Assembly (NCBI GenBank): GCA_945877765.1
Contig: CAMDWQ010000011.1
Span: forward strand, 2,641 to 66,640
From: Candidatus Omnitrophota bacterium
Lineage (GTDB): Bacteria; Omnitrophota; Gorgyraeia; 2-02-FULL-51-18
Length of the DNA stretch: 64,000 bases
Direction: 5' to 3'
In this document: positions 1 through 64,000 of the stretch, piece after piece
How the letters are laid out: each line of letters begins with the position of its first letter
How positions within the stretch are numbered: the stretch's first letter is position 1
Notes under the pieces: model-generated
What the model saw: only the letters and a program-made list of their open reading frames with translations
What the model was told of the DNA's origin: nothing
Databases searched by the model: none
Made by a program: the position numbers and the translations under genes

Positions 1-231
1 AAGAATTGAAAAAAAGAAAATATTCACCGCACCAAACGCGCGAAACGCCGTGTCTTGAGATCTCAGCGCCTGCGGAGTCATCAACACGGTACAGACCCAT
101 ATTCCAAGCACCCACGAAATACTGACATCTTTAGAGCTCTTACGTTTCATCATATGAAGAATCATCGGAATATTAAAAAACGGCATCACAATGCAGGCCG
201 CCGTTCCGATTTTCTGTATCCACTCATCCAT
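1..231 (-). CDS. small integral membrane protein, truncated by window start (possible PQ-loop-like)
   Basis: Minus-strand ORF from ATG at 231, overlapping the pheT stop in a TAATG context, runs off the window start. Translation MDEWIQKIGTAACIVMPFFNIPMILHMMKRK...LMTPQAL is hydrophobic. Confidence 0.35.
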   Translation of the reverse strand, partial: MDEWIQKIGTAACIVMPFFNIPMILHMMKRKSSKDVSISWVLGIWVCTVLMTPQALRSQDTAFRAFGAVNIFFFSIL

Positions 232-2315
232 TATCTAAACTCGACCGCATAGCGAGATTTAAGATCACGCCCCACGTTTTCCTGAAGCGACTGAATTTCA
301 CTGTCAGTAAAAGTCCCTGTTTCTTTCTGATAAGCCAATGAAAATGCTAAGCTTCGCTTGCCTGGGGCAATATTCCTTCCTATATATTGGTCAAAAAGGA
401 CCACTTCCCTCAAATTTGGCTGAGCGCTCGATTTCATAAGCTCTTGGAGCTCGACCACCGAGATTGTCTCATCCGCAATAAAAGCAAGATCCCGGCGCAC
501 CACAGGAAATTTAGAAACCGGCTTCACCTTACCCGCTAAAAGAGGCCTCGCAAGAATCTCATCTAAAATGATTTCGGCGTAATACCCCTGGTGAGGAATA
601 TCAAAATTTTTCAACACTGCCGCCGACACGCACCCGACCCTTGCCAATAGAAGACCCTCTTGCGAAATATTTACTGTCTGATCCAATCCCATACTTTGAT
701 CGGCATCTTTCCAGCTAGCGTTTTGAGCCCCGATAAACTGCAGTACGTTGGCCACAATTCCTTTTAAATCATAAAATGACGCGTCCGACTTCCGTTGCCA
801 ATTATTTTCAAAAGAGCCGTAAATCAAAAGACCCAGCACCGTCACTTCACGGTTGTCCTGATAACAATTACCGACTTCAAATAGCTTAAGCCCTGCCGCT
901 TTGCGGTGAATATTAAAGACAGCTGCCTCCAACATTCCCGGCAAAAGCAAAGGCCTAAAAAACTCTTGTGCCGCGCTTGTGGTATTGACGACGCGATGCG
1001 CCTTTTCAAGATCAAAACCCGCATCCTTAAGAACCTTCGCCGACATTAAACTATACGTGATAATTTCCGAGAATCCAAGGGCTTCCATGAATTTTTTTAT
1101 TCCAGGGGTCCGTACTGCCTTTAGGCTCTCTGGGCTCGCTATGCCATACCGAGTCGACGGGATCAGCGTAGGGATCTTCTCAAAACCTTCAATGCGGAGA
1201 ATCTCCTCCACCAAATCTTCCTCTTGGCTGATATCGCGTCGATACGAACTCGGTTGGACCAAAATTTTATCTTTCCCAGAAACTTTAGCTGCTATAGAAA
1301 GCGCCTTCAAAATAGCCACTATCCTCTTCTGAGAGACCTTCATCCCCAAAATCTTCTCAACACGGCCGACACGTAAGACAATATCCGCTAGTTTCTTGGT
1401 ACCCAGACTACCCTTTTCAACAAGACCCGAAACCTCCTGCCCCCCCGCCCATTCCAGAATGAGTTCGGAAGCACGTCTTGAAGCGCTAGCCACACCCGCA
1501 GGATCCACCCCACGCTCAAAACGATAGCTCGAATCCGTTGAGATTTTACATTTGCGGGCTGCCTGCCGCACGAGCGCCGGGTCAAAATAAGCGGCTTCTA
1601 AAAGAACGTTCTTGGTTGCGTGTGTCACTTCAGTAAGTTTGCCGCCAATCACACCGGCAATGGCAATCGCCCGCTCGACATCCGCCACAACAAGTGTCTT
1701 TTCATCTAACGTATATTCAATGCCGTCAATTCCCAGAAATTTTTCACCCTTACGGGCATACCGCACAATAATCTTAGCGCCCTTAATCTTGTCAAAATCA
1801 AACGCATGCAACGGCTGTCCCGATTCAAACAACACAAAATTGGTCGCATCCACCACGTTGGAAATAGCCCGTGTGCCCGTCAACTCAAGAAGCTCTTTGG
1901 CTTCTAGTGGCGACGATTTCACCGTCACATTCTGTATCAACCGGCCGGTGTAAAGCGGACAGGCTTTTTTGTCTTCGATGGTAATACCAAATGTCATTCC
2001 CGAATGTTTTAACCGGGAATCATGTCTGGTTTGGTCCCTCGACTTGGCTCGGGATGGCTTTGCCTTTTCTTTATTTTTATAAGCAGATGGCAAAGTCACT
2101 TTCTTTCCCGTCAGTGCCGACATCTCATGTGCCAACCCCAAAATCGAAAGACAATCCGGCCGATTCGTCGTCACCTCAAGCTCGATGACAACCTCGTCCC
2201 CTTTTTTCTCAACCGCCTCGACTTTGGTACCTGACATCGTAAGCATCTCTTCCAGCTTTTCTGCGGAGAGATTGCACTCGATGTATTTTTTTAACCAGCG
2301 AATGGGAAGTTTCAT
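231..2315 (-). CDS. pheT: phenylalanine--tRNA ligase beta subunit
   Basis: 694-aa ORF with PheT-like N-terminal tRNA-binding and B3/4 regions (NRPDCLSILGLA, ACPLYTGR); adjacent to pheS. Confidence 0.9.
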   Translation of the reverse strand: MKLPIRWLKKYIECNLSAEKLEEMLTMSGTKVEAVEKKGDEVVIELEVTTNRPDCLSILGLAHEMSALTGKKVTLPSAYKNKEKAKPSRAKSRDQTRHDSRLKHSGMTFGITIEDKKACPLYTGRLIQNVTVKSSPLEAKELLELTGTRAISNVVDATNFVLFESGQPLHAFDFDKIKGAKIIVRYARKGEKFLGIDGIEYTLDEKTLVVADVERAIAIAGVIGGKLTEVTHATKNVLLEAAYFDPALVRQAARKCKISTDSSYRFERGVDPAGVASASRRASELILEWAGGQEVSGLVEKGSLGTKKLADIVLRVGRVEKILGMKVSQKRIVAILKALSIAAKVSGKDKILVQPSSYRRDISQEEDLVEEILRIEGFEKIPTLIPSTRYGIASPESLKAVRTPGIKKFMEALGFSEIITYSLMSAKVLKDAGFDLEKAHRVVNTTSAAQEFFRPLLLPGMLEAAVFNIHRKAAGLKLFEVGNCYQDNREVTVLGLLIYGSFENNWQRKSDASFYDLKGIVANVLQFIGAQNASWKDADQSMGLDQTVNISQEGLLLARVGCVSAAVLKNFDIPHQGYYAEIILDEILARPLLAGKVKPVSKFPVVRRDLAFIADETISVVELQELMKSSAQPNLREVVLFDQYIGRNIAPGKRSLAFSLAYQKETGTFTDSEIQSLQENVGRDLKSRYAVEFR
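1992..2060. repeat. ~70-bp dyad-symmetric intergenic-type repeat (GTCATTCCCGAA family), in-frame copy inside pheT
   Basis: gtcattcccgaatgttttaaccgggaatcatgtctggtttggtccctcgacttggctcggg matches the intergenic repeat family. It encodes the Lys/Arg/Ser-rich stretch PSRAKSRDQTRHDSRLKHSGM of PheT. Confidence 0.7.
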
Positions 2316-3157
2316 TTTTTCTTTATCTTTTTTGCTTCAACCACCATTTTTTTATCATCAGCTTTAACTTTACGCTCCAACTTTTTGATATCTTCTTCCG
2401 CGTGTAAATTTTCAGGCTTAATCCCACTCTTTGCCAATAAGTCCCGAACATCTTTGTTATTTTTTACATGCTCTCCTGAAATGGGGCTCTCGCCTTTCAG
2501 ATCTTTCTTTCTAACGTTAAAGTTAGTTATTTCAGTCGCCAAATCTTTCGCTTTGATGGTGATTGTAGGTAAGAAATCGGCCAACGGACGATTTTCGGGA
2601 ATCCTCATCTTGCTCTTCATTTGTAAAGTCGTATATCCGCCAAATAAGGCCTGATCCCCTTTGCTTCTCATTCTTCCAAAACCCGGGCCATCGACCCCAC
2701 GCTCGTAAACAAGCCCTGAAAGTTCGTTTTCAGTGGTGACTAGCTTTTGTCGCGCGTGAAGTCTTTCGACGAGCTTGATTCGTTCTTGAAGAAGCTCTTG
2801 TTTACGCGTCTGAATAGCAAAATAACTTTGGGCAAAAGCTATAGCTTCTTTCTTCGGGTCGCCATTCTGCGCTATTAAATAACAAGCATAACGAGTCAAC
2901 GCTATATCATCTATTTCCCTCTCACTACCAGACCCCAATAAGACCATTTTGTTGACGTCAACAAAATGGTCTTCTATTCTCTGCCCTGCCTTCCCACAGG
3001 CTAATTTAGCCTTTTCAATGACTTGAACAAAATTTCTCCACTCAGTGTATTCGAGTAACTCTTGTATGTTACGCGCAAACCAAAACTCTATACCCTCTTT
3101 TTCAAAAGCAGCCTGCTCAAAATTTTTGTTTAATTTAATAACTAGCTCTTTTTCCAT
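2312..3157 (-). CDS. dinD: DNA damage-inducible protein D homologue
   Basis: The region WRNF..V...A..AC......H...FV...KMV.LGSG..RE..D..L.RYACYL..QNGDP.K...A.AQ.YFAIQTR.QEL aligns with E. coli DinD. The gene overlaps the pheT start by 4 nt. Confidence 0.75.
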   Translation of the reverse strand: MEKELVIKLNKNFEQAAFEKEGIEFWFARNIQELLEYTEWRNFVQVIEKAKLACGKAGQRIEDHFVDVNKMVLLGSGSEREIDDIALTRYACYLIAQNGDPKKEAIAFAQSYFAIQTRKQELLQERIKLVERLHARQKLVTTENELSGLVYERGVDGPGFGRMRSKGDQALFGGYTTLQMKSKMRIPENRPLADFLPTITIKAKDLATEITNFNVRKKDLKGESPISGEHVKNNKDVRDLLAKSGIKPENLHAEEDIKKLERKVKADDKKMVVEAKKIKKK

Positions 3158-3161
3158 AAAA

Positions 3162-4160
3162 TCAAAACTGCCTCAAAAACCGCAAATCATTTTCAAAAAA
3201 GTGCCGGATATCCTCGACGCCGTATTTGAGCATGGCTAATCTCTCAACACCCATCCCAAAAGCAAACCCTGTATATTTTTCCGAATCAATCTTCACCGAT
3301 TTTAAAACTTGCGGATGCACCATGCCCGCCCCGAGCACTTCCAACCATGAATTTCTAGCCTCCGACCAAATATCAATCTCAGCGCTCGGCTCAGTAAAAG
3401 GGAAAAAATGAGGCCGAAAACGCAGCTTGGTCCCTTTGCCAAAAAACTCCTGCGCGAAAGCAAAGAGGACTCCCTTTAAATGGGCAAAACTTACTCCTTC
3501 ATCGACCATCAACCCTTCGATTTGGTGAAACATAAAAGAATGCGTCGCATCCGTCGCATCGGGACGATATACTTTTCCGGGAGCGATAATTTTAAGCGGC
3601 GGTTTTGTTTTTTCCATCACGCGCACTTGTACCGGCGATGTCTGACTGCGAAGAAGTCTGCCGCTATCAAGATAAAAAGTATCAAAACTGTCTCGCGCTG
3701 GGTGATTGAGCGGAATATTGAGCGCTTCAAAATTATAATACTCCGTCTCCGCCTCAGGCCCCTCGACTAAATCAAATCCCAGATGTCTAAAAATACCAAT
3801 GACTTCATCGATGACCTGCGTGAGCGGATGAAGCGTCCCTGGAGAATAAAACGTGCCTGGCATCGAAGCATCAATTTTTTTGTAGGCGTGGGCAGAGAAA
3901 GTGCCGAGTGTTTTTTGTTTGTCGGAAAAAAGAGACTCGATCGCGTTTTTGACTCGGTTGAGCTCCTGTCCTGCTTCCCGCTTTTTGTCAGAGGGGACCT
4001 GAGACATTTGCGCAGAAACAGCCGCCAAGAGCCCTTTTCGGCCAAGATATTTTATTTTGGCTTCCTCAAAATGCGCGGCTTCCGTCAAAAGCGTAATTTC
4101 TGCCCGAGCCTCAATTTCGATTTTTTTTAAGTCTTCAATCATAATATCCCGTAGATACAT
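3162..4160 (-). CDS. pheS: phenylalanine--tRNA ligase alpha subunit
   Basis: 332-aa ORF with class II aaRS motifs (FRPHFFPFTEPS, GAGMVHP...GFAFGMGVERLAM). Confidence 0.9.
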   Translation of the reverse strand: MYLRDIMIEDLKKIEIEARAEITLLTEAAHFEEAKIKYLGRKGLLAAVSAQMSQVPSDKKREAGQELNRVKNAIESLFSDKQKTLGTFSAHAYKKIDASMPGTFYSPGTLHPLTQVIDEVIGIFRHLGFDLVEGPEAETEYYNFEALNIPLNHPARDSFDTFYLDSGRLLRSQTSPVQVRVMEKTKPPLKIIAPGKVYRPDATDATHSFMFHQIEGLMVDEGVSFAHLKGVLFAFAQEFFGKGTKLRFRPHFFPFTEPSAEIDIWSEARNSWLEVLGAGMVHPQVLKSVKIDSEKYTGFAFGMGVERLAMLKYGVEDIRHFFENDLRFLRQF

Positions 4161-4168
4161 CCCAACAA

Positions 4169-4238
4169 TGTCATTCCCGAATTTTTTAATCGGGAATCAT
4201 GTCTGGTTTGATCCCCGATTAGAGACTTCGGGGATGAC
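4169..4238. repeat. ~70-bp dyad-symmetric intergenic repeat (GTCATTCCCGAA family)
   Basis: tgtcattcccgaattttttaatcgggaatcat...gatccccgattagagacttcggggatgaca lies between pheS and rplT. It consists of two tandem hairpins with outer GTCAT/ATGAC inverted ends. Confidence 0.75.
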
Positions 4239-4305
4239 AGGCGTATAAATACGAAACACCAGGACAAGCACAGCTTGTCTGGTGTTTATATTTAACTAAG
4301 CAAAT

Positions 4306-4653
4306 TTATGCTTTCGCGATATTACAGATTTCGCTGAAAACCTTTTGTTCGCTGTTTGCCAAATCCGCCAGGATCTTGCGATCAATTTCAATCTTGGCTT
4401 TTTTTAGTCCACCGATCAGACGGCTGTAAGTCAGGCCGTTTTCAACAGCGCCCGCGGAAATACGGGTAATCCAGAGTTTGCGAATAACCGACTTCGAATC
4501 GCGGCGATCGCGTGTGGCAAATGCCATCGCGCGCTGAACCGTTTCACGAGCGGTACGGTAAAGCTTACGGCGTCCGCCGACAAATCCTTTAGCGCGTTTT
4601 AAAAATTTTTTCCTGCGTGCGCGACCCGCGGGAACTGTTTTAGCTTTAGGCAT
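4306..4653 (-). CDS. rplT: 50S ribosomal protein L20
   Basis: 115-aa ORF MPKAKTVPAGRARRKKFLKRAKGF...; bL20 signature. Confidence 0.95.
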   Translation of the reverse strand: MPKAKTVPAGRARRKKFLKRAKGFVGGRRKLYRTARETVQRAMAFATRDRRDSKSVIRKLWITRISAGAVENGLTYSRLIGGLKKAKIEIDRKILADLANSEQKVFSEICNIAKA

Positions 4654-4843
4654 ACGGCAACAATCTCCTTATTTGCTTTTCAAATGTCTTCGCGACAAAA
4701 TCGCCTTTTCTGAGCTGGCGCTTGCGCTTTGACGACTTGTGGTTTAATAGATGCCTTTTACCGGCACGCATCTTTTTGAATTTGCCGCTCTTCGTTTTCC
4801 GCAAACGTTTAGCGGTAGATCGGTTTGTTTTTAACTTTGGCAT
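4646..4843 (-). CDS. rpmI: 50S ribosomal protein L35
   Basis: 65-aa basic ORF MPKLKTNRSTAKRLRKTKSGKFKK; overlaps the rplT start. Confidence 0.9.
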   Translation of the reverse strand: MPKLKTNRSTAKRLRKTKSGKFKKMRAGKRHLLNHKSSKRKRQLRKGDFVAKTFEKQIRRLLPYA

Positions 4844-4856
4844 TTTTCCCTTTCGT

Positions 4857-4928
4857 TGTCATTCCCGCGAAAGCGGGAATCAAACCATTATTTGTTATGA
4901 TCCCCGATTAAAAATTTCGGGGATGACG
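4857..4928. repeat. dyad-symmetric intergenic repeat, GCGAAAGC-loop variant
   Basis: tgtcattcccgcgaaagcgggaatca...gatccccgattaaaaatttcggggatgac between rpmI and infC. Confidence 0.75.
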
Positions 4929-4935
4929 CGTCGCG

Positions 4936-5391
4936 TCATTTAGGCATGATGATCATCGTGATCATCTTACCCTCGAGCACTGGCATTCTTTCGATTTCAC
5001 CCAGAGGGGCGATATCCTGTGCCAGACGCTCCAATACTTTTCTGCCTTTGTCCACGTAGTTCATCTCGCGTCCGCGAAACACCATCGTGATTTTGGCCTT
5101 GTCCCCTTCTTTAAGAAAACGCTCGATGCTATGAAGCTTCACCTGATAGTCGTTTTCCTCGATGAAAGGATGATACTTCACCTCTTTTAGGTGAATCACT
5201 TTCTGCTTCTTCCGGGCTTCCTTTTCCTTCTTCTCTTGGTCGTACTTAAACTTGCTGAAGTCCATGATGCGGCAGACGGGCGGTACGGCCGCTCCGGCGA
5301 CTTCGACCAAATCAAGCTCAGCTTCTCGTGCCATTTGAAGTGCAGCCTGCACGGTGACTACACCGGCCTGATTTCCATTATGATCGATCAA
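4936..5391 (-). CDS. infC: translation initiation factor IF-3
   Basis: ORF ...EVKYHPFIEENDYQVKLHSIERFLKEGDKAKITMVFRGREM... has IF-3 N- and C-domains. The true start is probably a non-AUG codon upstream, as is usual for infC. Confidence 0.85.
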   Translation of the reverse strand: MIDHNGNQAGVVTVQAALQMAREAELDLVEVAGAAVPPVCRIMDFSKFKYDQEKKEKEARKKQKVIHLKEVKYHPFIEENDYQVKLHSIERFLKEGDKAKITMVFRGREMNYVDKGRKVLERLAQDIAPLGEIERMPVLEGKMITMIIMPK

Positions 5392-5476
5392 CCGGACTTG
5401 AGGGACCCGGATCCCCTCATTGATACGCGTTTTATCCTTTGAAATGAAAAACCTCCTGTGTTTATTCGTTACGTTC

Positions 5477-5538
5477 TGTCATCCTCGCGAAAGCGGGGAT
5501 CTGTTTTAGTACGGATTCCCGCTTTCACGGGAATGACA
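5477..5538. repeat. dyad-symmetric intergenic repeat, GCGAAAGC-loop variant
   Basis: tgtcatcctcgcgaaagcggggatc...gattcccgctttcacgggaatgaca between infC and thrS. Confidence 0.75.
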
Positions 5539-5544
5539 TTTTTT

Positions 5545-7290
5545 TTAAATTTTTGCCTGCAGTTCGCTGTTTGTTCTTTTTAAAAAATCCTCAAGTGCCA
5601 TCGGGCCCAAATCACCCAGTACCCTGGACCGCACCGCTATTTTTTCAGCCTGAATTTCTTTGTCACCCAAAACAATCATGTAGGGTATTTTTTCCGTCTG
5701 TGCAGTGCGAATTCTAGACCCCAGCGTATCGGAGGGGGATAAAATTTCACAACGTAACCCAGCCGTCTTGAGCTCCCCTAAAATTTTTTCCGCAAATGCC
5801 TGATGCGTGTCTTTCACCGGAATCAAACTGACCTGCACCGGACTCAGCCACAAAGGCAGCGCTCCCGCATAATGCTCTAATAGCGTCCCCATGAAGCGCT
5901 CGACACTTCCCAAGATCGCTCGGTGCAACATCACCGGCCGATGCTTGTTCCCATCCGACCCTGTATATTCTAAATCAAAACGCTCCGGAAGTGCAAAATC
6001 ACATTGAATCGTACTGCACTGCCACGAACGCCCCAAAGCGTCCTTAATCTTGATATCAATCTTGGGCCCGTAAAAAGCACCCTCGCCTTCACAGATTTTA
6101 TAAACGACATTCTTCGAATCCAAAGCACCTTTAAGGGCCCCCGTCGCCCGGTCCCAGTCCAAATCCGTCCCAATCGACCCCTCGGGCCGTGTACTGATTT
6201 CAATTTCTCTCTCTTTAAACCCAAAAGTATCCAGCGTATAGAATACAAAATCTACCACGCGCTCAATTTCTTCCTGAAGCGCATCCGGCATGCAAAAAAT
6301 ATGCGCGTCATCCTGGGTAAAATTCCGCACGCGCAAAAGCCCATGCAATACTCCCGATTTTTCATTGCGGCAGACATTTCCCAATTCAAAAAATCGTAGC
6401 GGCAGATCACGATAACTGCGAATCTTGGTCTTAAAAATCAGCATGTGCCCCGGGCAATTCATGGGCTTGATCGCGTACTCTTTTTCGTCCTCGGTCTTAA
6501 AAATAAACATGTTTTCTTTATAATGCGAATAATGCCCCGACTTGATCCACACATCGCTCTTCAAAATCTGCGGCCCGATGACAAATTGGTAATCGCGCTT
6601 CAAATGCTCTTCTTTGACAAATTGCTCGATCAAGTGCCGCAGGAAAGCCCCTTTGGGATGATAAAAAATAAGCCCCGGCCCGCCGTCTTCCTGAATCGAA
6701 AAAAAGTCTAATTCTTTCCCAATTTTCCGGTGATCGCGTTTCTTGGCTTCTTCGCGGACACGGATAAACTCATCGAGTTCATTTTTTGAAAAATAGGCGG
6801 TGCCGTAGATCCTTTGCATCATCTGATTTTTCGCATCGCCCTTCCAATAGGCTCCTGCGATGCTTGTGAGCTTGAAAGCTTTGATCAACCCAGTCGAGTC
6901 CGCGTGCGGATATTTGCAAAGATCGCAGAATTCGCCGTCAGTGACGATCGAAAGCTCCTGCCCTTTGGCAGACAGCTCGTCGATGACTTCGCATTTTAAT
7001 GTTTCATTTTTAGCGCTAAAGATCGATTTGGCTTCTGCGGGTGAAACCATTTTTTTCTCGAAAGGGAAATTGGATCTGATAATTTTATCCATTTCCTTTT
7101 CGATACCCTTCAACGCCTCTTCACTCAGTGGCTCGGGCAACACAATGTCATAATAAAATCCCTCTTCCACCGGCGGCCCAAATCCAAGCTTGGCATTGGG
7201 ATAGATCCGTTTCACCGCCTGCGCAAGTACATGCGAACAGCTGTGGCGTAATTTATCGAGGTCGGTGTATTGTTTGACGATTTTTGTCAT
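5545..7290 (-). CDS. thrS: threonine--tRNA ligase
   Basis: 581-aa class II aaRS with ThrRS motifs (HRAILGSVERF, CPGHMLIF, FRDLPLRF). Confidence 0.9.
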   Translation of the reverse strand: MTKIVKQYTDLDKLRHSCSHVLAQAVKRIYPNAKLGFGPPVEEGFYYDIVLPEPLSEEALKGIEKEMDKIIRSNFPFEKKMVSPAEAKSIFSAKNETLKCEVIDELSAKGQELSIVTDGEFCDLCKYPHADSTGLIKAFKLTSIAGAYWKGDAKNQMMQRIYGTAYFSKNELDEFIRVREEAKKRDHRKIGKELDFFSIQEDGGPGLIFYHPKGAFLRHLIEQFVKEEHLKRDYQFVIGPQILKSDVWIKSGHYSHYKENMFIFKTEDEKEYAIKPMNCPGHMLIFKTKIRSYRDLPLRFFELGNVCRNEKSGVLHGLLRVRNFTQDDAHIFCMPDALQEEIERVVDFVFYTLDTFGFKEREIEISTRPEGSIGTDLDWDRATGALKGALDSKNVVYKICEGEGAFYGPKIDIKIKDALGRSWQCSTIQCDFALPERFDLEYTGSDGNKHRPVMLHRAILGSVERFMGTLLEHYAGALPLWLSPVQVSLIPVKDTHQAFAEKILGELKTAGLRCEILSPSDTLGSRIRTAQTEKIPYMIVLGDKEIQAEKIAVRSRVLGDLGPMALEDFLKRTNSELQAKI

Positions 7291-7658
7291 TTAGAAATAT
7301 ACCGCACCCCTCCGATATTTTTAAAATCTTGGTCTTGCGTCCACAAAACAGCCTCATACAAGCGTGCTGTCGCAAGAATAATACTGTCCGCCAACGGCAA
7401 TTTCAATTCATATCCTAACCGGGCGGCGCTCATCGCTAAATTGGTATCCAAATCAACCACTTGCCCCTGCCGCATGTGAGCGACGGCCTTCAGAGCTGAT
7501 TGCTCATCGCTGGTTTGACGCACTTTTTTAAAAACTTCCGTGATGGTAATTGAAGGCACCAAAAGCTCCGCAACGTTTTCAATCGGCTTCGCAAATACCT
7601 TGGCATTTCTACTTTCGGCAAAAAATTCGAGCCAACCAGAAGAGTCCACTACATTCAT
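7287..7658 (-). CDS. vapC: PIN-domain ribonuclease toxin VapC
   Basis: 123-aa ORF MNVVDSSGWLEFF...DSIILATARLYEAVLWTQDQDF shows the PIN acidic-residue pattern. Its stop overlaps the thrS start in an ATGA context. Confidence 0.75.
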   Translation of the reverse strand: MNVVDSSGWLEFFAESRNAKVFAKPIENVAELLVPSITITEVFKKVRQTSDEQSALKAVAHMRQGQVVDLDTNLAMSAARLGYELKLPLADSIILATARLYEAVLWTQDQDFKNIGGVRYISK

Positions 7659-7861
7659 AGACGGTCTTTTTCTCTTTCGATAGCCGTATCAATCCCCTTC
7701 AAAAATCCACGAAGACTTTTCATGGGTTGAATAGGAATCAATTCAATCCGGTTGTCGTATTCCAGTATTTCCACTTTTTGCCCGGCCTTCAAATGCAAAT
7801 GATTTCGAATTTCTTTGGGTATCACCACTTGAAACTTAGGCGAAATCGTCATGGCGCTCAT
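7655..7861 (-). CDS. vapB: AbrB/SpoVT-family antitoxin VapB
   Basis: 68-aa ORF with QVVIPKEIRNHLHLKAGQKVEI, an AbrB/MazE swapped-hairpin motif; overlaps vapC by 4 nt. Confidence 0.7.
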   Translation of the reverse strand: MSAMTISPKFQVVIPKEIRNHLHLKAGQKVEILEYDNRIELIPIQPMKSLRGFLKGIDTAIEREKDRL

Positions 7862-8156
7862 AAACCCTCCTTTTTCTTTATCGATGGCACTACCGTAATA
7901 CTATATACCAATCGATTGAAAATTTCAATAGCGGGTCTTAGCATTACTTTTAGAAAAAGACTCAAGACCGACTTTCATCAATGCTTCTGATTCACGTGTA
8001 TTTTCGGGATGTTTCTTATAGGCCGTTATATACTGTTTTTCTAGATCAGTGCATTGTTTGGCGATTTTAGACATAATTTATTTAATGCTTAATCCTATTA
8101 TTAATTTCTACTACCCACTGCTTTTTTTCGAGTCTTGTATTGCCTACTCCTAGATA

Positions 8157-8249
8157 CCCGTGACGGGTGGCGCGGAGGGTGGGCGCCCATTGACCCGCAG
8201 GGCGAAGCCTGAGGACGCAATGGGCTCCCGCAGCGACAGGCCCCGTCAC
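8157..8249. repeat. GC-rich ~90-bp hairpin repeat, copy 1 (REP-like)
   Basis: cccgtgacgggtggcgcggagggtgggcgcccattgacccgcagggcgaagcctgaggacgcaatgggctcccgcagcgacaggccccgtcac is a long imperfect hairpin (cccattg/caatggg; gtgacggg/cccgtcac). A second copy lies at 10277-10367. Confidence 0.7.
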
Positions 8250-8262
8250 CACACTAAATACT

Positions 8263-8336
8263 TGGGCAATACAGGACTCGAACCTGTGACCTTTTCCATG
8301 TCAAGGAAACGCTCTAACCAACTGAGCTAATTGCCC
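8263..8336 (-). tRNA. tRNA-Val (GAC)
   Basis: Reverse complement GGGCAATTAGCTCAGTTGGTTAGAGCGTTTCCTTGACATGGAAAAGGTCACAGGTTCGAGTCCTGTATTGCCCA gives a cloverleaf with a 7-bp acceptor stem, TTCGAGT T-loop and anticodon GAC. Confidence 0.8.
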
Positions 8337-8343
8337 TAAAATC

Positions 8344-9645
8344 TTACTTAATCTTTGTTACGACCGTAGTTTCTTTTTCTTTATCCTTGTGCAGGAGCGA
8401 TCTTAGCTTCTCCAGATCAAGACCGCTCTCGTCGAAAAATTGTTGGAGATTGGCCCCGCCTTCCGCATCAAGGTTTAAACCAAAAAATTTCTGCGCATTT
8501 GCTCCGCTCATGATCCATTTAATATCGGCTTTCTGAATCGATTCCGCCATCGCGTGAAACTTCGCCATCATCACTTCTTTATGGATGTCGAGCATTTTCA
8601 CATTTAACGCCGTTTCATTAAACTGTTTGAGCGCTTCGGCCAATTTTAAAGTACCAGCGGCTTCAGCCTCTTTTTTAATTTGGATGACATTCGCTTCCGC
8701 GCGGCCTACGGCTTCAATCTCGTTGGAATGACCTTCGGCTTCTACCGTCGATTTGATACGCTGTGCCAGCGCGTGCTGTTCAATTTTTTGTTTTTCAATT
8801 TCAGCGGTACCTACCTGGATTTTTCTGGCGGCTTCGACTTTTTGAATATTGGCCTCGGCTTCTTTGAGAGCGATTTGCTGATTCTTATTCTGCTCAGAAA
8901 TGCCAATCTGCTGATCTTTCTCGATCTGACGTTTGCGGTAAATTTCCTCGGCTTCGGCCTTGGCAATTTCCGCTTCCTTATTGGTAGTTGCCACACGAAT
9001 ATCCGCGTCACGCCTGATTTCAGCGGCCACCTTGCGCTCGATATCCGCAATGATGGTACTGCCCGCTGCATCCTTAATGTCTTTTAATTCCAGATCGACC
9101 AACTGAATTCCCCATTTAGGAAATACCATTTCAACCTCTTTGGTGATCGCTTCATCCAACAGCTGGCGATTCATATAAATATCCAAAATCGTTTGCTTGG
9201 TAACCACGGTACGTCCGATACTTTCCATTATCGCTCGCAAATCCTCGGAAAGGCGCATGAAATCAAAACCCATTTCTTTTTCGCTGTCAGAAAGCACCAA
9301 GCGCTCAGCCGCTAAATTTAAATCCTTGATATTGACAAAGCAAACGATATCGCAGACAAATTTGGCCATGTTCTTATCGTTGAGCTTGATGTCGTTAACA
9401 GGGATGGCAAGATTAGACAGCGGCAACCGATTTAATTTCGTAATAAAGGGAATAAACCAGTAAGCGCTCTTGCCCTCACGAATGGAAAAAATAGATTTTG
9501 TATTCCGCAATACGCGAATATGGGCTTCATTAACAGGAACGACCCGGTACAGGCCCACCATACCGCCAAGAATGTGCCGTAGAAAAAAAACCAATGTTAG
9601 AAATACTGCCACTATCACAACCATGGTGATGAAAAATAAATTCAT
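8344..9645 (-). CDS. flotillin / SPFH (band-7) domain membrane protein
   Basis: One N-terminal TM helix (MNLFFITMVVIVAVFLTLVFF), an SPFH core, and a long Ala/Glu/Lys/Gln coiled-coil (AEIAKAEAEEIYRKRQIEKDQQ...). Start taken at the internal ATG at 9645. Confidence 0.75.
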   Translation of the reverse strand: MNLFFITMVVIVAVFLTLVFFLRHILGGMVGLYRVVPVNEAHIRVLRNTKSIFSIREGKSAYWFIPFITKLNRLPLSNLAIPVNDIKLNDKNMAKFVCDIVCFVNIKDLNLAAERLVLSDSEKEMGFDFMRLSEDLRAIMESIGRTVVTKQTILDIYMNRQLLDEAITKEVEMVFPKWGIQLVDLELKDIKDAAGSTIIADIERKVAAEIRRDADIRVATTNKEAEIAKAEAEEIYRKRQIEKDQQIGISEQNKNQQIALKEAEANIQKVEAARKIQVGTAEIEKQKIEQHALAQRIKSTVEAEGHSNEIEAVGRAEANVIQIKKEAEAAGTLKLAEALKQFNETALNVKMLDIHKEVMMAKFHAMAESIQKADIKWIMSGANAQKFFGLNLDAEGGANLQQFFDESGLDLEKLRSLLHKDKEKETTVVTKIK

Positions 9646-9752
9646 GTGTTCCTCCAAAATATTAATAGTTCTTCGCTTCTTAAGACAACTGACTCCTGAC
9701 CTTGTCTCCGCCAATTTTTTAGCGGAAACCAACCTAATTATTCTTTAAAATT

Positions 9753-10082
9753 TTATAATTTTTCCACGACAACCGCGGTGCCATAACACAACACCTCGCT
9801 GACGCCCTGCATTAATTCCGTCGCATCATAACGCACGCCGATGATCGCGTTGGCACCAAGTTCTTCGGCATGGCGCGTCATCATATCAAATGCTTCAGTC
9901 CGCGTTTTCTCACACAAGTTGGTGAACAGTGAAATATTTCCACCCAGTATTGTCTGTAGTGAGCCGCCGATAGTCCCGAAGATGGAACGTGAACGTACGA
10001 CGATGCCGCGCACAATACCCAAATTTTTACTAATCGTGTAGCCTTCCAGTGTAAAAGCTGTTGTTGTCAATTCATGCTTCAT
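9753..10082 (-). CDS. YbjQ/UPF0145 family protein
   Basis: 109-aa ORF with [13 protein letters not shown]...[13 protein letters not shown]. Confidence 0.75.
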
Positions 10083-10131
10083 TTGTAAATTCTCCGTTTA
10101 AACCCAAATCGCGACCATCCTTCAAAAACCC

Positions 10132-10215
10132 TGGGCGAGGAGGGAGTCGAACCCTCATGGGCCGAAGCCCAACAGATTTTAAGTCTGTCGTGTATGCCAT
10201 TCCACCACTCGCCCA
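10132..10215 (-). tRNA. tRNA-Leu (TAA)
   Basis: Reverse complement GGGCGAGTGGTGGAATGGCATACACGACAGACTTAAAATCTGTTGGGCTTCGGCCCATGAGGGTTCGACTCCCTCCTCGCCCA has a long variable arm and anticodon TAA. CCA is not encoded. Confidence 0.75.
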
Positions 10216-10276
10216 GACAATCTTTCTCTCCAAGCCGAGGAATGGCGCATAAAACAACGCTCTTTACCTTTTTACT

Positions 10277-10367
10277 CCCGGCGGGTGACGCGGAGGGTGG
10301 GCGCCCATTGACCCGCAGGGCGAAGCCCGAGGACGCAATGGGCTCCCGCAGCGGCAGGCCCTGCCGC
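10277..10367. repeat. GC-rich ~90-bp hairpin repeat, copy 2 (REP-like)
   Basis: An ~80-bp core is nearly identical to the 8157-8249 copy in the same orientation. It lies between tRNA-Leu and a tRNA-Cys candidate. Confidence 0.7.
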
Positions 10368-10416
10368 ACACCTAAACACTCCAAACACCAAAGAACACAA
10401 CACCGCAAACATTCCG

Positions 10417-10487
10417 AGGCGCGAACCGGAGTCGCACCGGTCTACGAGGTTTTGCAGACCTCTGCCTAACTGCTCGGCCATCGCGCC
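10417..10487 (-). tRNA. tRNA-Cys (GCA) candidate
   Basis: Reverse complement GGCGCGATGGCCGAGCAGTTAGGCAGAGGTCTGCAAAACCTCGTAGACCGGTGCGACTCCGGTTCGCGCCT has acceptor GGCGCGA/TCGCGCC, anticodon loop CTGCAAA and a 3-bp D-stem. The T-loop TGCGACT is non-canonical. Confidence 0.45.
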
Positions 10488-10560
10488 AGAGAATTACCTA
10501 CAAAATAGACCGCGCCGAACCCATTAAGTTAACAAAAACCACCTCGCCAGTCACGCAATT

Positions 10561-10586
10561 TATTATTGGGCTAACACAGTGGGCTA
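10561..10586. repeat. tandem 13-mer gggctaacacagt x2
   Basis: gggctaacacagtgggctaacacagt, followed by gtatataaacacc. A related array gggctaacacctc x3 is at 11899-11937. Confidence 0.8.
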
Positions 10587-10763
10587 ACACAGTATATAAA
10601 CACCGGACTCAGTCCCAATCACCCAAAAGTACACAGTTAGAAAAGATTTTGTTTCTCCTGGGTGTCGCTTATGCGCTCATGGGTGACATAGAAGCGGTAA
10701 ACCGCTCTTCTCTCATCATCAGATATCCCTAGAATTGAATATACAGGCGACTCGGTGATGAGG

Positions 10764-11195
10764 TCATCCTTTTTTCCGTAGGCGATGTTCCTCCGGAGAG
10801 CCGACAAGCTTGGCTGTGAGCGGATTCCGCTCGACATAACGTCCGCATTCCAAGAGATACGCGTCGCTCTCAATGGGAAAGCTCGAATAGTTTCTCTTAA
10901 AGACCTGCTCGGACCATCGGTGGGTTTTGCAGTAATAGTACGCATACCGTCTCTGGACAAAATGAGCGAACTTGCCAAGCATCTCAAGATCCGGGGATTT
11001 TAAAACCAGATGGATGTGATTGGTCATAAGGCAGTAATGGTACGTCTGCACATCAAACCTATCTGCGTACTCTTTCACGAGAAGCAGATAAGCTCTATAG
11101 TCGTCATCCTTATGAAAGAGCTTCTTTTTGTTCACTCCTCGGGTGACAAAGTGGTAGACGCCTGATGCACTGGTCTTGCGTGGTTTTCTTGGCAT
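10764..11195 (-). CDS. REP-associated tyrosine transposase (RAYT; IS200-like Y1 transposase)
   Basis: 143-aa ORF with YHFVTRGVNKKKLF...YHYCLMTNHIHLVLK (HxH motif) and a downstream Tyr (YAYYYC), the Transposase_17/RAYT architecture. Confidence 0.75.
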   Translation of the reverse strand: MPRKPRKTSASGVYHFVTRGVNKKKLFHKDDDYRAYLLLVKEYADRFDVQTYHYCLMTNHIHLVLKSPDLEMLGKFAHFVQRRYAYYYCKTHRWSEQVFKRNYSSFPIESDAYLLECGRYVERNPLTAKLVGSPEEHRLRKKG

Positions 11196-11307
11196 GAAAG
11201 CCTCCCTTTATATAACTAGACGCCTTGGGAGGGGATTTTCGTTCAGACCTTTTTGCTATCGGCTAACTGCGCCCTTCTTGCGGGGTTTGGACTGAGTCCG
11301 GTATTAA

Positions 11308-11443
11308 CATCACTTCCTGGATCTTGAAGAAGCCTGGAAAACGATCGAAGAATGGCGTATGAGCTATAATGACTTCAGGTCGCACAGTTCGCTAGACGGT
11401 ATGACGCCTGAGGCTTTTGCAGTGCAGTGGTAGGATAAAAACA
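11308..11443 (+). pseudogene. DDE transposase (IS3/IS481 integrase-core) C-terminal fragment
   Basis: Translation HHFLDLEEAWKTIEEWRMSYNDFRSHSSLDGMTPEAFAVQW* matches the conserved C-terminal YN..RPHS.L...TP.EF tail of integrase-core transposases. The N-terminus is absent and it begins directly after a TAA. Confidence 0.6.
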
Positions 11444-11469
11444 ACAACCAAAACACCGCTAAACTGTCT

Positions 11470-11793
11470 TTAAAACTTGTACGCTCCTTGTGCATTTTCT
11501 GACGGGGTTGAACTCAAGAAGCCGATAAGGATAAAAATCAATAGGGTCACAAGAATGACAACTCCTATAACGACTGCGACAACAGAAAGGTTACTTTTTT
11601 GCGATGCTTCCATCTTGCGCTCCTGCAGGCCGAAGTAAATTCCGCTGCCTGCAAGAATGAGAGAAATAAGCCAGCAAATAAGGGAAATATAACCCCCGAT
11701 TTCCGGCAACCCTGAAAGAAAAAGACCTACAATGAAAATCAGAAACCCATAGACCTCAAATTGAAAGGAGAGAGGGGCCTTTATTTGCATCAC
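11470..11793 (-). CDS. hypothetical small membrane protein
   Basis: 107-aa ORF with three predicted TM helices; lies inside the inserted module. Confidence 0.4.
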   Translation of the reverse strand: MMQIKAPLSFQFEVYGFLIFIVGLFLSGLPEIGGYISLICWLISLILAGSGIYFGLQERKMEASQKSNLSVVAVVIGVVILVTLLIFILIGFLSSTPSENAQGAYKF

Positions 11794-11902
11794 AATCCTC
11801 CTTGGACCTTATCTGCTATTGCTTTGGCTAAATGAAATAATCGATTAATACTAGCACGGACAAGTGGTCGATGCAATTCTTAGTTGTATATAAACACCGC
11901 GG

Positions 11903-12520
11903 CTAACACCTCGGGCTAACACCTCGGGCTAACACCTCTGCCCTCTGAATCAAAAGTCGAGCTAGTTTTTTTTTAGAAATCTTTTTTAAAGGCTCTACAC
12001 AGCCGCAAACATCTACCAGAAAAGCATCTATCAGCTTATCTCCAAACGGCGTATTATTTTTCACAACCTTCTGCACTACAATAAGTCCCAACATTTTCCT
12101 ACGAAGTTTTTCATAGCCATTTTTTAATAGATTACCGGATTCCAGCGCAAATCCAATAAAAACCTGCCCCTTTTTCTTACTTTTTGATAATTCTTGTAAA
12201 ATGTCGGGGTTTTTAATCAAGCGCAGAGTCGACAATTTCTCTTTTTTTATTTTTTGTGAGGAAACCGCCACCGGCCGGGCATCGCAGACTGCCGCCGCCA
12301 TGATCAACACGTCATTTTTTGGTAAACGGCGCTTGAGCTCCCTCAAAAGATCCCGCGCTGTCTCGACTGTTTGAGGACATTCCACCCAATCCACTTGGTG
12401 ACGCCGAGCCTTGGCTGCTTCCACCAAATAACGCCCCATCGTGCCCGTTGAATAATTGGATAGGTACCGGACAGGATCGATAGGTTCCCGCGTGGGGCCC
12501 GAAACAATAAGAAACCGCAT
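11903..12520 (-). CDS. coaB: phosphopantothenate--cysteine ligase (CoaB)
   Basis: 205-aa ORF MRFLIVSGPTREPIDPVRYLSNYSTGTMG... is a CoaB/DFP CTP-binding fold. The last ~9 codons are encoded by the gggctaacacctc tandem repeat. Confidence 0.75.
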   Translation of the reverse strand: MRFLIVSGPTREPIDPVRYLSNYSTGTMGRYLVEAAKARRHQVDWVECPQTVETARDLLRELKRRLPKNDVLIMAAAVCDARPVAVSSQKIKKEKLSTLRLIKNPDILQELSKSKKKGQVFIGFALESGNLLKNGYEKLRRKMLGLIVVQKVVKNNTPFGDKLIDAFLVDVCGCVEPLKKISKKKLARLLIQRAEVLARGVSPRC

Positions 12521-13074
12521 TAATTTTTTTTGGCCAGAGCGTCGTGGACTGCTTTTCGAATCGCCGCATTGTCAGCGATATGCCCCATCCCCTGGTCACT
12601 GCACACCAAGTGGCCTTCAATGGGCGGGACAAAAATCACACCGCGTTTTTTGAGTCGCTCGATATTTTCCTGCGTCGCCGGATGCGAATACATTTTATCA
12701 TTCATCGCTGGCACAATGATGACAGGCGCCTGAGTTGCCAACACCGTGCATGTCAGCACATCCCCCGCAAAACCGTAAGAAAGTTTGGCGATGACATCCG
12801 CTGTCGCCGGCGCGATTAAAATGACATCCGATTTTTTGGCAAGCTCGATGTGAATCGGTTTTTTTCTTCCCGCCACGGAGAAAAAATTTTCAATGACATC
12901 ATTGGCCGTAAAACTTTCAAGCACCAGTGGTGTCACAAAATGATGCGCGTCTTCCGTCATCACCGCCGTCACGGAATAATTTTCCGCTCTTAGCTCGGTG
13001 ATAAGATCACATACTTTATAAGCGGAGATGGAGGCGGTGACGCCTAGCAAAATATTTTTTGGATTAGTGTTCAT
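12520..13074 (-). CDS. coaC: phosphopantothenoylcysteine decarboxylase (CoaC flavoprotein)
   Basis: 184-aa ORF ILLGVTASISAYKVCDLITEL...PAMN..M...AT..NI: a flavoprotein separate from coaB (split coaBC). Confidence 0.8.
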   Translation of the reverse strand: MNTNPKNILLGVTASISAYKVCDLITELRAENYSVTAVMTEDAHHFVTPLVLESFTANDVIENFFSVAGRKKPIHIELAKKSDVILIAPATADVIAKLSYGFAGDVLTCTVLATQAPVIIVPAMNDKMYSHPATQENIERLKKRGVIFVPPIEGHLVCSDQGMGHIADNAAIRKAVHDALAKKN

Positions 13075-13092
13075 TTAATTCCTCTTTGATTC

Positions 13093-13228
13093 AACGCCCC
13101 CTAGCCCCCTCTTTAGTAAAGAGGGGGGACCACGCTAACTATTCCCCCTCCCTCCTCATTATTTATTTAAAGAGGAGAAACCACACGCTCCCCCCTCTTT
13201 AATTCAAAGAGGGGGCTAGGGGGCGTTA
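13093..13228. repeat. ~135-bp nested palindrome (G/C homopolymer-rich cruciform element)
   Basis: The outer 22-bp inverted repeat aacgccccctagccccctcttt ... aaagagggggctagggggcgtt encloses inner arms taaagagggggga / tcccccctcttta. It abuts the gmk stop and lies upstream of coaC. Confidence 0.8.
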
Positions 13229-13816
13229 GATTTTCATTCTTTCCGCACGGATAATTCCACGCAGCGCTTCCGTAGCCACAGGAATCTGGCGATTAATAAT
13301 GCGATAGTCACAGAGCGCCAGCTCATTGAGTTCTTTTAATTCCTTCGTGGCTACTTTGTAGCGCACACTGATTTCCTTTTGAGTTTCCGTCCCGCGCTTG
13401 TAAAGCCGGCGGAGCAATTCTTCTTTAGAGGGTGGGGCTAAAAAAATAAATACAGCATCTGGTTTTGTTTTTTTGACTTTCTTGGCTCCCTGCACGTCAA
13501 TCAAAAGGAGCACATCCCGCCCCTGCCGCAAGTGGTCCTCAACTTCTTTTTTGGGCGTCCCATAAGTACGGCCAAACACATTGGCCCACTCAAGAAATCC
13601 ATTTTTTTTTATTTTTTTTAGAAATTCTTTTTTGGTGACGAAAAAATAATCTTGCCCATTTTTTTCATCGGGCCGCGGATGGCGTGTGGTATAGGAAACG
13701 GATTGCACAAGATTTTTGTCTTCTCTTAAAAGCTCGCGCGCAAGCGTCGTCTTGCCTGTACCGGACGATGCCGATATGACAAACAGCCTACCCGAACATT
13801 TCGAAGTTGTTTTCAT
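13226..13816 (-). CDS. gmk: guanylate kinase
   Basis: FVISASSGTGKTTLAREL (P-loop) and C-terminal GMP-kinase region; start taken at the internal ATG at 13816. Confidence 0.85.
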   Translation of the reverse strand: MKTTSKCSGRLFVISASSGTGKTTLARELLREDKNLVQSVSYTTRHPRPDEKNGQDYFFVTKKEFLKKIKKNGFLEWANVFGRTYGTPKKEVEDHLRQGRDVLLLIDVQGAKKVKKTKPDAVFIFLAPPSKEELLRRLYKRGTETQKEISVRYKVATKELKELNELALCDYRIINRQIPVATEALRGIIRAERMKI

Positions 13817-13838
13817 CGTGCCATATTTTTTGGTCGAA

Positions 13839-14342
13839 TCAAGACCAAATTTTTTTCTTAACGTTCTGCAGAGTTGTTTCTTTGGTGGGATAAAGATTAC
13901 TAAAAACAATTTCCTCCGGCTCAAACCAGAGTTTGATCTCACGTTCCGCGTCGGCAGGATTTCCAGAAGCGTGAATCACATTTTCATACACGCCCTTCGT
14001 CGTAATGCGCCCATAAGATCCGCGAATCGTGCTGGGATCGGCTTCTTCAGGATTGGTAGCGCCGCAAATTTTACGAATTTTTAAAATCGCGTCTTCCCCG
14101 TGATACAACAGCGCCATGACGCGCTTGGTGTGGTATTCCCCCATCAGATAACTGACGATTTCTTCAAAAAAAGGTTTTTCCTTCATGTCACGATAATGCT
14201 CTTCGGCAAGCGCGCGGCTGACTTCTTTGATTTTGCAACCGATGATGACAAGTTTTGTTTCGGATAGTTTGGTCAGGATGCCGCCAGTTAACGATTTTTG
14301 TAAACCATCTGGCTTGATAATCACGAGAGTCGGCTGATTCAT
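13839..14342 (-). CDS. ndk: nucleoside diphosphate kinase
   Basis: TLVIIKPDG...NVIHASGN NDK signature with active-site His. Confidence 0.9.
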   Translation of the reverse strand: MNQPTLVIIKPDGLQKSLTGGILTKLSETKLVIIGCKIKEVSRALAEEHYRDMKEKPFFEEIVSYLMGEYHTKRVMALLYHGEDAILKIRKICGATNPEEADPSTIRGSYGRITTKGVYENVIHASGNPADAEREIKLWFEPEEIVFSNLYPTKETTLQNVKKKIWS

Positions 14343-14419
14343 ATTATCCTAATTCTTTGCTGTGTATGAAGTTATAGGATCGATATTATGACAAAAAAAT
14401 AAAAATTCGTCAAGCGCCG

Positions 14420-15271
14420 TTAGTCTTTCTTCACCCCTAGGATTTTCAAGACACGGTCCAGATCATCTAAGGAATAATATTCAATTTCAATCTTACCGCG
14501 TTTTTTTCCATGGCGAATGCGCACTTTAGTGCCAAGCGAGCGCTCAAGACTTTCCTCGAGAGCTTTGATATCGCGATCTTTTGTTCGGATGGCGGAAATT
14601 TTGGTTTTCTGTCTTGGGTTGACCAACGATTCCACCTGGCGAACTGAAAGCCCCTGCTCCACAATCTTAAGACAAAAGCTAAGCTGTCGCGCCTCATCAC
14701 TCACAGGAATCAACGCCCTTGCATGCCCAAATGTAATCAGATTTTGTGACAAATAATCCTGCACTTTTTGTGGTAAGCTAAGCAATCTCAATAGGTTAGA
14801 TATAGAGCTCTTATCTTTGCCTACTTTCAAGGCAATGTTATCCTGTGAATAACCAAACTCCATCGCCAAGCGCTGATAGGCTTTGGCTTCCTCGATTGAA
14901 TTGAGCTCCTCGCGTTGGACATTTTCAATAATGGACAACTCCAAAAGATCCGCGTCAGAAACCCGTCTTACAATTGCCGGTATCTCATTTAATCCCAATG
15001 ACTTAACCGCTCTAAGACGGCGCTCTCCTGCGATCAATTCATACCGGTCTGTGCCCATCGCTCGCACCAAAATCGGCTGAATCACCCCTTTTTCTTTGAT
15101 GGAGTCCGCAAGCTCTTCAATTTTTTCTTCCGAAAAGTGAATGCGCGGCTGGAATTTACTGGCATAGACCTGTTCGGTCTTAAGAATCTGAACTTTTTCT
15201 TTGGCGCTTGTATCAGCTGCTACCGGAGAAATAAGAGCCTCTAAACCGCGTCCCAAAACTTTTCTATCCAT
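14420..15271 (-). CDS. parB: chromosome partitioning protein ParB/Spo0J
   Basis: VLGRGLEALIS N-terminus, ParB box GERRLRA, HTH region. Confidence 0.9.
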   Translation of the reverse strand: MDRKVLGRGLEALISPVAADTSAKEKVQILKTEQVYASKFQPRIHFSEEKIEELADSIKEKGVIQPILVRAMGTDRYELIAGERRLRAVKSLGLNEIPAIVRRVSDADLLELSIIENVQREELNSIEEAKAYQRLAMEFGYSQDNIALKVGKDKSSISNLLRLLSLPQKVQDYLSQNLITFGHARALIPVSDEARQLSFCLKIVEQGLSVRQVESLVNPRQKTKISAIRTKDRDIKALEESLERSLGTKVRIRHGKKRGKIEIEYYSLDDLDRVLKILGVKKD

Positions 15272-15286
15272 GGCTCTCTCCTATAC

Positions 15287-16072
15287 CTATCTATTTGAAT
15301 TTAATAGAGTTGCGTTTGATAAAATAAATTCTTTGGTGAGCTCTTTGTACTTTTTTGCGCCTTCGGATTCTTTGTCGTAGAGAAAAATCGGCTTCCCAAA
15401 TCCAGGGGCTTCACTCAGCTTGATGCTCCGAGGAATTACCGCGTTGTAGACTTTATCGCCAAAATGTTTTTTGACCTCATTGATTACTTCTTGAGTGAGT
15501 TTTGTACGAAAATCTGCCATCGTCATCAAGATGCCTTCAATCTGGAGGTCTTCATTGAGGTTGTTCTTGATCATGGTGATGGTCTTAATCAGCTGACTGA
15601 CCCCTTCTAGCGCGTAATACTCACACTGGATGGGGACAATTACGGAATGAGACGCTGTAAGCGCATTGATCGTCAAAAGACCAAAAGATGGCGGGCAGTC
15701 AATAAAGACAAAATCAAAGGAGGCATCCAGGCGGCTTAGTATCCTCTTAAGCCTCCCCTCTCGCCCCATCTCGCTGACCAGCTCTACCTCGGCCCCGGAA
15801 AGATCCGCATTGGATGGCACCATATATAAATTGTCAACGCAAGAAGGGAGAATAATTTCTTCGATTTTTGTGTCTTCCAGAAGCGCATGATAAATCGATT
15901 TGGCGACAGAATTCTTATCGATACCTACACCGCTGGTCGCATTTCCCTGAGGGTCTAGATCGACCAAAAGACACTTTTTCCCCTCGAGAGCCAAGCAGGA
16001 AGCCAAAGAAACGGCCGTGCTAGTCTTCCCCACGCCGCCCTTTTGATTGCAAATAGAAATAATTTTTGGCAT
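15287..16072 (-). CDS. parA: chromosome partitioning ATPase ParA/Soj
   Basis: KIISICNQKGGVGKTSTAVSLA deviant Walker A; start at the internal ATG. Confidence 0.9.
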   Translation of the reverse strand: MPKIISICNQKGGVGKTSTAVSLASCLALEGKKCLLVDLDPQGNATSGVGIDKNSVAKSIYHALLEDTKIEEIILPSCVDNLYMVPSNADLSGAEVELVSEMGREGRLKRILSRLDASFDFVFIDCPPSFGLLTINALTASHSVIVPIQCEYYALEGVSQLIKTITMIKNNLNEDLQIEGILMTMADFRTKLTQEVINEVKKHFGDKVYNAVIPRSIKLSEAPGFGKPIFLYDKESEGAKKYKELTKEFILSNATLLNSNR

Positions 16073-16120
16073 GCGTACAGTGTATTCAAAAGCTCGTTTA
16101 CTGTCAAACAATGTTTACTA

Positions 16121-16136
16121 GTTTCCACGTGGAAAC
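16121..16136. promoter_or_regulatory. parS centromere-like site 1
   Basis: GTTTCCACGTGGAAAC is a perfect 16-bp palindrome matching the parS consensus (tGTTtCACGTGAAACa class). Confidence 0.8.
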
Positions 16137-16403
16137 TACGTTTGAGGATGTGTATGTGCGAGGACCGGGCTTTTATTTTTTTGCGCGGCGGCCGAAACTA
16201 CATTTGGGCACTCGCGGGAATAGGCTTTTCTTTTTTTGCGTGCAGGTATGCGACGCTTATGCCGCTCTACAAAACCTTTTTTACTCAACCTGTTGAAGGA
16301 GTAACGAAAGTCCCAAGCCCAGTTGAAGCGGAGCGAAGGCATTCCAGTGAAATGCCGGCCGGAACGCAAAAAAAGAAAAGCCTGTTCCCGCTAACACTAT
16401 AAT

Positions 16404-16419
16404 GTTTCCACGTGGAAAC
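16404..16419. promoter_or_regulatory. parS centromere-like site 2
   Basis: An identical GTTTCCACGTGGAAAC palindrome 283 bp from site 1, overlapping the mnmG stop. Confidence 0.8.
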
Positions 16420-18242
16420 TAAGCGCTCAGGCGGCGAAGCTTCTCCATATAGATGGCAAGTGTTGAAATGTCACAAGGTGTGATACCGGAGATACGAGAC
16501 GCCTGCCCAAGGGATACTGGGCGAATCTTTTCAAATTTTTCCTGAGCTTCTCTACGTAGACCCATAACTTCTTTAAATACAATAGTTTCCGGCACTTTCT
16601 TTTCTTCATTATTGCGATAGCGACTCACCATACTCTCTTCTCTTTCGACATAGCCTGAGTATTTGACCTCGATCTCAATCTGTTCTTCGACTTCCCTATC
16701 CCCTATCTCTTCATTTAATAAGCCCATCACGTTCCTCAACTTCACTTCGGGACGACGGAGATATTGCTCCATAGAGACTTGCTGATAGCGCTTGGTTTTT
16801 AGCTTGTCTATCCATTCAATAATGCGGGCTTGTTTTTGATTAAATTTTAAAAACTGCTCTTTTGAAATAAGTCCAAACTCATACCCATAGCTCATCAATC
16901 TCTTATCGGCATTGTCTTGGCGCAAAAGTAAGCGATGCTCCGCGCGTGAGGTAAACATCCGATAAGGCTCCTCCGTGCCGTGAGTAACCAGATCATCAAT
17001 CAAAACTCCAATATAGGCCTCCGACCTCCCCAAAATAAACGGCGCCTGGCCCCTATTCTTTAAGCAAGCGTTGATCCCAGCCATGAGCCCCTGGCACGCC
17101 GCCTCTTCATATCCTGAGGTGCCATTAATCTGACCCGCCAGATAAAGATTTTCTACCTTTTTAGTTTCCAACGTTGGCTTTATTTGAGTGGGCGAACAAA
17201 AATCATACTCAATCGCGTAACCAAATCTCATAAGCTCTGCATTTTCAAGACCTTGCACACTTCTAATAAGTTGTATTTGAATATCCTGTGGAAAACTTGT
17301 TGAAAAACCATTAATGTAAACTTCATTCGTGAAGCGCCCTTCAGGCTCCAGAAATAGCTGATGGCGCAGTTTATCCACAAAACGAAACACTTTGTCTTCA
17401 ATGGACGGACAATAGCGCGGACCGCGGCTTTGGATTTTCCCCGAGTACATAGGGGAGAGGTTAATATTTTTTTTAATCAGGTCGTGAGTGTTTTCATTCG
17501 TGTAGGTGATATGACAAGGCAGTTGCTCTTGAGTGATTTTGTGCGTCTGAAAACTAAAAGGTGCGGGATCGGCATCCCCGTGCTGAGCTTCCAACTTTGA
17601 AAAATCAATCGAGCGCGCATTTAAGCGTGGGGGAGTGCCCGTTTTTAAACGCTTCACTTCCAGCCCTTGTTTTTCTAGACACGCGGAAAGTCCTACGGAA
17701 GGTTTATCACCGGCACGGCCGCCGCCAAAAGTGATTTCGCCGATATGAATCAATCCATTTAAAAAAGTACCTGTGGTGATGATCACGGCTTTTGCATAAT
17801 ACGCGGTGTTGATATTCGTGAGAACACCTTCGACAGAATTACCATTGATCAAAAGTTCTTTGACCTCACCCATCTTAAGATCGAGATTGGGTTGGCTTTC
17901 CAGCACGTGCTTCATCGTCATCGCATAAATTTTTTTGTCGCACTGACCGCGGGGAGCCCACACGGCGGGGCCTTTAGAACGATTGAGCATGCGAAATTGG
18001 ATGCCCGTACGATCCGTCACTTTTCCCATCTCACCACCCAGCGCGTCAATTTCACGCACGATGTGGCCCTTAGCAATGCCACCGATAGCGGGATTACAGG
18101 ACATCTGTGCCACCGAGTCGATATTCATCGTCAGCATCAGAGTGGACTGACCCATACGTGCCGCCGCCAGCGCTGCTTCGCAACCTGCGTGGCCGGCGCC
18201 GACAACAATCACATCATATTTTTTTTCAGAGGGGATAAGCAT
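16419..18242 (-). CDS. mnmG: tRNA uridine 5-carboxymethylaminomethyl modification enzyme MnmG (GidA)
   Basis: 607-aa ORF with FAD-binding VIVVGAGHAGCEAA and conserved MnmG core. Confidence 0.9.
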   Translation of the reverse strand: MLIPSEKKYDVIVVGAGHAGCEAALAAARMGQSTLMLTMNIDSVAQMSCNPAIGGIAKGHIVREIDALGGEMGKVTDRTGIQFRMLNRSKGPAVWAPRGQCDKKIYAMTMKHVLESQPNLDLKMGEVKELLINGNSVEGVLTNINTAYYAKAVIITTGTFLNGLIHIGEITFGGGRAGDKPSVGLSACLEKQGLEVKRLKTGTPPRLNARSIDFSKLEAQHGDADPAPFSFQTHKITQEQLPCHITYTNENTHDLIKKNINLSPMYSGKIQSRGPRYCPSIEDKVFRFVDKLRHQLFLEPEGRFTNEVYINGFSTSFPQDIQIQLIRSVQGLENAELMRFGYAIEYDFCSPTQIKPTLETKKVENLYLAGQINGTSGYEEAACQGLMAGINACLKNRGQAPFILGRSEAYIGVLIDDLVTHGTEEPYRMFTSRAEHRLLLRQDNADKRLMSYGYEFGLISKEQFLKFNQKQARIIEWIDKLKTKRYQQVSMEQYLRRPEVKLRNVMGLLNEEIGDREVEEQIEIEVKYSGYVEREESMVSRYRNNEEKKVPETIVFKEVMGLRREAQEKFEKIRPVSLGQASRISGITPCDISTLAIYMEKLRRLSA

Positions 18243-18256
18243 AAATTTTATGTTAC

Positions 18257-18327
18257 TGTCATCCCCGAATTTTTTAATCGGGGATCATACCTAGTTTGAT
18301 TCCCGATTAAAGCCTTCGGGAATGACA
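18257..18327. repeat. dyad-symmetric intergenic repeat (GTCATCCCCGAA family)
   Basis: tgtcatccccgaattttttaatcggggatcat...gattcccgattaaagccttcgggaatgaca between yidC and mnmG. Confidence 0.75.
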
Positions 18328-18336
18328 CAACTTAAA

Positions 18337-19947
18337 TTAAGTCGCGGTAGATTTTTTTAAATAGAGCTGATACGACGTCATAAAAATCGTATTGGTAAGC
18401 CAGTAAAGCACCAGCGCAGAGGGCATGGTGTAAAAAATAAATCCAAAAATTACCGGCATCATCACCATCATCATTTTTTGCTGTTGAGCGACCATAGGAT
18501 CCTGGCCTTCCATGCTCATCGTCGTCATGCGCTGCTGCAGGACCATGGCGGCAATCATGATGATGGGCAGCACGTGAATCTCATTGCCCAAGAAAGGAAG
18601 AGTAAAGGGCAGTGGGACCGCGTCCGGCGAAGAAAGATCATGAATCCATAGAAAATCCGCGCCAATCAATTTTACAAATTTTGAAATAGCCACGTAGAGC
18701 GCGATAAATACCGGCATCTGCAACAGCATCGGCAAGCATCCGCCAAATGGATTCACTTTATGCTTTTTATAAAATTCCATGGTTTCTTTGTTGAGACGCG
18801 TGGGGTTGTCTTTATACTGCTCGCGCAATTTAGCAATCTGCGGCTGTACGGCCTGCATGCGTTTCATGGAAAGAAGGCTTTGCCGGGTAAAAGGGAAGAG
18901 GCATAGATTGATTAGAAGTGTGAGCGCGATGATCGCCAGTCCATAATTTCTAAAAATTTTGTGGAGCATTTCAAGCGCTCCGATAAATATTTTTCCTATC
19001 AGATCCATCTTTCCAAAATTGACGATGTCCTCAAGGCCTAATGGCAGCAGCTCGCCTAAATCATTGGGGCCCATATACACTAAAAATTCGTGAGTGATGG
19101 ACTCGCCCGCGGCCAAGGACACTTTCGGGGAAACAAGCGCCGCAGAAAAATGATGATCGCCAAGACCCGTGACAACTCCGCTAAATGTATTGGCTTGTTT
19201 GGGTTTCACAATAATAGAAAAGTGCCGGTCCTTGATGGCAACCCACTCCAGAGATCCTTCGCTGTGGACTGTTTTGCCAAGCTTGGATTCGGTGACGTGC
19301 CGTAACTTAGCTCTGTTTTCAACCATGGAGAAAAAATTAGCCGCGATGTACTGCGCATCAATCGAATGCCGCGCGGGGATGCTCGAGCCGGCGAAAAGTT
19401 CATACTGAAGATCGATGGCTTTTTCAGAGGTATTTTTAAAAACAACCGAAAGATCCGCCGAATAACCCGAGCGGCGAAATGCATAATTTTTGGTGACCTG
19501 CACTTCATTACTAAGAACAGGGGACACTAAACTTACACTGTCCGCGCCCATAGAAATCTTAGCGGTCTGATCCTGCACAATCGCGCTGGGGGAGAGAATC
19601 TCAACTGAAAGAGGTGCACCGATAGAAGATTTGGCGGAAACAAGGCTCAAGGGGCCCTTATTTTCAATATCCATGTAATCGATAAACGAAACCTTACGGA
19701 CAACACCGCCCTTGGGATTAAACTCTAAGCGAAGTTTATCATTTTTAAAGAGCACATCATCCGTTTCGGAAATATTCTCGAAAGGTTTGGCACTGACAAC
19801 GGTTGTCTTATTCTCCGAGACGTTTTTGGAAACAATCGCGGCTTTTTGTTCTTGGCCGTACTCAGGATAAAATTTTTGCAACACCACCGGATAAAAACCA
19901 AGAATCAAGAAAGCGAACGCCAGCGCCAAAAGTACTTTTTTATCCAT
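18337..19947 (-). CDS. yidC: membrane protein insertase YidC
   Basis: 536-aa ORF with N-terminal TM helix, periplasmic domain and the conserved C-terminal 5-TM YidC/Oxa1 core. Confidence 0.9.
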   Translation of the reverse strand: MDKKVLLALAFAFLILGFYPVVLQKFYPEYGQEQKAAIVSKNVSENKTTVVSAKPFENISETDDVLFKNDKLRLEFNPKGGVVRKVSFIDYMDIENKGPLSLVSAKSSIGAPLSVEILSPSAIVQDQTAKISMGADSVSLVSPVLSNEVQVTKNYAFRRSGYSADLSVVFKNTSEKAIDLQYELFAGSSIPARHSIDAQYIAANFFSMVENRAKLRHVTESKLGKTVHSEGSLEWVAIKDRHFSIIVKPKQANTFSGVVTGLGDHHFSAALVSPKVSLAAGESITHEFLVYMGPNDLGELLPLGLEDIVNFGKMDLIGKIFIGALEMLHKIFRNYGLAIIALTLLINLCLFPFTRQSLLSMKRMQAVQPQIAKLREQYKDNPTRLNKETMEFYKKHKVNPFGGCLPMLLQMPVFIALYVAISKFVKLIGADFLWIHDLSSPDAVPLPFTLPFLGNEIHVLPIIMIAAMVLQQRMTTMSMEGQDPMVAQQQKMMMVMMPVIFGFIFYTMPSALVLYWLTNTIFMTSYQLYLKKSTAT

Positions 19948-19974
19948 GAGGTAAACTTTCTTTTTTTACTTAAA

Positions 19975-20036
19975 TGTCATCCTCGCGAAAGCGAGGATCA
20001 GCATTAGTTTAGATTCCCGCTTTCGCGGGAATGACA
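19975..20036. repeat. dyad-symmetric intergenic repeat, GCGAAAGC-loop variant
   Basis: tgtcatcctcgcgaaagcgaggatc...gattcccgctttcgcgggaatgaca between yidD and yidC. Confidence 0.75.
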
Positions 20037-20040
20037 ATCG

Positions 20041-20286
20041 TTATTTGGAAGCAACCGGGTCATAGCCGCCCTCTGAAAAAGGGTGGCACTTCAAAATCCT
20101 TTGCGTCACTAACCACAACGCTTTGAAAAAATTCTGCGTCTCAAACGCTTCTCTTGCATAAACCGAACACGTCGGATGAAATCGGCAAGCACGCCATCCC
20201 AACGCCCGAAAAAAACCAGAAACAATTCCCACCGCAAAAATCACGCTCTTCATTAAAATTAAATTAACTTGGCGTCCATATCTCAT
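20041..20286 (-). CDS. yidD: membrane protein insertion efficiency factor YidD
   Basis: 81-aa ORF with [14 protein letters not shown] (YidD/DUF37 signature). Confidence 0.85.
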
Positions 20287-20530
20287 GCATCGCCTCTTTG
20301 GCCTGGGAAAGGCCGATTTCTCCCGGGTTTTTCATCACACGGAAGGTATAAACCTTCTCTTTTTTTAAACTAAACTCAAGCCGCAACGCTTCCTTAATCA
20401 GCCGTCGTAAGCGGTTACGCCTAGTAGCGAGCTTGACTACCTTTTTTGGCACGAGGATTTTTAGCGTTAGTACTTTGGACTCTCGAAGAGTTGCTGGCCG
20501 GCTGGAAACCGTCAGCGAAAGCCAACCCAA
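20264..20530 (-). CDS. rnpA: ribonuclease P protein component
   Basis: [14 protein letters not shown] (RnpA RNR motif); position between rpmH and yidD is conserved. Confidence 0.7.
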
Positions 20531-20531
20531 G

Positions 20532-20670
20532 ACTAGGGGGTGAGGCGCTTTCTGCCCTTTTGACGACGTCTCTTAAGCACCTTGCGACCGTCAGCCGATC
20601 TCATCTTCTTTCGGAAACCGTGGGTTCTCTTGCGTTTTCTATTCGATTTATTCGTCAGTGTTTTTTTCAT
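20532..20670 (-). pseudogene. rpmH: 50S ribosomal protein L34, frameshifted in this sequence
   Basis: From ATG at 20670 the translation is [10 protein letters not shown] then a stop (TAG). Shifting -1 at gaatTag restores [35 protein letters not shown], a perfect L34. So + strand 20638-20642 carries one extra A (ctaAttcg). Confidence 0.6.
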
Positions 20671-21003
20671 GGCTTCCTGTTCCGTTTTAGTTATAAATTG
20701 AAAGAGGGATTATAGCATAGACCCGAGGTGGCACGTCAAGCAGGGAATCTCCCGCCGCCGGTAAGAACCCAACCCTTCAATCGTGGGCCCCTCCAGAACG
20801 CCACAATTTCGTTTGCTAATCCAAGACCCCGTTGCTATAATACCGACTTCATCATGGGCCCCCAATCTATCAATGGTAGCCTGTGCATAACTTGTTAATA
20901 ATTTAGCTTTATTTAATTTCTGATTTTATATTCGTTTTACATACATAAATATATGCATTAATTGATGTTATGACGTCTATTTAATCAGACTGAGAAACCT
21001 TTA

Positions 21004-21021
21004 AGGATAACGTGTGGATAA
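21004..21021. promoter_or_regulatory. DnaA boxes at the dnaA start
   Basis: aggataacgTGTGGATAA: two adjacent TTATCCACA-type boxes overlapping the GTG start of dnaA (autoregulation site). Confidence 0.55.
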
Positions 21022-22390
21022 GTTAAGCAATCAAGACCCCTTGGAATTGTGGTCCAAGGCCCTGGCAAGCCTCCAAAAAGAGTTTGATTCCCAGCTTTTC
21101 GACCGTTGGCTTAAGCCTATTAAAATCAGAGAGTTGGACGAAAACGAAGTCGTCCTGATTGTCCGCGATGACTTTTTTAAATCCTGGGTGATGGATCACT
21201 ACCAGGACAAAATCTATTCCGCCTTGAAAAATATACTCAACAACCCCGAGATATCCATCCGCTTCATTATAGAGACGGAGGCGATTGAAAAAAGCCAGCC
21301 GCTTGGCGACACGATGCCAGCCCCTCGGAGCATGGCCCAAAATTTTACCAGCACTCCATCCATGCCAATAGAAAATGTGCTCAACACCAAATACACTTTT
21401 GATAGCTTTGTCGTGGGACCGTCCAATCGCTTCGCCCATGCCGCCTCGATGGCCGTCGCCGAATCGCCCGCTAAATCTTACAATCCTCTATTTATTTATG
21501 GACCCGTCGGTCTAGGCAAGACTCATTTGATGCAAGCGATAGGGCAAGAAGTGCTCAGAAGAAATCCCTCGAGCAAAGTGTTGTATATCACCAGCGAAAA
21601 ATTCACCAATCAACTCATCAACGCGATCAAAACCGGCACGACCGTCAAGTTTAGAGAAAAATACCGCTCCGTCGACTGCCTCCTTATCGATGACATTCAC
21701 TTCATCGCGGGCAAAGAAGCAACCATGGAAGAATTTTTTCATACATTCAACACGCTTTATGATTCCCACAAGCAAATCGTCGTCTCCAGCGACAAACCCC
21801 CCAAAGATATCAATAATCTCGAGGAGAGACTGGTGTCGCGTTTTGAATGGGGCTTAGTGACCGATATCCAGCCTCCTGATTTTGAAACCCGCACCGCTAT
21901 TTTGAGAAAAAAAGCAGAGCGCGAAGGCCTCCACATTCCCGATTCCGTCACTTTTTTTATCGCGGACAAAATTAAATCCAATATTCGTGAACTCGAGGGC
22001 GCACTGATCCGCGTCGTCGCTTATTCTAAGCTGGTAGGAAAAGAAGTGGATGAAATTGTAGCGCAAGACGTGTTAAAAGATTTGATTGTGGAGAACCAAA
22101 AGAAAATCACGGTTGACCTTATTCAAAGGAAAGTGGCAGAATACTTCGAAATACGGCCATCGGATATGACGGCCAAGCGGCGATCCAAGAGTGTGGCTTA
22201 CCCGCGGCACGTGGCAATGTATTTATCCCGTGAAATGACGGGTTTTTCTTTTCCTGAATTAGGAGAACATTTTGGCGGGCGAGATCACACTACTATTTTA
22301 CATGCGTGTGATAAGATAAAAAAAGATATCAAAAAAGAGCCCAAGACCAAAACTTTAATCGATAAGCTAATTGTTGAAATAAAAAAATAA
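21014..22390 (+). CDS. dnaA: chromosomal replication initiator DnaA
   Basis: 458-aa ORF with GTG start, Walker A GPVGLGKTHL and domain IV DNA-binding region. Confidence 0.95.
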   Translation: MDKLSNQDPLELWSKALASLQKEFDSQLFDRWLKPIKIRELDENEVVLIVRDDFFKSWVMDHYQDKIYSALKNILNNPEISIRFIIETEAIEKSQPLGDTMPAPRSMAQNFTSTPSMPIENVLNTKYTFDSFVVGPSNRFAHAASMAVAESPAKSYNPLFIYGPVGLGKTHLMQAIGQEVLRRNPSSKVLYITSEKFTNQLINAIKTGTTVKFREKYRSVDCLLIDDIHFIAGKEATMEEFFHTFNTLYDSHKQIVVSSDKPPKDINNLEERLVSRFEWGLVTDIQPPDFETRTAILRKKAEREGLHIPDSVTFFIADKIKSNIRELEGALIRVVAYSKLVGKEVDEIVAQDVLKDLIVENQKKITVDLIQRKVAEYFEIRPSDMTAKRRSKSVAYPRHVAMYLSREMTGFSFPELGEHFGGRDHTTILHACDKIKKDIKKEPKTKTLIDKLIVEIKK

Positions 22391-22600
22391 TTTTACCTGT
22401 GATTAATTGTGGATAAGTTTACGCTTTTAAGTTTTAGTTCTACAGGTTGTTGATAACCATCTATTTATCCACAGGTTATAGTATTTGTAAGTCTTTTATT
22501 TTTAAGTGGTTATAAATTTTATGCTGAATTCACAAACTCTACTACTATTACTGTTTTAATTGAGAATGTTAAATAATATAAAGCTAGGGGTTTACTATTC
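22391..22600. promoter_or_regulatory. probable oriC (DnaA-box cluster plus AT-rich unwinding region) in the dnaA-dnaN spacer
   Basis: TGTGGATAA at 22408-22416, perfect TTATCCACA at 22465-22473 and weaker tgataacc. An AT-rich tract follows at 22490-22590. Confidence 0.55.
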
Positions 22601-23713
22601 ATGAAAATAAATACAATTAAGGAAGAATTATTAAAAGGAATTCAGACCGTACAAAATGCGGTAAGCAGTAAAAATACATTACCCATTCTTTCCCATGTTT
22701 TATTAGAAGCAAAGAAAGGCGGTATATTTCTCACCGCCACTGATCTTGAAATTGGGATATCGATGAAAGTAGGTGGTGAAGTCATCGAGGAAGGTGCGAT
22801 TACGATCCCAGCGCGTAAATTTAGTGAGATCATTAAAGAATTACCTTCTCAACAACCCATTTATATTTCAGTGAAGAAGACTCAATCTATTACAATCGAA
22901 TCAGGAAAAAGTTATTTTCGTTTAGTGGGTTTATCAAAAGATGATTTTCCTCAACTACCTGATTTACAATCCATTAATCCTAAAGAAATAGATATCGTTA
23001 AAATTCCGCAAAAAAATCTAAAAAACATGATTCAACTTACCGCCTTCGCGATGAGTCATGATGAAACGCGGTATGTATTGAATGGAATATTATTTAATTT
23101 TAAAGATAAAATATTAAAATTAGTTGCCACTGATGGGAGAAGGCTCGCGGTGATCGAAAATGAAATTTTAGTTTCAGGAAATTTTCGGCGAGACGTGATT
23201 CTCCCAATGAAAACCATTCAAGAATTAAGCCGCAACTTAACCGAAGAGGGAGAAGTAATTTTTTATTTCAAACAAAACCAACTCCAGATTAATGTCGGCG
23301 CTATTAATATCACTTCTCGTTTAATTGAAGGCGAATATCCCAATTACGATCAGGTAATTCCAAAAAAAATAAAAGAAGAATTAAAACTAGGTACTCAAGA
23401 TTTTCTCCAAGCCACAAGACGCGCGAGTATTTTAACCAATCAAGATTCACAGTCGATCAAGATCAATCTCATTAAAGACCGGATGATTATTACCAAGAAT
23501 ACTCCCGATTTAGGGGAAGTCCGTGAAGAGATTGAAGTAAATTATAAAGGTGGTGAATTAACGATTGGTTTTAATCCCGTCTTTTTAATTGATGTGTTAA
23601 AAAATATTGAGGATGAAAGTATTCACTTTGGATTTATTGATCCCGAAAAGCCGGCAGTGATCCGTTGTGGTGAAAATTATACGTATATTGTTCTGCCGAT
23701 GCAGGTCAGCTGA
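22601..23713 (+). CDS. dnaN: DNA polymerase III beta sliding clamp
   Basis: 370-aa ORF with three-domain clamp architecture (MKINTIKEELLKGIQTVQNAV...). Confidence 0.95.
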   Translation: MKINTIKEELLKGIQTVQNAVSSKNTLPILSHVLLEAKKGGIFLTATDLEIGISMKVGGEVIEEGAITIPARKFSEIIKELPSQQPIYISVKKTQSITIESGKSYFRLVGLSKDDFPQLPDLQSINPKEIDIVKIPQKNLKNMIQLTAFAMSHDETRYVLNGILFNFKDKILKLVATDGRRLAVIENEILVSGNFRRDVILPMKTIQELSRNLTEEGEVIFYFKQNQLQINVGAINITSRLIEGEYPNYDQVIPKKIKEELKLGTQDFLQATRRASILTNQDSQSIKINLIKDRMIITKNTPDLGEVREEIEVNYKGGELTIGFNPVFLIDVLKNIEDESIHFGFIDPEKPAVIRCGENYTYIVLPMQVS

Positions 23714-23725
23714 TGACACCCCTAA

Positions 23726-23850
23726 TGTCATCCCTAATGTCATCCCCGAAATTATTTATCGGGGATCATACTCGGTTTGATTCCCGATTAAAACCTTCGG
23801 GAATGACAGTGGACAGGTTTGATTCCCGATTAAACATTTCGGGAATGACA
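23726..23850. repeat. dyad-symmetric intergenic repeat, 1.5 tandem copies
   Basis: tgtcatccctaatgtcatccccgaaattatttatcggggatcat...gattcccgattaaaaccttcgggaatgacagtggacaggtttgattcccgattaaacatttcgggaatgaca. Confidence 0.75.
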
Positions 23851-23872
23851 TTATAATAATGACAGTGTAGAG

Positions 23873-26715
<2,843 letters not shown>

Positions 26716-26718
26716 CAC

Positions 26719-26789
26719 TGTCATCCCCGAAATCTTTAATCGGGGATCATGTATAGGTTTGATTCCCGATAAATACTTTCGGGAATGAC
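26719..26789. repeat. dyad-symmetric intergenic repeat (GTCATCCCCGAA family)
   Basis: tgtcatccccgaaatctttaatcggggatcat...gattcccgataaatactttcgggaatgaca between gyrB and gyrA. Confidence 0.75.
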
Positions 26790-26801
26790 AAATGGAGAAT
26801 T

Positions 26802-29800
26802 ATGGCCGAACAGCAGAAAAATTCTTATACAGCGAATGAAAAAATAAGATCCGTTTTCATCGAGCAGGAGATGAAGACGTCCTATCTAAATTATTCAATG
26901 AGTGTCATCGTCGGTCGCGCTCTGCCGGATGTCCGTGACGGTTTAAAGCCCGTGCATCGCCGCATTCTTTTCGCGATGAAAGAGCTGGGTCTCGACCACA
27001 GCCGCTCGTATAAAAAATCCGCTCGTATCGTCGGAGAAGTCCTCGGTAAATATCATCCGCATGGCGATACCGCCGTGTATGACACGATGGTGCGCATGGT
27101 CCAATATTTTTCACTGCGTTATCCGCTGGTTGACGGCCAAGGTAACTTTGGTTCAGTAGACGGCGACAGCGCGGCGGCGATGCGTTATTGCGTGACTGGG
27201 GATACGCTCGTGGTCACAGACAAGGGTCTTGTTCCTATTGCGGATATATCGCCCGACCAGTCTGAGGATATCTCGATCAAGATTCTTTCTCGTGATAAAA
27301 AAGTCAATAGCGCCGCCAAATGGTTTGACAGTGGAAAGCACCGGACGCTCAAGGTAACCACAAAAGGTGGCTATGAAATTAAAGCCACCACGAATCATCC
27401 TCTGCTTGTATGGGCGGGCGGAGAAGATGGCAGGCCCGGGTTTGAATGGAAACTATTAGGGAAGCTGAGCCCAGGGGATGTGGTCGTCATCGACCGAAGC
27501 GATGATCTTCTGTGGCCCCAAGAGTATGTGGACACAAAATCTTTTTGGCCGGAGGTTAAGTCTACCCGAATCGTTGAAAAAACACTGCCGGTGGTTTTAA
27601 ACGAAGATCTCGCTTCTCTTTTGGGCGCTCTTGTCGCCGAAGGCACGATCAAAGAAAACAAAATTGAATTTTGCAACAGCGATGAGGCGTGGCTCAACGA
27701 CTTTGATGAAGAGTGGCGGAGAACATTTCCCGATTGTCGTCTTCATTCATTTAAGAGAAAGCCAAGTTCGTACGGCAAAAAAAATTATTTCACCCGAGAG
27801 ATTCACTCCCGACATTGCGTTAAGTTTTTAAGGGCGATCGGATTAGAGCCTGTTCGTTCCAAGGATAAAACGGTACCGGATTTAATATTTCGTTCTCCGC
27901 GCCGTGTGGTGGCGGCATTTTTAAGGGCTTATTTTGAGGGTGACGGCGGTGTGACCTCCAGTGGGAAAAAGATGGTCGAGCTTTCTTGTGTGTCGGTAAG
28001 CGAAAAACTGATAAGTCAGATTCAGGTGATACTTCTAAGATTTGGCATTGTTTCCGCCAAAAGGTATGATTCCTACCGTAAAACTTACAAGCTTTACATA
28101 CGCGGGCTTGAAAACTATAGGGCGTTTCAAAAAGAAATAGGATTTATTTCCACGAGGAAAAATACCCTTTTAAATTCTGTGATCGAATCGTATCACAAAG
28201 TCTGCTCATCCACCGATTATGTGCCGTTTTTGAGTGATTTTGTGCGTTCCCATGCGGGGGACGATTCGACATGGAGCGCCAAAGAATTTGCGTTGAAGAA
28301 CAATTTTGACAGATACAACAATCTTTCCGAAAAAGGCGACCGTGTCATGTTGTCGGTGGCCGTTGAAGAGCGGACTCATGTACAAACACTTTTTGAAAAT
28401 CTGCTTAACTACCGCTATTATTTCGACCCCATTGCCAAAATTGAAGACAATGGAATCCAGACCGTTTATTCTCTGCGCGTAGACAGTGCTTGTCATTCAT
28501 TTGTCGCCAATGGATTTATAAATCACAATACCGAAGCACGCCTTGCCGGCATCACCGACGAAATCCTGCGCGATATCGATAAAGAGACCGTCAACTTTGC
28601 CCCCAATTTTGACGAGAGCTTGGAAGAGCCAACACTTCTTCCGGCAACACTGCCCAATCTTTTGTGTAATGGCTCCAGCGGTATCGCCGTCGGTATGGCG
28701 ACCAATATTCCTCCGCACAACTTGACCGAAGTTTGCGATGCCATTGCCGCGACCATTGAAAATCCTGAGATTCAGACCAAGGAATTGATGAAGTATATTA
28801 AAGGTCCCGATTTCCCGACGGGTGCTACGATTTGCGGCACCGAAGGAATCAAGTCGGCTTACGAGACAGGCCGCGGCATCATTAAGATTCGCGCCAAAGC
28901 AAGCATTGAAGAGATTCGCGGAAGCCGCGAAGCGATTGTTGTCACCGAGATCCCTTATCAGGTCAACAAATCCAATCTCATTGAAAATATCGCTGACTTA
29001 GTAAACAGCAAAAAAATTGAAGGTATTTCCGACGTGCGCGATGAGTCCGACAAGGACGGAATGCGCCTGGTTATTGATCTTAAGCGCGACGCTAATTCGC
29101 AAGTCATTTTGAATCAGCTTTACAAGCACACGCAGATGCAAAATACATTTGGTATTATTTTGCTGGCACTTGTTGACGGAAGCCCCCGCGTGTTGAAGCT
29201 TAAAGAAATCATCATCGAGTACATCAAGCACCGCAAGGTAATCATCACGCGCCGCACGATATTCGACCTGGCCAAAGCCAAAGACCGCGCGCACATCGTT
29301 GAAGGCTTGATGAAAGCCGTCGACATCCTCGACAAAATTATTAAAACCATCCGCGGGTCCAAGACCCCGGCCGAAGCCAAAGTCGCCTTGGTGGAAAAAT
29401 ATGAGTTTTCCGAGCGCCAAGCACAGGCCATTTTGGAAATGCAGCTGCAAAAGCTCACCGGCCTTGAAATTCACAAGCTTGAAGATGAGTTCAAAGAGCT
29501 TTTAAAGAAAATCGCTTATTTTGAATCGATCCTCAATTCTGAAAAGAAAGTCCTCGAGATCGTGAAGGAAGAGCTCGCGGATCTCAAGAAAAAATACGGC
29601 GACGACCGCCGCACGGACATCTCGCGTTCAATCGATCTAGACATGAACATGGAAGATTTGATTGCCGACGAAGATGTCGTCGTCACGATTAGCCACCAAA
29701 ATTACGTCAAGCGCCTGCCGGTTACCACTTACCGTAAGCAAAAACGCGGGGGAGTCGGCGTAGGCTCAGGCGGCATCGAAGAAGATTTTGTGGAGCATCT

Positions 29801-30629
29801 TTTCATCGCGTCCACGCATGACACGCTCATGCTTTTCACCTCCAAAGGAAAAGCTTTCACGATTAAAGTACACGAGTTGCCCCAGGCCAGCCGTATTTCC
29901 AAGGGCAAATTCATCGCCAACTTTGTGTCTCTGTCTCAGGGAGAAAAGATTACCTCCTATATTCCTGTCCGGAAATTCGAAGAGGGTCAGTACCTGGTCA
30001 TGTGCACCAAGCTTGGTCAGATCAAAAAATGCGAACTGACGGATTTTGAAAACACACGCCGCAGCGGCATCATTGCTATCGGCTTAGATCCAAAAGATGA
30101 GCTCATCATGGCCGCTCTGACCGACGGCAAAGAAGAGATCGTCATCGCGACCCGTAAGGGCAAAGCCATCCGCTTCCCCAACAATGACGTCCGCAGCATG
30201 GGCCGCAACGCCGGCGGTGTGCGAGGCATCACTCTTGAAGATAAGGATTATGTTATCGGCATGGAAGTCGTCGACAAAAAAGCCAATCTTTTAACCGTCA
30301 CCGAAAAAGGTTTCGGCAAGCGTTCCGAAGTCGAAGAATACCGAGTCACCGGCCGCGGCGGCAAAGGCGTCACCAACGTCAAAGTCACCGACAAAAACGG
30401 CGAAGTCGTCGGCATGAAGTGCGTCACCGAGAAGTATGACTTAATGATTATGACGCAAACCGGCATGGTGGTAAGATGTTCAGTCAAAGACATCCGGGAG
30501 ACCGGCCGTGTCGCGCAAGGTGTGCGCCTCATTAACTTGAAGAAGGATAACGACAAAGTAGTCAGCATCACCTCCGTAGAGCCCGAAGACGACGGCGCCG
30601 CGGCAGCACCCGAAAAAGAACTCGTCTAA
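26802..30629 (+). CDS. gyrA: DNA gyrase subunit A, interrupted by an intein
   Basis: 1275-aa ORF with the GyrA N-terminus. The conserved AAMRYTEARL motif is split as AAMRY|C...HN|TEARL. Extein length is 828 aa. Confidence 0.95.
27189..28529 (+). mobile_element. GyrA intein (447 aa) with LAGLIDADG homing-endonuclease domain
   Basis: Begins CVTGDTLVV at residue 130 and ends VANGFINHN, followed by Thr(+1). Internal blocks LLGALVAEG and [11 protein letters not shown]. Same insertion site as mycobacterial GyrA inteins. Confidence 0.85.
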
Positions 30630-30635
30630 ATTTTA

Positions 30636-30710
30636 GACCCCATCGTCTAGCCTGGCTTAGGACATTACCCTTTCACGGTAGTAACACGGGTTCGAATCCC
30701 GTTGGGGTCA
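30636..30710 (+). tRNA. tRNA-Glu (TTC)
   Basis: GACCCCATCGTCTAGCCTGGCTTAGGACATTACCCTTTCACGGTAGTAACACGGGTTCGAATCCCGTTGGGGTCA has a 7-bp acceptor stem, anticodon loop CTTTCAC (TTC) and T-loop TTCGAAT. Confidence 0.85.
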
Positions 30711-30715
30711 AAAAA

Positions 30716-30758
30716 TCGCCTCCTTTACACAAGTAATTATGTGAAGGAGGCGTTTTTT
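30716..30758 (+). terminator. rho-independent terminator
   Basis: cgcctccttTACACAAGTAATTATGTGaaggaggcg followed by TTTTTTT. Confidence 0.75.
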
Positions 30759-31136
30759 TGCCCCCACGGGATTCTCCATAGGGGAAAACTTTCAGTTTCC
30801 CCCTCTTGGCGCCCGTCCTAATTGCCTATATCCCTCCTCGGCAAGCCTCGTCGGGAAATTTCGGGAACGGCCGGGCTGTCACCCCCTTCGAAAGGGATGG
30901 GCCTTTATCACAGGGAAGAGGAGAGGAGCCCTCCTTTTCCCTGTGCTACCCATATCCTCCCGCATCGGAATCGCTTCGCGATTTTTATGAAATTGTTATC
31001 AGGGCGCCAATGACATTATTAGAATAACGCGCCTTGTCAATGAGAGTAGATATGAGATATATTGCTTCTGCCTGGGGTATTGAAGGCGGGTGCATCCAAC
31101 GGGAGACTTGACCCATTTAATAGAGGGACAGAAGAT

Positions 31137-31607
31137 ATGGAAAGAATAGAAACGGTAGTTATTTCAATCTTGTCATCTGGATTAGTTTCATCCGGTCTTA
31201 CGTGGTATTTAAAATCAAGGGAACTCAGCGATCAAAGGCGTTGGGAGCTTAAACGCGAGGCATGTCTCGAAGCTCTCGAAATTATTGATGCTCGTTTTGC
31301 CGACTATGATTGGTGTAAATCTGGGGTTCCATCAAAAGTTGATATACAAGATGCGATATCAACCGCCAAAATTCGGTCTTGCGTCAACCGGCTTGTGGTT
31401 GCATGCAAAAGCGCGGAGGTTCCGAAACTTTTCAAGAAATGTCTCAATCTTGAAGTTTCTGGTGAGGATCTTTTACCGCTTAATATGGATGTGGTTGTGG
31501 ATTTGCGCAGCGCAATTCGAAAAGAACTGGGGTTCGGAAAAGAAGTGGATGCGGATAGGAAGAACGCGTGGATTACCTTCATAAATTGGCGACGTCCCAA
31601 ACCTTAA
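31137..31607 (+). CDS. hypothetical protein with N-terminal TM helix
   Basis: ATG at 31137 preceded by gagggacagaagat (RBS-like). MERIETVVISILSSGLVSSGLTWYL... has no recognisable domain. Confidence 0.4.
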   Translation: MERIETVVISILSSGLVSSGLTWYLKSRELSDQRRWELKREACLEALEIIDARFADYDWCKSGVPSKVDIQDAISTAKIRSCVNRLVVACKSAEVPKLFKKCLNLEVSGEDLLPLNMDVVVDLRSAIRKELGFGKEVDADRKNAWITFINWRRPKP

Positions 31608-31893
31608 GAGACTTGTTGCGGCGACGTCCAACCACTCATTGCACCAGAAGCGCCTCATCAGCAGGCTCCAATTCGGGGGACACGTAAAACAAAAGTGAAG
31701 GGGTCAAATCTCCTTTTGACTACTTGGCAATAACTGCCTCTGTACGGAATTTCTCATATAGCCAAGGGAGATTTGACCCCTTGTCCTTTCAAGTTAGCCG
31801 ATAGCTAAAATCTAGAATATTTTTTTGACGAAAAAGGCATCCTCCGTCGTCTAGTAGGGTAGAGATATCACCTATCAACGATCATTTGGAGGC

Positions 31894-32259
31894 ATGCTAA
31901 GTAGGCTATGGATCCGATCTCTTGTCCGGCGAGCGGATCTATGGTATATTTACATTGTAAATATATTGAATGAGATCCGATTCGCTTGGGATGAAGATAA
32001 GAACAAGCTCAACAAAATAAAGCATCATGTTTCTTTCGAAGAAGCCAAGAATGTTTTTTATGATGAATACGCGCTCCAATTTTATGACCCTGAGCATTCT
32101 CACTCAGAAGAAAGGTTTATGCTGCTGGGAATAAGTGATCGGCTTAGAGTGCTCTTTGTCTGTCATTGTTATTTGGAGAAAGATTCTATCATTCGAATAA
32201 TATCCGCACGCCGGGCAACCGCCAAAGAAAAGGCGTACTACGAAGGACAAATAAAATGA
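31894..32259 (+). CDS. brnT: BrnT-family (DUF497) ribonuclease toxin
   Basis: IRFAWDEDKNKLNKIKHHVSFEEAKNVFYD...ERFMLLG matches the BrnT F.WD..K...N..KH.V.F.EA..VF pattern. Confidence 0.65.
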   Translation: MLSRLWIRSLVRRADLWYIYIVNILNEIRFAWDEDKNKLNKIKHHVSFEEAKNVFYDEYALQFYDPEHSHSEERFMLLGISDRLRVLFVCHCYLEKDSIIRIISARRATAKEKAYYEGQIK

Positions 32260-32468
32260 GAAAAGAATACGATTTAACCAAACTAAAGAGCCGCCGTAAT
32301 CCATACGCCAAGGCGCTCAAAAGGCAAGTGACGATCCGTATTGGAAACGACGTGATCCATTATTTTAAAGAAATGGGCAACAAAACAGGAGTGCCCTATC
32401 AAAGCCTGATCAACTTATACCTGAGAGATTGCGTGGATTCTCATCGTGTGTTGAAGTGGGCTGCGTAG
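32256..32468 (+). CDS. brnA: BrnA-family antitoxin
   Basis: ATG overlaps the brnT TGA in an ATGA context. MRKEYDLTKLKSRRNPYAKALKRQVTIRIGNDVIHYFKEM... is a CopG/RHH-like BrnA fold. Confidence 0.65.
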   Translation: MRKEYDLTKLKSRRNPYAKALKRQVTIRIGNDVIHYFKEMGNKTGVPYQSLINLYLRDCVDSHRVLKWAA

Positions 32469-32722
32469 TTCTTGATTGAAGATGAACGAATAAAAGTAAA
32501 AGGGGTCAAGTCACCCATTGACCGCACCCCTCACTTATAAAAAAAGGAGCACCCCATGCCCGAAGGCGGATTCTTAGTAAAGTTTGACGGTAAAGAAGCA
32601 TTTCGCTGCTATTTTGTCTCGTTTGATTATGACCAGCTGCAATATACCGTCAACAACAAGGAAACGCATAAACTTCCCAAGGTGAAAAATATAACCATTA
32701 CAAGAGAAGATGACCCCATCTC

Positions 32723-34183
32723 TTGAAACTGCTTAAAGCACTCGTTATAGGAATTCTTTTTTTCCAACCGGTCTATGCCTCGCAAGCCGACATTCAAAAT
32801 ATTCCATCGTCCGAATATTTCTCCACCGCTCTCACTGAAATTTCCCAGGCGAAAGAATCGATCTATGTTGTCATGTATCTTGTCTCTTTCGACCCCGCCA
32901 ACCCCAATACCAAAGTCTCCCAGCTTTTAAAAGCGCTGGTCGATGCCAAAAATAGGGGAGTCTGGGTCCAAGTTATTTTTGATCAAACGATTGATTTTGC
33001 GGAAGACCAGCGGCCTGCGGAGGGATATAGAAATAAGAATGCCCCGGCGTTTGAATATTTACGGGCCAATCAGGTGGAGGTTTTCTATGATACCGAAGGG
33101 ACTTATACGCATGCCAAGGCGATTGTCATTGATCGGGAGATTTCGCTATTTGGCAGCAGCAACTGGTCCCGGGCGGCGCTGACTAAAAATAATGAAGTCA
33201 ATGCGATGGTGCGTTCATCCGAATTTGCGCAGGATCTTATTGATCAATGGGGCAAGATTGAACTTCAGCCCAATGTTGCGGTGGTAGCCGCGCCTTCTGT
33301 CAAAATCCCGCGGGATTTTCTGACCAATCCTGCGTTGTTCCAGGAAATGATCTCTCACGGCGACGAACGCGCTTTGGATGTCTATCTTTACCTCTTGAGC
33401 CAGTACCGCCAAACGGCGGATTCAAAAGTGATTCTGGATTACGACGACCTTGCGTCTTCTCTTGCCATGAGCGGTATGGCACCCGTAGATTATCGCCGGC
33501 AGATTACCAAGACCCTTTCAAAGCTAAAGGGAAAATACCGTCTGATTGATTTCCAAAACCCGACTCATGGCCAAAACGCCCAAATCACGCTGAAAGCTCC
33601 GGAGGCCGCCGATTCTTTTGATCTACCACTCACTTACTGGAAATATCACTGGCCCCAAAAACTTTCATTTCCCGCCAAGGTTATGTATCTCATTTTAATT
33701 TCTAATACCGATCTGGCGTCACCCAGTTTTACTATTTCAAGAGAAGGCCTCGCTAATGAATTTTCCATTTCAAAGTCTTTGATTTCAGACGGCACCAGAG
33801 ACTTAAGATTCCAGAACCTGCTCGACATTCAATATTCCCCCATGGACCGCGAAGATTTTTCCGACAGAAAGCCCAATAGCTACACTCCCACCCCGCTGTA
33901 TGACCCGTCAGCCCTTCAAGAATCCATAGCCGCTCTCGGCCAAAAAGAAGGACAGGCCAAACTCGATCGCGCCCTGAATGCCGCCTCCCAGGTTTTCGCC
34001 CAAAACAATCTATCTGCGATCAAATCACTCCTCGACCTCGAATCCCAATACGGCCCCGCCATCATCCACCAAGCCGCCCAAAAAATAGGCGAAAAAAAAT
34101 CCGACAACCCCAAACGATCCATCGCCTATCTAATCGCCACCATCAAAAGCATGGCCCGAATATACCGTACCCCGTCCCCATGA
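32723..34183 (+). CDS. secreted phospholipase D-family (HKD) nuclease-like protein with long C-terminal extension
   Basis: Signal peptide MKLLKALVIGILFFQPVYASQA, then the HKD motif HAKAIVIDREISLFGSSNWS (H.K....D...GS.N). The last codons are supplied by a MITE terminal repeat. Confidence 0.65.
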   Translation: MKLLKALVIGILFFQPVYASQADIQNIPSSEYFSTALTEISQAKESIYVVMYLVSFDPANPNTKVSQLLKALVDAKNRGVWVQVIFDQTIDFAEDQRPAEGYRNKNAPAFEYLRANQVEVFYDTEGTYTHAKAIVIDREISLFGSSNWSRAALTKNNEVNAMVRSSEFAQDLIDQWGKIELQPNVAVVAAPSVKIPRDFLTNPALFQEMISHGDERALDVYLYLLSQYRQTADSKVILDYDDLASSLAMSGMAPVDYRRQITKTLSKLKGKYRLIDFQNPTHGQNAQITLKAPEAADSFDLPLTYWKYHWPQKLSFPAKVMYLILISNTDLASPSFTISREGLANEFSISKSLISDGTRDLRFQNLLDIQYSPMDREDFSDRKPNSYTPTPLYDPSALQESIAALGQKEGQAKLDRALNAASQVFAQNNLSAIKSLLDLESQYGPAIIHQAAQKIGEKKSDNPKRSIAYLIATIKSMARIYRTPSP

Positions 34184-34262
34184 CCCAAAAAGGGACACGT
34201 TAACTCACGAGAGAGCATGGATTTTTTTGTTCTTTTTGACCCGCTCAGGGTTGGGGCATATA
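34167..34262. repeat. partial copy of the 177-bp MITE (left arm plus core only)
   Basis: ccccgtccccatgacccaaaaagggacacgttaac...ggatttttttgttctttttgacccgctcagggttgggg.atatactga matches 55076-55175. The right terminal repeat is absent. Confidence 0.65.
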
Positions 34263-34381
34263 CTGACTATGTTGACCCCGCTTTAAGGTCACAATTTGTG
34301 ACCTTGAATGCTTGGCCTCTGACAGGATCCACCCAAACTTGAGATGCCAATTTGGCATCTCAAACTTTCTAGCTGATACCT

Positions 34382-34858
34382 TCAAAAGCGCTTCGGCGGT
34401 TCTTCATTTTTGGGTTTATCCTCCACGAGCATTTTGATCGCTTTGAATACAACCTGAAACTGCTGGTCGTATTTTTTCTCCAACTCATCCACGCGGATTC
34501 TTAGGTCTTTGTGAGTGATTGCCAATTCACGTAATTTCATAAATGTGCGCATGATCTGGATATTTACTTGTATAGCCTTCTTACTATTTAAAACGCTGGA
34601 GAGCATCGCCACGCCTTGTTCTGTAAATGCATAAGGGCTTGCGCGGCGAATGCCACCCCAACTTGAAATCACAAATTGTGATTTCAAGTTCTCAAATTCA
34701 TTATTCGTTAGCTGAAACATGAAATCATCTGGAAATCTATCTTTATTACGCTTAACCGCCTGGATCAGTGAACGAACTTCTACATCGTAAAGCTCTGCCA
34801 AGTGGGTACTGAGCATGACTCTTTGGTTTCTTAGTGTAAAAATATATTTTTCTGTCAT
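34382..34858 (-). CDS. ORF6N-domain protein (paralogue 1)
   Basis: ATG at 34858 with AAGGAGGG RBS. LRNQRVMLSTHLAELYDVEVRSLIQAVKRNKDRFPDDFMFQLTNNEFENLKSQFVISSWGG is ORF6N-type. Confidence 0.6.
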   Translation of the reverse strand: MTEKYIFTLRNQRVMLSTHLAELYDVEVRSLIQAVKRNKDRFPDDFMFQLTNNEFENLKSQFVISSWGGIRRASPYAFTEQGVAMLSSVLNSKKAIQVNIQIMRTFMKLRELAITHKDLRIRVDELEKKYDQQFQVVFKAIKMLVEDKPKNEEPPKRF

Positions 34859-35156
34859 AAAACCCTCCTTACCATACAGGACGACACAGACCCCCTTTTT
34901 CGTCAAAAAAATATCAGGATTTTTGCTATCGGTTAACTCATTTCCAACGGAAATTGGAGGTCACAATTTGTGACCTCCAATGTTGGGGTCTGTGGAGGAC
35001 TGCTTCAGGGATTTGAACCGGTCACAATTTGTGACTAGTTCGTTTTGGCCATTGGTCGAGACGCGAGTACAGATGACACATTTTTTCATGGCGGTATTTG
35101 CGCGAGCCGTCCCAACTTGATGTCCCAAATTGGAACATCAAGCCTGCAAAATATCC

Positions 35157-35693
35157 TTACTCTGGCCTCGCGTGAAATCCAATAGTCCTTTTTCGTTTCT
35201 GTTTAAGAGGCTCTTCAATCTCTTTGATCGTTTCGAACACCACTTTAAACTGAGAGTCATATTTCCTCTCAAGTTCTTCGATCTTCTTCTGAAGGTCCTT
35301 ATGATTCAGGATATATTCTTTTAGCTTGGTAAATGTGCGCATAATTTGAATATTTACCTGGATGGCGCGCTTGGAGTTAAGAACCGAGGATAACATCAGA
35401 ATTCCATGCTCAGTAAATACCCTAGGCCTTTTACGAAGGCCGCCCCAACTTGATGTCCCAAATTGGGATATCAAGTTTTTGAACTCCTGTTCACTGAGCT
35501 GAAACATAAAATCCTCCGGGAAGCGATCGGAATTTCTCAAAACATTCCGGTTTAATATACGTGTTTCCACGTCGTAGAGGGCGGCAAGGTCTTTATCAAA
35601 CATTACCTTTTTGCCTCTGATGAAATATATTCTTCTCTCAATCGTGTCATGAGAAAGAAACGTTGAAACCTGGATAGATTTATTTTTTTGCAT
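35157..35693 (-). CDS. ORF6N-domain protein (paralogue 2)
   Basis: ATG at 35693 with GGAGG RBS. IRGKKVMFDKDLAALYDVETRILNRNVLRNSDRFPEDFMFQLSEQEFKNLISQFGTSSWGG aligns with paralogue 1 over its whole length. Confidence 0.6.
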   Translation of the reverse strand: MQKNKSIQVSTFLSHDTIERRIYFIRGKKVMFDKDLAALYDVETRILNRNVLRNSDRFPEDFMFQLSEQEFKNLISQFGTSSWGGLRKRPRVFTEHGILMLSSVLNSKRAIQVNIQIMRTFTKLKEYILNHKDLQKKIEELERKYDSQFKVVFETIKEIEEPLKQKRKRTIGFHARPE

Positions 35694-35821
35694 GGTAAGT
35701 CCTCCTACTCTACTTGACGACACAGACCCCCCTTTTCGTCAAAAAAATATCAGGATTTTTCTATCGGTTAACCTATTTCCAAAGGATTGACCGTCCCGAC
35801 CCAGGCGGGTAGACTGTCTGC

Positions 35822-36214
35822 ATGCCCCAATCCACCTCGAAGAGTCCTGCAACTGACATCATTAGCCTCCAGAAAAAAATCCTCCAATTCCGTGACGCCC
35901 GCGATTGGAAACAATTCCACAATCCCAAAGACGTAGCCCTCTCTCTAGTCTTGGAAGCCACCGAGGTCATGGAACATTTCCAGTGGAAAACTCCGGAAGA
36001 AATTAAAAAATACCTCCAAACCCACACCCCTGACATCGCCGCGGAATTAGCGGATGTTTTTTATTGGGTGCTTTTGATGAGTCATGATCTGGGGATTGAT
36101 ATGGGGGAAGCTCTGGAGAAAAAATTGAAAGTGAATGCATTGAAATATCCCGTCAAAAAAGCCAAGGGCAAGCACAGTAAGTACAATAAGGCATTCAATG
36201 GGAGGGGACGATAA
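35822..36214 (+). CDS. MazG-like nucleotide pyrophosphohydrolase (small all-alpha NTP-PPase)
   Basis: LQKKILQFRDARDWKQFHNPKDVALSLVLEATEVMEHFQWK...ELADVFYWVLLMSHDLGIDMGEALEKKL: the E..E...E..D metal-binding arrangement of MazG/YpjD-like proteins. Confidence 0.55.
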   Translation: MPQSTSKSPATDIISLQKKILQFRDARDWKQFHNPKDVALSLVLEATEVMEHFQWKTPEEIKKYLQTHTPDIAAELADVFYWVLLMSHDLGIDMGEALEKKLKVNALKYPVKKAKGKHSKYNKAFNGRGR

Positions 36215-36218
36215 GCAC

Positions 36219-37037
36219 ATGAATCTCACAAAAATCTCGCAAAAGATTTGGCAAATAGCCGGTCTTGTCGCGTGCGCTTTATTTTTGTTAGGCACTTTGG
36301 CGATTGTTGTTGGCATCGGTTTTGCGGTTTTTCAATATAAAACACATCATGTTAATGGCATTGCGGTAGACCCGATGGAGGACAAGGGAAACCTGAAAGT
36401 CACAGCTGAATATGGCTTGCCTTTGCCATTAGAAGGGTCCGATTTTTATATGATTCCTGTCACGCTTGAAAAGAAAAAACACGGACAAGCGCGGGAAGCG
36501 TTTAGCGAAGTAGCCTATAGAAGTAGGTATGATAGCTATAGTAGCGGCAGTTACTCCTCTTATTCGTGGGGGCCTTATTACAACCTCGTGTTTATCAACA
36601 AGAAAACAGGTGAATCGCGGCCACTTCTTACTCAAAAAGGGTTTATCAATGGCGTTTATTTGCCCGAAAAAAAATACGATAAGAAAGACACTGAAATCAA
36701 ACCAACATTTCTACTGCTTAAGATTGCTACCGCGGACACGAATAATGACGGTGTGATCAACGAAAAAGACGCTTCTGCGGGATTTATTGCCAGCATCGAT
36801 GGGACAAAGCTGACGCAAGTCACACCTGATAATACTCAAATGAAATGGTGGTCTTATGATTTGGCCTCACAAAGACTTTTTGTGGAAATAATTCATGATG
36901 TAAACAATGACAAAGAGTTTGATTGGGATGACCCGCAAACAGTTTTAAGCGTAAACGTTCTCGACCCAAAAATTGCCCAGGAATTTGTTTCGGCAGAAAT
37001 TAAAAATAAAATCGAAGCATTACTGCTTAAAAAATAA
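36219..37037 (+). CDS. hypothetical membrane-anchored protein
   Basis: ATG at 36219 after a GGGAGGGGA RBS. One TM helix (IWQIAGLVACALFLLGTLAIVVGIGFAV), a Ser/Tyr-rich low-complexity stretch (SRYDSYSSGSYSSYSWGPYY) and a DTNNDGVINEKD Ca-binding-like loop. Confidence 0.4.
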   Translation: MNLTKISQKIWQIAGLVACALFLLGTLAIVVGIGFAVFQYKTHHVNGIAVDPMEDKGNLKVTAEYGLPLPLEGSDFYMIPVTLEKKKHGQAREAFSEVAYRSRYDSYSSGSYSSYSWGPYYNLVFINKKTGESRPLLTQKGFINGVYLPEKKYDKKDTEIKPTFLLLKIATADTNNDGVINEKDASAGFIASIDGTKLTQVTPDNTQMKWWSYDLASQRLFVEIIHDVNNDKEFDWDDPQTVLSVNVLDPKIAQEFVSAEIKNKIEALLLKK

Positions 37038-37489
37038 GCGGAAGCTGACCGATTTTAAACCGGGCAATACTCAAACTACTCCCAAAAGAACTGCGTTAGA
37101 GGGGTTTTTTACTAACCTGGTCTTTTTTGGTGACTAGGGACATTATCCCGTTGAGATACCGTGGATTCTTCCCAAGTAGTCAAGAAGAGACTTGACCCCC
37201 GTTTCATGCTCGCAAAACACCTAATATTTATCAAGAGATTTTTATAAACAACTACCATTAAAAGGGATAGAATATACTCCAAAATAAACGAACCCACGGT
37301 CGTATAAAAAATGAAACAACAAACAGGGCGGCTAGCTTTCATTAGGCACCCATTTGGGACAAGGTCCGGCGTATAATCGCGACACTAGTACAAGATCGAT
37401 TATTTTCCTCCCACGCTCTTCCTGACTGGTTAGGTCGATTACAAGTTTCATTTTCCAATCCCACGAAGTTTTCCTATCCCATATCGAAT

Positions 37490-40027
37490 GTGGACAAATT
37501 TAATATACTGATCGCTGCTCGCGCCAAACACACTCCGTTCAAAAATTTGGCTTTGGTAAGCCCTTTCGGAATTGTAACCAATCATTGGCTTGTTCTTATA
37601 AACGTTCTGCTTTCATGTGAGGAGGATTTTAGCGATCCTAATATTGATTTATTGAATGAACTGGCTGTGGGTGACTTAATTCAAATTGATGGTAAACGAG
37701 TCTGTTTCGGGGGAATTAGAGAAACGGATCGCGGGCGCTCGATAGGATTTTATGAAACTGGGAAAAAGGGCAAGGCAGGACCATGTTATACATGGTTATC
37801 TGAAAAAGATATCCGGGGAAGAATAGCGCCGTACGCGGGGATGGCCAAAAACCCCCAGCGCTTCACAGGTAAAAAAGCACGAGCCGCAATAGGACACAAT
37901 TTATTCGCAGCTTTACACGGAATCAATGAATTCCAACCGAATATCAAGACTTCATCATTAGTTATAACGGAAAAAAAGTCTTACATAGAGGAATTGCAGA
38001 ATTTAGAAATTCATTTAGCTTATGACGTTAGTACGCTTAAGTTTCCCTTTTGTGAAGCGATCCCTGCTGCGGCATACTCTACCAACAATAAATTTAGTCG
38101 TATAGCGGCTAAGAAGAACGATAATCGACCTCTTTTGCTCAAAATTGTTTCGTCTCCGGAAGTTGGAATAGAGTTATGCCAAAACGATAAAAATATACAA
38201 ACGGTAATTATAGACGGCGAATCAAAAATATTACGAAATTTTCTTGAGCTTAAGAGGATAAAAGAGATAGAGTCAGTAAAAAATATTTACATAATTCTTT
38301 CTAATAACATAGATCAGAAATCACTAAGAGAATTGCAACAGCTAGGTTTCTTTATTTGGAAGTGGAATGAAGAGTTTATTCTAAGCATAGGTACGGAGTC
38401 TTTGCCAGATAATCGTCAAAATGGCAATATCGATACGGGGGCCATTCAGAATAAACTAATCAGTAACCTGTTAAACAAGACATCAGAAATGGTGGAAGTG
38501 GATTACCCTTCCAAGGAAGCAAAAGCCTTAATCAATGAGTATTCAGAGATATTATTCTATTTAAAAGATTTTATCGATGAGCCGCACGCTGGAGAAATTT
38601 TTAGAGAGTTCATTTGCCAGGGTTATGGGTATCGCAGTTTTATACTTTCGCCGCTGGCAGGACTTCCATCCTGCCATGACCGTGTTAATAGATATATCGA
38701 ACAACTAAAGCTCCTTATACCCGTCTTAAAGGAGCTCAATAAAGCCACTGCCTTACACCAAAGATTGGATAGACTAGCGATAGCGATTGATCGGTTTAAA
38801 GATTTATTTTGTCTCGGTGTTAACCAAAAAAATGAAATGATAAAAAAACATCTTCATTCGGAAAGGACCGGGATCGGATTGGTATTAAAGAACTTACCGG
38901 CTAATAGCGTTCTAGATGAATTCGGCAAATTTATCGGCAAAGGCCTTTCATATCGATTTCTAAAGCTCTCCGACTTAAAAAGTTTTCACCCCTTCGATAG
39001 CTTGTTGTTTACTGGGTGGCTGGGAAGCAACCATCCCTATTACTTAAATTGCCCTTTAGCACCTAAGCATTTATATTTCTTGTACGACATAGAGAAAAAA
39101 ATTTATGAAATCATGCAGAGCCGGCAGCAATTGCATAACTTTCCTGAGCCCTTGGAAAGAGTTGCAGCTCTTTTAGATCTAACTCCAAGCGAGGTATTAT
39201 CGCTGGCGCCATCGTTAGCCCCTTCCAACCTTGCTTCAGTTGAGGAATTTGTTAAAAATAAAAGAGAAGTCAATTTAAACGATCTCTATGACGCTATCTG
39301 CTCAAAGAGAATCCCGTCATATTCTGGAACCGGAGAGATCGGAGAAGAATTGCTCCCTTCAAAATGCATTTTTTTTGAAGATGATCAATACGGCTTCTTT
39401 TCTGAAAATTACATAGCCAAAGTGTTGGATAGATCTAAGGAGGAAGTAATCGATAAGGATCTTAGCGTGCTCGCTGAGGGAGATGAGCTTTTGTTTTTGG
39501 AAGACTCCAAGAGAGATTTATTTCAGGTCATGGCTATAGAACTTCATAAAAAAATGCCGGATAGGATAGAAGAAGCAAAGATTTGGAGGGATAGTCTTAA
39601 ACGATTAAAAACAGAAAAGAATTACTCTGTTGAGAAACTTAATTCTGTACTTAGAGAAAATGGAGTTATTCAAGAGATCTCGACTTTGAAGGGATGGGTA
39701 AGTGATAAAGAAATGATAGCACCTCAATCACTTGACCGCCTGATAGACGTTCTCTCGACTCTATTAAATGATGCGACTATAGGGTCTAAAAAGAAATTAA
39801 TCATAACCGCTTGCAGACGAATTCGTGCGTCACATAACATTTTGGGAAGGTATCTGGCGAAACAATTAATTGGATCGTTTAATAAAGGCGCTAACACGGT
39901 ACAGCAAGATTTGGCAGCAAGCGCCGAAGAATTGAGGAAACACGTATATACGCTGCAAATAAATAAATTGTCCGATGACGTTCAGGCTGTTCCGGTATCG
40001 ATTCTTAACAAGGTATTTGAGCTATAA
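37490..40027 (+). CDS. 845-aa protein of unknown function, first gene of the candidate defence operon (DruF/DrmE-like by position and size only)
   Basis: No motif recognised by eye. Its stop (TAA) is directly followed by the ATG of the next gene. Confidence 0.4.
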   Translation: MDKFNILIAARAKHTPFKNLALVSPFGIVTNHWLVLINVLLSCEEDFSDPNIDLLNELAVGDLIQIDGKRVCFGGIRETDRGRSIGFYETGKKGKAGPCYTWLSEKDIRGRIAPYAGMAKNPQRFTGKKARAAIGHNLFAALHGINEFQPNIKTSSLVITEKKSYIEELQNLEIHLAYDVSTLKFPFCEAIPAAAYSTNNKFSRIAAKKNDNRPLLLKIVSSPEVGIELCQNDKNIQTVIIDGESKILRNFLELKRIKEIESVKNIYIILSNNIDQKSLRELQQLGFFIWKWNEEFILSIGTESLPDNRQNGNIDTGAIQNKLISNLLNKTSEMVEVDYPSKEAKALINEYSEILFYLKDFIDEPHAGEIFREFICQGYGYRSFILSPLAGLPSCHDRVNRYIEQLKLLIPVLKELNKATALHQRLDRLAIAIDRFKDLFCLGVNQKNEMIKKHLHSERTGIGLVLKNLPANSVLDEFGKFIGKGLSYRFLKLSDLKSFHPFDSLLFTGWLGSNHPYYLNCPLAPKHLYFLYDIEKKIYEIMQSRQQLHNFPEPLERVAALLDLTPSEVLSLAPSLAPSNLASVEEFVKNKREVNLNDLYDAICSKRIPSYSGTGEIGEELLPSKCIFFEDDQYGFFSENYIAKVLDRSKEEVIDKDLSVLAEGDELLFLEDSKRDLFQVMAIELHKKMPDRIEEAKIWRDSLKRLKTEKNYSVEKLNSVLRENGVIQEISTLKGWVSDKEMIAPQSLDRLIDVLSTLLNDATIGSKKKLIITACRRIRASHNILGRYLAKQLIGSFNKGANTVQQDLAASAEELRKHVYTLQINKLSDDVQAVPVSILNKVFEL

Positions 40028-41746
40028 ATGGAAATACGATTAATACCACCCTATTTAAGTAGCTCGGTTAAAAGCAACGCGGAAAAAAGAACGTTTGCTG
40101 CAATCCAGTTAATTTCTGCGCCAGCTTACTGTTTTCATTCGCTAAATCTGCCTGAGAAAATAAAGAGAAAACCCGAATGCGAAATTGATTTTCTTTTCCT
40201 AAGCGTCAGGGGAATTATGTGTCTTGAGGTAAAGGGTGGATCTGTACGTCGAGTTGACGGGGTGTGGCAATTTGAAAATCGGTTTGGCGAGGTGACAAAG
40301 AAAATCGAGGGCCCATTCGAACAAGTTCAGAACGCGATGTACGCATTAAAACAACGAATAAAGAATAAATATGGAGCTGATTCAAACCTATTGAAATGTT
40401 TATTTGGGTACGGAGTCATATTTCCAGATACTGATTTTAAAGATGCATCAGCCGAATGGGACCTTGAAATTGTATGTGACAAGATTCGATTCAATAGACC
40501 CATTTCTGACTATATAACAGCATTACATGAATATTGGGCTTTAAAGAAACCTCAATCAAGGCCCCTTACGAACAATGAAGTGGATGAGTTGGCTCAATAT
40601 CTGAGGGGTGATTTTCACTGTGTTGTCCCATTAAAAGATTATATCGGAAACATCAACGAAGAGCTCCTGTCTCTAACCGGTGAACAGCTTAGTCTTCTAG
40701 CGGGACTCGACCAAAATCCTAGGCTAATCATTAACGGGCCGGCCGGGAGTGGCAAGACTCTCATGGCTGTAGAGAAAGCTAAATGTGAGGCGGCAAGGGG
40801 ACAAAAAACGCTTCTAATTTGCTCTAGCGATATTCTAGCCGAGCATCTCCAGCATATGTGTTCGGAATATATCAATCTCTCGGTTACAAATATATTTGCG
40901 CTGTTTAAATCAATTCAAACTTGCGGAGATTTATCCGATATAAAGAAACCGATCCGTGAGAATGAATATAAAATAGATTTACCCCTTATTCTCAAACGAC
41001 AAAAGTTGATTGATAGCGCACATCTATACGACTCGATAATAGTTGATGAAGCCCAAGATATTTTAAAAAGTACGTTTCTAGAAGTTTTAAATGGGTGTCT
41101 TAAGGGAGGATTTCAGAACGGTAGATGGACGCTTTTCTACGACAAATTCCGTCAAGCCGGTCTTTACGGTGATTCCGACAGCGGCGTTGCGTCTATTCTG
41201 GAAAAATTCAAGCCAACCCTATTCAATCTAGGTACGAACTGTAGGAATACCAAGAAAATTGCCGAAGAAACGGAAATGATAACGAATTATATTTTCCAGA
41301 AAATCCTTCACGACGGAGGTCGAAAATCTCGGGTTGAGTTTTATAAGGATATTGAAGAAAGGAACAGCACCCTTTTGTCAATTATGTCAGACTTGGCCAA
41401 ACAAGATATTTCCAAGGGTAGACAAATAATATTAACGCTTGAAAATGAAACTAATTTTTTAAATTCGGTGTCAGGGATACACGGTTATAAGTTTCAATCA
41501 TTGTCCAAATTCGACCAATTTAAGTCTGATCAACATCTCAATTTGGTTTGCGAAGCAAAGAGGTTCAAGGGACTTGAGAGTGATATAGTTATTATTCCCG
41601 AAATAAAAAGTTTTGATCAAACGGTGGAGTTATATGTAGCTATGACACGGGCAAAAGCGATGCTTTTTCTACTTATCGATTCCAGCTTGAAGAAGCAATA
41701 TCAAGAGCGCTTTAAACTGTACGTGGAAAGGAAAGTCTTAATATGA
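40028..41746 (+). CDS. NERD-domain + SF1 (UvrD/AAA_19-like) helicase/nuclease
   Basis: N-terminal ECEIDFLFLSVRGIMCLEVKGGSV (NERD-type EVKG motif). Walker A GPAGSGKTLMAV, Walker B IVDEAQDIL, C-terminal YVAMTRAKAMLFLLID (SF1 motif VI). The ATG follows the previous stop with zero gap. Confidence 0.6.
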   Translation: MEIRLIPPYLSSSVKSNAEKRTFAAIQLISAPAYCFHSLNLPEKIKRKPECEIDFLFLSVRGIMCLEVKGGSVRRVDGVWQFENRFGEVTKKIEGPFEQVQNAMYALKQRIKNKYGADSNLLKCLFGYGVIFPDTDFKDASAEWDLEIVCDKIRFNRPISDYITALHEYWALKKPQSRPLTNNEVDELAQYLRGDFHCVVPLKDYIGNINEELLSLTGEQLSLLAGLDQNPRLIINGPAGSGKTLMAVEKAKCEAARGQKTLLICSSDILAEHLQHMCSEYINLSVTNIFALFKSIQTCGDLSDIKKPIRENEYKIDLPLILKRQKLIDSAHLYDSIIVDEAQDILKSTFLEVLNGCLKGGFQNGRWTLFYDKFRQAGLYGDSDSGVASILEKFKPTLFNLGTNCRNTKKIAEETEMITNYIFQKILHDGGRKSRVEFYKDIEERNSTLLSIMSDLAKQDISKGRQIILTLENETNFLNSVSGIHGYKFQSLSKFDQFKSDQHLNLVCEAKRFKGLESDIVIIPEIKSFDQTVELYVAMTRAKAMLFLLIDSSLKKQYQERFKLYVERKVLI

Positions 41747-44700
41747 TCCCAAATCCTTTAAATCATGAACAAGTTAGAACGGATTTGTTGGATTATATGC
41801 GCAAAGAGCTAGTTGGCCCTCAATCAGACGATGAAATTCTTGACGGCGATAACGTGCCTCAGATCGATCACTACATAGCAGGTGTTCTTTACCCTCAATC
41901 TAAAACCGACTCAGAAGATGATCGATTAGCAACTCAGCCTGATATTAGCGAAGAAGATGCAGATATTGCCGATGATCTAGAAACTAAAGTATACGGGTTA
42001 TCCAATATCTATATGCCTGCATCAATGGGTATCAGTTGCCAGCTAGCCATACCAGCCAAAGAAGGTGTTCAATACAAAGTTACGTGCGCCCGGTATGAGT
42101 TACAGAAGACAGAGATCAAGAATGCTAGCGGGCGTTCCACGCATTGGGTGCGCATACCGATTAAGAAAGAGGGTTCAATAACTCTTCAAGAATTGGCGAA
42201 AGGGAAAGTCACCATAGAAATCGAGAAAGGTCTCGAGCTTGTTTGTATTTTTAAACCCGATAAGGGGTACCTTACAGTAAGTTTAGTTAACGAAAATGAG
42301 TACGATGTTTCCGTAGAAGAGAAAGTGAAACCTAGAAAACTAACTCCAAACTGTTTTTTCCAGTCAGAGTTGGTTCTAACCGGTGCCGGCGACGATCATT
42401 TTCTTCCAAGAAAACCGTATGAATGTCCGGATGGCAAAGAACGAACATACGAAATGTTGTTTCGAAATAAGCCTACCTTTGCCATTGGTCATGGCTGCGC
42501 TGCCGACTGGGATAAAAGCCGCTCAAATAGAACGAACTCGGTAAAAACGACTACGTTTCCGGTTGAATCTGTGCCAAGCGTCGATTTTGAAGTTATTCAG
42601 GATAAAAAAATTCTTCAGGTACTGGACATGAAACGACTTTCAGAGTCTCTTCATCAAAAGGAAGAAATTTTGTCTGATTTGCGCCAATTTGCCAAAGAAT
42701 ACGATCTATGGATAGACCGAATCGAGACGAGCGACGTCGACCCGGTATTTTACGACGTTGCTAAAGAAAATATTATTAAATGCAGAATGTCGTTCGAGCG
42801 GATAGAGGCAGGAATTCAAAAGTTAGAGGATGACCCAGAAGTTTTTGAAGCGTTCGTTCTCATGAATAAAGCGATGGTTCTGCAGCGGCTTGGCCATGAC
42901 CCAAAAGAACCAAGCACCTGTCGCTGGAGACCCTTCCAGCTTGCATTTATCTTACTGAGTGTCGTCGGTTTAATTGATGATCAGTCATCGGACAGAAATA
43001 TAGTTGATTTAATTTGGTTTCCTACCGGAGGCGGAAAAACAGAAGCATATCTTGGGATTACAGCTTTCATTATTTTCTACCGAAGAATCAAATATAAAGC
43101 GTTGGGGGGCGGTACTGCCGCAATCATGCGCTACACTTTAAGGCTTTTAACAACTCAACAACTTCAACGCGCCACTAGGCTAATGTGCGCCTGCGAAATT
43201 ATTAGAAAACAAAATTCAATAAGATACGGTAGCGAGGTAATCAGTTCGGGAATTTGGGTAGGGGGCGATACAACTCCCAACACTTCGTCTGTTTATCGAG
43301 AGCAATTAGAAGACGGTGAATTTGTAAAAATTCTTTCAATGTGCCCGTGGTGTGAATCGGCGCTTCAATACAGTAAGAGGACAAATCCGAAAATATATTG
43401 TAAAAATGAAAATTGTAAATTCTCAAAAGGCTTACCAATATTATTTGTGGATGATGATATATACGAGAACCCACCCACTTTCTTGGTTAGCACTGTCGAT
43501 AAATTTGCTAATCTTTCTTTAAAAGCGGACCCAAAAAATAAGAAAAAGGATGCCGCCCGGATATTTGCTGCGGATGCGGGCAACCAAAAAATAGCCCCCT
43601 CCTTAATTATTCAGGACGAATTACATTTAATATCAGGTGCCTTAGGTACTTTAGTTGGATTATTCGAGATCGTTATAGAAGAGTTGTGCTCACTCAAAAA
43701 AATTAAGCCAAAAATTGTCGCAGCGACAGCGACCATAAGAGGAGCGGAGGAACAAACAAAAAATCTTTTCAATAGAGAAGTATTTCAATTTCCATCGCCT
43801 GGGATAAGTATTGAAGATTCGTTCTTTGCCGTGGAAAAAACTTCAAAGGAAAATCGGTTATACGTTGGAGTACAGGCATCTGGGCACACCTTTACGACAA
43901 CAGAAGTCAGGGTATTTTCAGCATTATTACAAGGAATCTATGAAATTAAATCGGCATATGAGGAGGGAAAAACTCCAGAGGAGATGGCTGCCGTGCAGGA
44001 ACTCATAGACCCGTACTGGACGATGATTGCCTATTTCAATAGCGTTAGACAACTAGGTAAGTGTCATAGCCTGCTGGATCAAGATATTGCAACGCAAATG
44101 GTGGAGTTATCAAAGCGATCCGGCTCTCGCAGACGTTTTATCCCGGACAGGGGCATTAGAGAAATGACCGGAACAAGAAAAACGAAAGATATTGCAGAAA
44201 TTTTAGCCGAACTATTTTATCCACTAAATAGCAAGAAAGCGCTTGATATAGTTCTGACCACAAATATGTTTTCCGTTGGGGTAGACATATCGCGTTTGGG
44301 AGCTATGGTAATTACAAGCCATCCAAAAACAAATGCAGAATATATTCAGGCATCCAGTCGGGTTGGCAGAAAATATCCCGGAATTATTTTTACGGTTTAC
44401 GATTTTTCACGATCGAGAGACCGCTCTTACTATGAGAATTTTGTCGGGTACCATCGGGCACTCTATAGGCATGTCGAGGTTTCTAGCTTAACACCTTTTT
44501 CAATGGCGTCTGTAGATAGAGGGATGAAGAGCGTCATTATCTCCTTATTGCGACAAAGATTTCGTTCGATGGGAGTTGATGATTTAAACACACTTTCTGC
44601 AGATAAACGAGACAAGGTGATTGAAGAGATAAGAGGACTGATTCTTAAAAGAGTGAACGCAGTTGATCAATCCGAATTACGTATGGTTACTTTAAAGCTT

Positions 44701-46716
44701 ACCAGTTGGTTTGTAGAGCTAAAAGAATTCTTGTCCTCACGGGCAAACGCAGAATATAAAGAGCTAATCTATAACCCATCTCTGGGCTCGCCGAGGCAGC
44801 CGTTCCAATGGGATGTTTTATACTCAATGAGGAATGTGGATGAAAGCGCCCGAATCAAAGTAGGAGTTATCAATGGTCAAGAAATATGGGATGAGGACAA
44901 ATCGTGGAACGAAATAAGAAAAAATCAATTAATTGTTCCTTTTGGCCCGGGAGCTATTGTTGAGCTCGAGAACTCAAAAAGCGCGCTCGTTTCTAGATGG
45001 CACGGCAAGGGCGACCCGGTAAGCGATATGCCAGATGAACGATTTATTCAACGCCTATCTCGGTTAAGAGTGAAAGAATTAGTAGCTCCGCCATCGGCAA
45101 AACAAAAGCCGATAGGGGCAGTTCTATTTCCCGCATGGGGTTTTTGTAAAAGCTGTAGAAAATTCGGCGAAATAAAAAATACATTTAAATTTGATGCCCG
45201 CAATGGCAAAGAACGGTGGTCTTGTGAGTGTAGTGGAAGGTCAAAATTATCGGACGCTAAAAAATTTATGAATGCAGTCGTGCAAATAAAATTCATCGCC
45301 GTGTGTTCCGACGGGCATATAGACGACTTACCTTGGGGCGAGCTTCTTCATAAAAGCCCTAGCTATATGAATGACGGAGCTCTCCATCAGTTTAAGTACG
45401 AGTCCTTCGGCGGCTCTCTTGGTGAAGAAAGCTTGTCATGTTCATGCGGAATTGCTCCGTTTCGACTCAATCAGTTGAAAAAGGCAATAACGGGACAACT
45501 TTGTAAAAATCGTCCGTTAACGGACTACAGCACGCAAGAAGGCGTTTGCCCTCGTAATATCGAAATGAAGCATAGGGGAGCATCAAGTACGTACTTTCCC
45601 GTGGTTAGAACTTCGATATATTTGCCACCGCAGGATGATGCTGGTCTTAATAAAGTTTTGGTTAGGCTAAGAAACACCTTAGAGGATGCAGGGGGCACAA
45701 TTCCTGAGGATCAAAAAAGAATAATAGTAGAAAATAACCTTATCCAAATTGGTGTTGTTAAAGAGATCGCATGGCCCACATATCTCCGATTTATTGAACC
45801 CGTTGACATCGCTCAGGCGACAAATGTTGACGAAGAGATTAAGTACAGGGAAGAAGAGTATAAAGTATTCTCCGCGCCCGCAGTCAATCAGCAAGTTTTT
45901 CTAAAAGATCTAGTTTTGGATGAGGTTAGCCCAAGCGTATTGCGGTCTAAAAAATATCCTGAAGAAATTTCTGATATGAAATTAATTAAGACCTTAAAGG
46001 AAACTAGGGCAATTCTGGGCTACACGCGAATCTATCCTATCGACTTTGAAGAAGGTGAGGGCGCAGAGGGTAGGCGCGCTGGTATGATTTCATTGATCAA
46101 AAATTATAAGATTCCTGCCATTGAGGTTCGAGGCGAAGGCATATTCTTTAGACTGAATCCAAGCATGATTAGTGATTGGGCAAAAAAATCAAACGTTGTC
46201 AAACGAGTTAGAATTATTAACGAACACGAACGACTCTCGGGCAGACAATATGGAGTTGGCGTAAAAAATGTTACACCTGCTTTTATCTTAATTCACACAT
46301 TAGCCCATGCCTTAATTAGATATTTGGGAATGGAATGCGGTTACGGGACGGCTTCCCTGCGTGAAAGAATATACTGTCATCAGGTTGAAGGAGATATTAG
46401 AATGGCCGGCGTGATGATTTATACTGCATCCGGAGACGCGGCAGGGACTCTCGGAGGGTTAGTCCGGCAGGGCAGGGAAGACCGCTTTCCGACTTTGTAT
46501 AGGAATGCGATCCATTCAATGGATTGGTGCTCTTCTGACCCGCTTTGTATTCAATCCAAAGGGCAAGGAAGAGACGGTTTGAATGTGTCGGCCTGCCATG
46601 CTTGCGCACTATTACCTGAGACTAGTTGCGAGTTTCAAAATGTTTACTTAGATAGAGCGCTTTTAAACGGCACCATTGATGACCCCAAAATTGGTTTTTT
46701 TAAAAGGTATGAATAG
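41743..46716 (+). CDS. 1657-aa SF2 DEAH-type helicase with Zn-ribbons and a Cys-rich DUF1998-like C-terminal domain (DruE/DrmA-DrmB-like)
   Basis: Motif I WFPTGGGKTEAY, motif II IIQDELHLISG, motif VI QASSRVGRK. Zn-ribbon CPWCESALQY...CKNENC. Cys-rich mid region (CKSCRKF...CECSG, CSDGH, CSCG). C-terminal MDWCSSDPLCIQS...ACHACALLPETSCEFQNVYLDRALL. Overlaps the previous gene by 4 nt. Confidence 0.65.
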   Translation: MIPNPLNHEQVRTDLLDYMRKELVGPQSDDEILDGDNVPQIDHYIAGVLYPQSKTDSEDDRLATQPDISEEDADIADDLETKVYGLSNIYMPASMGISCQLAIPAKEGVQYKVTCARYELQKTEIKNASGRSTHWVRIPIKKEGSITLQELAKGKVTIEIEKGLELVCIFKPDKGYLTVSLVNENEYDVSVEEKVKPRKLTPNCFFQSELVLTGAGDDHFLPRKPYECPDGKERTYEMLFRNKPTFAIGHGCAADWDKSRSNRTNSVKTTTFPVESVPSVDFEVIQDKKILQVLDMKRLSESLHQKEEILSDLRQFAKEYDLWIDRIETSDVDPVFYDVAKENIIKCRMSFERIEAGIQKLEDDPEVFEAFVLMNKAMVLQRLGHDPKEPSTCRWRPFQLAFILLSVVGLIDDQSSDRNIVDLIWFPTGGGKTEAYLGITAFIIFYRRIKYKALGGGTAAIMRYTLRLLTTQQLQRATRLMCACEIIRKQNSIRYGSEVISSGIWVGGDTTPNTSSVYREQLEDGEFVKILSMCPWCESALQYSKRTNPKIYCKNENCKFSKGLPILFVDDDIYENPPTFLVSTVDKFANLSLKADPKNKKKDAARIFAADAGNQKIAPSLIIQDELHLISGALGTLVGLFEIVIEELCSLKKIKPKIVAATATIRGAEEQTKNLFNREVFQFPSPGISIEDSFFAVEKTSKENRLYVGVQASGHTFTTTEVRVFSALLQGIYEIKSAYEEGKTPEEMAAVQELIDPYWTMIAYFNSVRQLGKCHSLLDQDIATQMVELSKRSGSRRRFIPDRGIREMTGTRKTKDIAEILAELFYPLNSKKALDIVLTTNMFSVGVDISRLGAMVITSHPKTNAEYIQASSRVGRKYPGIIFTVYDFSRSRDRSYYENFVGYHRALYRHVEVSSLTPFSMASVDRGMKSVIISLLRQRFRSMGVDDLNTLSADKRDKVIEEIRGLILKRVNAVDQSELRMVTLKLTSWFVELKEFLSSRANAEYKELIYNPSLGSPRQPFQWDVLYSMRNVDESARIKVGVINGQEIWDEDKSWNEIRKNQLIVPFGPGAIVELENSKSALVSRWHGKGDPVSDMPDERFIQRLSRLRVKELVAPPSAKQKPIGAVLFPAWGFCKSCRKFGEIKNTFKFDARNGKERWSCECSGRSKLSDAKKFMNAVVQIKFIAVCSDGHIDDLPWGELLHKSPSYMNDGALHQFKYESFGGSLGEESLSCSCGIAPFRLNQLKKAITGQLCKNRPLTDYSTQEGVCPRNIEMKHRGASSTYFPVVRTSIYLPPQDDAGLNKVLVRLRNTLEDAGGTIPEDQKRIIVENNLIQIGVVKEIAWPTYLRFIEPVDIAQATNVDEEIKYREEEYKVFSAPAVNQQVFLKDLVLDEVSPSVLRSKKYPEEISDMKLIKTLKETRAILGYTRIYPIDFEEGEGAEGRRAGMISLIKNYKIPAIEVRGEGIFFRLNPSMISDWAKKSNVVKRVRIINEHERLSGRQYGVGVKNVTPAFILIHTLAHALIRYLGMECGYGTASLRERIYCHQVEGDIRMAGVMIYTASGDAAGTLGGLVRQGREDRFPTLYRNAIHSMDWCSSDPLCIQSKGQGRDGLNVSACHACALLPETSCEFQNVYLDRALLNGTIDDPKIGFFKRYE

Positions 46717-47818
46717 AAAAAATTCTAAACTAAACATAACGGCGGTTGACCTCTTCTGCGGAGCGGGAGGCCTGACGCGCGGCCTGCTTGATTCCGGGAT
46801 CAAAGTTAAAATCGGTGTCGATTTCGATGGACAGTTTAAAGATACATATGAAAAAAATAATCATCCTTCGCGATTCTTGCAATGTGACATTAGAAAACTA
46901 AAAACCAAATATTTGGAAGAATGCCTAAAATTAGAAGAAACAGATTTATTTTTGCTCTCCGCATGTGCTCCGTGCCAACCCTTTAGCCGCCAAAATTCTA
47001 AACATCATTACGATAGACGTAAATCCCTATTGCTAGAAGTAGTTCGAATTCTTGACGAGCTAAAACGTAAGCCCGATTTTTTATTTTTTGAGAATGTTCC
47101 ACATATTAACAGATCTGAAAGGAGCACTGTTCTCAGAAGACTTAGGAAGGCACTTGTCAAAATGGGCTATTCCTTTGATTCGAAAATTGTGGATGCAGCA
47201 ATATATGGCGTCCCACAACGGAGAAAGAGGTTTATTCTAATAGCCGTTAAGAAAAAAATCGCTGGTAACACCGTCCGTTTTCCTGAAGAACTGTTTGGAA
47301 AAGATCGAAATCAGCCATATCGTACAGTGAGAGAGGCCATAGGTGCTTTCCCGCGCATAAGAGCAGGCCAAACTCACGCGCAAGTAGCAAATCATCAAAC
47401 TCAGTCATTGACTACAAAGACTCGGATGCGATTGCTATTAACGCCTAAAAATGGGGGTTCTCGCCGAGATTGGCCCGATCGCGTAAAATTAAAATGCCAC
47501 GAAGAGCATGTTGGGCATTGGGATGTTTACGGTCGAATGAAATGGAATGAGCCCAGCCCCACTCTTACGTGTCGATGCACGTCAATTTCAAATGGGCGTT
47601 TTGGACACCCAACTCAGCTGAGAGCAATTTCTTTGCGTGAAGCAGCAGCGCTGCAAACATTTCCGAACGATTATCAATTTTACGGAAGTTTTAAAGCTAT
47701 AGCAATGCAAGTAGGTAATGCCGTTCCCGTTCTGTTGGCTGAAGCATTTGGTAAGCATTTTATTGAAATCGGCAACGGTAAGTCCTTTGCCACAAGGACG
47801 GAGAAGAATACCGAATAA
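46709..47818 (+). CDS. DNA (cytosine-5)-methyltransferase
   Basis: Motif I DLFCGAGG, IV PCQPFS, VI FFENVP, VIII QRRKRFILIA, X GNAVPV. The ATG at 46709 overlaps the upstream gene by 8 nt. Confidence 0.85.
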   Translation: MNRKNSKLNITAVDLFCGAGGLTRGLLDSGIKVKIGVDFDGQFKDTYEKNNHPSRFLQCDIRKLKTKYLEECLKLEETDLFLLSACAPCQPFSRQNSKHHYDRRKSLLLEVVRILDELKRKPDFLFFENVPHINRSERSTVLRRLRKALVKMGYSFDSKIVDAAIYGVPQRRKRFILIAVKKKIAGNTVRFPEELFGKDRNQPYRTVREAIGAFPRIRAGQTHAQVANHQTQSLTTKTRMRLLLTPKNGGSRRDWPDRVKLKCHEEHVGHWDVYGRMKWNEPSPTLTCRCTSISNGRFGHPTQLRAISLREAAALQTFPNDYQFYGSFKAIAMQVGNAVPVLLAEAFGKHFIEIGNGKSFATRTEKNTE

Positions 47819-47890
47819 TCTGGGGACACGTACCGAATTCCTCGAATTCTTTATTGGCTATGTTAGATTAGGGCCGCGTCCTGAGAATTT
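47818..47890. repeat. MITE-like repeat (GGGACACGTACC family), degenerate copy
   Basis: aatctggggacacgtaccgaattcctcgaattc...gttagattagggccgcgtcctgagaatt; the left arm is intact and the right arm diverged. Confidence 0.6.
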
Positions 47891-47955
47891 TGAGAAGTTA
47901 ATGTTAAGGCCAAACACTAGTTGGAGAAGTATATGTTAAACGGCGAGAAGCAGTT

Positions 47956-48744
47956 TTGCGCTTAAATTTTGACGTATCAGTTGCCAGTCATTTCAGGAGC
48001 GCATCCCAAAGAGCGCGAGTTTTAACAGAAGCTTGGGTTGATAGCCAGGTCTACTGTCCTAACTGTGGGCTTCTCGGTATAGATAAATATCCTAATAATA
48101 ATCCCGCCGCCGATTTTCACTGCTCGAATTGCCATGAAGACTATGAGCTCAAAAGTAAAAATTCTAAAATTGGAACAAGAGTTGTCGACGGAGCCTACCG
48201 AACATTGATTCAAAAGCTGCGAGGCAATACCAATCCCAATCTATTTTTGTTAAATTACGATCCACGAAGCGCCGAGGTTCTAAATTTTTTTGTGATCCCA
48301 AAGCACTTTTTTATTCCTGAAATTATTGAAAAAAGGAAGCCGCTTGCACCTACCGCTCGCCGTGCCGGTTGGGTTGGTTGTAACATTCTTCTGCATGATA
48401 TCCCGCCAACCGGAATAATTTATTTTGTAAAAAATCGTATTATTGAGTCAAGGGTAAAGGTGCTTTCCTGTTGGAAAAAGACACTGTTTTTGAGAGAAGA
48501 GAAAGAGCTCGTCGCCAAAGGCTGGCTTTTGGATGTGATGCGCTGCGTCGAGCGGCTTAACCAAAGTTTTTCACTTGATGAAGTTTATTCTTTTGCGGGA
48601 GAGCTGGGCATAAAACACCCTGAGAATCGACATATCAAGGATAAAATTCGTCAGCAGTTGCAGGTTCTGCGTGAGAGAGGCTATCTCGAGTTTATCGCGA
48701 ATCCGGGGACACGTACCGAATTCCTGAGGGGCTTAGTCTATTAG
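47956..48744 (+). CDS. Zn-ribbon protein, candidate nuclease partner of the methyltransferase
   Basis: CPNCG-x17-CSNCHEDYELKSK (Zn-ribbon followed by a D...E.K-like triad). The C-terminal half is helical (winged-helix-like?). The last ~12 codons (ANPGTRTEFLRGLVY) are encoded by the MITE. Confidence 0.35.
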   Translation: MRLNFDVSVASHFRSASQRARVLTEAWVDSQVYCPNCGLLGIDKYPNNNPAADFHCSNCHEDYELKSKNSKIGTRVVDGAYRTLIQKLRGNTNPNLFLLNYDPRSAEVLNFFVIPKHFFIPEIIEKRKPLAPTARRAGWVGCNILLHDIPPTGIIYFVKNRIIESRVKVLSCWKKTLFLREEKELVAKGWLLDVMRCVERLNQSFSLDEVYSFAGELGIKHPENRHIKDKIRQQLQVLRERGYLEFIANPGTRTEFLRGLVY

Positions 48745-48786
48745 GTACGTGTCCCGAGATTCCGAGATTCCGTCCCGAGATTCCGC
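48698..48786. repeat. MITE-like repeat (GGGACACGTACC family), full copy
   Basis: gaatccGGGGACACGTACCgaattcctgaggggcttagtctattaGGTACGTGTCCCgagattccgagattccgtcccgagattccg: a 12-bp inverted repeat around a ~26-bp core, plus a cgagattcc tandem tail. Confidence 0.75.
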
Positions 48787-48912
48787 AAGTAGTTAATTTA
48801 AGAGCAGAGTGTTATATTTTTAATTTCCAGCGAGGATACGTATGAAAAATTTGATTGCCCAAAAAATGCGCCCAAACGACCCATTGCCGTTTATATTTCT
48901 GCTTCTTTGCGC

Positions 48913-49090
48913 GGAATCCGGGGACACGTACCGAATTCCTGAGTGGCTATAGTATATTAGGTACGGAATCCGGGCGGAATCCGGGCGAATCCGGGGACAC
49001 GTACCGAATTCCTGAGGGGCTTAGTCTATTAGGTACGTGTCCCGAGATTCACGAGATTCAGCCGAGATTCCGTGTCCCGAGATTCCGTTG
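48913..49090. repeat. MITE-like repeat (GGGACACGTACC family), two tandem copies (first truncated)
   Basis: ggaatccggggacacgtaccgaattcctgagtggctatagtatattaggtacg, then (ggaatccgggc)x2, then a complete copy ending gtgtcccgagattccg. Confidence 0.75.
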
Positions 49091-49426
49091 TGGGGAAGAC
49101 CAAAGAAAAATTGCCCCAAGGCGCCGAAAAGAAAACCGAGATCACGGTAGCCGCGATAGCCGAGGCCCAAAAAGCAGAGCCGCCCAAAAAGCCAGCCATG
49201 GTCAAGCGCGACTCGCTCGTCCTCACCAACGGCCAGACCGTAAGCGGACAAATCCTCGAACGGAGGCCCGACGGCGTCTGGTTTCGTGCCGATGAGGGCA
49301 TCGACATGCTTTTTACTCACGCGGAAATAAAGCAGGTACGCGCGGGGGATGTTGATCCCGAATAAAAAGGGTCCGGTAAACTATTCTGATATCTTTCCAT
49401 AAAAAACCTGAAAGGAGCGCTCTCCA

Positions 49427-50272
49427 GTGACGGCCTTTTACTCTTTTGTAAATTTCTTCCTGCGCAGAAAACCGCTTCTTATTTTTCTCGTTTTCCTTTT
49501 TTTTCTGGGGCTTGGGGTTTCCACCGTCTATCGAGGCGCTCTCAATACTCCCAAACGCACCGATCTCACCGTCTATATCCGCGGCGCCGAAGCGATTCGC
49601 GCCGGAGAAAATATTTATACCGTACGGACCGAGCGTTCATGGAACTACATCTATTTGCCGCTGACGGCGGTCATCCTCTCGTTCTTTACGGGCACGCCTT
49701 TCACGCTGTTTTTGGTATTGTTGGTGTTCTATTTTTACACCCAGAAACGCCCCGCGTGGGCGGGAATTCTTTTGGCGCTGGCGATCGTGCTGAAAACCTC
49801 ACCGGTGGGATTTATAGTTTTTTTCTTCTTATTTAAGAGAGAGTGGGAGATCTGCCTCTGGATACTTTTTGGGCTTTGTTTGTGGATCCTGGCCAGCCCC
49901 TCATTTTTTATCGGCTGGGAAAGGAATTCCAACCACACCATCGCGGTAACCATGAAAGCCTTGAGCGTGGCGGCGCTGGCCGGTTTAGCCTGGCTCTGCG
50001 GTAAAAATAAGACTTCCGATAAGGTCCGGCTCTTCGCGGAGTATTCGCTGTTCCCGATGACAATGCTCTTTTTTTCGCCGGCCTCCAAAATGAACCATTT
50101 CACTGTGTTGTTCATTCTCTTCGCCGCAGCCTGTCTTACCGCGGAGCGGTTTTCACGGCAGTCCGCCATCTACCGCTTTTTGGCCGCCTTTTTCTTTCCA
50201 CAGCGCTTCTGGCGGCGATCCGGCTCAAAAAAAAGGTCCGGTCTTTGGGCTGAGTCTAGTCCAGTGGTATAA
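49427..50272 (+). CDS. polytopic membrane protein, DUF2029/GT87-like (possible polyprenol-dependent glycosyltransferase)
   Basis: ~8 TM helices. The LKTSPVGF motif in a periplasmic loop resembles the GT87/DUF2029 family. Confidence 0.4.
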   Translation: MTAFYSFVNFFLRRKPLLIFLVFLFFLGLGVSTVYRGALNTPKRTDLTVYIRGAEAIRAGENIYTVRTERSWNYIYLPLTAVILSFFTGTPFTLFLVLLVFYFYTQKRPAWAGILLALAIVLKTSPVGFIVFFFLFKREWEICLWILFGLCLWILASPSFFIGWERNSNHTIAVTMKALSVAALAGLAWLCGKNKTSDKVRLFAEYSLFPMTMLFFSPASKMNHFTVLFILFAAACLTAERFSRQSAIYRFLAAFFFPQRFWRRSGSKKRSGLWAESSPVV

Positions 50273-50300
50273 TCTAACCAATGGATGTGTCACCCTTCAA

Positions 50301-51206
50301 TTGGACCCCTTTTTTGCTTCTATGAATTGTCCCTATTGCAATGCTTTGCTTTCGGGGACGGCGATACGTTGTAAAAGTTGTCGCAAAGCTTTGGCTCCGC
50401 TTGAAATCCGACGTTCCGGAACGGGGATCCTTGCCTGGGCGAAGGGTCTCTTGGCGCGCGGGAATTCTTTGTTTCTGGAAGAGAAGCCGGTTGTGTGGGG
50501 CCTGCGGTCGGTGTTGTTTTTTTGGGTGCTGGCTTTTGCGGCTTCCTGGGCTCTCGAGTATCAGGCGCCGGCGCTCCCGTTTTTGGAGTTTCTCCGCGAG
50601 CACTTTTTTATTTTTACGCGGGAGCCGCGGCTTCAGCATTACCTGTATATTTTTTTAAACACGCTGATTCTGAAGACAGCGCTTACGATTGCCGTTCTTA
50701 TTTTTGTCCGGTTTTGCGAAAAGAAGATGGGTGAGGCGCTCGCATGGCGCCTTCCACAGACGGGCTGGATGACGTTCACTTTTGTTTTTTTCGGGATGGC
50801 GGTGATCGCAGGGCAGTTTGAAGGGATCAATCCGCTCATTCCGAATCTGCCGACGTCGTTTTTTTTCGCCGAAAGCGCGGTGATAGGGAATGCGGTTGCG
50901 CTTGTGTCGATCATCGTCATCGCGCCGATCACGGAAGAAATTTTCTTCCGCGGTTTCATGCTGCCGGCCATCGTGAAAAGGACCGGCGCTCTTGCCGGTA
51001 CCCTGATCGTGTCGGTGCTTTTTGCGGCAGTTCACTTTCCCCAGCTTCGTCACAATTACGCGGCGCTCGTGGTCATCTTCGGAGGCAGTGTTCTGATGTC
51101 TTTGGCACGACTTGGTAGCCGGTCGACGATTTATGCAATCGGGCTGCATGCGCTTTACAATGCCTCCATCCTCGGCGCAGGATTCTTTCGTGATGTTCTC
51201 AAATAA
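50301..51206 (+). CDS. CPBP-family intramembrane metalloprotease (CAAX protease/Abi) with N-terminal Zn-ribbon
   Basis: CPYCNALLSGTAIRCKSCRK zinc ribbon, then PITEEIFFRGFM (EExxxR motif) and AAVHFPQ (FxxxH). Confidence 0.7.
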   Translation: MDPFFASMNCPYCNALLSGTAIRCKSCRKALAPLEIRRSGTGILAWAKGLLARGNSLFLEEKPVVWGLRSVLFFWVLAFAASWALEYQAPALPFLEFLREHFFIFTREPRLQHYLYIFLNTLILKTALTIAVLIFVRFCEKKMGEALAWRLPQTGWMTFTFVFFGMAVIAGQFEGINPLIPNLPTSFFFAESAVIGNAVALVSIIVIAPITEEIFFRGFMLPAIVKRTGALAGTLIVSVLFAAVHFPQLRHNYAALVVIFGGSVLMSLARLGSRSTIYAIGLHALYNASILGAGFFRDVLK

Positions 51207-52611
51207 TCATCGCCTGAAATTTGTCTTCGCCGTATTCCTGGTATTTCTGTCCCTGTGTGCCGTGGAGGCGCAGGCTTGGGGCGGACCGAAGATCGAGGAT
51301 CTCGTGCGGCGCGGCGACGAAGCGTTTTATGAGCGTAATTATGAAAAAAGCAGAGAGCGCTACTCCGAAGCGGTAAAAATAAAGCCGCGCGCGGTCGCAC
51401 CGCACGTGATGTTGGGCCGGCTTTACTACGCGATGGCGCGCTACACCCAAGCAAAGCGGGAATTTGAAACTGCGTTGTCTCTGCATCCCGACGCCGTGAT
51501 TCGCAAATTTCTCGAGAGCGCACTCAATCACATGAATAACACCGCCGAAATTTTACGGCGCATCGAAGCCGTGCCCGACACGCCGGCCAATCGTAGTGCC
51601 CTCGTTACTTTGCACGAAGCCGCCGCGCAGAGGATGTATCAGGACCGCGCTTACATGGCGCTTTTGGGCGCGCACCTACGCTACATGCTCGAGGCGGATC
51701 CGAAAAACTCAGTCCTGCGTGCGGGAATCGCCGATGCGTTTTACCTGAGCAGTGATTCGGTGAGCGCCGTCGTGCTTTACGAAGAGTTAGTGCGACTATC
51801 GCCGCGCAATCGGCCGCTTTTGAAGCGGCTTGCGGACACGTACATTTCGCTGGGGCGGTTTGACCAGGCGTCGATGTCTTACAAGAAAGCGCTGCGCGAG
51901 AGTGTCCGCACCGGCGACCGTGAGGAAATAGACGCGCTGTTGAAACTTATCCGGGCACTGCCGGCGCCGTTTGGCAAAGTCCGTTTACTGGCTGAAGATA
52001 AAGAAGATTATGCTGGCGCTATCGCCGCGCTGAAACGGCGTCTTGACCTGAATGGGAATGATTTGGGCGCCATGACGATGATGGGCGCTTTGTATGAGCA
52101 GGTGGAAGAAGACGCAAAAGCAGAGAAGCTCTACAAAACGGCGCTTGAAATCGATCCTGAATATCCCTACGCGCATTTTTACATGGGCCGTTGGTTGCTT
52201 TTGAAAAAAAAGAAGTTCGAAGAAGCTGTCGACGAGTTGAATCTATTCAAAGAATACCTGGAAGCCGCCGGTTACCGTCCAAGTGTCACCGGAAAGACGA
52301 AGGAGATGATCCTGAAGGACCGCGTTCAGGCTTCGCGGTATCTGGCGACTATCTACTCGGAGGTCTTGAACCGGAAAAATACGGCGATTCAGGAGCTGCA
52401 ACAGGCGCTTGTCCTCGCTCCGAAGGACGCCGAGCTTTATTATGATCTGGGCGCTTCCTATGCGGGTGCAAAGAAACGCATGTCCGCCATCCAAAGCTTC
52501 AAGAAAGTGATTGAGCTCAAACCCAAGTCTGAACTCGCCAAGGAAGCAGAAAACGCCATCGACATCATTCGTTCGTACGGGGACAATGGGCGATATACGA
52601 GTCCTTGGTAG
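51193..52611 (+). CDS. secreted tetratricopeptide-repeat protein
   Basis: Signal peptide KFVFAVFLVFLSLCAVEAQA followed by multiple TPR-like A..Y......Y..A...Y..AL repeats. Confidence 0.65.
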   Translation: MFSNNHRLKFVFAVFLVFLSLCAVEAQAWGGPKIEDLVRRGDEAFYERNYEKSRERYSEAVKIKPRAVAPHVMLGRLYYAMARYTQAKREFETALSLHPDAVIRKFLESALNHMNNTAEILRRIEAVPDTPANRSALVTLHEAAAQRMYQDRAYMALLGAHLRYMLEADPKNSVLRAGIADAFYLSSDSVSAVVLYEELVRLSPRNRPLLKRLADTYISLGRFDQASMSYKKALRESVRTGDREEIDALLKLIRALPAPFGKVRLLAEDKEDYAGAIAALKRRLDLNGNDLGAMTMMGALYEQVEEDAKAEKLYKTALEIDPEYPYAHFYMGRWLLLKKKKFEEAVDELNLFKEYLEAAGYRPSVTGKTKEMILKDRVQASRYLATIYSEVLNRKNTAIQELQQALVLAPKDAELYYDLGASYAGAKKRMSAIQSFKKVIELKPKSELAKEAENAIDIIRSYGDNGRYTSPW

Positions 52612-52785
52612 GAAAAGATAATATAATATAAGGTATAAGGTGTCTGTATAAGGTGTCAGTCTGACACGTTTATAATCAAGGGGGTGTTCGACGATGATAG
52701 ACAAGGACACCAAGCTGTCCCTTAATGGGCCGAAGGCAGAGCTAGCGAGAACATTTTGAAGAAAGAGTGTTGATGGAGCCGGGCA

Positions 52786-53244
52786 ATGAAAACATACCTT
52801 TTAAAAAAATCGCAAACGATTTCGAGGGACATTGAGGATGTATTTGGGTTCTTTAAAAAACCAGAAAATCTTTCTCGACTGACCCCGGCTTCTCTCGATT
52901 TTAAAATATTGACACCTTTTCCGATCAAGATGGAAAAAGGAAAACTCATCGATTATACGATCAAGATCGCCGGGATCCGCCAGCGATGGACTACCCTGAT
53001 CACGGATTATGATCCGCCTCACCGTTTTGTCGACGAGCAAATTAAAGGGCCCTATTCATTTTGGCATCATACCCATACTTTTGAAGCGTGTGACGGGGGA
53101 ACCAAAGTTACCGACGAAGTCAGGTACTCAATTTCTTTAGGCTTTATGGGGCGTCTCGCTAATTTTTTGTTTGTAAGAAGACAATTGGAAAGCATCTTCA
53201 ATTATCGGGAAAAAGTGATCCAAGAGTACTTTGATGGCCAATGA
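52786..53244 (+). CDS. SRPBCC-superfamily (polyketide cyclase/dehydrase-like) protein
   Basis: 152 aa with IEDVFGFFKKPENLSRLTP...RQRWTTLITDYDPPHRFVDEQIKGPYSFWHHTHTFE; a paralogue is at 55259-55741. Confidence 0.6.
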   Translation: MKTYLLKKSQTISRDIEDVFGFFKKPENLSRLTPASLDFKILTPFPIKMEKGKLIDYTIKIAGIRQRWTTLITDYDPPHRFVDEQIKGPYSFWHHTHTFEACDGGTKVTDEVRYSISLGFMGRLANFLFVRRQLESIFNYREKVIQEYFDGQ

Positions 53245-53302
53245 TCGATCGGGAGGCTCAAGATGAAAATCATGATAGCGGGAGGGACGGGGTTTATCGT
53301 GG

Positions 53303-53378
53303 AAATCCGGGGACACGTACAGAATTGCTTGTTGGCTGTGTTAGATTAGGTACGTGTCCCGAGATTCTCGAGATTCTC
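53303..53378. repeat. MITE-like repeat (GGGACACGTACC family)
   Basis: gaaatccggggacacgtacagaattgcttgttggctgtgttagattaggtacgtgtcccgagattctcgagattctc. Confidence 0.7.
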
Positions 53379-53434
53379 ATGACCAAGAGCCTGGCGTTTT
53401 CCCAGTTGCCTAAATGTATTAAATATGATACATT

Positions 53435-53929
53435 TTGTATATGCATCCAGTCGGTCAAACCATCAGTTTTTGGCGAATGAAAAAAGGACTTACCCAAGCG
53501 GTAGTGGCCCAGCGGAGTGGTGTTTCAAGGCCTAATCTTTCGGCCATTGAGCAGGGCGCTAGAGACCTAACGGTGCAAACACTTCGTCGTATTGCTTCGA
53601 CCCTGGGTGTTACTCCAGGAGCATTGGTGGATGGGGTTAGTCCCGACGTAGTAAACCCGCAGAAAAAACTTGATCGATATGCTATCGATCGGATTGCCAG
53701 AATTGCTTCCGGCCAAGTTCTAAAAGCTTCTAGTACCGAGCAACGAATCGCACGAGATTTAGCGTCTGTCATGAAATCTAAGACACGAAATATAGCCGAG
53801 AAGAAAAATTTGAGGAATATCCGTTCCGAGAACACCGCTATTTTTTCACTCAAAACAGAAATAGGTCCGGCGCTTTTTGGGCATTTAATACGCCGCGTAG
53901 AAAAAAACCTTAGAAATCATTATGAATAA
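53435..53929 (+). CDS. XRE-family helix-turn-helix protein
   Basis: MKKGLTQAVVAQRSGVSRPNLSAIEQGARDLTVQTLRRIASTLGV: a lambda Cro/C1-type HTH. Confidence 0.65.
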   Translation: MYMHPVGQTISFWRMKKGLTQAVVAQRSGVSRPNLSAIEQGARDLTVQTLRRIASTLGVTPGALVDGVSPDVVNPQKKLDRYAIDRIARIASGQVLKASSTEQRIARDLASVMKSKTRNIAEKKNLRNIRSENTAIFSLKTEIGPALFGHLIRRVEKNLRNHYE

Positions 53930-54515
53930 AAAGCAGATCGAACGTTATTTCAAAATTTTAGATAAGATTTACGGCAAAAAATGTAAAGTAATTCTAACGG
54001 GTGCCGCCGCGGGCGCGTTGTATGGGAATGTTCGCTCAACGCTCGACATCGATTTTTCGGCGGAAGCCGCAGATTGGGAGAGTTTTTCAAAAGCGGCGCA
54101 GGAAGCAAGTATTCGGGTAGGCATTGAAGTTCAGTACGCCGAAGATATTGATCGTTGGTCCTCTATTACCTTAATGGACTACAAGAAACATACTTTTGTC
54201 TACGGGAAACAGGGAAAGATCGAAATTAGGTTGATGGAGCCGCCCTATTGGGCCATAGGAAAACTTTCGCGTTACCTCGATCAGGATATCAGCGATATCG
54301 TAAAAGTTTTTAAGAAAACAAACACCCAGTGGCAGAAAGTAGCATCTGTTTCCGGCATGGCCCTTCGAAAAAGCCCTCAATCAACTGCTTGTTTTTTATT
54401 TCGGAAGCAAACAGAAAATTTTTTCAAGCACTATGGCAGAAAAATCTGGGGAAGAACTTTTGATGAAAACAAAGCTCTCGCTCTTTTTCACCAGGAAGCC
54501 GGTATAAAAAACTGA
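53922..54515 (+). CDS. nucleotidyltransferase-fold protein
   Basis: LTGAAAGALYGNVRSTLDIDFS fits the minimal NTase G[SG]...D.D signature. Overlaps the preceding HTH gene by 8 nt. Confidence 0.45.
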   Translation: MNKKQIERYFKILDKIYGKKCKVILTGAAAGALYGNVRSTLDIDFSAEAADWESFSKAAQEASIRVGIEVQYAEDIDRWSSITLMDYKKHTFVYGKQGKIEIRLMEPPYWAIGKLSRYLDQDISDIVKVFKKTNTQWQKVASVSGMALRKSPQSTACFLFRKQTENFFKHYGRKIWGRTFDENKALALFHQEAGIKN

Positions 54516-54708
54516 ATGCTATAAAACTCTCACGCCTGTCCATGCTTGCAATGTCTGGGCCGTGGATACCGGCGGCGGTTGGAGCGGCAAACTCACCATC
54601 ATGAATATCGACAGCCACGACTATTGGCAGTCGGATCTTGTGCCAGATCTGTACCCACATATCCCTGGGCGGCGTTGATCAAGTTGGGTCAGGCTTAGAC
54701 TAATTTAA

Positions 54709-54963
54709 CTAGAGAACAAATCGCACGCCCGGGATCATCCTTAGCGATACGTCGAGCGTATCCATTTCAATTTTGGAATACACGCGCACACTGATGTTGT
54801 ACGTGACGTATTTACCGCCCTGGGAGTGGTGACCCTCTGTAAGTACCGTGATTTTTTCGCTGATCTCGAAGGCTAGCTCGATCGCCGTGCGAATCAAACC
54901 TTCATCGGCGTCCGCGATGATCTTGATGTGGCACACTTGGGGAAATAGGAGCTCTTCGGGCAT
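54709..54963 (-). CDS. DUF493/YbeD-like small protein
   Basis: 84 aa with FP..C..KII......L...I.......S.....T..H.S.....VTY.ISV.V.S..E.D.L..........V, similar in layout to E. coli YbeD. Confidence 0.4.
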   Translation of the reverse strand: MPEELLFPQVCHIKIIADADEGLIRTAIELAFEISEKITVLTEGHHSQGGKYVTYNISVRVYSKIEMDTLDVSLRMIPGVRFVL

Positions 54964-55075
54964 GCATTTATCATTGCGCTAAGCGTTTTGGGTGTCAAGC
55001 GCCAGTTAGACCGCTTGAATCAAATGATCTTTTGACTAGAAATCCACTTTATGATGATATGGGCATAGCCTAAAC

Positions 55076-55252
55076 CGGACCCCGTCCAAATGATCCAAAA
55101 AGGGACACGTTAACCCAGGAGAGATCCTGGATTTTTTTTGTTCTTTTTGACCCGCTCAGGGTTGGGTATATACTGATGGCATGTGTAAACGTAACCAGGA
55201 CAACGATCAGCGAGCTAACGTGTCCCCAAAAGGGCCATTTGGACGGGGTCCG
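55076..55252. mobile_element. 177-bp MITE with ~35-bp terminal inverted repeats
   Basis: Left ccggaccccgtccaaatgatccaaaaagggacacgttaac and right gctaacgtgtccccaaaagggccatttggacggggtccgg. The core ggattttttttgttctttttgacccgctcagggttgggtatatactga is shared with 34207-34262. Confidence 0.7.
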
Positions 55253-55258
55253 GTATAT

Positions 55259-55741
55259 TTATTTAAATATTTTTTTCAGGTTTTCTCTTCGATAATCAAA
55301 AACTTTTCTGAGATTCGTCTCAGCAAATTTTTTCCCGAACGTGTTCCCAAGCCATCCTAACGGTAACTGATAATGGACTTCATCTGTCATCAGAGTGCCG
55401 TCGTTAGTTTCTTCAAATTGATGCACATGCTTCCAGTAGGCATAAGGCCCGTTTAATTGCACATCTTCAAAGAAGTAAGGAGGCTCGCATCGGGTGATCA
55501 GCGTTGTCCAAGAGAGTGGGACCCCCAAAAGACGGATTTTGTAACGATAGCGAGCATTTAATTTCAATTTTTCCGAATCTGCGGATAGGACCTTGAGACA
55601 TAGCGAAGGCGGGGTCAGCTTAGCAAGGTTGGAGTGAGTTTCAAAAAAAGAAAATACCTCCTGCCTTGTGCGCGGAATAAGTTGTTGCTGACGAAGTGAA
55701 TGGAGATTTTTCAAAGTCGCGACACTTTTTTTATATTCCAT
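55259..55741 (-). CDS. SRPBCC-superfamily protein (paralogue of 52786-53244)
   Basis: QEVFSFFETHSNLAKLTP...LSWTTLITRCEPPYFFEDVQLNGPYAYWKHVHQFE shows the same motif order as the upstream paralogue. Confidence 0.6.
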   Translation of the reverse strand: MEYKKSVATLKNLHSLRQQQLIPRTRQEVFSFFETHSNLAKLTPPSLCLKVLSADSEKLKLNARYRYKIRLLGVPLSWTTLITRCEPPYFFEDVQLNGPYAYWKHVHQFEETNDGTLMTDEVHYQLPLGWLGNTFGKKFAETNLRKVFDYRRENLKKIFK

Positions 55742-56433
55742 AGAATAACCTCTTGTTTTTTTGAGAAATGCAAAAGGGGTTTATCAGAAAGTAATTCAAC
55801 CTTCAAAGACTGCATCATCGTATTTGTTTTCAAAGACAAAGAAGCTTGCTGAAGTTGCCATGGATTGTGATGTATTTCCGCACGATAAAGATTTTTCTTA
55901 TCAGTGCTGTATAGACAATAGCGTTCGGTAAGCCAGTATTCCAGACTTTGCGGTAAAATTTTAATAATTTCTGAGGTTGGTTTGTAGCTTGCAGCAAACT
56001 CTTCAAGTTCACCATTTTTTCTTTTATTTTGATAGAGATAAGAGCCATTTTTATAAATCAAGGACATGTTGGCATGAAAATAAGGTAGGCGATACCACCA
56101 ACGTGCCAGGCGTACTGCCAATAAACTCTCAGCGTCTAGACTGAAAAACCAGACTCCGGACTTGTTTCCGTCAGTGACATAAGTTCTGACGTTTAGTTCA
56201 TTGAAAGAAACTCCCGGTAGCCCTCGGAGCCCCACATCTGTCATGCGAAACGGCACAATCCCAATCCATGCATTGCCGTTGAACGTTTCCAGTTGGAGCG
56301 ATTCGGGAATAAATTTTTGCAATGAGTTTGCGGGAACAGGCCAATGGATAAAAAGCAGATCCCGCCAGGTCTGGCGCATCATCCACGGTTCGCTTGGTAA
56401 AGACCAGGGGCGATGATCAACTGAGATTTTCAT
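55711..56433 (-). CDS. DUF2071-like (COG3361) conserved protein
   Basis: W.DLLFIHWPV....L...IP..L.L.TF.G.AWIGIVPFRM is typical of the YqjF/DUF2071 family; start taken at the internal ATG. Confidence 0.4.
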   Translation of the reverse strand: MKISVDHRPWSLPSEPWMMRQTWRDLLFIHWPVPANSLQKFIPESLQLETFNGNAWIGIVPFRMTDVGLRGLPGVSFNELNVRTYVTDGNKSGVWFFSLDAESLLAVRLARWWYRLPYFHANMSLIYKNGSYLYQNKRKNGELEEFAASYKPTSEIIKILPQSLEYWLTERYCLYSTDKKNLYRAEIHHNPWQLQQASLSLKTNTMMQSLKVELLSDKPLLHFSKKQEVILWNIKKVSRL

Positions 56434-56846
56434 TGAATGGCTAGGTAGAAATGAAGTATCCCTAACGATAAAAACCAGAATAGAACTAGCCAATCCCCGC
56501 GCCTTTTACCAAGGTAGAGTTGAGTGAACGCTCGAATGACCCACCAAAGAGCAATCCATAAACAGACGATGGGGCGATAAGCCTGATCCCGCCAAATAGG
56601 CCATATTAAGTTGAGGATGCCGATAGTAACAATCGTGTAGCTTACGGAGTGATTCATCACCCATGCGATACCACGCGCGTCTGCCCGGGTCGTATTGTAG
56701 GAGAATCCAAAAAGACGAAAAGGTTTAAGGGCTGGTCCTTCTTTGGGAATAGCATGGTCAAAATCCAGAAGATAAGGCAGGAAGAAGTGAATCGTTCCCA
56801 GGGTGATCGTATATAAACCTACTATAAAAATTAGGATATCAATCAT
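56430..56846 (-). CDS. hypothetical 4-TM membrane protein
   Basis: 138-aa hydrophobic ORF overlapping the previous gene by 4 nt. Confidence 0.4.
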   Translation of the reverse strand: MIDILIFIVGLYTITLGTIHFFLPYLLDFDHAIPKEGPALKPFRLFGFSYNTTRADARGIAWVMNHSVSYTIVTIGILNLIWPIWRDQAYRPIVCLWIALWWVIRAFTQLYLGKRRGDWLVLFWFLSLGILHFYLAIQ

Positions 56847-57013
56847 TAAAGTATTCTAACGCCTGGGATATGAAAAAACCAAAGAAAGCTTATGGGTCAG
56901 GAACTCTTTGAAACTCTTGCCATTATTGATAAAATCTGGGTACATAAATTGACGGAGTGTCTGGTAGAAAAAAACTTTTGAAGTAAGCTAACGGATTTGA
57001 GAGAAGTATATCC

Positions 57014-57745
57014 ATGAAAGAAATCATTGTTTTGCAGCACATCGCTTGTGAAGGGCCTGGAATGGTCGCGGAAGCATTGAAGCAAAAAAGCTTTACAATA
57101 CGCATCATTCGTTCTGACGAAGGGCAGGACGTGCCTAAGGAAATCGGACAGGCGGCGGGACTCGTCGTGATGGGAGGGCCGATGGGCGTTTACGAAGAGG
57201 CGAAATACCCATTTTTGACGGCGGAGATGAAACTCATTAAAAATGCCGTGAAAGCAGGAAAGCCGGTGCTTGGTATTTGTTTGGGGAGCCAACTCATCGC
57301 AAAAGCTCTCGGAGCGCAAGTGAAGAAGGGGCCCAAAAAAGAAATCGGCTGGTATCCGGTTCGCTTATCGGCAGCCGGTGCGGCGGATCCGGTGATGGGC
57401 AAGGCGCCGTGTGAATTTATGGCGCTGCATTGGCATGGCGATATTTTTGATTTACCGCCAGGAGCGGAACTTCTGGCTTCTTCGGATTTCACCGCGCATC
57501 AAGCGTTTAGGGTCGGTCAGAATGTGTATGGAATTTTGTTTCATATGGAAATCACGGCGCCGATGCTTCGGGAATGGACGAAAAATTTCTCGGACGAGTT
57601 GGTGGCGGAGAGCCTCAACGGCACACCAATTTTGGCTGAAGCCGAAACTCATTTAGAAGCCCTTCATGCCGTAGGACGCGCCGTTTTTGGAGCCTGGGCA
57701 CTTAGAACAGAATTCGGGTTAGGGCGTGCAGTGCATTTGGTATAA
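57014..57745 (+). CDS. class I glutamine amidotransferase-like protein
   Basis: GICLGSQLIA (nucleophile elbow Cys) and HWHGD...FHME(I) triad histidines. Confidence 0.75.
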   Translation: MKEIIVLQHIACEGPGMVAEALKQKSFTIRIIRSDEGQDVPKEIGQAAGLVVMGGPMGVYEEAKYPFLTAEMKLIKNAVKAGKPVLGICLGSQLIAKALGAQVKKGPKKEIGWYPVRLSAAGAADPVMGKAPCEFMALHWHGDIFDLPPGAELLASSDFTAHQAFRVGQNVYGILFHMEITAPMLREWTKNFSDELVAESLNGTPILAEAETHLEALHAVGRAVFGAWALRTEFGLGRAVHLV

Positions 57746-57793
57746 TAAAAAAGTTCGGCTGACCAACATCAACCATTTAGCGAGAACCAATCG

Positions 57794-58180
57794 ATGAAAA
57801 AAACTTTATTCTTTGTTTTGTTGACCAGTTTTTTGGCAATATCTACCGTTTATGCCGGCGGCCGCAGAATGGGAGATATGCCGGCTCCGCGGCTTCTGTC
57901 GCCTGGTGATCGAGTTGAAATAGGAGCTAGCGACGGACAGGTGGAGTTTCGCTGGGGCAATGAGAGCGGCGGCAATTTTGACCATTACGATTTCCGCTTA
58001 TATCGGGGGACCCAGACTTACGAAAAGGGCCTGATGCTTCAGAAAGACGTGCCGGCGGGTGTCACCTCCATCCGATTAGATAACACTCTTTTTGAAAAGG
58101 GGCAGTCTTACGCGTGGTCCTTGCGCTATATAGGATCCCGAAAGAGCAATTCTTCTTATTCGATCTTTACGGTTTCCTAA
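57794..58180 (+). CDS. hypothetical secreted protein
   Basis: Signal peptide MKKTLFFVLLTSFLAISTVYA; no recognisable domain. Confidence 0.4.
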   Translation: MKKTLFFVLLTSFLAISTVYAGGRRMGDMPAPRLLSPGDRVEIGASDGQVEFRWGNESGGNFDHYDFRLYRGTQTYEKGLMLQKDVPAGVTSIRLDNTLFEKGQSYAWSLRYIGSRKSNSSYSIFTVS

Positions 58181-58268
58181 AATCCTGCCGCTCACGATTT
58201 TACCTAGCTAACTTGTAAATGGGCCTCAGTCTAGCGGGGAAGAATATGCTCACAGAATCCTGGGGATC

Positions 58269-58292
58269 CTGGGACACGTACCTAATTTAGCG
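58269..58292. repeat. MITE fragment (GGGACACGTACC left arm only)
   Basis: ctgggacacgtacctaatttagcg. Confidence 0.4.
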
Positions 58293-58322
58293 ATCATAGG
58301 AACTATCTACTGAAAGGAAAAT

Positions 58323-58898
58323 ATGGCCACACGAAATAAAGTTCGCTGCGCATGGGTGGGGATGGACAAGCCGCTCTATGTGGAGTATCACGACAGAGAG
58401 TGGGGCGTGCCTGTGCACGAGGAGGCCAAGCACTTTGAGTTTTTGATTTTGGAAGGCGCGCAAGCGGGTCTTAGTTGGTATACGATTTTAAGCCGGCGTG
58501 AAGGTTATCGGAAGGCATTTAAGAATTTTGATGCCCGTCAATTGGCGAAGGTGACCGATGCTTATTTGGAAAAACAGTTGAAAAATCCGAATATTATTCG
58601 CAACCGGCTAAAGGTTTATGCGGCACGGAAAAATGCGCAAGTATTTCTGGCGATCCAGAAAGAGTTTGGCAGCTTTGACAAGTACATCTGGTCATTTGTA
58701 GGCGGAAAGCCCTTAGCCAACAAACCAAAGAGCTTGAGGGAGATCCCCGCGACAACACCCGAAAGCGATGCGCTCTCCAAAGACCTTAAGAAGCGAGGCA
58801 TGTCGTTTGTGGGTTCCACGATCATGTATGCGCACATGCAGGCAACTGGTCTTGTCAACGACCACACCGTGGACTGCTGGTGTTATCGCGCTAGATGA
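58323..58898 (+). CDS. tag: DNA-3-methyladenine glycosylase I
   Basis: RCAWVGMDKPLYVEYHDREWGVPVHEEAKHFEFLILEGAQAGLSWYTIL and a C-terminal Zn site (C...H...DHTVDCWCY). Confidence 0.85.
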   Translation: MATRNKVRCAWVGMDKPLYVEYHDREWGVPVHEEAKHFEFLILEGAQAGLSWYTILSRREGYRKAFKNFDARQLAKVTDAYLEKQLKNPNIIRNRLKVYAARKNAQVFLAIQKEFGSFDKYIWSFVGGKPLANKPKSLREIPATTPESDALSKDLKKRGMSFVGSTIMYAHMQATGLVNDHTVDCWCYRAR

Positions 58899-58906
58899 GA
58901 ATTAAT

Positions 58907-59635
58907 TTATTCGTAACGGATATCATCTAGGTAGAAAGTAGCGCCCTCAGGGTTTCCGTCGAGATTACCCGCCCAGCAAAAACCTCCGCTGATTGATGTG
59001 AGATCCTTACCTTCGAGGCTGATTTCGTATTTTGTCCATTCCGTTGTCAGGATGACGGGGCCGATACCTGCGACGTCAGAGTCCGGATATTCGCCGGTGA
59101 TACCGCCGATTTTGAATTCTTCAATTCTTTCGCCGCCTTTTTCACCACGGGCCCAGAAAGTAAGCTTCGAAGCGCCAGTGAGATCGAAGCCTCCAGGACG
59201 TGTTCCCCAATTGTTGGGAGGATTTTGCCAATAAATACCCGCCCAGCGCGCGCCTTGAGTGGCTTTGTTGGAATAGACGATCTGGATGGAAGTGGTTCCG
59301 CTATGGGGGTTGGTAAGAAACTTATCATTGATTTTTAAATCCCCATAATCACCCATCCACCCGGAAGGCGCAAAATGATTGTCGGGAGATTTGCCGTCTC
59401 CATAAATAGAAAAATATTTTCCATTACCAAAAGAGAGCTTATTCGCTGTCTTGGTGGTTTCTGCCGCTGGCTGAACAACCGCGGGAGTTGAGTCGGTAGC
59501 CGTTGCTGCAGGGGACGACTCATCGTAGGCGGTGTCTACTTTGGATGTACTTTGTTCCGAGCAGCCAGAGACAAATGCCGCAAGGGCAATCAACGGCAAT
59601 AAGAAATAAAATTGATGGGAGCGGGTCACAGTCAT
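58907..59635 (-). CDS. hypothetical lipoprotein
   Basis: Lipobox LAAFVSGC; Gly/Trp-rich beta-type sequence; no recognisable family. Confidence 0.4.
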   Translation of the reverse strand: MTVTRSHQFYFLLPLIALAAFVSGCSEQSTSKVDTAYDESSPAATATDSTPAVVQPAAETTKTANKLSFGNGKYFSIYGDGKSPDNHFAPSGWMGDYGDLKINDKFLTNPHSGTTSIQIVYSNKATQGARWAGIYWQNPPNNWGTRPGGFDLTGASKLTFWARGEKGGERIEEFKIGGITGEYPDSDVAGIGPVILTTEWTKYEISLEGKDLTSISGGFCWAGNLDGNPEGATFYLDDIRYE

Positions 59636-59812
59636 TCTCCTTAAGTTGTGGTTTTGCCGGACAAATCTACACATTAAATCAGCCTATACTCTCTAGTGCG
59701 CATTATCAAGGTAATTTCCCGCAAACTGCCTATCACTGCATCATTGATTAATCTCGCTCAACATTTAAAGAAGTTGCTGTATAATTGAAACAATATTGAG
59801 CGTAAGCCAATT

Positions 59813-60367
59813 TTAGACGGGCAGGATTCTTGCCAGCTGCGTGAAGCGGTAGAAATGGAAAAGAAAAGACTCAAACTCAGCACCGGTTTTGGCGGGCGTC
59901 AAAACGAGCGTATTATTGTCAAAAAAAGCGATACGGTCGTTCATTTGAAAAGAGCAGATGGCGTGACCCGAGTTTCCTGAGTGAATAGCCAAAACAACAG
60001 GTTTGTAGCCCAATAATTTCAAGACAGCGCTGTTTAGCGATGAATAATCTTTGCAGTCGCCAAAGCGCTGGGAAAATACTTCGGCTGGCTTGAGCTGTCC
60101 GTTGGTCGGATCGATTTTATAAAGCACATTTTTTTTAAGCCATAAGGCGTAATCATCAAGTTTATATATTCCATTGACGGCTAATAAATCAGAAATTTTT
60201 TGACTGTTGTCTGCAGGTTTTGAAGACCAGACACCGTTCTCATGCGTGACTAAGTGGGAAACTAATCCCGCACCGGGCTGTGCCGGCGTCTCAGGAAATG
60301 CAAACGCGTTTTGCGTCAGTAGAAGAAATAAAATAAAAGCGGTGGATTTAGTAAAGAGAAGTTTCAT
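59813..60367 (-). CDS. transglutaminase-like cysteine peptidase (BTLCP family)
   Basis: Signal peptide, then QRFGDCKDYSSL (GDC.DYA-type catalytic Cys) and ...LAIHSGNSGHAICSF (His). Confidence 0.6.
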   Translation of the reverse strand: MKLLFTKSTAFILFLLLTQNAFAFPETPAQPGAGLVSHLVTHENGVWSSKPADNSQKISDLLAVNGIYKLDDYALWLKKNVLYKIDPTNGQLKPAEVFSQRFGDCKDYSSLNSAVLKLLGYKPVVLAIHSGNSGHAICSFQMNDRIAFFDNNTLVLTPAKTGAEFESFLFHFYRFTQLARILPV

Positions 60368-60533
60368 GCTTTCATTATAGGAGCGTTTTAGCAGCGGGTA
60401 AAGCGGTGGATAGCAGAAAAACGGTTTTATTTTTTCGAAGACAAGCACAATACAAGGCATTTAGGTAGTAGGCATCTTATTTATAATAAAGTAGACTTTT
60501 CTTTCTAAATCTAAGTCAGCGGAGATTTTTCCA

Positions 60534-61343
60534 ATGAAATTTTGGCGGATTGTTTTTTTTAGTGCTCTCCTTGCTCTGTGTCTCCCAGGCATTCTCTTAG
60601 CGGACACGCTTTATCTTAAAAATGGCAATGTGGTCAAAGGTTTTGTAGAGAAAGAGACTTCGGATTCTATCGAATTTATTTTGGGCGACGGCCTCATTGT
60701 CTTTTCAAAAAATGAAATTTCACGCCTAGTGAAGTCTGATGCCCAGGAGACTGAAAAAATTTGGGACGAATGGGGCCAAAACAAAAAAGAGGCCCAGGAG
60801 CGCCGGCCCGAAGAGGAGAGGATCCTAAAGGAAAGAGAAGTCCAGAGGGAGAGGGAAGAAGCGCTTCGAAAGCAAAACGAAGAATTCGCTCCCCGTGAAA
60901 TCCACGGTTCTACAAAGGGCGGTCATTTTTATGTGAATGCAGTTCTTAACGGTAAGGAGCGTGTGAAGTTAATTGTGGATTCCGGCGCCAGCTATGTGAC
61001 CCTGTCAGCAGATGTTGCCAAGCGCCTGCATATTGATACCTTTGGATTAAAAAAACAAAAAACGCTTGTGGCTGACGGCCGCATGGTGGAGGTTTCAGAG
61101 GGCCAGCTTAAAAGCATAGAAGTCTTGGACGGAGATTCGGGGAACCCGGGGGTGTGGGCCACCAACGTGCCTGTTTGGTTCATCCCGAAGCTGCACGACG
61201 TTTTGCCGGAAGCCGCGGATAAGATTGGAGTCCAGGAGGATGGGCTTTTGGGTATGTCCTTTATCAATCGGTTTGCGGTACAGCTGGATTATCAGGGTGG
61301 GAAAATTATTTTTCAAAAGAAAAAGGCCGCCACTTCAAAATGA
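60534..61343 (+). CDS. retropepsin-like aspartic peptidase with coiled-coil linker
   Basis: Signal peptide, Glu/Arg-rich coiled-coil segment, then VKLIVDSGASYVTLSADVAKRL (D[ST]GA clan-AA signature). Confidence 0.6.
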   Translation: MKFWRIVFFSALLALCLPGILLADTLYLKNGNVVKGFVEKETSDSIEFILGDGLIVFSKNEISRLVKSDAQETEKIWDEWGQNKKEAQERRPEEERILKEREVQREREEALRKQNEEFAPREIHGSTKGGHFYVNAVLNGKERVKLIVDSGASYVTLSADVAKRLHIDTFGLKKQKTLVADGRMVEVSEGQLKSIEVLDGDSGNPGVWATNVPVWFIPKLHDVLPEAADKIGVQEDGLLGMSFINRFAVQLDYQGGKIIFQKKKAATSK

Positions 61344-61792
61344 CTCAAATTTATGTCGACTCCGATGCCTGCCCCGTCAAACCTGAAGTGATTCGCGTGG
61401 CCAAGCGCTATGAGCTGGCCGTGACATTTGTTTCCAATTCGTGGATGAAGCTTCCCCAGGAGTGGGAAGCGAAGCTGGTAGTTGTCGAGGGAGATTTTGA
61501 CGCGGCCGACAATTGGATTGTGGAACATGTGGTAAAAAACGATATTGTGGTGACCGGCGATATTCCCCTGGTGCATCGCTGCATGAAGAACGGGGCGCGC
61601 GTGATCGGGCACCAAGGCAATCTTTTTACGGATGAAAATATAGGCAACCTTTTGGCGACTCGCGATTTGATGCACGTACTGCGCGGCGCGGGCGAAATTT
61701 CGGGTGGACCGGCTCCTTTTCGAAAAGAAGACCGGTCGCGGTTTCTCCAAGGGCTTGATCAGATGATTCAAGATATCAAAAAAAATGCTTAG
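61340..61792 (+). CDS. YaiI/YqgE-like UPF0178 (DUF188) protein
   Basis: MTQIYVDSDACPVKPEVIRVAKRY...VVTGDIPL is the UPF0178 signature. Confidence 0.75.
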   Translation: MTQIYVDSDACPVKPEVIRVAKRYELAVTFVSNSWMKLPQEWEAKLVVVEGDFDAADNWIVEHVVKNDIVVTGDIPLVHRCMKNGARVIGHQGNLFTDENIGNLLATRDLMHVLRGAGEISGGPAPFRKEDRSRFLQGLDQMIQDIKKNA

Positions 61793-63662
61793 AAACTCAG
61801 TGAAGAACGCTCTTGAATCGGTTAGAAAAAATAAAAGCAGTCTCATCGCAGTTTTCACGCTTTTGATGATTGCTGCCTATCTGTGTTTACGCTTTATTTT
61901 CCGCTCGGCAATAAATACCTGTCATCTTCCCCTACTAAGTGCTTTATTTTTAGGAGGAACGCCTCTTTTATATGGAGTCTTAAAAAAACTATTCAACCGT
62001 GATTTTGGCGCGGATCTTTTAGCGGGGATCGCGATTGTCACCTCTGTCCTTTTGGGAGAATACCTGGCGGGCGCCATTGTGGTACTGATGCTTTCCGGAG
62101 GAAATGCACTCGAAATGGTTGCGGTTGCAAATGCGTCCTCCGTTTTAAAAGCACTTGCCAAACGCATGCCTTCCATCGCTCACCGCCGGCGAGGCTCGGA
62201 AGTCGTTGAAATCGGCGTCAATCATATTGCGATTGGCGATACGCTGCTTATTTTTCCTCACGAAATCTGCCCGGTGGATGGAATTGTGGTGGAGGGGCAT
62301 GGGGTGATGAATGAAGCATATTTGACCGGAGAGCCGTTTGAGATTGATAAGGCTCCCGGCACGGGTGTGATTTCAGGGGCTATCAATGGAAATACGGCGT
62401 TGACGATTACCGCCACAAAACTTAGCGTCGATTCGCGGTATGCCCAGATTATGGAAGTGATGAAGCTCTCGGAGCAAAACAAACCCCAATTGAGGCGCCT
62501 AGGGGATCAGCTGGGAGCTATCTATACTCCCGTTGCTTTGTCCCTGGCGGCGTTGTCGTGGATTTTTAGCGGGGAAGCCACTCGCTTTCTTGCGGTGCTT
62601 GTCGTGGCGACGCCGTGCCCGCTTTTGATTGGGATTCCCGTGGCGATTATCGGGTCTATTTCACTGGCGGCCCGACGAGGAATCGTGATCAAAAATCCTG
62701 CCATTCTTGAACAAATCGGAAAATGCGAAACCGCTATTTTTGACAAGACAGGCACGCTCACTTACGGAGAGCCTGAATTATCAGAAACGATTTGCGCTGT
62801 TGGCTTCACTAGTGGTGAGGTGTTGAGCCTTGCGGCGAGCCTTGAACGATACTCCAAGCATCCTCTTGGCCGTGCGATTACCGCGGCCGCGAAAAAAAAT
62901 GGCATTACGATTCTTGAAGCCTCTGAGATTCATGAGGTCCCGGGCGAAGGTCTCAAAGGGGTTGCCGATGGCCGAAGGATTCAAGTTATAGGACGCAATT
63001 TAGTGAATACAAGCAAGTGGCTGGGTTTAGAGCAACTACTTCCCAGCAAAGCAGGCCTAGAGTGCCTTGTGTTCATCAATGAAACCTATGCGGCTACCTT
63101 CAGCTTTCGAGATACGCCTCGCATCGAAAGCGTCCCTTTTATTAAGCATTTAGGTCCCAGCCACGAGCTGCATCGCAGTATTATTGTTTCAGGCGATCGA
63201 GCCTCCGAGGTAAATTATTTGGCGGCCAGGGTGGGCATCACGGAAGTTTACGCGGAAAAAAGCCCCGAAGAAAAACTCGTCATCGTCCAAGAAGAAACGC
63301 GTAAGGCCAAGACACTCTATGTAGGCGACGGCATCAATGACGCGCCCGCCTTGATGGCCGCGACGGTAGGTGTGGCGATCGGCCGAAACAGCGATGTTAC
63401 CAGTCAAGCGGCAGGAGCCGTCATCATGGATAGCTCGCTAACCAAGGTGGATGAGTTGATTCATATCGGCCGTCGGATGAGGACGATCGCTTTGCAGAGC
63501 GCGGTAGGAGGTATCACTTTAAGCCTCATCGGGATGATTTTTGCCGCCTCGGGTCATTTGAGTCCTGTTATGGGCGCAATTACCCAAGAAGCGATAGACC
63601 TGCTTGCAATTTTAAATGCTTTGCGTGCCGCTTTCCCACCAAAAGACCTCTCCGATTTTTAG
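61785..63662 (+). CDS. P1B-type heavy-metal-translocating ATPase (without N-terminal metal-binding domain)
   Basis: TGEP, CPC-type ATPCP in TM6, DKTGTLT phosphorylation site and GDGINDAPAL hinge. Confidence 0.85.
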   Translation: MLRNSVKNALESVRKNKSSLIAVFTLLMIAAYLCLRFIFRSAINTCHLPLLSALFLGGTPLLYGVLKKLFNRDFGADLLAGIAIVTSVLLGEYLAGAIVVLMLSGGNALEMVAVANASSVLKALAKRMPSIAHRRRGSEVVEIGVNHIAIGDTLLIFPHEICPVDGIVVEGHGVMNEAYLTGEPFEIDKAPGTGVISGAINGNTALTITATKLSVDSRYAQIMEVMKLSEQNKPQLRRLGDQLGAIYTPVALSLAALSWIFSGEATRFLAVLVVATPCPLLIGIPVAIIGSISLAARRGIVIKNPAILEQIGKCETAIFDKTGTLTYGEPELSETICAVGFTSGEVLSLAASLERYSKHPLGRAITAAAKKNGITILEASEIHEVPGEGLKGVADGRRIQVIGRNLVNTSKWLGLEQLLPSKAGLECLVFINETYAATFSFRDTPRIESVPFIKHLGPSHELHRSIIVSGDRASEVNYLAARVGITEVYAEKSPEEKLVIVQEETRKAKTLYVGDGINDAPALMAATVGVAIGRNSDVTSQAAGAVIMDSSLTKVDELIHIGRRMRTIALQSAVGGITLSLIGMIFAASGHLSPVMGAITQEAIDLLAILNALRAAFPPKDLSDF

Positions 63663-63687
63663 CCAGGTTACGGTATAGTCTACAAAC

Positions 63688-64000
63688 ATGGCATTAATCA
63701 GCATCCAAGAAGTCTCTCTGGCTCTGGGCGGCCCGCTTCTTTTTGACAATATCAGCCTCCAAGTAGAATCCGGCGAGCGTGTGGCACTTTTGGGCCGCAA
63801 TGGCGTAGGGAAAACCACGCTCATGAAAGTCATTGCCGGCCAGATGAAAATCGATCGCGGGGAAATCGGCTACCAAAAAGGGATTAAAGTCACGCATCTG
63901 CCTCAAGAAGTCCCGGCCGATATCACTGGGAACGTTTTTGATATTGTTCTTTCCGGTCTTCCTGATCAAGTCAAACTGCTGGGCGATTTCCATCATTTGA
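63688..64000 (+). CDS. ABC-F type ATP-binding protein, truncated by window end
   Basis: MALISIQEVSLALGGPLLFDNISLQVESGERVALLGRNGVGKTTLMKVIAGQ... with Walker A; runs off the window end. Confidence 0.7.
   Translation, partial: MALISIQEVSLALGGPLLFDNISLQVESGERVALLGRNGVGKTTLMKVIAGQMKIDRGEIGYQKGIKVTHLPQEVPADITGNVFDIVLSGLPDQVKLLGDFHHL

What the first reader, a model, noticed from the sequence alone, without database searches (positions are those of the whole stretch)
40028..41746. NERD nuclease-like domain fused to an SF1 UvrD-type helicase inside the operon (Nhi-like?)
The N-terminal 150 aa carry the NERD hallmark (EIDFLFLSVRGIMCLEVKGG). The remainder has Walker A/B (GPAGSGKT, IVDEAQD) and SF1 motif VI (YVAMTRAKAML). 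Single-chain nuclease-helicase fusions (Nhi-type) act as stand-alone anti-phage proteins. Here one is embedded between the unknown 845-aa gene and the giant helicase, suggesting either a composite system or a module swap.
Basis: partly seen in the sequence, partly recalled or inferred. Interest (0 to 1): 0.6.

Follow-up and report, generated by a model that had tools for sequence, protein, structure and literature searches.

The report
NERD nuclease-helicase inside a DISARM operon
The gene is a real nuclease-plus-helicase fusion that is a conserved part of an apparently undescribed variant of the DISARM anti-phage system, where it seems to take the place of the usual DrmC nuclease.

Summary
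The ORF at 40028-41746 (+, 572 aa) is real. It has an N-terminal NERD / PD-(D/E)xK nuclease domain and a compact SF1 helicase core. Every catalytic residue is invariant in 82 relatives that share only 28-44% identity.

They are DISARM genes, not Druantia:
- a DrmE-family protein (37490-40027);
- a DrmA-DrmB fusion (41743-46716);
- a C5 methyltransferase (~46709-47818).

All four genes abut or overlap.

The NERD-helicase ("NH") is not an Nhi orthologue and not a chance insertion. Of its 80 nearest relatives in species-representative genomes, 54 sit beside DrmA and DrmB. Its tree follows gene order. Its pairwise distances track DrmA, DrmB and DrmE (r 0.89-0.95) far better than they track the methylase (0.61).

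In an independent DrmA-first metagenome sample of 48 complete loci, 27 had NH and no PLD, 10 had PLD (DrmC) and no NH, 11 had neither and none had both (Fisher p = 5e-5).

I found no paper or annotation model that names NH as a DISARM component. The best reading is a DrmC-less, class-2-like DISARM variant in which NH supplies the nuclease. That mechanism is inferred, not shown.

The parts
40028..41746 (+). NERD-SF1 helicase gene ('NH'), 572 aa; the finding itself
   Evidence: ORF and translation. Pfam NERD above cut-off. PADLOC RTasNERD-Hel 2.2e-45, full length. AF2 model with mean pLDDT 86.9.
40076..40366 (+). NERD / PD-(D/E)xK nuclease domain (aa 17-113); catalytic candidates E19, D54, E67, K69, Q99
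   Evidence: Pfam PF08378 covers aa 17-113. These residues are invariant in a 35-sequence alignment and in 81 of 82 relatives, the exception being one divergent A-B-NH sequence. The model's alpha-beta-beta-beta-alpha-beta order places D54 on strand 2 and E67-x-K69 on strand 3.
40673..41743 (+). Compact SF1 helicase core (aa ~216-572): Q-motif T217/Q220, Walker A aa 237-244, Walker B DEAQD aa 340-344, motif III D372, motif IV NCRN aa 404-407, motif V KGLE aa 514-517, motif VI YVAMTRA aa 536-542
   Evidence: Invariant columns. PDB sequence hits to HelD, SLFN11, UvrD1, PcrA and Upf1. Foldseek hits to SLFN11/14, Upf1, Dna2, nsp13, RecD2 and UvrD.
37490..40027 (+). DrmE-family protein, 845 aa; its stop codon directly abuts the NH start
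   Evidence: NCBIfam NF038316 DrmE_fam 7.9e-73, full length. Pfam DrmE_C 1.4e-12. PADLOC DrmE 4e-9. All 35 proteins upstream of NH in related loci hit the same model.
41743..46716 (+). DrmA-DrmB fusion, 1657 aa (SF2 YprA-family helicase plus DUF1998/MZB module); its start overlaps the NH stop by 4 nt
   Evidence: PADLOC DrmA 1e-204 (aa 293-1039) and DrmB 1e-66 (aa 1055-1645). NCBIfam DISARM_DrmAS 871 bits and DrmB_fam 373 bits. Pfam Helicase_C and MZB.
46709..47818 (+). C5 cytosine DNA methyltransferase (DrmMII-like). The mechanical ORF starts at TTG 46676; the likely start is ATG 46709, which overlaps the DrmAB stop.
   Evidence: Pfam DNA_methylase 6.7e-57. PADLOC MTase_II 1.8e-88, DruM 1.2e-78 and DrmMII 2.1e-51. 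Junction sequence.
32723..34183 (+). Separate PLD-family protein, 486 aa, 3.3 kb upstream; probably not part of the system
   Evidence: Pfam PLDc_2 5.8e-24. HAKAIVID motif. NCBIfam DISARM_DrmC_I reaches only 57 bits against a cut-off of 133. It is separated from the operon by two antisense ORF6N genes and is absent from the closest related loci L003 and L005.

Best explanation
The gene encodes an active nuclease-helicase: a NERD-type PD-(D/E)xK nuclease fused to a minimal SF1 ATPase/translocase. It is an integral subunit of a class-2-like DISARM system made of a DrmE-family protein, NH, DrmA-DrmB and a C5 methyltransferase. This system lacks the canonical PLD nuclease DrmC.

Proposed mechanism:
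1. The methyltransferase marks host DNA as self.
2. The DrmA-DrmB helicase module, here a single polypeptide, engages unmethylated incoming DNA, with DrmE as a required partner.
3. NH supplies the DNA-cutting activity that DrmC would otherwise be assumed to supply. It uses its SF1 motor to move along the DNA that DrmAB engages or unwinds, and its NERD domain to cleave it.

Shown here: the domain identities, conserved active sites, operon structure, and the recurrent, co-diverging association with DrmA/B/E that excludes DrmC.

Inferred: that NH is the effector nuclease, that it acts on DNA, and that it depends on DrmAB/DrmE.
For: Domains and active sites. NERD is above the Pfam cut-off. E19, D54, E67, K69 and Q99 are conserved in 81 of 82 relatives at 28-44% identity, and the core helicase-motif residues (K243, D340, E341, Q343, D372, N404, R406) in all 82. 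The AF2 model is confident (pLDDT 86.9) and has an SF1 fold.

Operon. The junctions are TAAATG and ATGA, and the methylase start overlaps the DrmAB stop. The same abutting or overlapping gene calls occur in relatives at about 40% identity.

Recurrence. All five closest non-identical homologues (P0002-P0006) lie in a DrmE-NH-DrmA(B) arrangement. Of the 80 nearest relatives in species-representative genomes, 54 have DrmA/DrmB adjacent, and 32 of those are in the order E-NH-A-B.

Co-divergence. The NH tree separates by gene order. Pairwise distances of NH correlate with DrmA, DrmB and DrmE at Pearson 0.90, 0.89 and 0.95. The obligate partners DrmA-DrmB give 0.97. NH against the methylase gives 0.61.

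Exclusivity. In a DrmA-first metagenome sample, 48 loci had at least 2 kb on both sides. The counts were NH+PLD+ 0, NH+PLD- 27, NH-PLD+ 10 and NH-PLD- 11, Fisher p = 5e-5. The four post-DrmB PLD genes I checked match NCBIfam DISARM_DrmC_I. Across the 56 NH-linked DISARM-type loci plus the window, the only convincing PLD-motif ORF was the window's own distant one.

Background. In tested DISARM systems DrmC is dispensable and the effector is unknown (bioRxiv 10.1101/2021.12.28.474362).
Against: There is no experimental evidence for any NH-type DISARM. About a quarter of the nearest NH relatives lie outside DISARM: one clade, mostly Lachnospiraceae and other Clostridia, sits near HerA-like and WYL genes, and a related NERD-helicase cluster accompanies UG34 reverse transcriptases (PMC9226505). 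The module can therefore work in other settings or alone. DrmE-A-B cassettes with neither NH nor PLD are common (11 of 48 loci; a L. plantarum plasmid), so a dedicated nuclease gene may not be needed at all. The correlation and the Fisher test are not corrected for shared ancestry. Both locus samples were ranked by similarity to the window's proteins, so frequencies are not population estimates. A separate PLD gene lies 3.3 kb upstream in this window and could act in trans.
Confidence: 0.55

Rival explanations
1. NH is an autonomous single-gene defence protein, working like Nhi or AbiO, that is merely embedded in the DISARM operon for co-regulation or co-transfer. It senses and degrades phage DNA or replication intermediates on its own.
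For: NH relatives occur without DISARM genes in about 26 of 80 genome loci, often with no conserved neighbour. Embedding of independent defence genes within DISARM, BREX and RM operons is documented (bioRxiv 10.1101/2024.01.29.577857). PADLOC detects similarity to Nhi and AbiO in the helicase region.
Against: NH keeps fixed positions (between DrmE and DrmA, or right after DrmB) with overlapping or abutting reading frames, down to about 30% identity. It co-diverges with DrmA/B/E almost as tightly as DrmA does with DrmB. It is mutually exclusive with DrmC, which an independent passenger gene would not be. The Nhi model matches only the helicase part.
Confidence: 0.22
2. NH is an accessory motor or sensor, not the killing nuclease. 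Its SF1 ATPase would remodel or load the DrmAB complex, as a second helicase does in class 1 DISARM (DrmD) or in ARMADA II (ArmD). The NERD domain would serve mainly in DNA-end or structure recognition.
For: YprA-helicase systems repeatedly carry a second helicase, such as DrmD or ArmA/ArmD (bioRxiv 10.1101/2025.09.15.676423). E-A-B cassettes without any nuclease gene exist. In the one locus I checked in the PLD-bearing group, the upstream gene is a DrmD SNF2 helicase, so NH could equally be the counterpart of DrmD.
Against: The full PD-(D/E)xK catalytic set (E19, D54, E67, K69) is conserved in 81 of 82 sequences, which argues for catalysis rather than binding alone. The exclusivity is with the PLD nuclease.
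Confidence: 0.15
3. The upstream PLD protein (32723-34183) is this system's DrmC acting in trans. The locus would then be an ordinary class 2 DISARM with an extra gene.
For: The protein has a PLD domain with an HxKx4D motif and weak hits to DrmC models.
Against: Its 57 bits fall well below the 133-bit NCBIfam DrmC cut-off. It is twice the usual DrmC length. It is separated from the operon by two antisense genes and two other genes. There is no PLD gene in the closest relatives L003 and L005, and no convincing PLD-motif ORF in any other of the 56 NH-linked loci.
Confidence: 0.05

Closest known systems
Class 2 DISARM (Bacillus paralicheniformis type: DrmE-DrmA-DrmB-DrmC-DrmMII)
   Same: It has a DrmA-type SF2 helicase, a DrmB DUF1998 module, a DrmE-related protein and a C5 methyltransferase in one co-oriented operon.
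   Different: The operon has no DrmC PLD gene and carries a NERD-SF1 helicase between DrmE and DrmA. DrmA and DrmB are fused. DrmE matches the broader DrmE_fam model but not the canonical equivalog (51 bits against a cut-off of 250). PADLOC's type II definition requires DrmC (PMC9252829).
ARMADA type II ArmD (RelE-like RNase fused to a GajB-like UvrD helicase, in a YprA-helicase system)
   Same: It is an SF1 helicase with an N-terminal nuclease domain, encoded in the same operon as a YprA-family helicase and a methyltransferase (bioRxiv 10.1101/2025.09.15.676423).
   Different: The nuclease fold differs (NERD PD-(D/E)xK against a RelE RNase). The YprA clade differs (DISARM-like against ARMADA). 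Similarity to GajB models is only weak and C-terminal.
UG34 reverse-transcriptase-associated NERD-helicase (Mestre et al. cluster 485; PADLOC RTasNERD-Hel)
   Same: This is the best full-length profile match (2.2e-45, aa 4-549). The NERD-plus-helicase architecture is the same (PMC9226505).
   Different: No reverse-transcriptase domain was found among the window ORFs I scanned. The partners here are DISARM proteins.
Nhi / AbiO single-protein nuclease-helicase immunity
   Same: It has the nuclease-plus-SF1-helicase concept in one chain and a defence context.
   Different: The Nhi and AbiO models match only the helicase part (aa 298-550 and 298-453, 39 and 34 bits). NH is mostly operonic with DISARM genes rather than stand-alone.
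Dna2 / SLFN11-type enzymes (nuclease domain plus compact SF1 helicase core)
   Same: These are the top structural matches to the model: SLFN11 9e-16, Upf1 6.5e-12, Dna2 1.5e-11. Dna2 also combines an N-terminal PD-(D/E)xK nuclease with an SF1 motor (my own knowledge).
   Different: They are eukaryotic, with 12-16% identity and no homology in the nuclease part shown here. The resemblance is one of architecture, not family membership.

Membership tests
NERD (PF08378) / PD-(D/E)xK nucleases | Match to the NERD profile above the curated cut-off | tested here: met
   38.9 bits against a cut-off of 22.1, aa 17-113
NERD (PF08378) / PD-(D/E)xK nucleases | Catalytic D...(D/E)xK residues present and conserved | tested here: met
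   D54 and E67-V-K69, plus E19 and Q99, are invariant in the 35-sequence alignment and in 81 of 82 relatives
NERD (PF08378) / PD-(D/E)xK nucleases | Restriction-endonuclease-like alpha-beta-beta-beta-alpha-beta fold of the N-terminal domain | tested here: inconclusive
SF1 helicases | Motifs Q, I, II, III, IV, V and VI in order | tested here: met
   Q220, GxAGxGKT, DExQD, D372, NCRN, KGLE and YVxxTRA are invariant or nearly so. PDB profile hits to HelD, UvrD1, PcrA and Upf1.
UvrD/Rep/PcrA subgroup (SF1A) | UvrD-specific profiles above cut-off and 1B/2B accessory domains | tested here: inconclusive
   UvrD_C_2 23.9 bits (cut-off 27.4) and AAA_19 21.6 bits (cut-off 25.1). The core is only about 370 aa. 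Foldseek ranks SLFN11/14, Upf1, Dna2 and nsp13 above UvrD. The motif V/VI wording (KGLE, TRA) is UvrD/HelD-like.
Nhi (nuclease-helicase immunity) | Full-length match to the Nhi profile, including its nuclease domain | tested here: not met
   PADLOC Nhi matches only aa 298-550, at 39 bits
Nhi (nuclease-helicase immunity) | Acts as a stand-alone gene | not testable with these tools
   Genomic context argues against it: 54 of 80 relatives are adjacent to DrmA/B
DISARM | DrmA helicase | tested here: met
   PADLOC DrmA 1e-204. NCBIfam DISARM_DrmAS 871 bits, just under the 950-bit equivalog cut-off.
DISARM | DrmB (DUF1998) | tested here: met
   NCBIfam DrmB_fam 373 bits against a cut-off of 240. Pfam MZB. 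Here it is fused to DrmA.
DISARM | DrmC PLD nuclease in the cassette | tested here: not met
   No HxKx4D motif in any operon protein. The only PLD gene lies 3.3 kb upstream and is below the DrmC cut-off.
DISARM class 2 | C5 methyltransferase DrmMII | tested here: met
   Pfam DNA_methylase 6.7e-57. PADLOC DrmMII 2e-51, with generic MTase_II scoring higher.
DISARM class 2 | DrmE | tested here: inconclusive
   The DrmE_fam subfamily model is met (246 bits against 80). The canonical DISARM_DrmE equivalog is not (51 bits against 250, C-terminal part only).
Druantia (DruE) | The large helicase matches DruE | tested here: not met
   All 15 PADLOC families matched by the 1657-aa protein are DrmA, DrmB or DpdJ; none is DruE
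DRT UG34 system | Adjacent UG34 reverse transcriptase | tested here: not met
   The NERD-helicase profile matches, but no RT domain appears among the neighbouring ORFs scanned

The most novel reading that the evidence does not exclude
DrmE-NH-DrmA-DrmB-methylase, together with its E-A-B-NH and UvrD-like-A-B-NH relatives, is a distinct and widespread class of DISARM. In it a NERD-SF1 nuclease-helicase is the obligate DNA-degrading effector and evolutionarily replaces DrmC. Because DrmC is dispensable in the tested systems and the DISARM effector is unknown, this class would be the first DISARM form with an identifiable, required nuclease. It would give a direct experimental handle on how DISARM destroys foreign DNA.
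Probability: 0.4. Interest if true: 0.7.

Novelty: new variant of a known kind. Interest (0 to 1): 0.6.

Why it matters
DISARM is widespread, but its killing step is unresolved. The only annotated nuclease, DrmC, is dispensable in both tested classes (bioRxiv 10.1101/2021.12.28.474362). Detection tools define class 2 by DrmA, B, C, E and MII (PMC9252829), so loci like this one would fail that type II definition.

A conserved NERD-helicase that co-diverges with DrmA/B/E and excludes DrmC does two things. It defines a variant that current DISARM definitions do not include. It also points to a concrete, mutable candidate effector.

The result also corrects the annotation of this window from Druantia-like to DISARM-like. 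It adds DISARM to the systems that use this modular nuclease-helicase family, which has about 4,500 clusters at E <= 1e-30 and also accompanies UG34 reverse transcriptases and HerA-like genes.

Tried and rejected
- **Druantia reading:** rejected, because there are no DruE matches.
- **Nhi orthology:** rejected, because only the helicase part matches.
- **Upstream PLD gene as DrmC:** considered and judged unlikely.
- **Word-indexed homologue search with DrmE:** found only the protein itself.
- **Metagenome scan with the DrmE alignment:** impossible, because DrmE is too divergent for a search pattern. I used a DrmA alignment instead.
- **IMG/VR viral contigs:** no NH relative found.
- **Promoter and terminator scan of 35.7-49.5 kb:** no enrichment over shuffles, so uninformative.
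- **Original DISARM paper (Ofir et al. 2018):** not held in the library. Its supplement could not be checked for NERD-helicase variants.
- **Exact-sequence cluster look-up:** gave no source names. The host was inferred from DnaA homologues instead.
- **Literature searches** for NERD with DISARM, DrmA or DUF1998: these found NERD only in the unrelated TALON system and in HEC-02.
- **DrmE structure:** could not be modelled with an alignment, because the tool description says locus-derived sequences are not accepted.
Full report
The ORF at 40028-41746 (+) encodes 572 aa and has no competing ORF. All four quoted motifs are present at aa 52-71, 237-244, 338-344 and 536-546. Pfam NERD matches aa 17-113 above its gathering score (38.9 bits against 22.1). 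ResIII is above its cut-off, and DEAD, UvrD_C_2, AAA_19, PhoH and AAA_30 are just below theirs. A profile of 35 family members matches solved SF1 helicases: HelD 6.8e-14, SLFN11 2.1e-13, then UvrD1, PcrA and Upf1.

**The neighbours are DISARM, not Druantia.**
- The 845-aa protein (37490-40027) is a DrmE-family protein. NCBIfam NF038316 gives 246 bits against a cut-off of 80, full length. Pfam DrmE_C gives 1.4e-12.
- The 1657-aa protein (41743-46716) is DrmA fused to DrmB. PADLOC gives DrmA 1e-204 over aa 293-1039 and DrmB 1e-66 over aa 1055-1645, with no DruE match. NCBIfam gives DISARM_DrmAS 871 bits and DrmB_fam 373 bits.
- The next gene is a C5 methyltransferase.
- The four genes are packed without gaps. 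The DrmE/NH junction reads TAAATG. NH and DrmAB overlap by ATGA. The DrmAB stop overlaps the probable methylase ATG at 46709.
- No operon protein has a PLD HxKx4D motif.
- The operon has 38-43% G+C against 45-48% in the flanks.

**The NERD-helicase family ("NH").** NH has 562 homologues at E <= 1e-5 among the scored candidates. The closest non-identical ones share only 39-44% identity. An exhaustive profile search finds 4,501 50%-identity representatives at E <= 1e-30, and the best 150 are all about 530-620 aa.

In a 35-sequence alignment, E19, D54, E67, K69 and Q99 of the nuclease domain are invariant, as are all SF1 motifs. Across 82 relatives the nuclease residues hold in 81, and the core helicase-motif residues hold in all 82.

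An AF2 model is confident (mean pLDDT 86.9, pTM 0.73). Its N-terminal domain has the alpha-beta-beta-beta-alpha-beta order expected of a PD-(D/E)xK nuclease. The helicase part, about 370 aa, is a bare two-RecA-domain core. Foldseek ranks SLFN11/14, Upf1, Dna2, nsp13 and RecD2 ahead of UvrD. So "SF1" is secure, while "UvrD-type" is only approximate.

**Genomic context, starting from NH.** The five closest homologues (P0002-P0006) all lie in a DrmE-NH-DrmA(B) arrangement. Where the contig extends far enough, a C5 methylase lies nearby. A scan of species-representative genomes returned 80 loci at 28-35% identity from many phyla.

By tblastn and by clustering the ORFs I called, 54 of the 80 have DrmA and DrmB adjacent. 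Counting NH genes, including the window, L003 and L005, the arrangements are:
- DrmE-NH-A-B: 34;
- A-B-NH: 21, often preceded by a UvrD-like helicase and an Hsp70-like gene;
- other DISARM-linked orders, including two NH paralogues around A-B: 8;
- no DISARM genes nearby: 26, some near HerA-like or WYL genes.

All 35 proteins upstream of NH match NCBIfam DrmE_fam. Across the 56 NH-linked DISARM-type loci plus the window, the only convincing PLD-motif ORF is the window's own distant one.

**Co-divergence.** A neighbour-joining tree of NH separates the E-NH-A, A-B-NH and non-DISARM groups into clades. The table gives pairwise-distance correlations.

| Pair | Pearson r |
|---|---|
| NH vs DrmA | 0.90 |
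| NH vs DrmB | 0.89 |
| NH vs DrmE | 0.95 |
| DrmA vs DrmB (obligate partners) | 0.97 |
| NH vs methylase | 0.61 |

Shared host ancestry inflates all of these values. The methylase serves as an internal control.

**Genomic context, starting from DrmA.** A metagenome scan with a DrmA alignment returned 80 loci. I labelled the ORFs with my own HMMs and a PLD motif. Of these loci, 48 had at least 2 kb on both sides of the DrmA-DrmB pair.

| | PLD present | PLD absent |
|---|---|---|
| NH present | 0 | 27 |
| NH absent | 10 | 11 |

Fisher's exact test gives p = 5e-5. The four post-DrmB PLD genes I checked match DISARM_DrmC_I, and the one upstream gene I checked in that group is a DrmD SNF2 helicase. 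NH and DrmC are therefore alternatives. Cassettes of DrmE-A-B with neither gene also exist, so NH is not indispensable to every DrmE-type system.

**Comparison with the literature.** DISARM is defined by drmA, drmB and drmC. Class 2 adds drmMII and sometimes drmE. DrmC is dispensable in both tested classes (bioRxiv 10.1101/2021.12.28.474362). PADLOC's type II definition requires DrmA, B, C, E and MII (PMC9252829).

The YprA-family survey names PLD as the DISARM nuclease. It mentions NERD only for the rare TALON system, and it states that DISARM is the branch where helicase and DUF1998 are consistently split (bioRxiv 10.1101/2025.09.15.676423).

The best PADLOC model for NH comes from NERD-helicases next to UG34 reverse transcriptases (PMC9226505). 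NH has no NCBIfam model, and annotators call plasmid copies "AAA family ATPase" or "NERD domain-containing protein". I found no paper that names a NERD-helicase as a DISARM component. The original 2018 paper and its supplement were not available.

**Mechanism.** Most likely (0.55), NH is an integral nuclease-helicase subunit of a DrmC-less, class-2-like DISARM.
1. The methylase marks self DNA.
2. DrmAB, with DrmE, engages unmethylated incoming DNA.
3. NH translocates along that DNA and cuts it.

The identities, conserved active sites, operon structure, co-divergence and exclusivity are shown. The division of labour is inferred. The rivals are:
- an autonomous embedded Nhi-like gene (0.22);
- an accessory motor or sensor rather than the effector (0.15);
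- an ordinary class 2 system using the upstream PLD gene in trans (0.05).

**Setting.** The window carries dnaA, dnaN, gyrB and an intein-bearing gyrA. DnaA is 69-74% identical to Candidatus Omnitrophota proteins, so the host is probably an uncultured Omnitrophota bacterium.

tRNA-Glu (30636-30710) follows gyrA directly. A defence island follows it:
- a BrnT toxin;
- a PLD protein;
- two antisense ORF6N genes;
- a MazG-like gene with an unknown partner;
- the DISARM-NH operon;
- a DpnI-like methyl-dependent endonuclease.

**Caveats.** Both locus samples are the 80 best matches to window proteins, so the proportions are not population frequencies. The gene calls in the loci are my own simple ORF calls. 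The statistics ignore phylogenetic non-independence. No function has been tested.

Noticed in passing
window 41743-46716; L003 11752-16761; L005 4632-9614: DrmA and DrmB are fused into one 1657-1669 aa protein in the window and its two closest relatives. My ORF calls show them as separate genes in nearly all of the other loci examined. A recent survey states that DISARM is the one YprA branch where the two are consistently split.
   Followed up: partly
window 47956-48744 (+): A DpnI-like methyl-directed (G-m6A-TC type) restriction endonuclease sits directly after the DISARM methylase (Pfam DpnI 1.6e-72 plus DpnI_C). This pairs a modification-dependent enzyme with a modification-blocked system, and implies the host lacks Dam methylation.
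   Followed up: no
window 26802-30629 (+): gyrA is interrupted by an intein with a LAGLIDADG homing-endonuclease domain (Intein_splicing and LAGLIDADG_3 hits inside a 1275-aa GyrA).
   Followed up: no
window 30636-30710 and 30.7-49 kb: tRNA-Glu lies 7 nt after gyrA and marks the start of a defence island. The island holds a BrnT toxin (31894-32259), a 486-aa PLD protein (32723-34183), two tandem antisense ORF6N genes matching PADLOC candidate PDC-S05 (34382-35723), and a MazG-like gene (35822-36214) overlapping an unknown 279-aa gene (36198-37037). No integrase was found among the ORFs I scanned.
   Followed up: partly
window 34161-34255 and 55071-55166: A direct repeat of about 95 nt (83-100% identical) lies 20.9 kb apart and brackets the ORF6N genes, the DISARM-NH operon, the DpnI-like gene and several housekeeping-looking genes. 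It could be an att-like scar or a dispersed intergenic element.
   Followed up: no
window 31670, 47817, 48700, 48915, 48988, 53304: A family of short intergenic hairpin repeats (GGGACACGTACC ... GGTACGTGTCCC, REP/MITE-like) clusters around the 3' end of the operon and the DpnI-like gene.
   Followed up: no
L011, L021, L028, L031, L036, L045, L047, L052, L059, L061, L064, L074, L075: In these NH-type loci an AIPR / MzaE-like abortive-infection gene (about 680 aa) sits just upstream of DrmE, and in 12 of the 13 a C5 methylase lies upstream of it. This suggests a larger conserved unit, M-AIPR-E-NH-A-B.
   Followed up: partly
L020, L024, L032, L040, L046, L050 and many of L097-L169: A second architecture recurs: an Hsp70-like gene, a UvrD-like helicase (600-850 aa), DrmA, DrmB and NH, followed in several loci by a methylase and Vsr. 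It has no DrmE.
   Followed up: partly
L116, L131, L135, L138, L151, L158, L162, L173: A third architecture recurs: DrmE-DrmA-DrmB-NH, with an enlarged DrmB of about 780 aa.
   Followed up: no
L053, L082, L084, L066, L067, L070; plasmid NC_017792.1 (L086): Some loci carry two NH-family genes around DrmA-DrmB. The second copy is usually 360-430 aa, too short for the full NERD-plus-helicase architecture, and is followed by an unannotated gene of about 520-600 aa. Deinococcus gobiensis plasmid P4 is a cultured example.
   Followed up: no
L091 12490-12822 and window 35822-36214: A MazG-like gene lies next to the NH-type DISARM cassette both in the window (upstream) and in one distant relative (downstream of the methylase). 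With only two cases, this may be coincidence.
   Followed up: no
window 22001-24000: G+C drops to 0.36 around dnaN and the dnaA-dnaN region, possibly the replication origin.
   Followed up: no

What the first reader, a model, noticed from the sequence alone, without database searches (positions are those of the whole stretch)
41743..46716. 1657-aa helicase rich in Zn-ribbon/Cys clusters with a DUF1998-like tail
Besides helicase motifs I, II and VI it has at least four Cys clusters (CPWCESALQY...CKNENC; CKSCRKF...CECSG; CSDGH...CSCG; MDWCSSDPLCIQS...ACHACAL...SCEF). The last cluster has the arrangement I associate with DUF1998, the domain shared by DrmB, DruE and MrfA. The middle ~500 aa between the helicase core and the tail have no assignable function and could contain a nuclease.
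Basis: partly seen in the sequence, partly recalled or inferred. Interest (0 to 1): 0.6.

Follow-up and report, generated by a model that had tools for sequence, protein, structure and literature searches.

The report
Single-chain DrmA–DrmB DISARM helicase
The 1657-residue protein is the two core proteins of the DISARM anti-phage system (helicase DrmA and its zinc-binding partner DrmB) joined into one chain, and it sits in a DISARM-like operon where a NERD nuclease-helicase takes the place of the usual phospholipase-D nuclease.

Summary
The ORF (41743-46716, +, 1657 aa) is real, and so are the helicase motifs and the Cys clusters. It is a head-to-tail fusion of DrmA (res 1-~1045) and DrmB (res ~1046-1657). 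A profile of 20 fused homologs aligns colinearly to 7S9V chain A 131-1307 and chain B 3-617. AF2 models of the two halves hit the same chains (TM 0.84 and 0.65).

The "unassigned middle 500 aa / possible nuclease" is not supported: that stretch is the DrmA C-terminal helical domain plus the DrmB N-terminal region with its zinc sites.

The operon is DrmE, NERD+SF1 helicase, DrmAB, C5 methylase. It lies in a low-GC island of a Candidatus Omnitrophota genome, and three relatives at 34-47% identity have the same gene set.

Fusion is rare: 1 of 80 genome loci, none seen in metagenome loci, about 19 clusters in 1.84 billion representatives. It is also polyphyletic and arises by simple stop-codon loss.

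The more interesting result concerns the NERD helicase-nuclease. It is a dedicated partner of this DrmAB clade, adjacent to DrmA/B in 19 of 23 loci seeded with the NERD helicase itself and co-evolving with DrmA (r=0.70). PLD DrmC is almost absent (2 of 80 loci).

Verdict: a new variant of a known system, of moderate interest.

The parts
37490..40027 (+). DrmE-family protein (845 aa), first gene of the operon. Its stop codon is directly followed by the next gene's ATG.
   Evidence: NCBIfam DrmE_fam 246 bits (cut-off 80); the DISARM_DrmE equivalog model reaches only 51 of the 250 bits required. Pfam DrmE_C E 1.4e-12. No solved relative. Conserved in the same position in L004, L005, L006 and L027.
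40028..41746 (+). NERD (PD-(D/E)xK) nuclease domain fused to an SF1 UvrD/Upf1-like helicase (572 aa). Its stop overlaps the DrmAB start (ATGA).
   Evidence: Pfam NERD 17-113 and UvrD_C_2. PADLOC RTasNERD-Hel E 2e-45 over the full length, Nhi E 7e-11. Conserved E52, D54, E67-x-K69, Walker A GPAGSGKT 237-244, Walker B DEAQD 340-344. Profile hits in PDB: HelD/helicase IV, SLFN11, Upf1, UvrD, GajB.
41743..44877 (+). DrmA part of the fusion (res 1-1045): N-terminal chassis, RecA1, RecA2 and a C-terminal helical domain. It lacks the EVE-like first ~130 residues of class 1 DrmA.
   Evidence: NCBIfam DISARM_DrmAS res 11-1038, 870.6 bits (cut-off 950). PADLOC DrmA E 1e-204. 7s9v_A E 9e-124. Profile positions 3-1049 align to chain A 131-1307. 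AF2 pLDDT 88.3, Foldseek 7s9v_A E 1.8e-68, TM 0.84.
41896..42012 (+). Acidic, variable, low-confidence loop (res 52-90), positional equivalent of the autoinhibitory trigger loop of Serratia DrmA (176-232).
   Evidence: The profile alignment places it opposite chain A ~178-230. 12 D/E against 3 K/R here; net charge -4 to -15 in all 20 fused homologs; 16 D/E against 4 K/R in Serratia. It contains the only internal AF2 segment with pLDDT below 50 (res 59-74).
43027..43041 (+). Helicase motif I (Walker A) GGGKT, res 429-433.
   Evidence: invariant.
43342..43416 (+). Zn-ribbon insertion in RecA1: C534, C537, C553, C558.
   Evidence: Invariant in 20 and in 75 homologs. Aligned to the CPWC...C..C of Serratia DrmA.
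43615..43626 (+). Helicase motif II DELH, res 625-628.
   Evidence: invariant D625, E626, H628.
44347..44370 (+). Helicase motif VI QASSRVGR, res 869-876.
44854..44910 (+). Fusion junction (res ~1038-1056): the DrmA tail after SMRNVD, about 15 linker residues, then the DrmB head IRKNQL.
   Evidence: Alignment with split relatives shows DrmA ending and DrmB starting exactly here. Low pLDDT on both sides. In 7S9V the DrmA C-terminus wraps the DrmB N-terminus.
44878..46713 (+). DrmB part of the fusion (res 1046-1657): the DrmB N-terminal region with Zn sites through to DUF1998 (the OB-CON-DUF1998 array of Bell et al. 2025; sub-domains not delimited here).
   Evidence: DrmB_fam 372.7 bits. PADLOC DrmB E 1e-66 over the full model. 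7s9v_B E 8e-57. Profile positions 1055-1668 align to chain B 3-617, E 3e-169. AF2 pLDDT 73; Foldseek 7s9v_B E 7e-31, MrfA 1.4e-3.
45145..45447 (+). Cys/His clusters of the DrmB N-terminal region: C1135, C1138, C1163, (C1188), H1203, C1233, C1235.
   Evidence: Conservation. Aligned with Cys/His of Serratia DrmB. Bravo et al. report extra metal sites in DrmB. Which residues share a metal was not determined here.
46528..46629 (+). DUF1998/MZB Cys4 zinc site: C1596, C1602, C1618, C1621 (plus invariant H1619 and C1629).
   Evidence: Pfam MZB. Aligned to DrmB C559/565/581/584. Invariant.
46679..47818 (+). C5-cytosine DNA methyltransferase (DrmMII-like). The start is ATG 46679 or 46709; either overlaps the end of DrmAB.
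   Evidence: Pfam DNA_methylase E 7e-57. PADLOC MTase_II E 2e-88, DrmMII E 2e-51. Gene call 46679. Sequence.
47956..48744 (+). DpnI-like methyl-directed restriction enzyme. A neighbour in the island, not part of the conserved cassette.
   Evidence: Pfam DpnI E 1.6e-72 and DpnI_C. PADLOC mREase_II E 7e-100. Absent from L004-L006.

Best explanation
The gene encodes a single-chain DrmAB, the sensor and motor of a DISARM-like restriction-modification-coupled anti-phage system.

Shown by homology:
- Residues 1-1045 are a short-form DrmA (SF2/YprA-type RecA1-RecA2 motor with intact motifs I, II, III and VI and a Zn ribbon in RecA1).
- Residues 1046-1657 are a full DrmB ending in the Cys4 DUF1998.
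- The two are joined by about 15 flexible residues, at the place where in the Serratia heterodimer the DrmA C-terminus wraps the DrmB N-terminus.

Inferred mechanism, transferred from the Serratia DrmAB work:
- An acidic disordered loop (res ~52-90) occupies the DNA path.
- Single-stranded DNA with a free 5' end from an invader displaces the loop.
- ATP-driven translocation follows.
- The co-transcribed C5 methylase marks host DNA as self.

Inferred from gene context:
- DNA destruction is carried out by the translationally coupled NERD (PD-ExK) nuclease/SF1 helicase encoded just upstream. In this clade it replaces the PLD nuclease DrmC.
- DrmE is required but its role is unknown.

The fusion itself is a recent, recurrent event (loss of the DrmA stop). 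It fixes 1:1 stoichiometry and probably does not change the mechanism.
For: Identity of the two halves.

Fusion is real and conserved: identical protein in 3 assemblies; fused orthologs at 47, 44 and 34% identity in the same cassette.

Junction is a simple concatenation and agrees with the structural description of the interface.

Trigger-loop equivalent.

Operon coupling: adjacent or overlapping genes.

NERD-helicase as a dedicated partner:
- A NERD-domain helicase lies next to DrmA/B in 29 of 80 genome loci, and some SF1 helicase in 62 of 80. PLD is present in 2 of 80.
- In a scan seeded with the NERD-helicase itself, 19 of 23 loci with at least 5 kb on both sides have DrmA/B adjacent.
- Distance matrices of DrmA and the NERD-helicase correlate: r=0.70, with 0 of 2000 permutations reaching that value.
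- One ORF (P0018) fuses the helicase C-terminus to DrmA-DrmB.
- Catalytic residues are conserved.

Literature: drmC is dispensable and does not co-purify with DrmAB; drmA, drmB and drmE are essential in class 2.
Against: - No experiment exists on this or any fused or NERD-type system.
- The DrmA half scores below NCBI's equivalog cut-off (870.6 against 950), and DrmE passes only at subfamily level, so mechanistic transfer from Serratia (class 1) or Bacillus (class 2) is an extrapolation.
- The trigger-loop equivalence rests on position, charge and low pLDDT, not on sequence.
- 4 of 23 well-flanked NERD-helicase loci lack DrmAB, and a distantly related NERD-type nuclease-helicase (Nhi; my own knowledge of the literature, not checked here) is reported to defend on its own.
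- The P0018 triple fusion is a single contig-end ORF and could be a frameshift error.
- A PLD protein lies 3.3 kb upstream (32723-34183).
Confidence: 0.8

Rival explanations
1. The DrmAB fusion is as described, but the NERD-helicase is an independent, Nhi-like single-gene defence 'embedded' in a DrmC-less class 2 DISARM operon. It would then not be the system's effector.
For: Genes embedded in DISARM/BREX/RM operons are common and mostly co-oriented (Payne et al. 2024). PADLOC finds a weak Nhi similarity, E 7e-11. 4 of 23 well-flanked NERD-helicase loci have no DrmAB. Its position varies, before DrmA or after DrmB.
Against: 19 of 23 loci seeded on the NERD-helicase carry DrmA/B next to it. Co-evolution with DrmA: r=0.70, Mantel 0 of 2000. 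ATGA overlap with DrmAB. It is conserved in the same cassette down to 34% DrmAB identity across phyla. PLD DrmC is missing from nearly all these loci.
Confidence: 0.25
2. The long ORF is an artefact: two adjacent genes (drmA, drmB) merged by a sequencing or assembly error at the stop codon, or a decaying locus.
For: In many split relatives drmB follows drmA in the same frame after a single stop codon, so one base error could produce a fusion.
Against: The identical 1657-aa product is found in three independent assemblies. Fused orthologs at 47, 44, 36 and 34% identity keep an open junction of differing sequence. About 19 fused cluster representatives exist in 1.84 billion. All catalytic motifs are intact.
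Confidence: 0.03
3. It is a housekeeping YprA/MrfA- or Lhr-type repair helicase, or a Druantia DruE / Dpd DpdJ helicase, rather than a DISARM component.
For: These families share the helicase plus DUF1998 fused architecture (Bell et al. 2025). MrfA and Lhr appear as distant fold matches.
Against: PADLOC DrmA 680 bits and DrmB 224 bits, against DpdJ 18 bits and no DruE hit. MrfA reaches only E 7.7e-4 by profile. TM 0.84 to DrmA against 0.32 to MrfA and 0.31 to Lhr. The flanking DrmE and C5 methylase are DISARM class 2 genes. The gene lies in a low-GC island.
Confidence: 0.02
4. The PLD protein 3.3 kb upstream (32723-34183) is the system's DrmC acting in trans, so this would be a complete canonical class 2 DISARM.
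For: PLDc_2 domain E 6e-24. Weak DrmC model hits: PADLOC E 8e-13, NCBIfam DrmC_I 57 bits. Same strand.
Against: The score is far below the DrmC cut-off of 133. The protein is 486 aa with an unrelated C-terminal half. It is separated from the operon by two opposite-strand ORF6N genes, a MazG-like gene and an orphan gene. No PLD is found in the three orthologous loci L004-L006.
Confidence: 0.05

Closest known systems
DISARM class 2 (Bacillus paralicheniformis type: drmE-drmA-drmB-drmC-drmMII; Ofir et al. 2018, as summarised)
   Same: DrmE-family protein, short-form DrmA, DrmB with DUF1998, and a C5-cytosine methylase in one co-oriented operon within a defence island.
   Different: DrmA and DrmB are one polypeptide. 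There is no PLD DrmC in the operon. A NERD/SF1 helicase-nuclease sits between DrmE and DrmAB. DrmA and DrmE score below NCBI's equivalog cut-offs.
Serratia sp. SCBI class 1 DrmAB complex (PDB 7S9V/7S9W; Bravo et al. 2022)
   Same: Colinear homology over DrmA 131-1307 and DrmB 3-617, the RecA1 Zn ribbon, the DUF1998 Cys4 site, and an acidic loop at the trigger-loop position. AF2 models superpose with TM 0.84 and 0.65.
   Different: About 29% and 25% identity in the structure-based alignments. It lacks the N-terminal ~130-residue (EVE-like) domain. The loop is shorter (39 against 55-57 residues). It is covalently fused. The partners also differ: here DrmE, NERD-helicase and Dcm; there DrmD, DrmMI and DrmC.
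Naturally fused YprA-family helicases (MrfA/YprA, DpdJ, DruE)
   Same: Helicase core and OB-CON-DUF1998 array in one chain, which Bell et al. 2025 describe as the usual state of the family.
   Different: By sequence this protein belongs to the DISARM branch, the one branch said to be 'consistently' split. Its fusion is secondary, nested among split relatives, and it has no C-terminal nuclease domain.
NERD-helicase defence proteins (Nhi; DRT-associated RTasNERD-Hel) and TALON (YprA homolog plus NERD nuclease)
   Same: The neighbour gene has the NERD PD-(D/E)xK domain plus an SF1 helicase. TALON is a precedent for pairing a YprA helicase with a NERD nuclease.
   Different: Here the NERD domain is fused to an SF1 helicase and paired with DrmE, DrmAB and Dcm. 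There are none of TALON's TPR-CSD or TBP genes. Similarity to Nhi is weak and partial.
DISARM-like operons with alternative nucleases (ShdA/RmuC embedded in DISARM-like loci; MacDonald et al. 2023)
   Same: A precedent that DISARM-like operons swap or add non-PLD nucleases.
   Different: A different nuclease family: RmuC there, NERD-SF1 helicase here.

Membership tests
DISARM (Ofir et al. 2018 definition) | drmA: helicase-domain gene (pfam00271) | tested here: met
   Helicase_C 30.8 bits against a cut-off of 23.5. PADLOC DrmA E 1e-204. 7s9v_A E 9e-124. NCBI's DrmAS equivalog cut-off is narrowly missed, 870.6 against 950.
DISARM (Ofir et al. 2018 definition) | drmB: DUF1998 (pfam09369) protein | tested here: met
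   MZB 31.9 bits against 24.2. DrmB_fam 372.7 against 240. 7s9v_B E 8e-57. Cys4 site conserved.
DISARM (Ofir et al. 2018 definition) | drmA and drmB encoded as separate adjacent genes (stated as consistent for the DISARM branch by Bell et al. 2025) | tested here: not met
   One uninterrupted ORF. The same holds in P0002-P0005.
DISARM (Ofir et al. 2018 definition) | drmC: PLD-domain nuclease (pfam13091) in the core triplet | tested here: not met
   No PLD in the operon. The only PLD gene is 3.3 kb upstream, scores below the cut-off (57 against 133) and is not conserved in the orthologous loci.
DISARM class 2 | C5-cytosine methylase drmMII (pfam00145) | tested here: met
   DNA_methylase E 7e-57. 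DrmMII models E 2e-51, although generic type II MTase models score higher.
DISARM class 2 | drmE present | tested here: met
   DrmE_fam 246 bits against 80. The DISARM_DrmE equivalog model is not met, 51 against 250.
DISARM class 2 as defined in PADLOC (needs DrmA, DrmB, DrmC, DrmE, DrmMII) | all five genes present | tested here: not met
   DrmC is missing and DrmA/DrmB are a single gene.
DISARM (function) | protects against phage; methylase marks self | not testable with these tools
   Needs plaque assays and methylome sequencing.
DrmAB mechanism (Bravo et al. 2022) | autoinhibitory trigger loop occluding the DNA path | tested here: inconclusive
   A positionally equivalent acidic, variable, low-pLDDT loop at res 52-90. 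Function not testable here.
YprA/MrfA family (DUF1998 helicases) | SF2 core plus OB-CON-DUF1998 with a Cys4 zinc site | tested here: met
   MrfA 6znp_A is the second-best fold match to both halves.
Druantia DruE / Dpd DpdJ | best match to DruE or DpdJ models; C-terminal nuclease or ALBA domain | tested here: not met
   DpdJ 18 bits and no DruE hit at E<=1e-3. The protein ends with DUF1998.
Lhr-type helicase | winged-helix / Lhr C-terminal tail in place of DUF1998 | tested here: not met
   The tail is DUF1998. Lhr 5v9x reaches only TM 0.31 on the helicase core.

The most novel reading that the evidence does not exclude
The locus exemplifies a widespread but undescribed DISARM class in which a dedicated NERD (PD-ExK) nuclease/SF1 helicase, not PLD DrmC, is the effector recruited or licensed by DrmAB. 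The repeated DrmA-DrmB fusions, and one possible helicase-DrmA-DrmB fusion, show that the proteins act as one physical machine. If so, this class points to the long-missing DNA-destroying activity of DISARM-type systems.
Probability: 0.4. Interest if true: 0.65.

Novelty: new variant of a known kind. Interest (0 to 1): 0.5.

Why it matters
How DISARM destroys invading DNA is still unknown. The nominal nuclease DrmC is dispensable and does not bind DrmAB. This locus offers two practical handles on that question.

1. A natural single-chain DrmAB, which is simpler to express, purify and image than the heterodimer, with fixed 1:1 stoichiometry.
2. A large set of DISARM-like operons (29 of 80 genome loci, and 19 of 23 NERD-seeded loci) in which a predicted-active NERD nuclease-helicase is the constant partner and PLD is absent. 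This gives a concrete, testable effector candidate.

It also corrects two points. The published statement that the DISARM branch is consistently split has exceptions. And current annotation rules mislabel such proteins: NCBI names a 1717-aa fused homolog 'DrmB family protein', and PADLOC's type II definition would reject the locus.

Tried and rejected
- Regex search for the HxK(x)4D PLD motif in 80 loci found almost nothing. A jackhmmer search seeded from a verified DrmC (L022) confirmed PLD in only 2 of 80 loci, so the absence is real and not a detection failure at that sensitivity.
- Search for an att repeat of the tRNA-Glu 3' end, to delimit the island: no second copy.
- Promoter and terminator scan of 36-49.5 kb: counts no higher than in shuffles, uninformative.
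- Homolog search for DrmE returned only the query itself. DrmE has no PDB relative.
- The look-up of encoding contigs for the 2057-aa P0018: not on record, so its context could not be checked.
- Cluster look-up gave no organism names. The host was inferred from GyrA instead.
- The supplements of Bell et al. 2025 hold no mention of NERD, UvrD or DrmE in DISARM-like classes. The Ofir et al. 2018 paper is not held in the library.
- Considered and rejected as explanations: DruE/DpdJ/Lhr/MrfA identity, assembly artefact, and the upstream PLD acting as DrmC (see rivals).

Full report
**1. Observation**

The window holds an uninterrupted ATG-initiated ORF at 41743-46716 (+) of 1657 codons.

Motif I GGGKT is at 429-433, motif II DELH at 625-628 and motif VI QASSRVGR at 869-876. 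The four Cys groups lie at 534-558, 1135-1165, 1188-1236 and 1593-1631.
- Cys clustering is only moderately beyond chance by composition. There are 8 close pairs against 3.4 expected, and 255 of 20000 shuffles reach that.
- Conservation makes the case. C534/537/553/558, C1135, C1233/1235 and C1596/1602/1618/1621/1629 are invariant in 20 homologs. C1138 is at 95% and C1163 at 85%. C1161 and C1188 are not conserved.
- The identical protein occurs in three independent assemblies.

**2. What the protein is**

Three profile libraries and the PDB agree that it is DrmA followed by DrmB in one chain.

- NCBIfam places DISARM_DrmAS on res 11-1038. It scores 870.6 bits, just under the equivalog cut-off of 950. 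DrmB_fam lies on res 1056-1642 with 372.7 bits against a cut-off of 240.
- PADLOC gives DrmA E 1e-204 and DrmB E 1e-66 over the whole DrmB model. DpdJ reaches only 18 bits and there is no DruE hit.
- Pfam finds Helicase_C and MZB/DUF1998 at 1520-1621.
- phmmer against PDB hits only the two chains of the Serratia DrmAB complex: 7s9v_A at E 9e-124 and 7s9v_B at E 8e-57.
- A profile of 20 fused homologs aligns colinearly. Positions 3-1049 match chain A 131-1307. Positions 1055-1668 match chain B 3-617 (E 3e-169). No stretch is left over.
- AF2 models of the two halves match the same chains.
  - The DrmA part (pLDDT 88.3, pTM 0.89) matches 7s9v_A at E 1.8e-68, TM 0.84.
  - The DrmB part (pLDDT 73, pTM 0.75) matches 7s9v_B at E 6.9e-31, TM 0.65/0.74.
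  - MrfA is the distant second match in both cases, and no nuclease fold appears.
- The DUF1998 cysteines C1596/1602/1618/1621 align with DrmB C559/565/581/584, the Zn site described by Bravo et al..
- The other clusters correspond to the RecA1 Zn ribbon of DrmA and to the extra metal sites reported in the DrmB N-terminal region.

The '~500 unassigned residues, possibly a nuclease' is not supported.

**3. The junction**

Split relatives end DrmA 8-15 residues after a conserved SMRNVD motif. They begin DrmB about 10-15 residues before a conserved (I/V)R(K/R)xQL motif. The fused proteins simply run through, with about 15 variable residues in between.

In many split loci drmB follows drmA in frame after a single stop codon, so one substitution is enough to fuse them. 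In the Serratia structure the DrmA C-terminus (1296-1319) wraps the DrmB N-terminus, burying about 1850 A2. That explains why a covalent link is tolerated. Both AF2 models have low confidence at the ends that meet.

**4. How common is the fusion?**

- Among the 120 best database homologs, 22 are 1640-2057 aa long, the fused size range. 21 of them carry both parts in a direct check, and the 22nd is P0018.
- In 80 species-representative genome loci only one is fused (L037, Oleiphilus).
- In about 40 DrmAB-bearing metagenome loci none is fused.
- A junction-spanning query against 1.84 billion cluster representatives found 2104 hits. About 19 of the top 150 span the junction.
- A neighbour-joining tree of the DrmA core (193 sequences, 100 bootstraps) shows the fused forms are polyphyletic. 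The window's clade P0001-P0003 has bootstrap 100, P0004-P0005 has 100 and a 9-member clade (including Psychrobacter and Oleiphilus) has 100. There are also seven singletons.
- The nearest neighbours of the window's clade are split DrmAs, such as a Saccharibacteria locus (L027) with the same operon.

The fusion is therefore a rare, recurrent, secondary event inside a branch that Bell et al. 2025 describe as 'consistently' split.

**5. Context**

The gene is the third of four tightly packed genes.

- DrmE family, 37490-40027.
- A 572-aa NERD plus SF1 helicase, 40028-41746. It starts immediately after the DrmE stop, and its own stop overlaps the DrmAB start as ATGA.
- DrmAB, 41743-46716.
- A C5-cytosine methylase, 46679 or 46709 to 47818, overlapping the DrmAB end.

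GC content is 0.38-0.43 here, against about 0.45-0.48 in the flanks.

The cassette DrmE, NERD-helicase, fused DrmAB, (Vsr), C5 MTase recurs in three other contigs. Their DrmAB identities are 47, 44 and 34%.

The host is a Candidatus Omnitrophota bacterium, since its GyrA is 81-83% identical to named Omnitrophica MAG proteins. The island lies after tRNA-Glu, about 15-25 kb from dnaA-dnaN-gyrB-gyrA.

**6. The NERD-helicase**

- It has a conserved PD-(D/E)xK signature (E52, D54, E67-x-K69), Walker A (GPAGSGKT) and Walker B (DEAQD).
- It resembles HelD/helicase IV, Upf1, UvrD and GajB in its helicase part.
- In the 80 genome loci closest to this DrmAB, an SF1 UvrD-like helicase gene is adjacent in 62. 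It carries a NERD domain in 29. It sits either between DrmE and DrmA or directly after DrmB, where DrmC normally is. PLD DrmC is found in only 2.
- In the reverse test, 80 metagenome loci were seeded with a NERD-helicase profile. 43 carry DrmA/B, and 19 of the 23 with at least 5 kb on both sides do.
- Pairwise distances of DrmA and the NERD-helicase correlate across 30 loci: r=0.70, with 0 of 2000 permutations reaching that.
- One database ORF (P0018, cut at a contig end) joins the C-terminal part of such a helicase in frame to DrmA-DrmB.
- A methylase-less variant (fused DrmAB, UvrD-like helicase, unknown protein, NERD helicase) exists in Psychrobacter.

I conclude that the NERD-helicase is most likely a system component. 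It is the best candidate for the effector nuclease. The 'embedded independent Nhi-like gene' reading (concept from Payne et al. 2024) remains possible at about 25%.

**7. Mechanism**

Shown by homology:
- an SF2 motor with intact ATPase motifs, a DrmB canopy with Zn sites, and a Dcm-type methylase.

Inferred from Bravo et al. 2022 and Aparicio-Maldonado et al.:
- An acidic loop blocks the DNA path until a 5' single-stranded end displaces it.
- Here the loop is res 52-90, with 12 D/E against 3 K/R.
- The loop is variable in sequence but always acidic in 20 homologs.
- It aligns opposite the Serratia trigger loop and contains the only disordered internal segment of the AF2 model.
- ATP hydrolysis then drives translocation, and methylation protects self DNA.

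Inferred from context:
- The NERD-helicase degrades the engaged DNA, and DrmE has an unknown but probably essential role.
- The N-terminal ~130 residues (EVE-like domain) of class 1 DrmA are absent.

**8. Comparison and novelty**

The locus works like a class 2 DISARM. It fails three items of the formal definition: separate drmA and drmB genes, presence of PLD drmC, and PADLOC's five-gene rule.

- Fused helicase-DUF1998 chains are the norm elsewhere in the YprA family.
- Alternative nucleases in DISARM-like operons have a precedent in ShdA/RmuC.
- A YprA plus NERD pairing has a precedent in TALON.
- Full-text searches found no description of a DrmE/NERD-helicase/DrmAB/Dcm class or of fused DrmAB. 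The library is incomplete, and Ofir et al. 2018 itself could not be read.

I rate it a new variant of a known kind, with interest 0.5. The protein itself is readily explained. The NERD-helicase partnership and the natural single-chain DrmAB are useful leads on the unresolved DISARM effector question.

Noticed in passing
window 21014-30629: The replication-origin gene set dnaA, dnaN, gyrB and gyrA lies in the window, with the cumulative GC-skew minimum at about 20-22 kb. The defence island therefore sits only about 15-25 kb from the origin.
   Followed up: partly
window 26802-30629: gyrA carries an intein with a homing-endonuclease domain (1275 aa; NF038098 and intein_Nterm hits). The closest GyrA homologs (88-94% identity) are about 828 aa and intein-free, so the intein is a recent, strain-level insertion.
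   Followed up: partly
window 30636-37037: After tRNA-Glu (30636-30710) comes a run of toxin-antitoxin and defence-type genes: BrnT/BrnA (31894-32468), a 486-aa PLD nuclease (32723-34183), two tandem ORF6N genes on the minus strand (34382-34906 and 35157-35723), a MazG-like gene (35822-36214) and a 279-aa orphan (36198-37037). No att repeat of the tRNA end was found.
   Followed up: partly
window 47956-48744: A DpnI-like m6A-dependent (type IIM) restriction enzyme lies 137 bp after the DISARM-like methylase. This pairs a defence against unmodified DNA with one against Dam-methylated DNA. It is not present in the orthologous loci.
   Followed up: partly
window 53435-54515: An overlapping HTH_3 (53435-53929) and DUF6036 nucleotidyltransferase-like (53922-54515) gene pair, possibly a toxin-antitoxin or small defence module.
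   Followed up: no
P0018 (ENA contig, 2057 aa, N-terminally cut): A single ORF joins the C-terminal ~165 residues of an SF1 helicase (27% identical to window NERD-helicase 396-556) in frame to DrmA-DrmB. It is either a possible triple fusion or a frameshift error. Its contig could not be retrieved.
   Followed up: partly
L089 8001-17500 (Psychrobacter sp. I-STPA10); L037; L087: A second, independent fused-DrmAB lineage has the operon DrmAB, 395-aa UvrD-like helicase, 532-aa unknown protein, NERD/AAA helicase, with no methylase or DrmE in view. NCBI names the 1717-aa fusion 'DrmB family protein'.
   Followed up: partly
L007-L086 (80 genome loci): Many loci (about 25-28, including the Streptomyces, Kitasatospora and Mycolicibacterium ones) pair split DrmA/DrmB with an upstream UvrD-like helicase (~650-800 aa) and a 1100-1900-aa ResIII/SNF2-like protein. 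This is another DISARM-like layout without a detectable PLD.
   Followed up: partly
L004 14988-15404; L005 10470-10886; L006 15228-15593: The orthologous cassettes carry a Vsr mismatch endonuclease next to the C5 methylase. The window's cassette has no Vsr gene.
   Followed up: no
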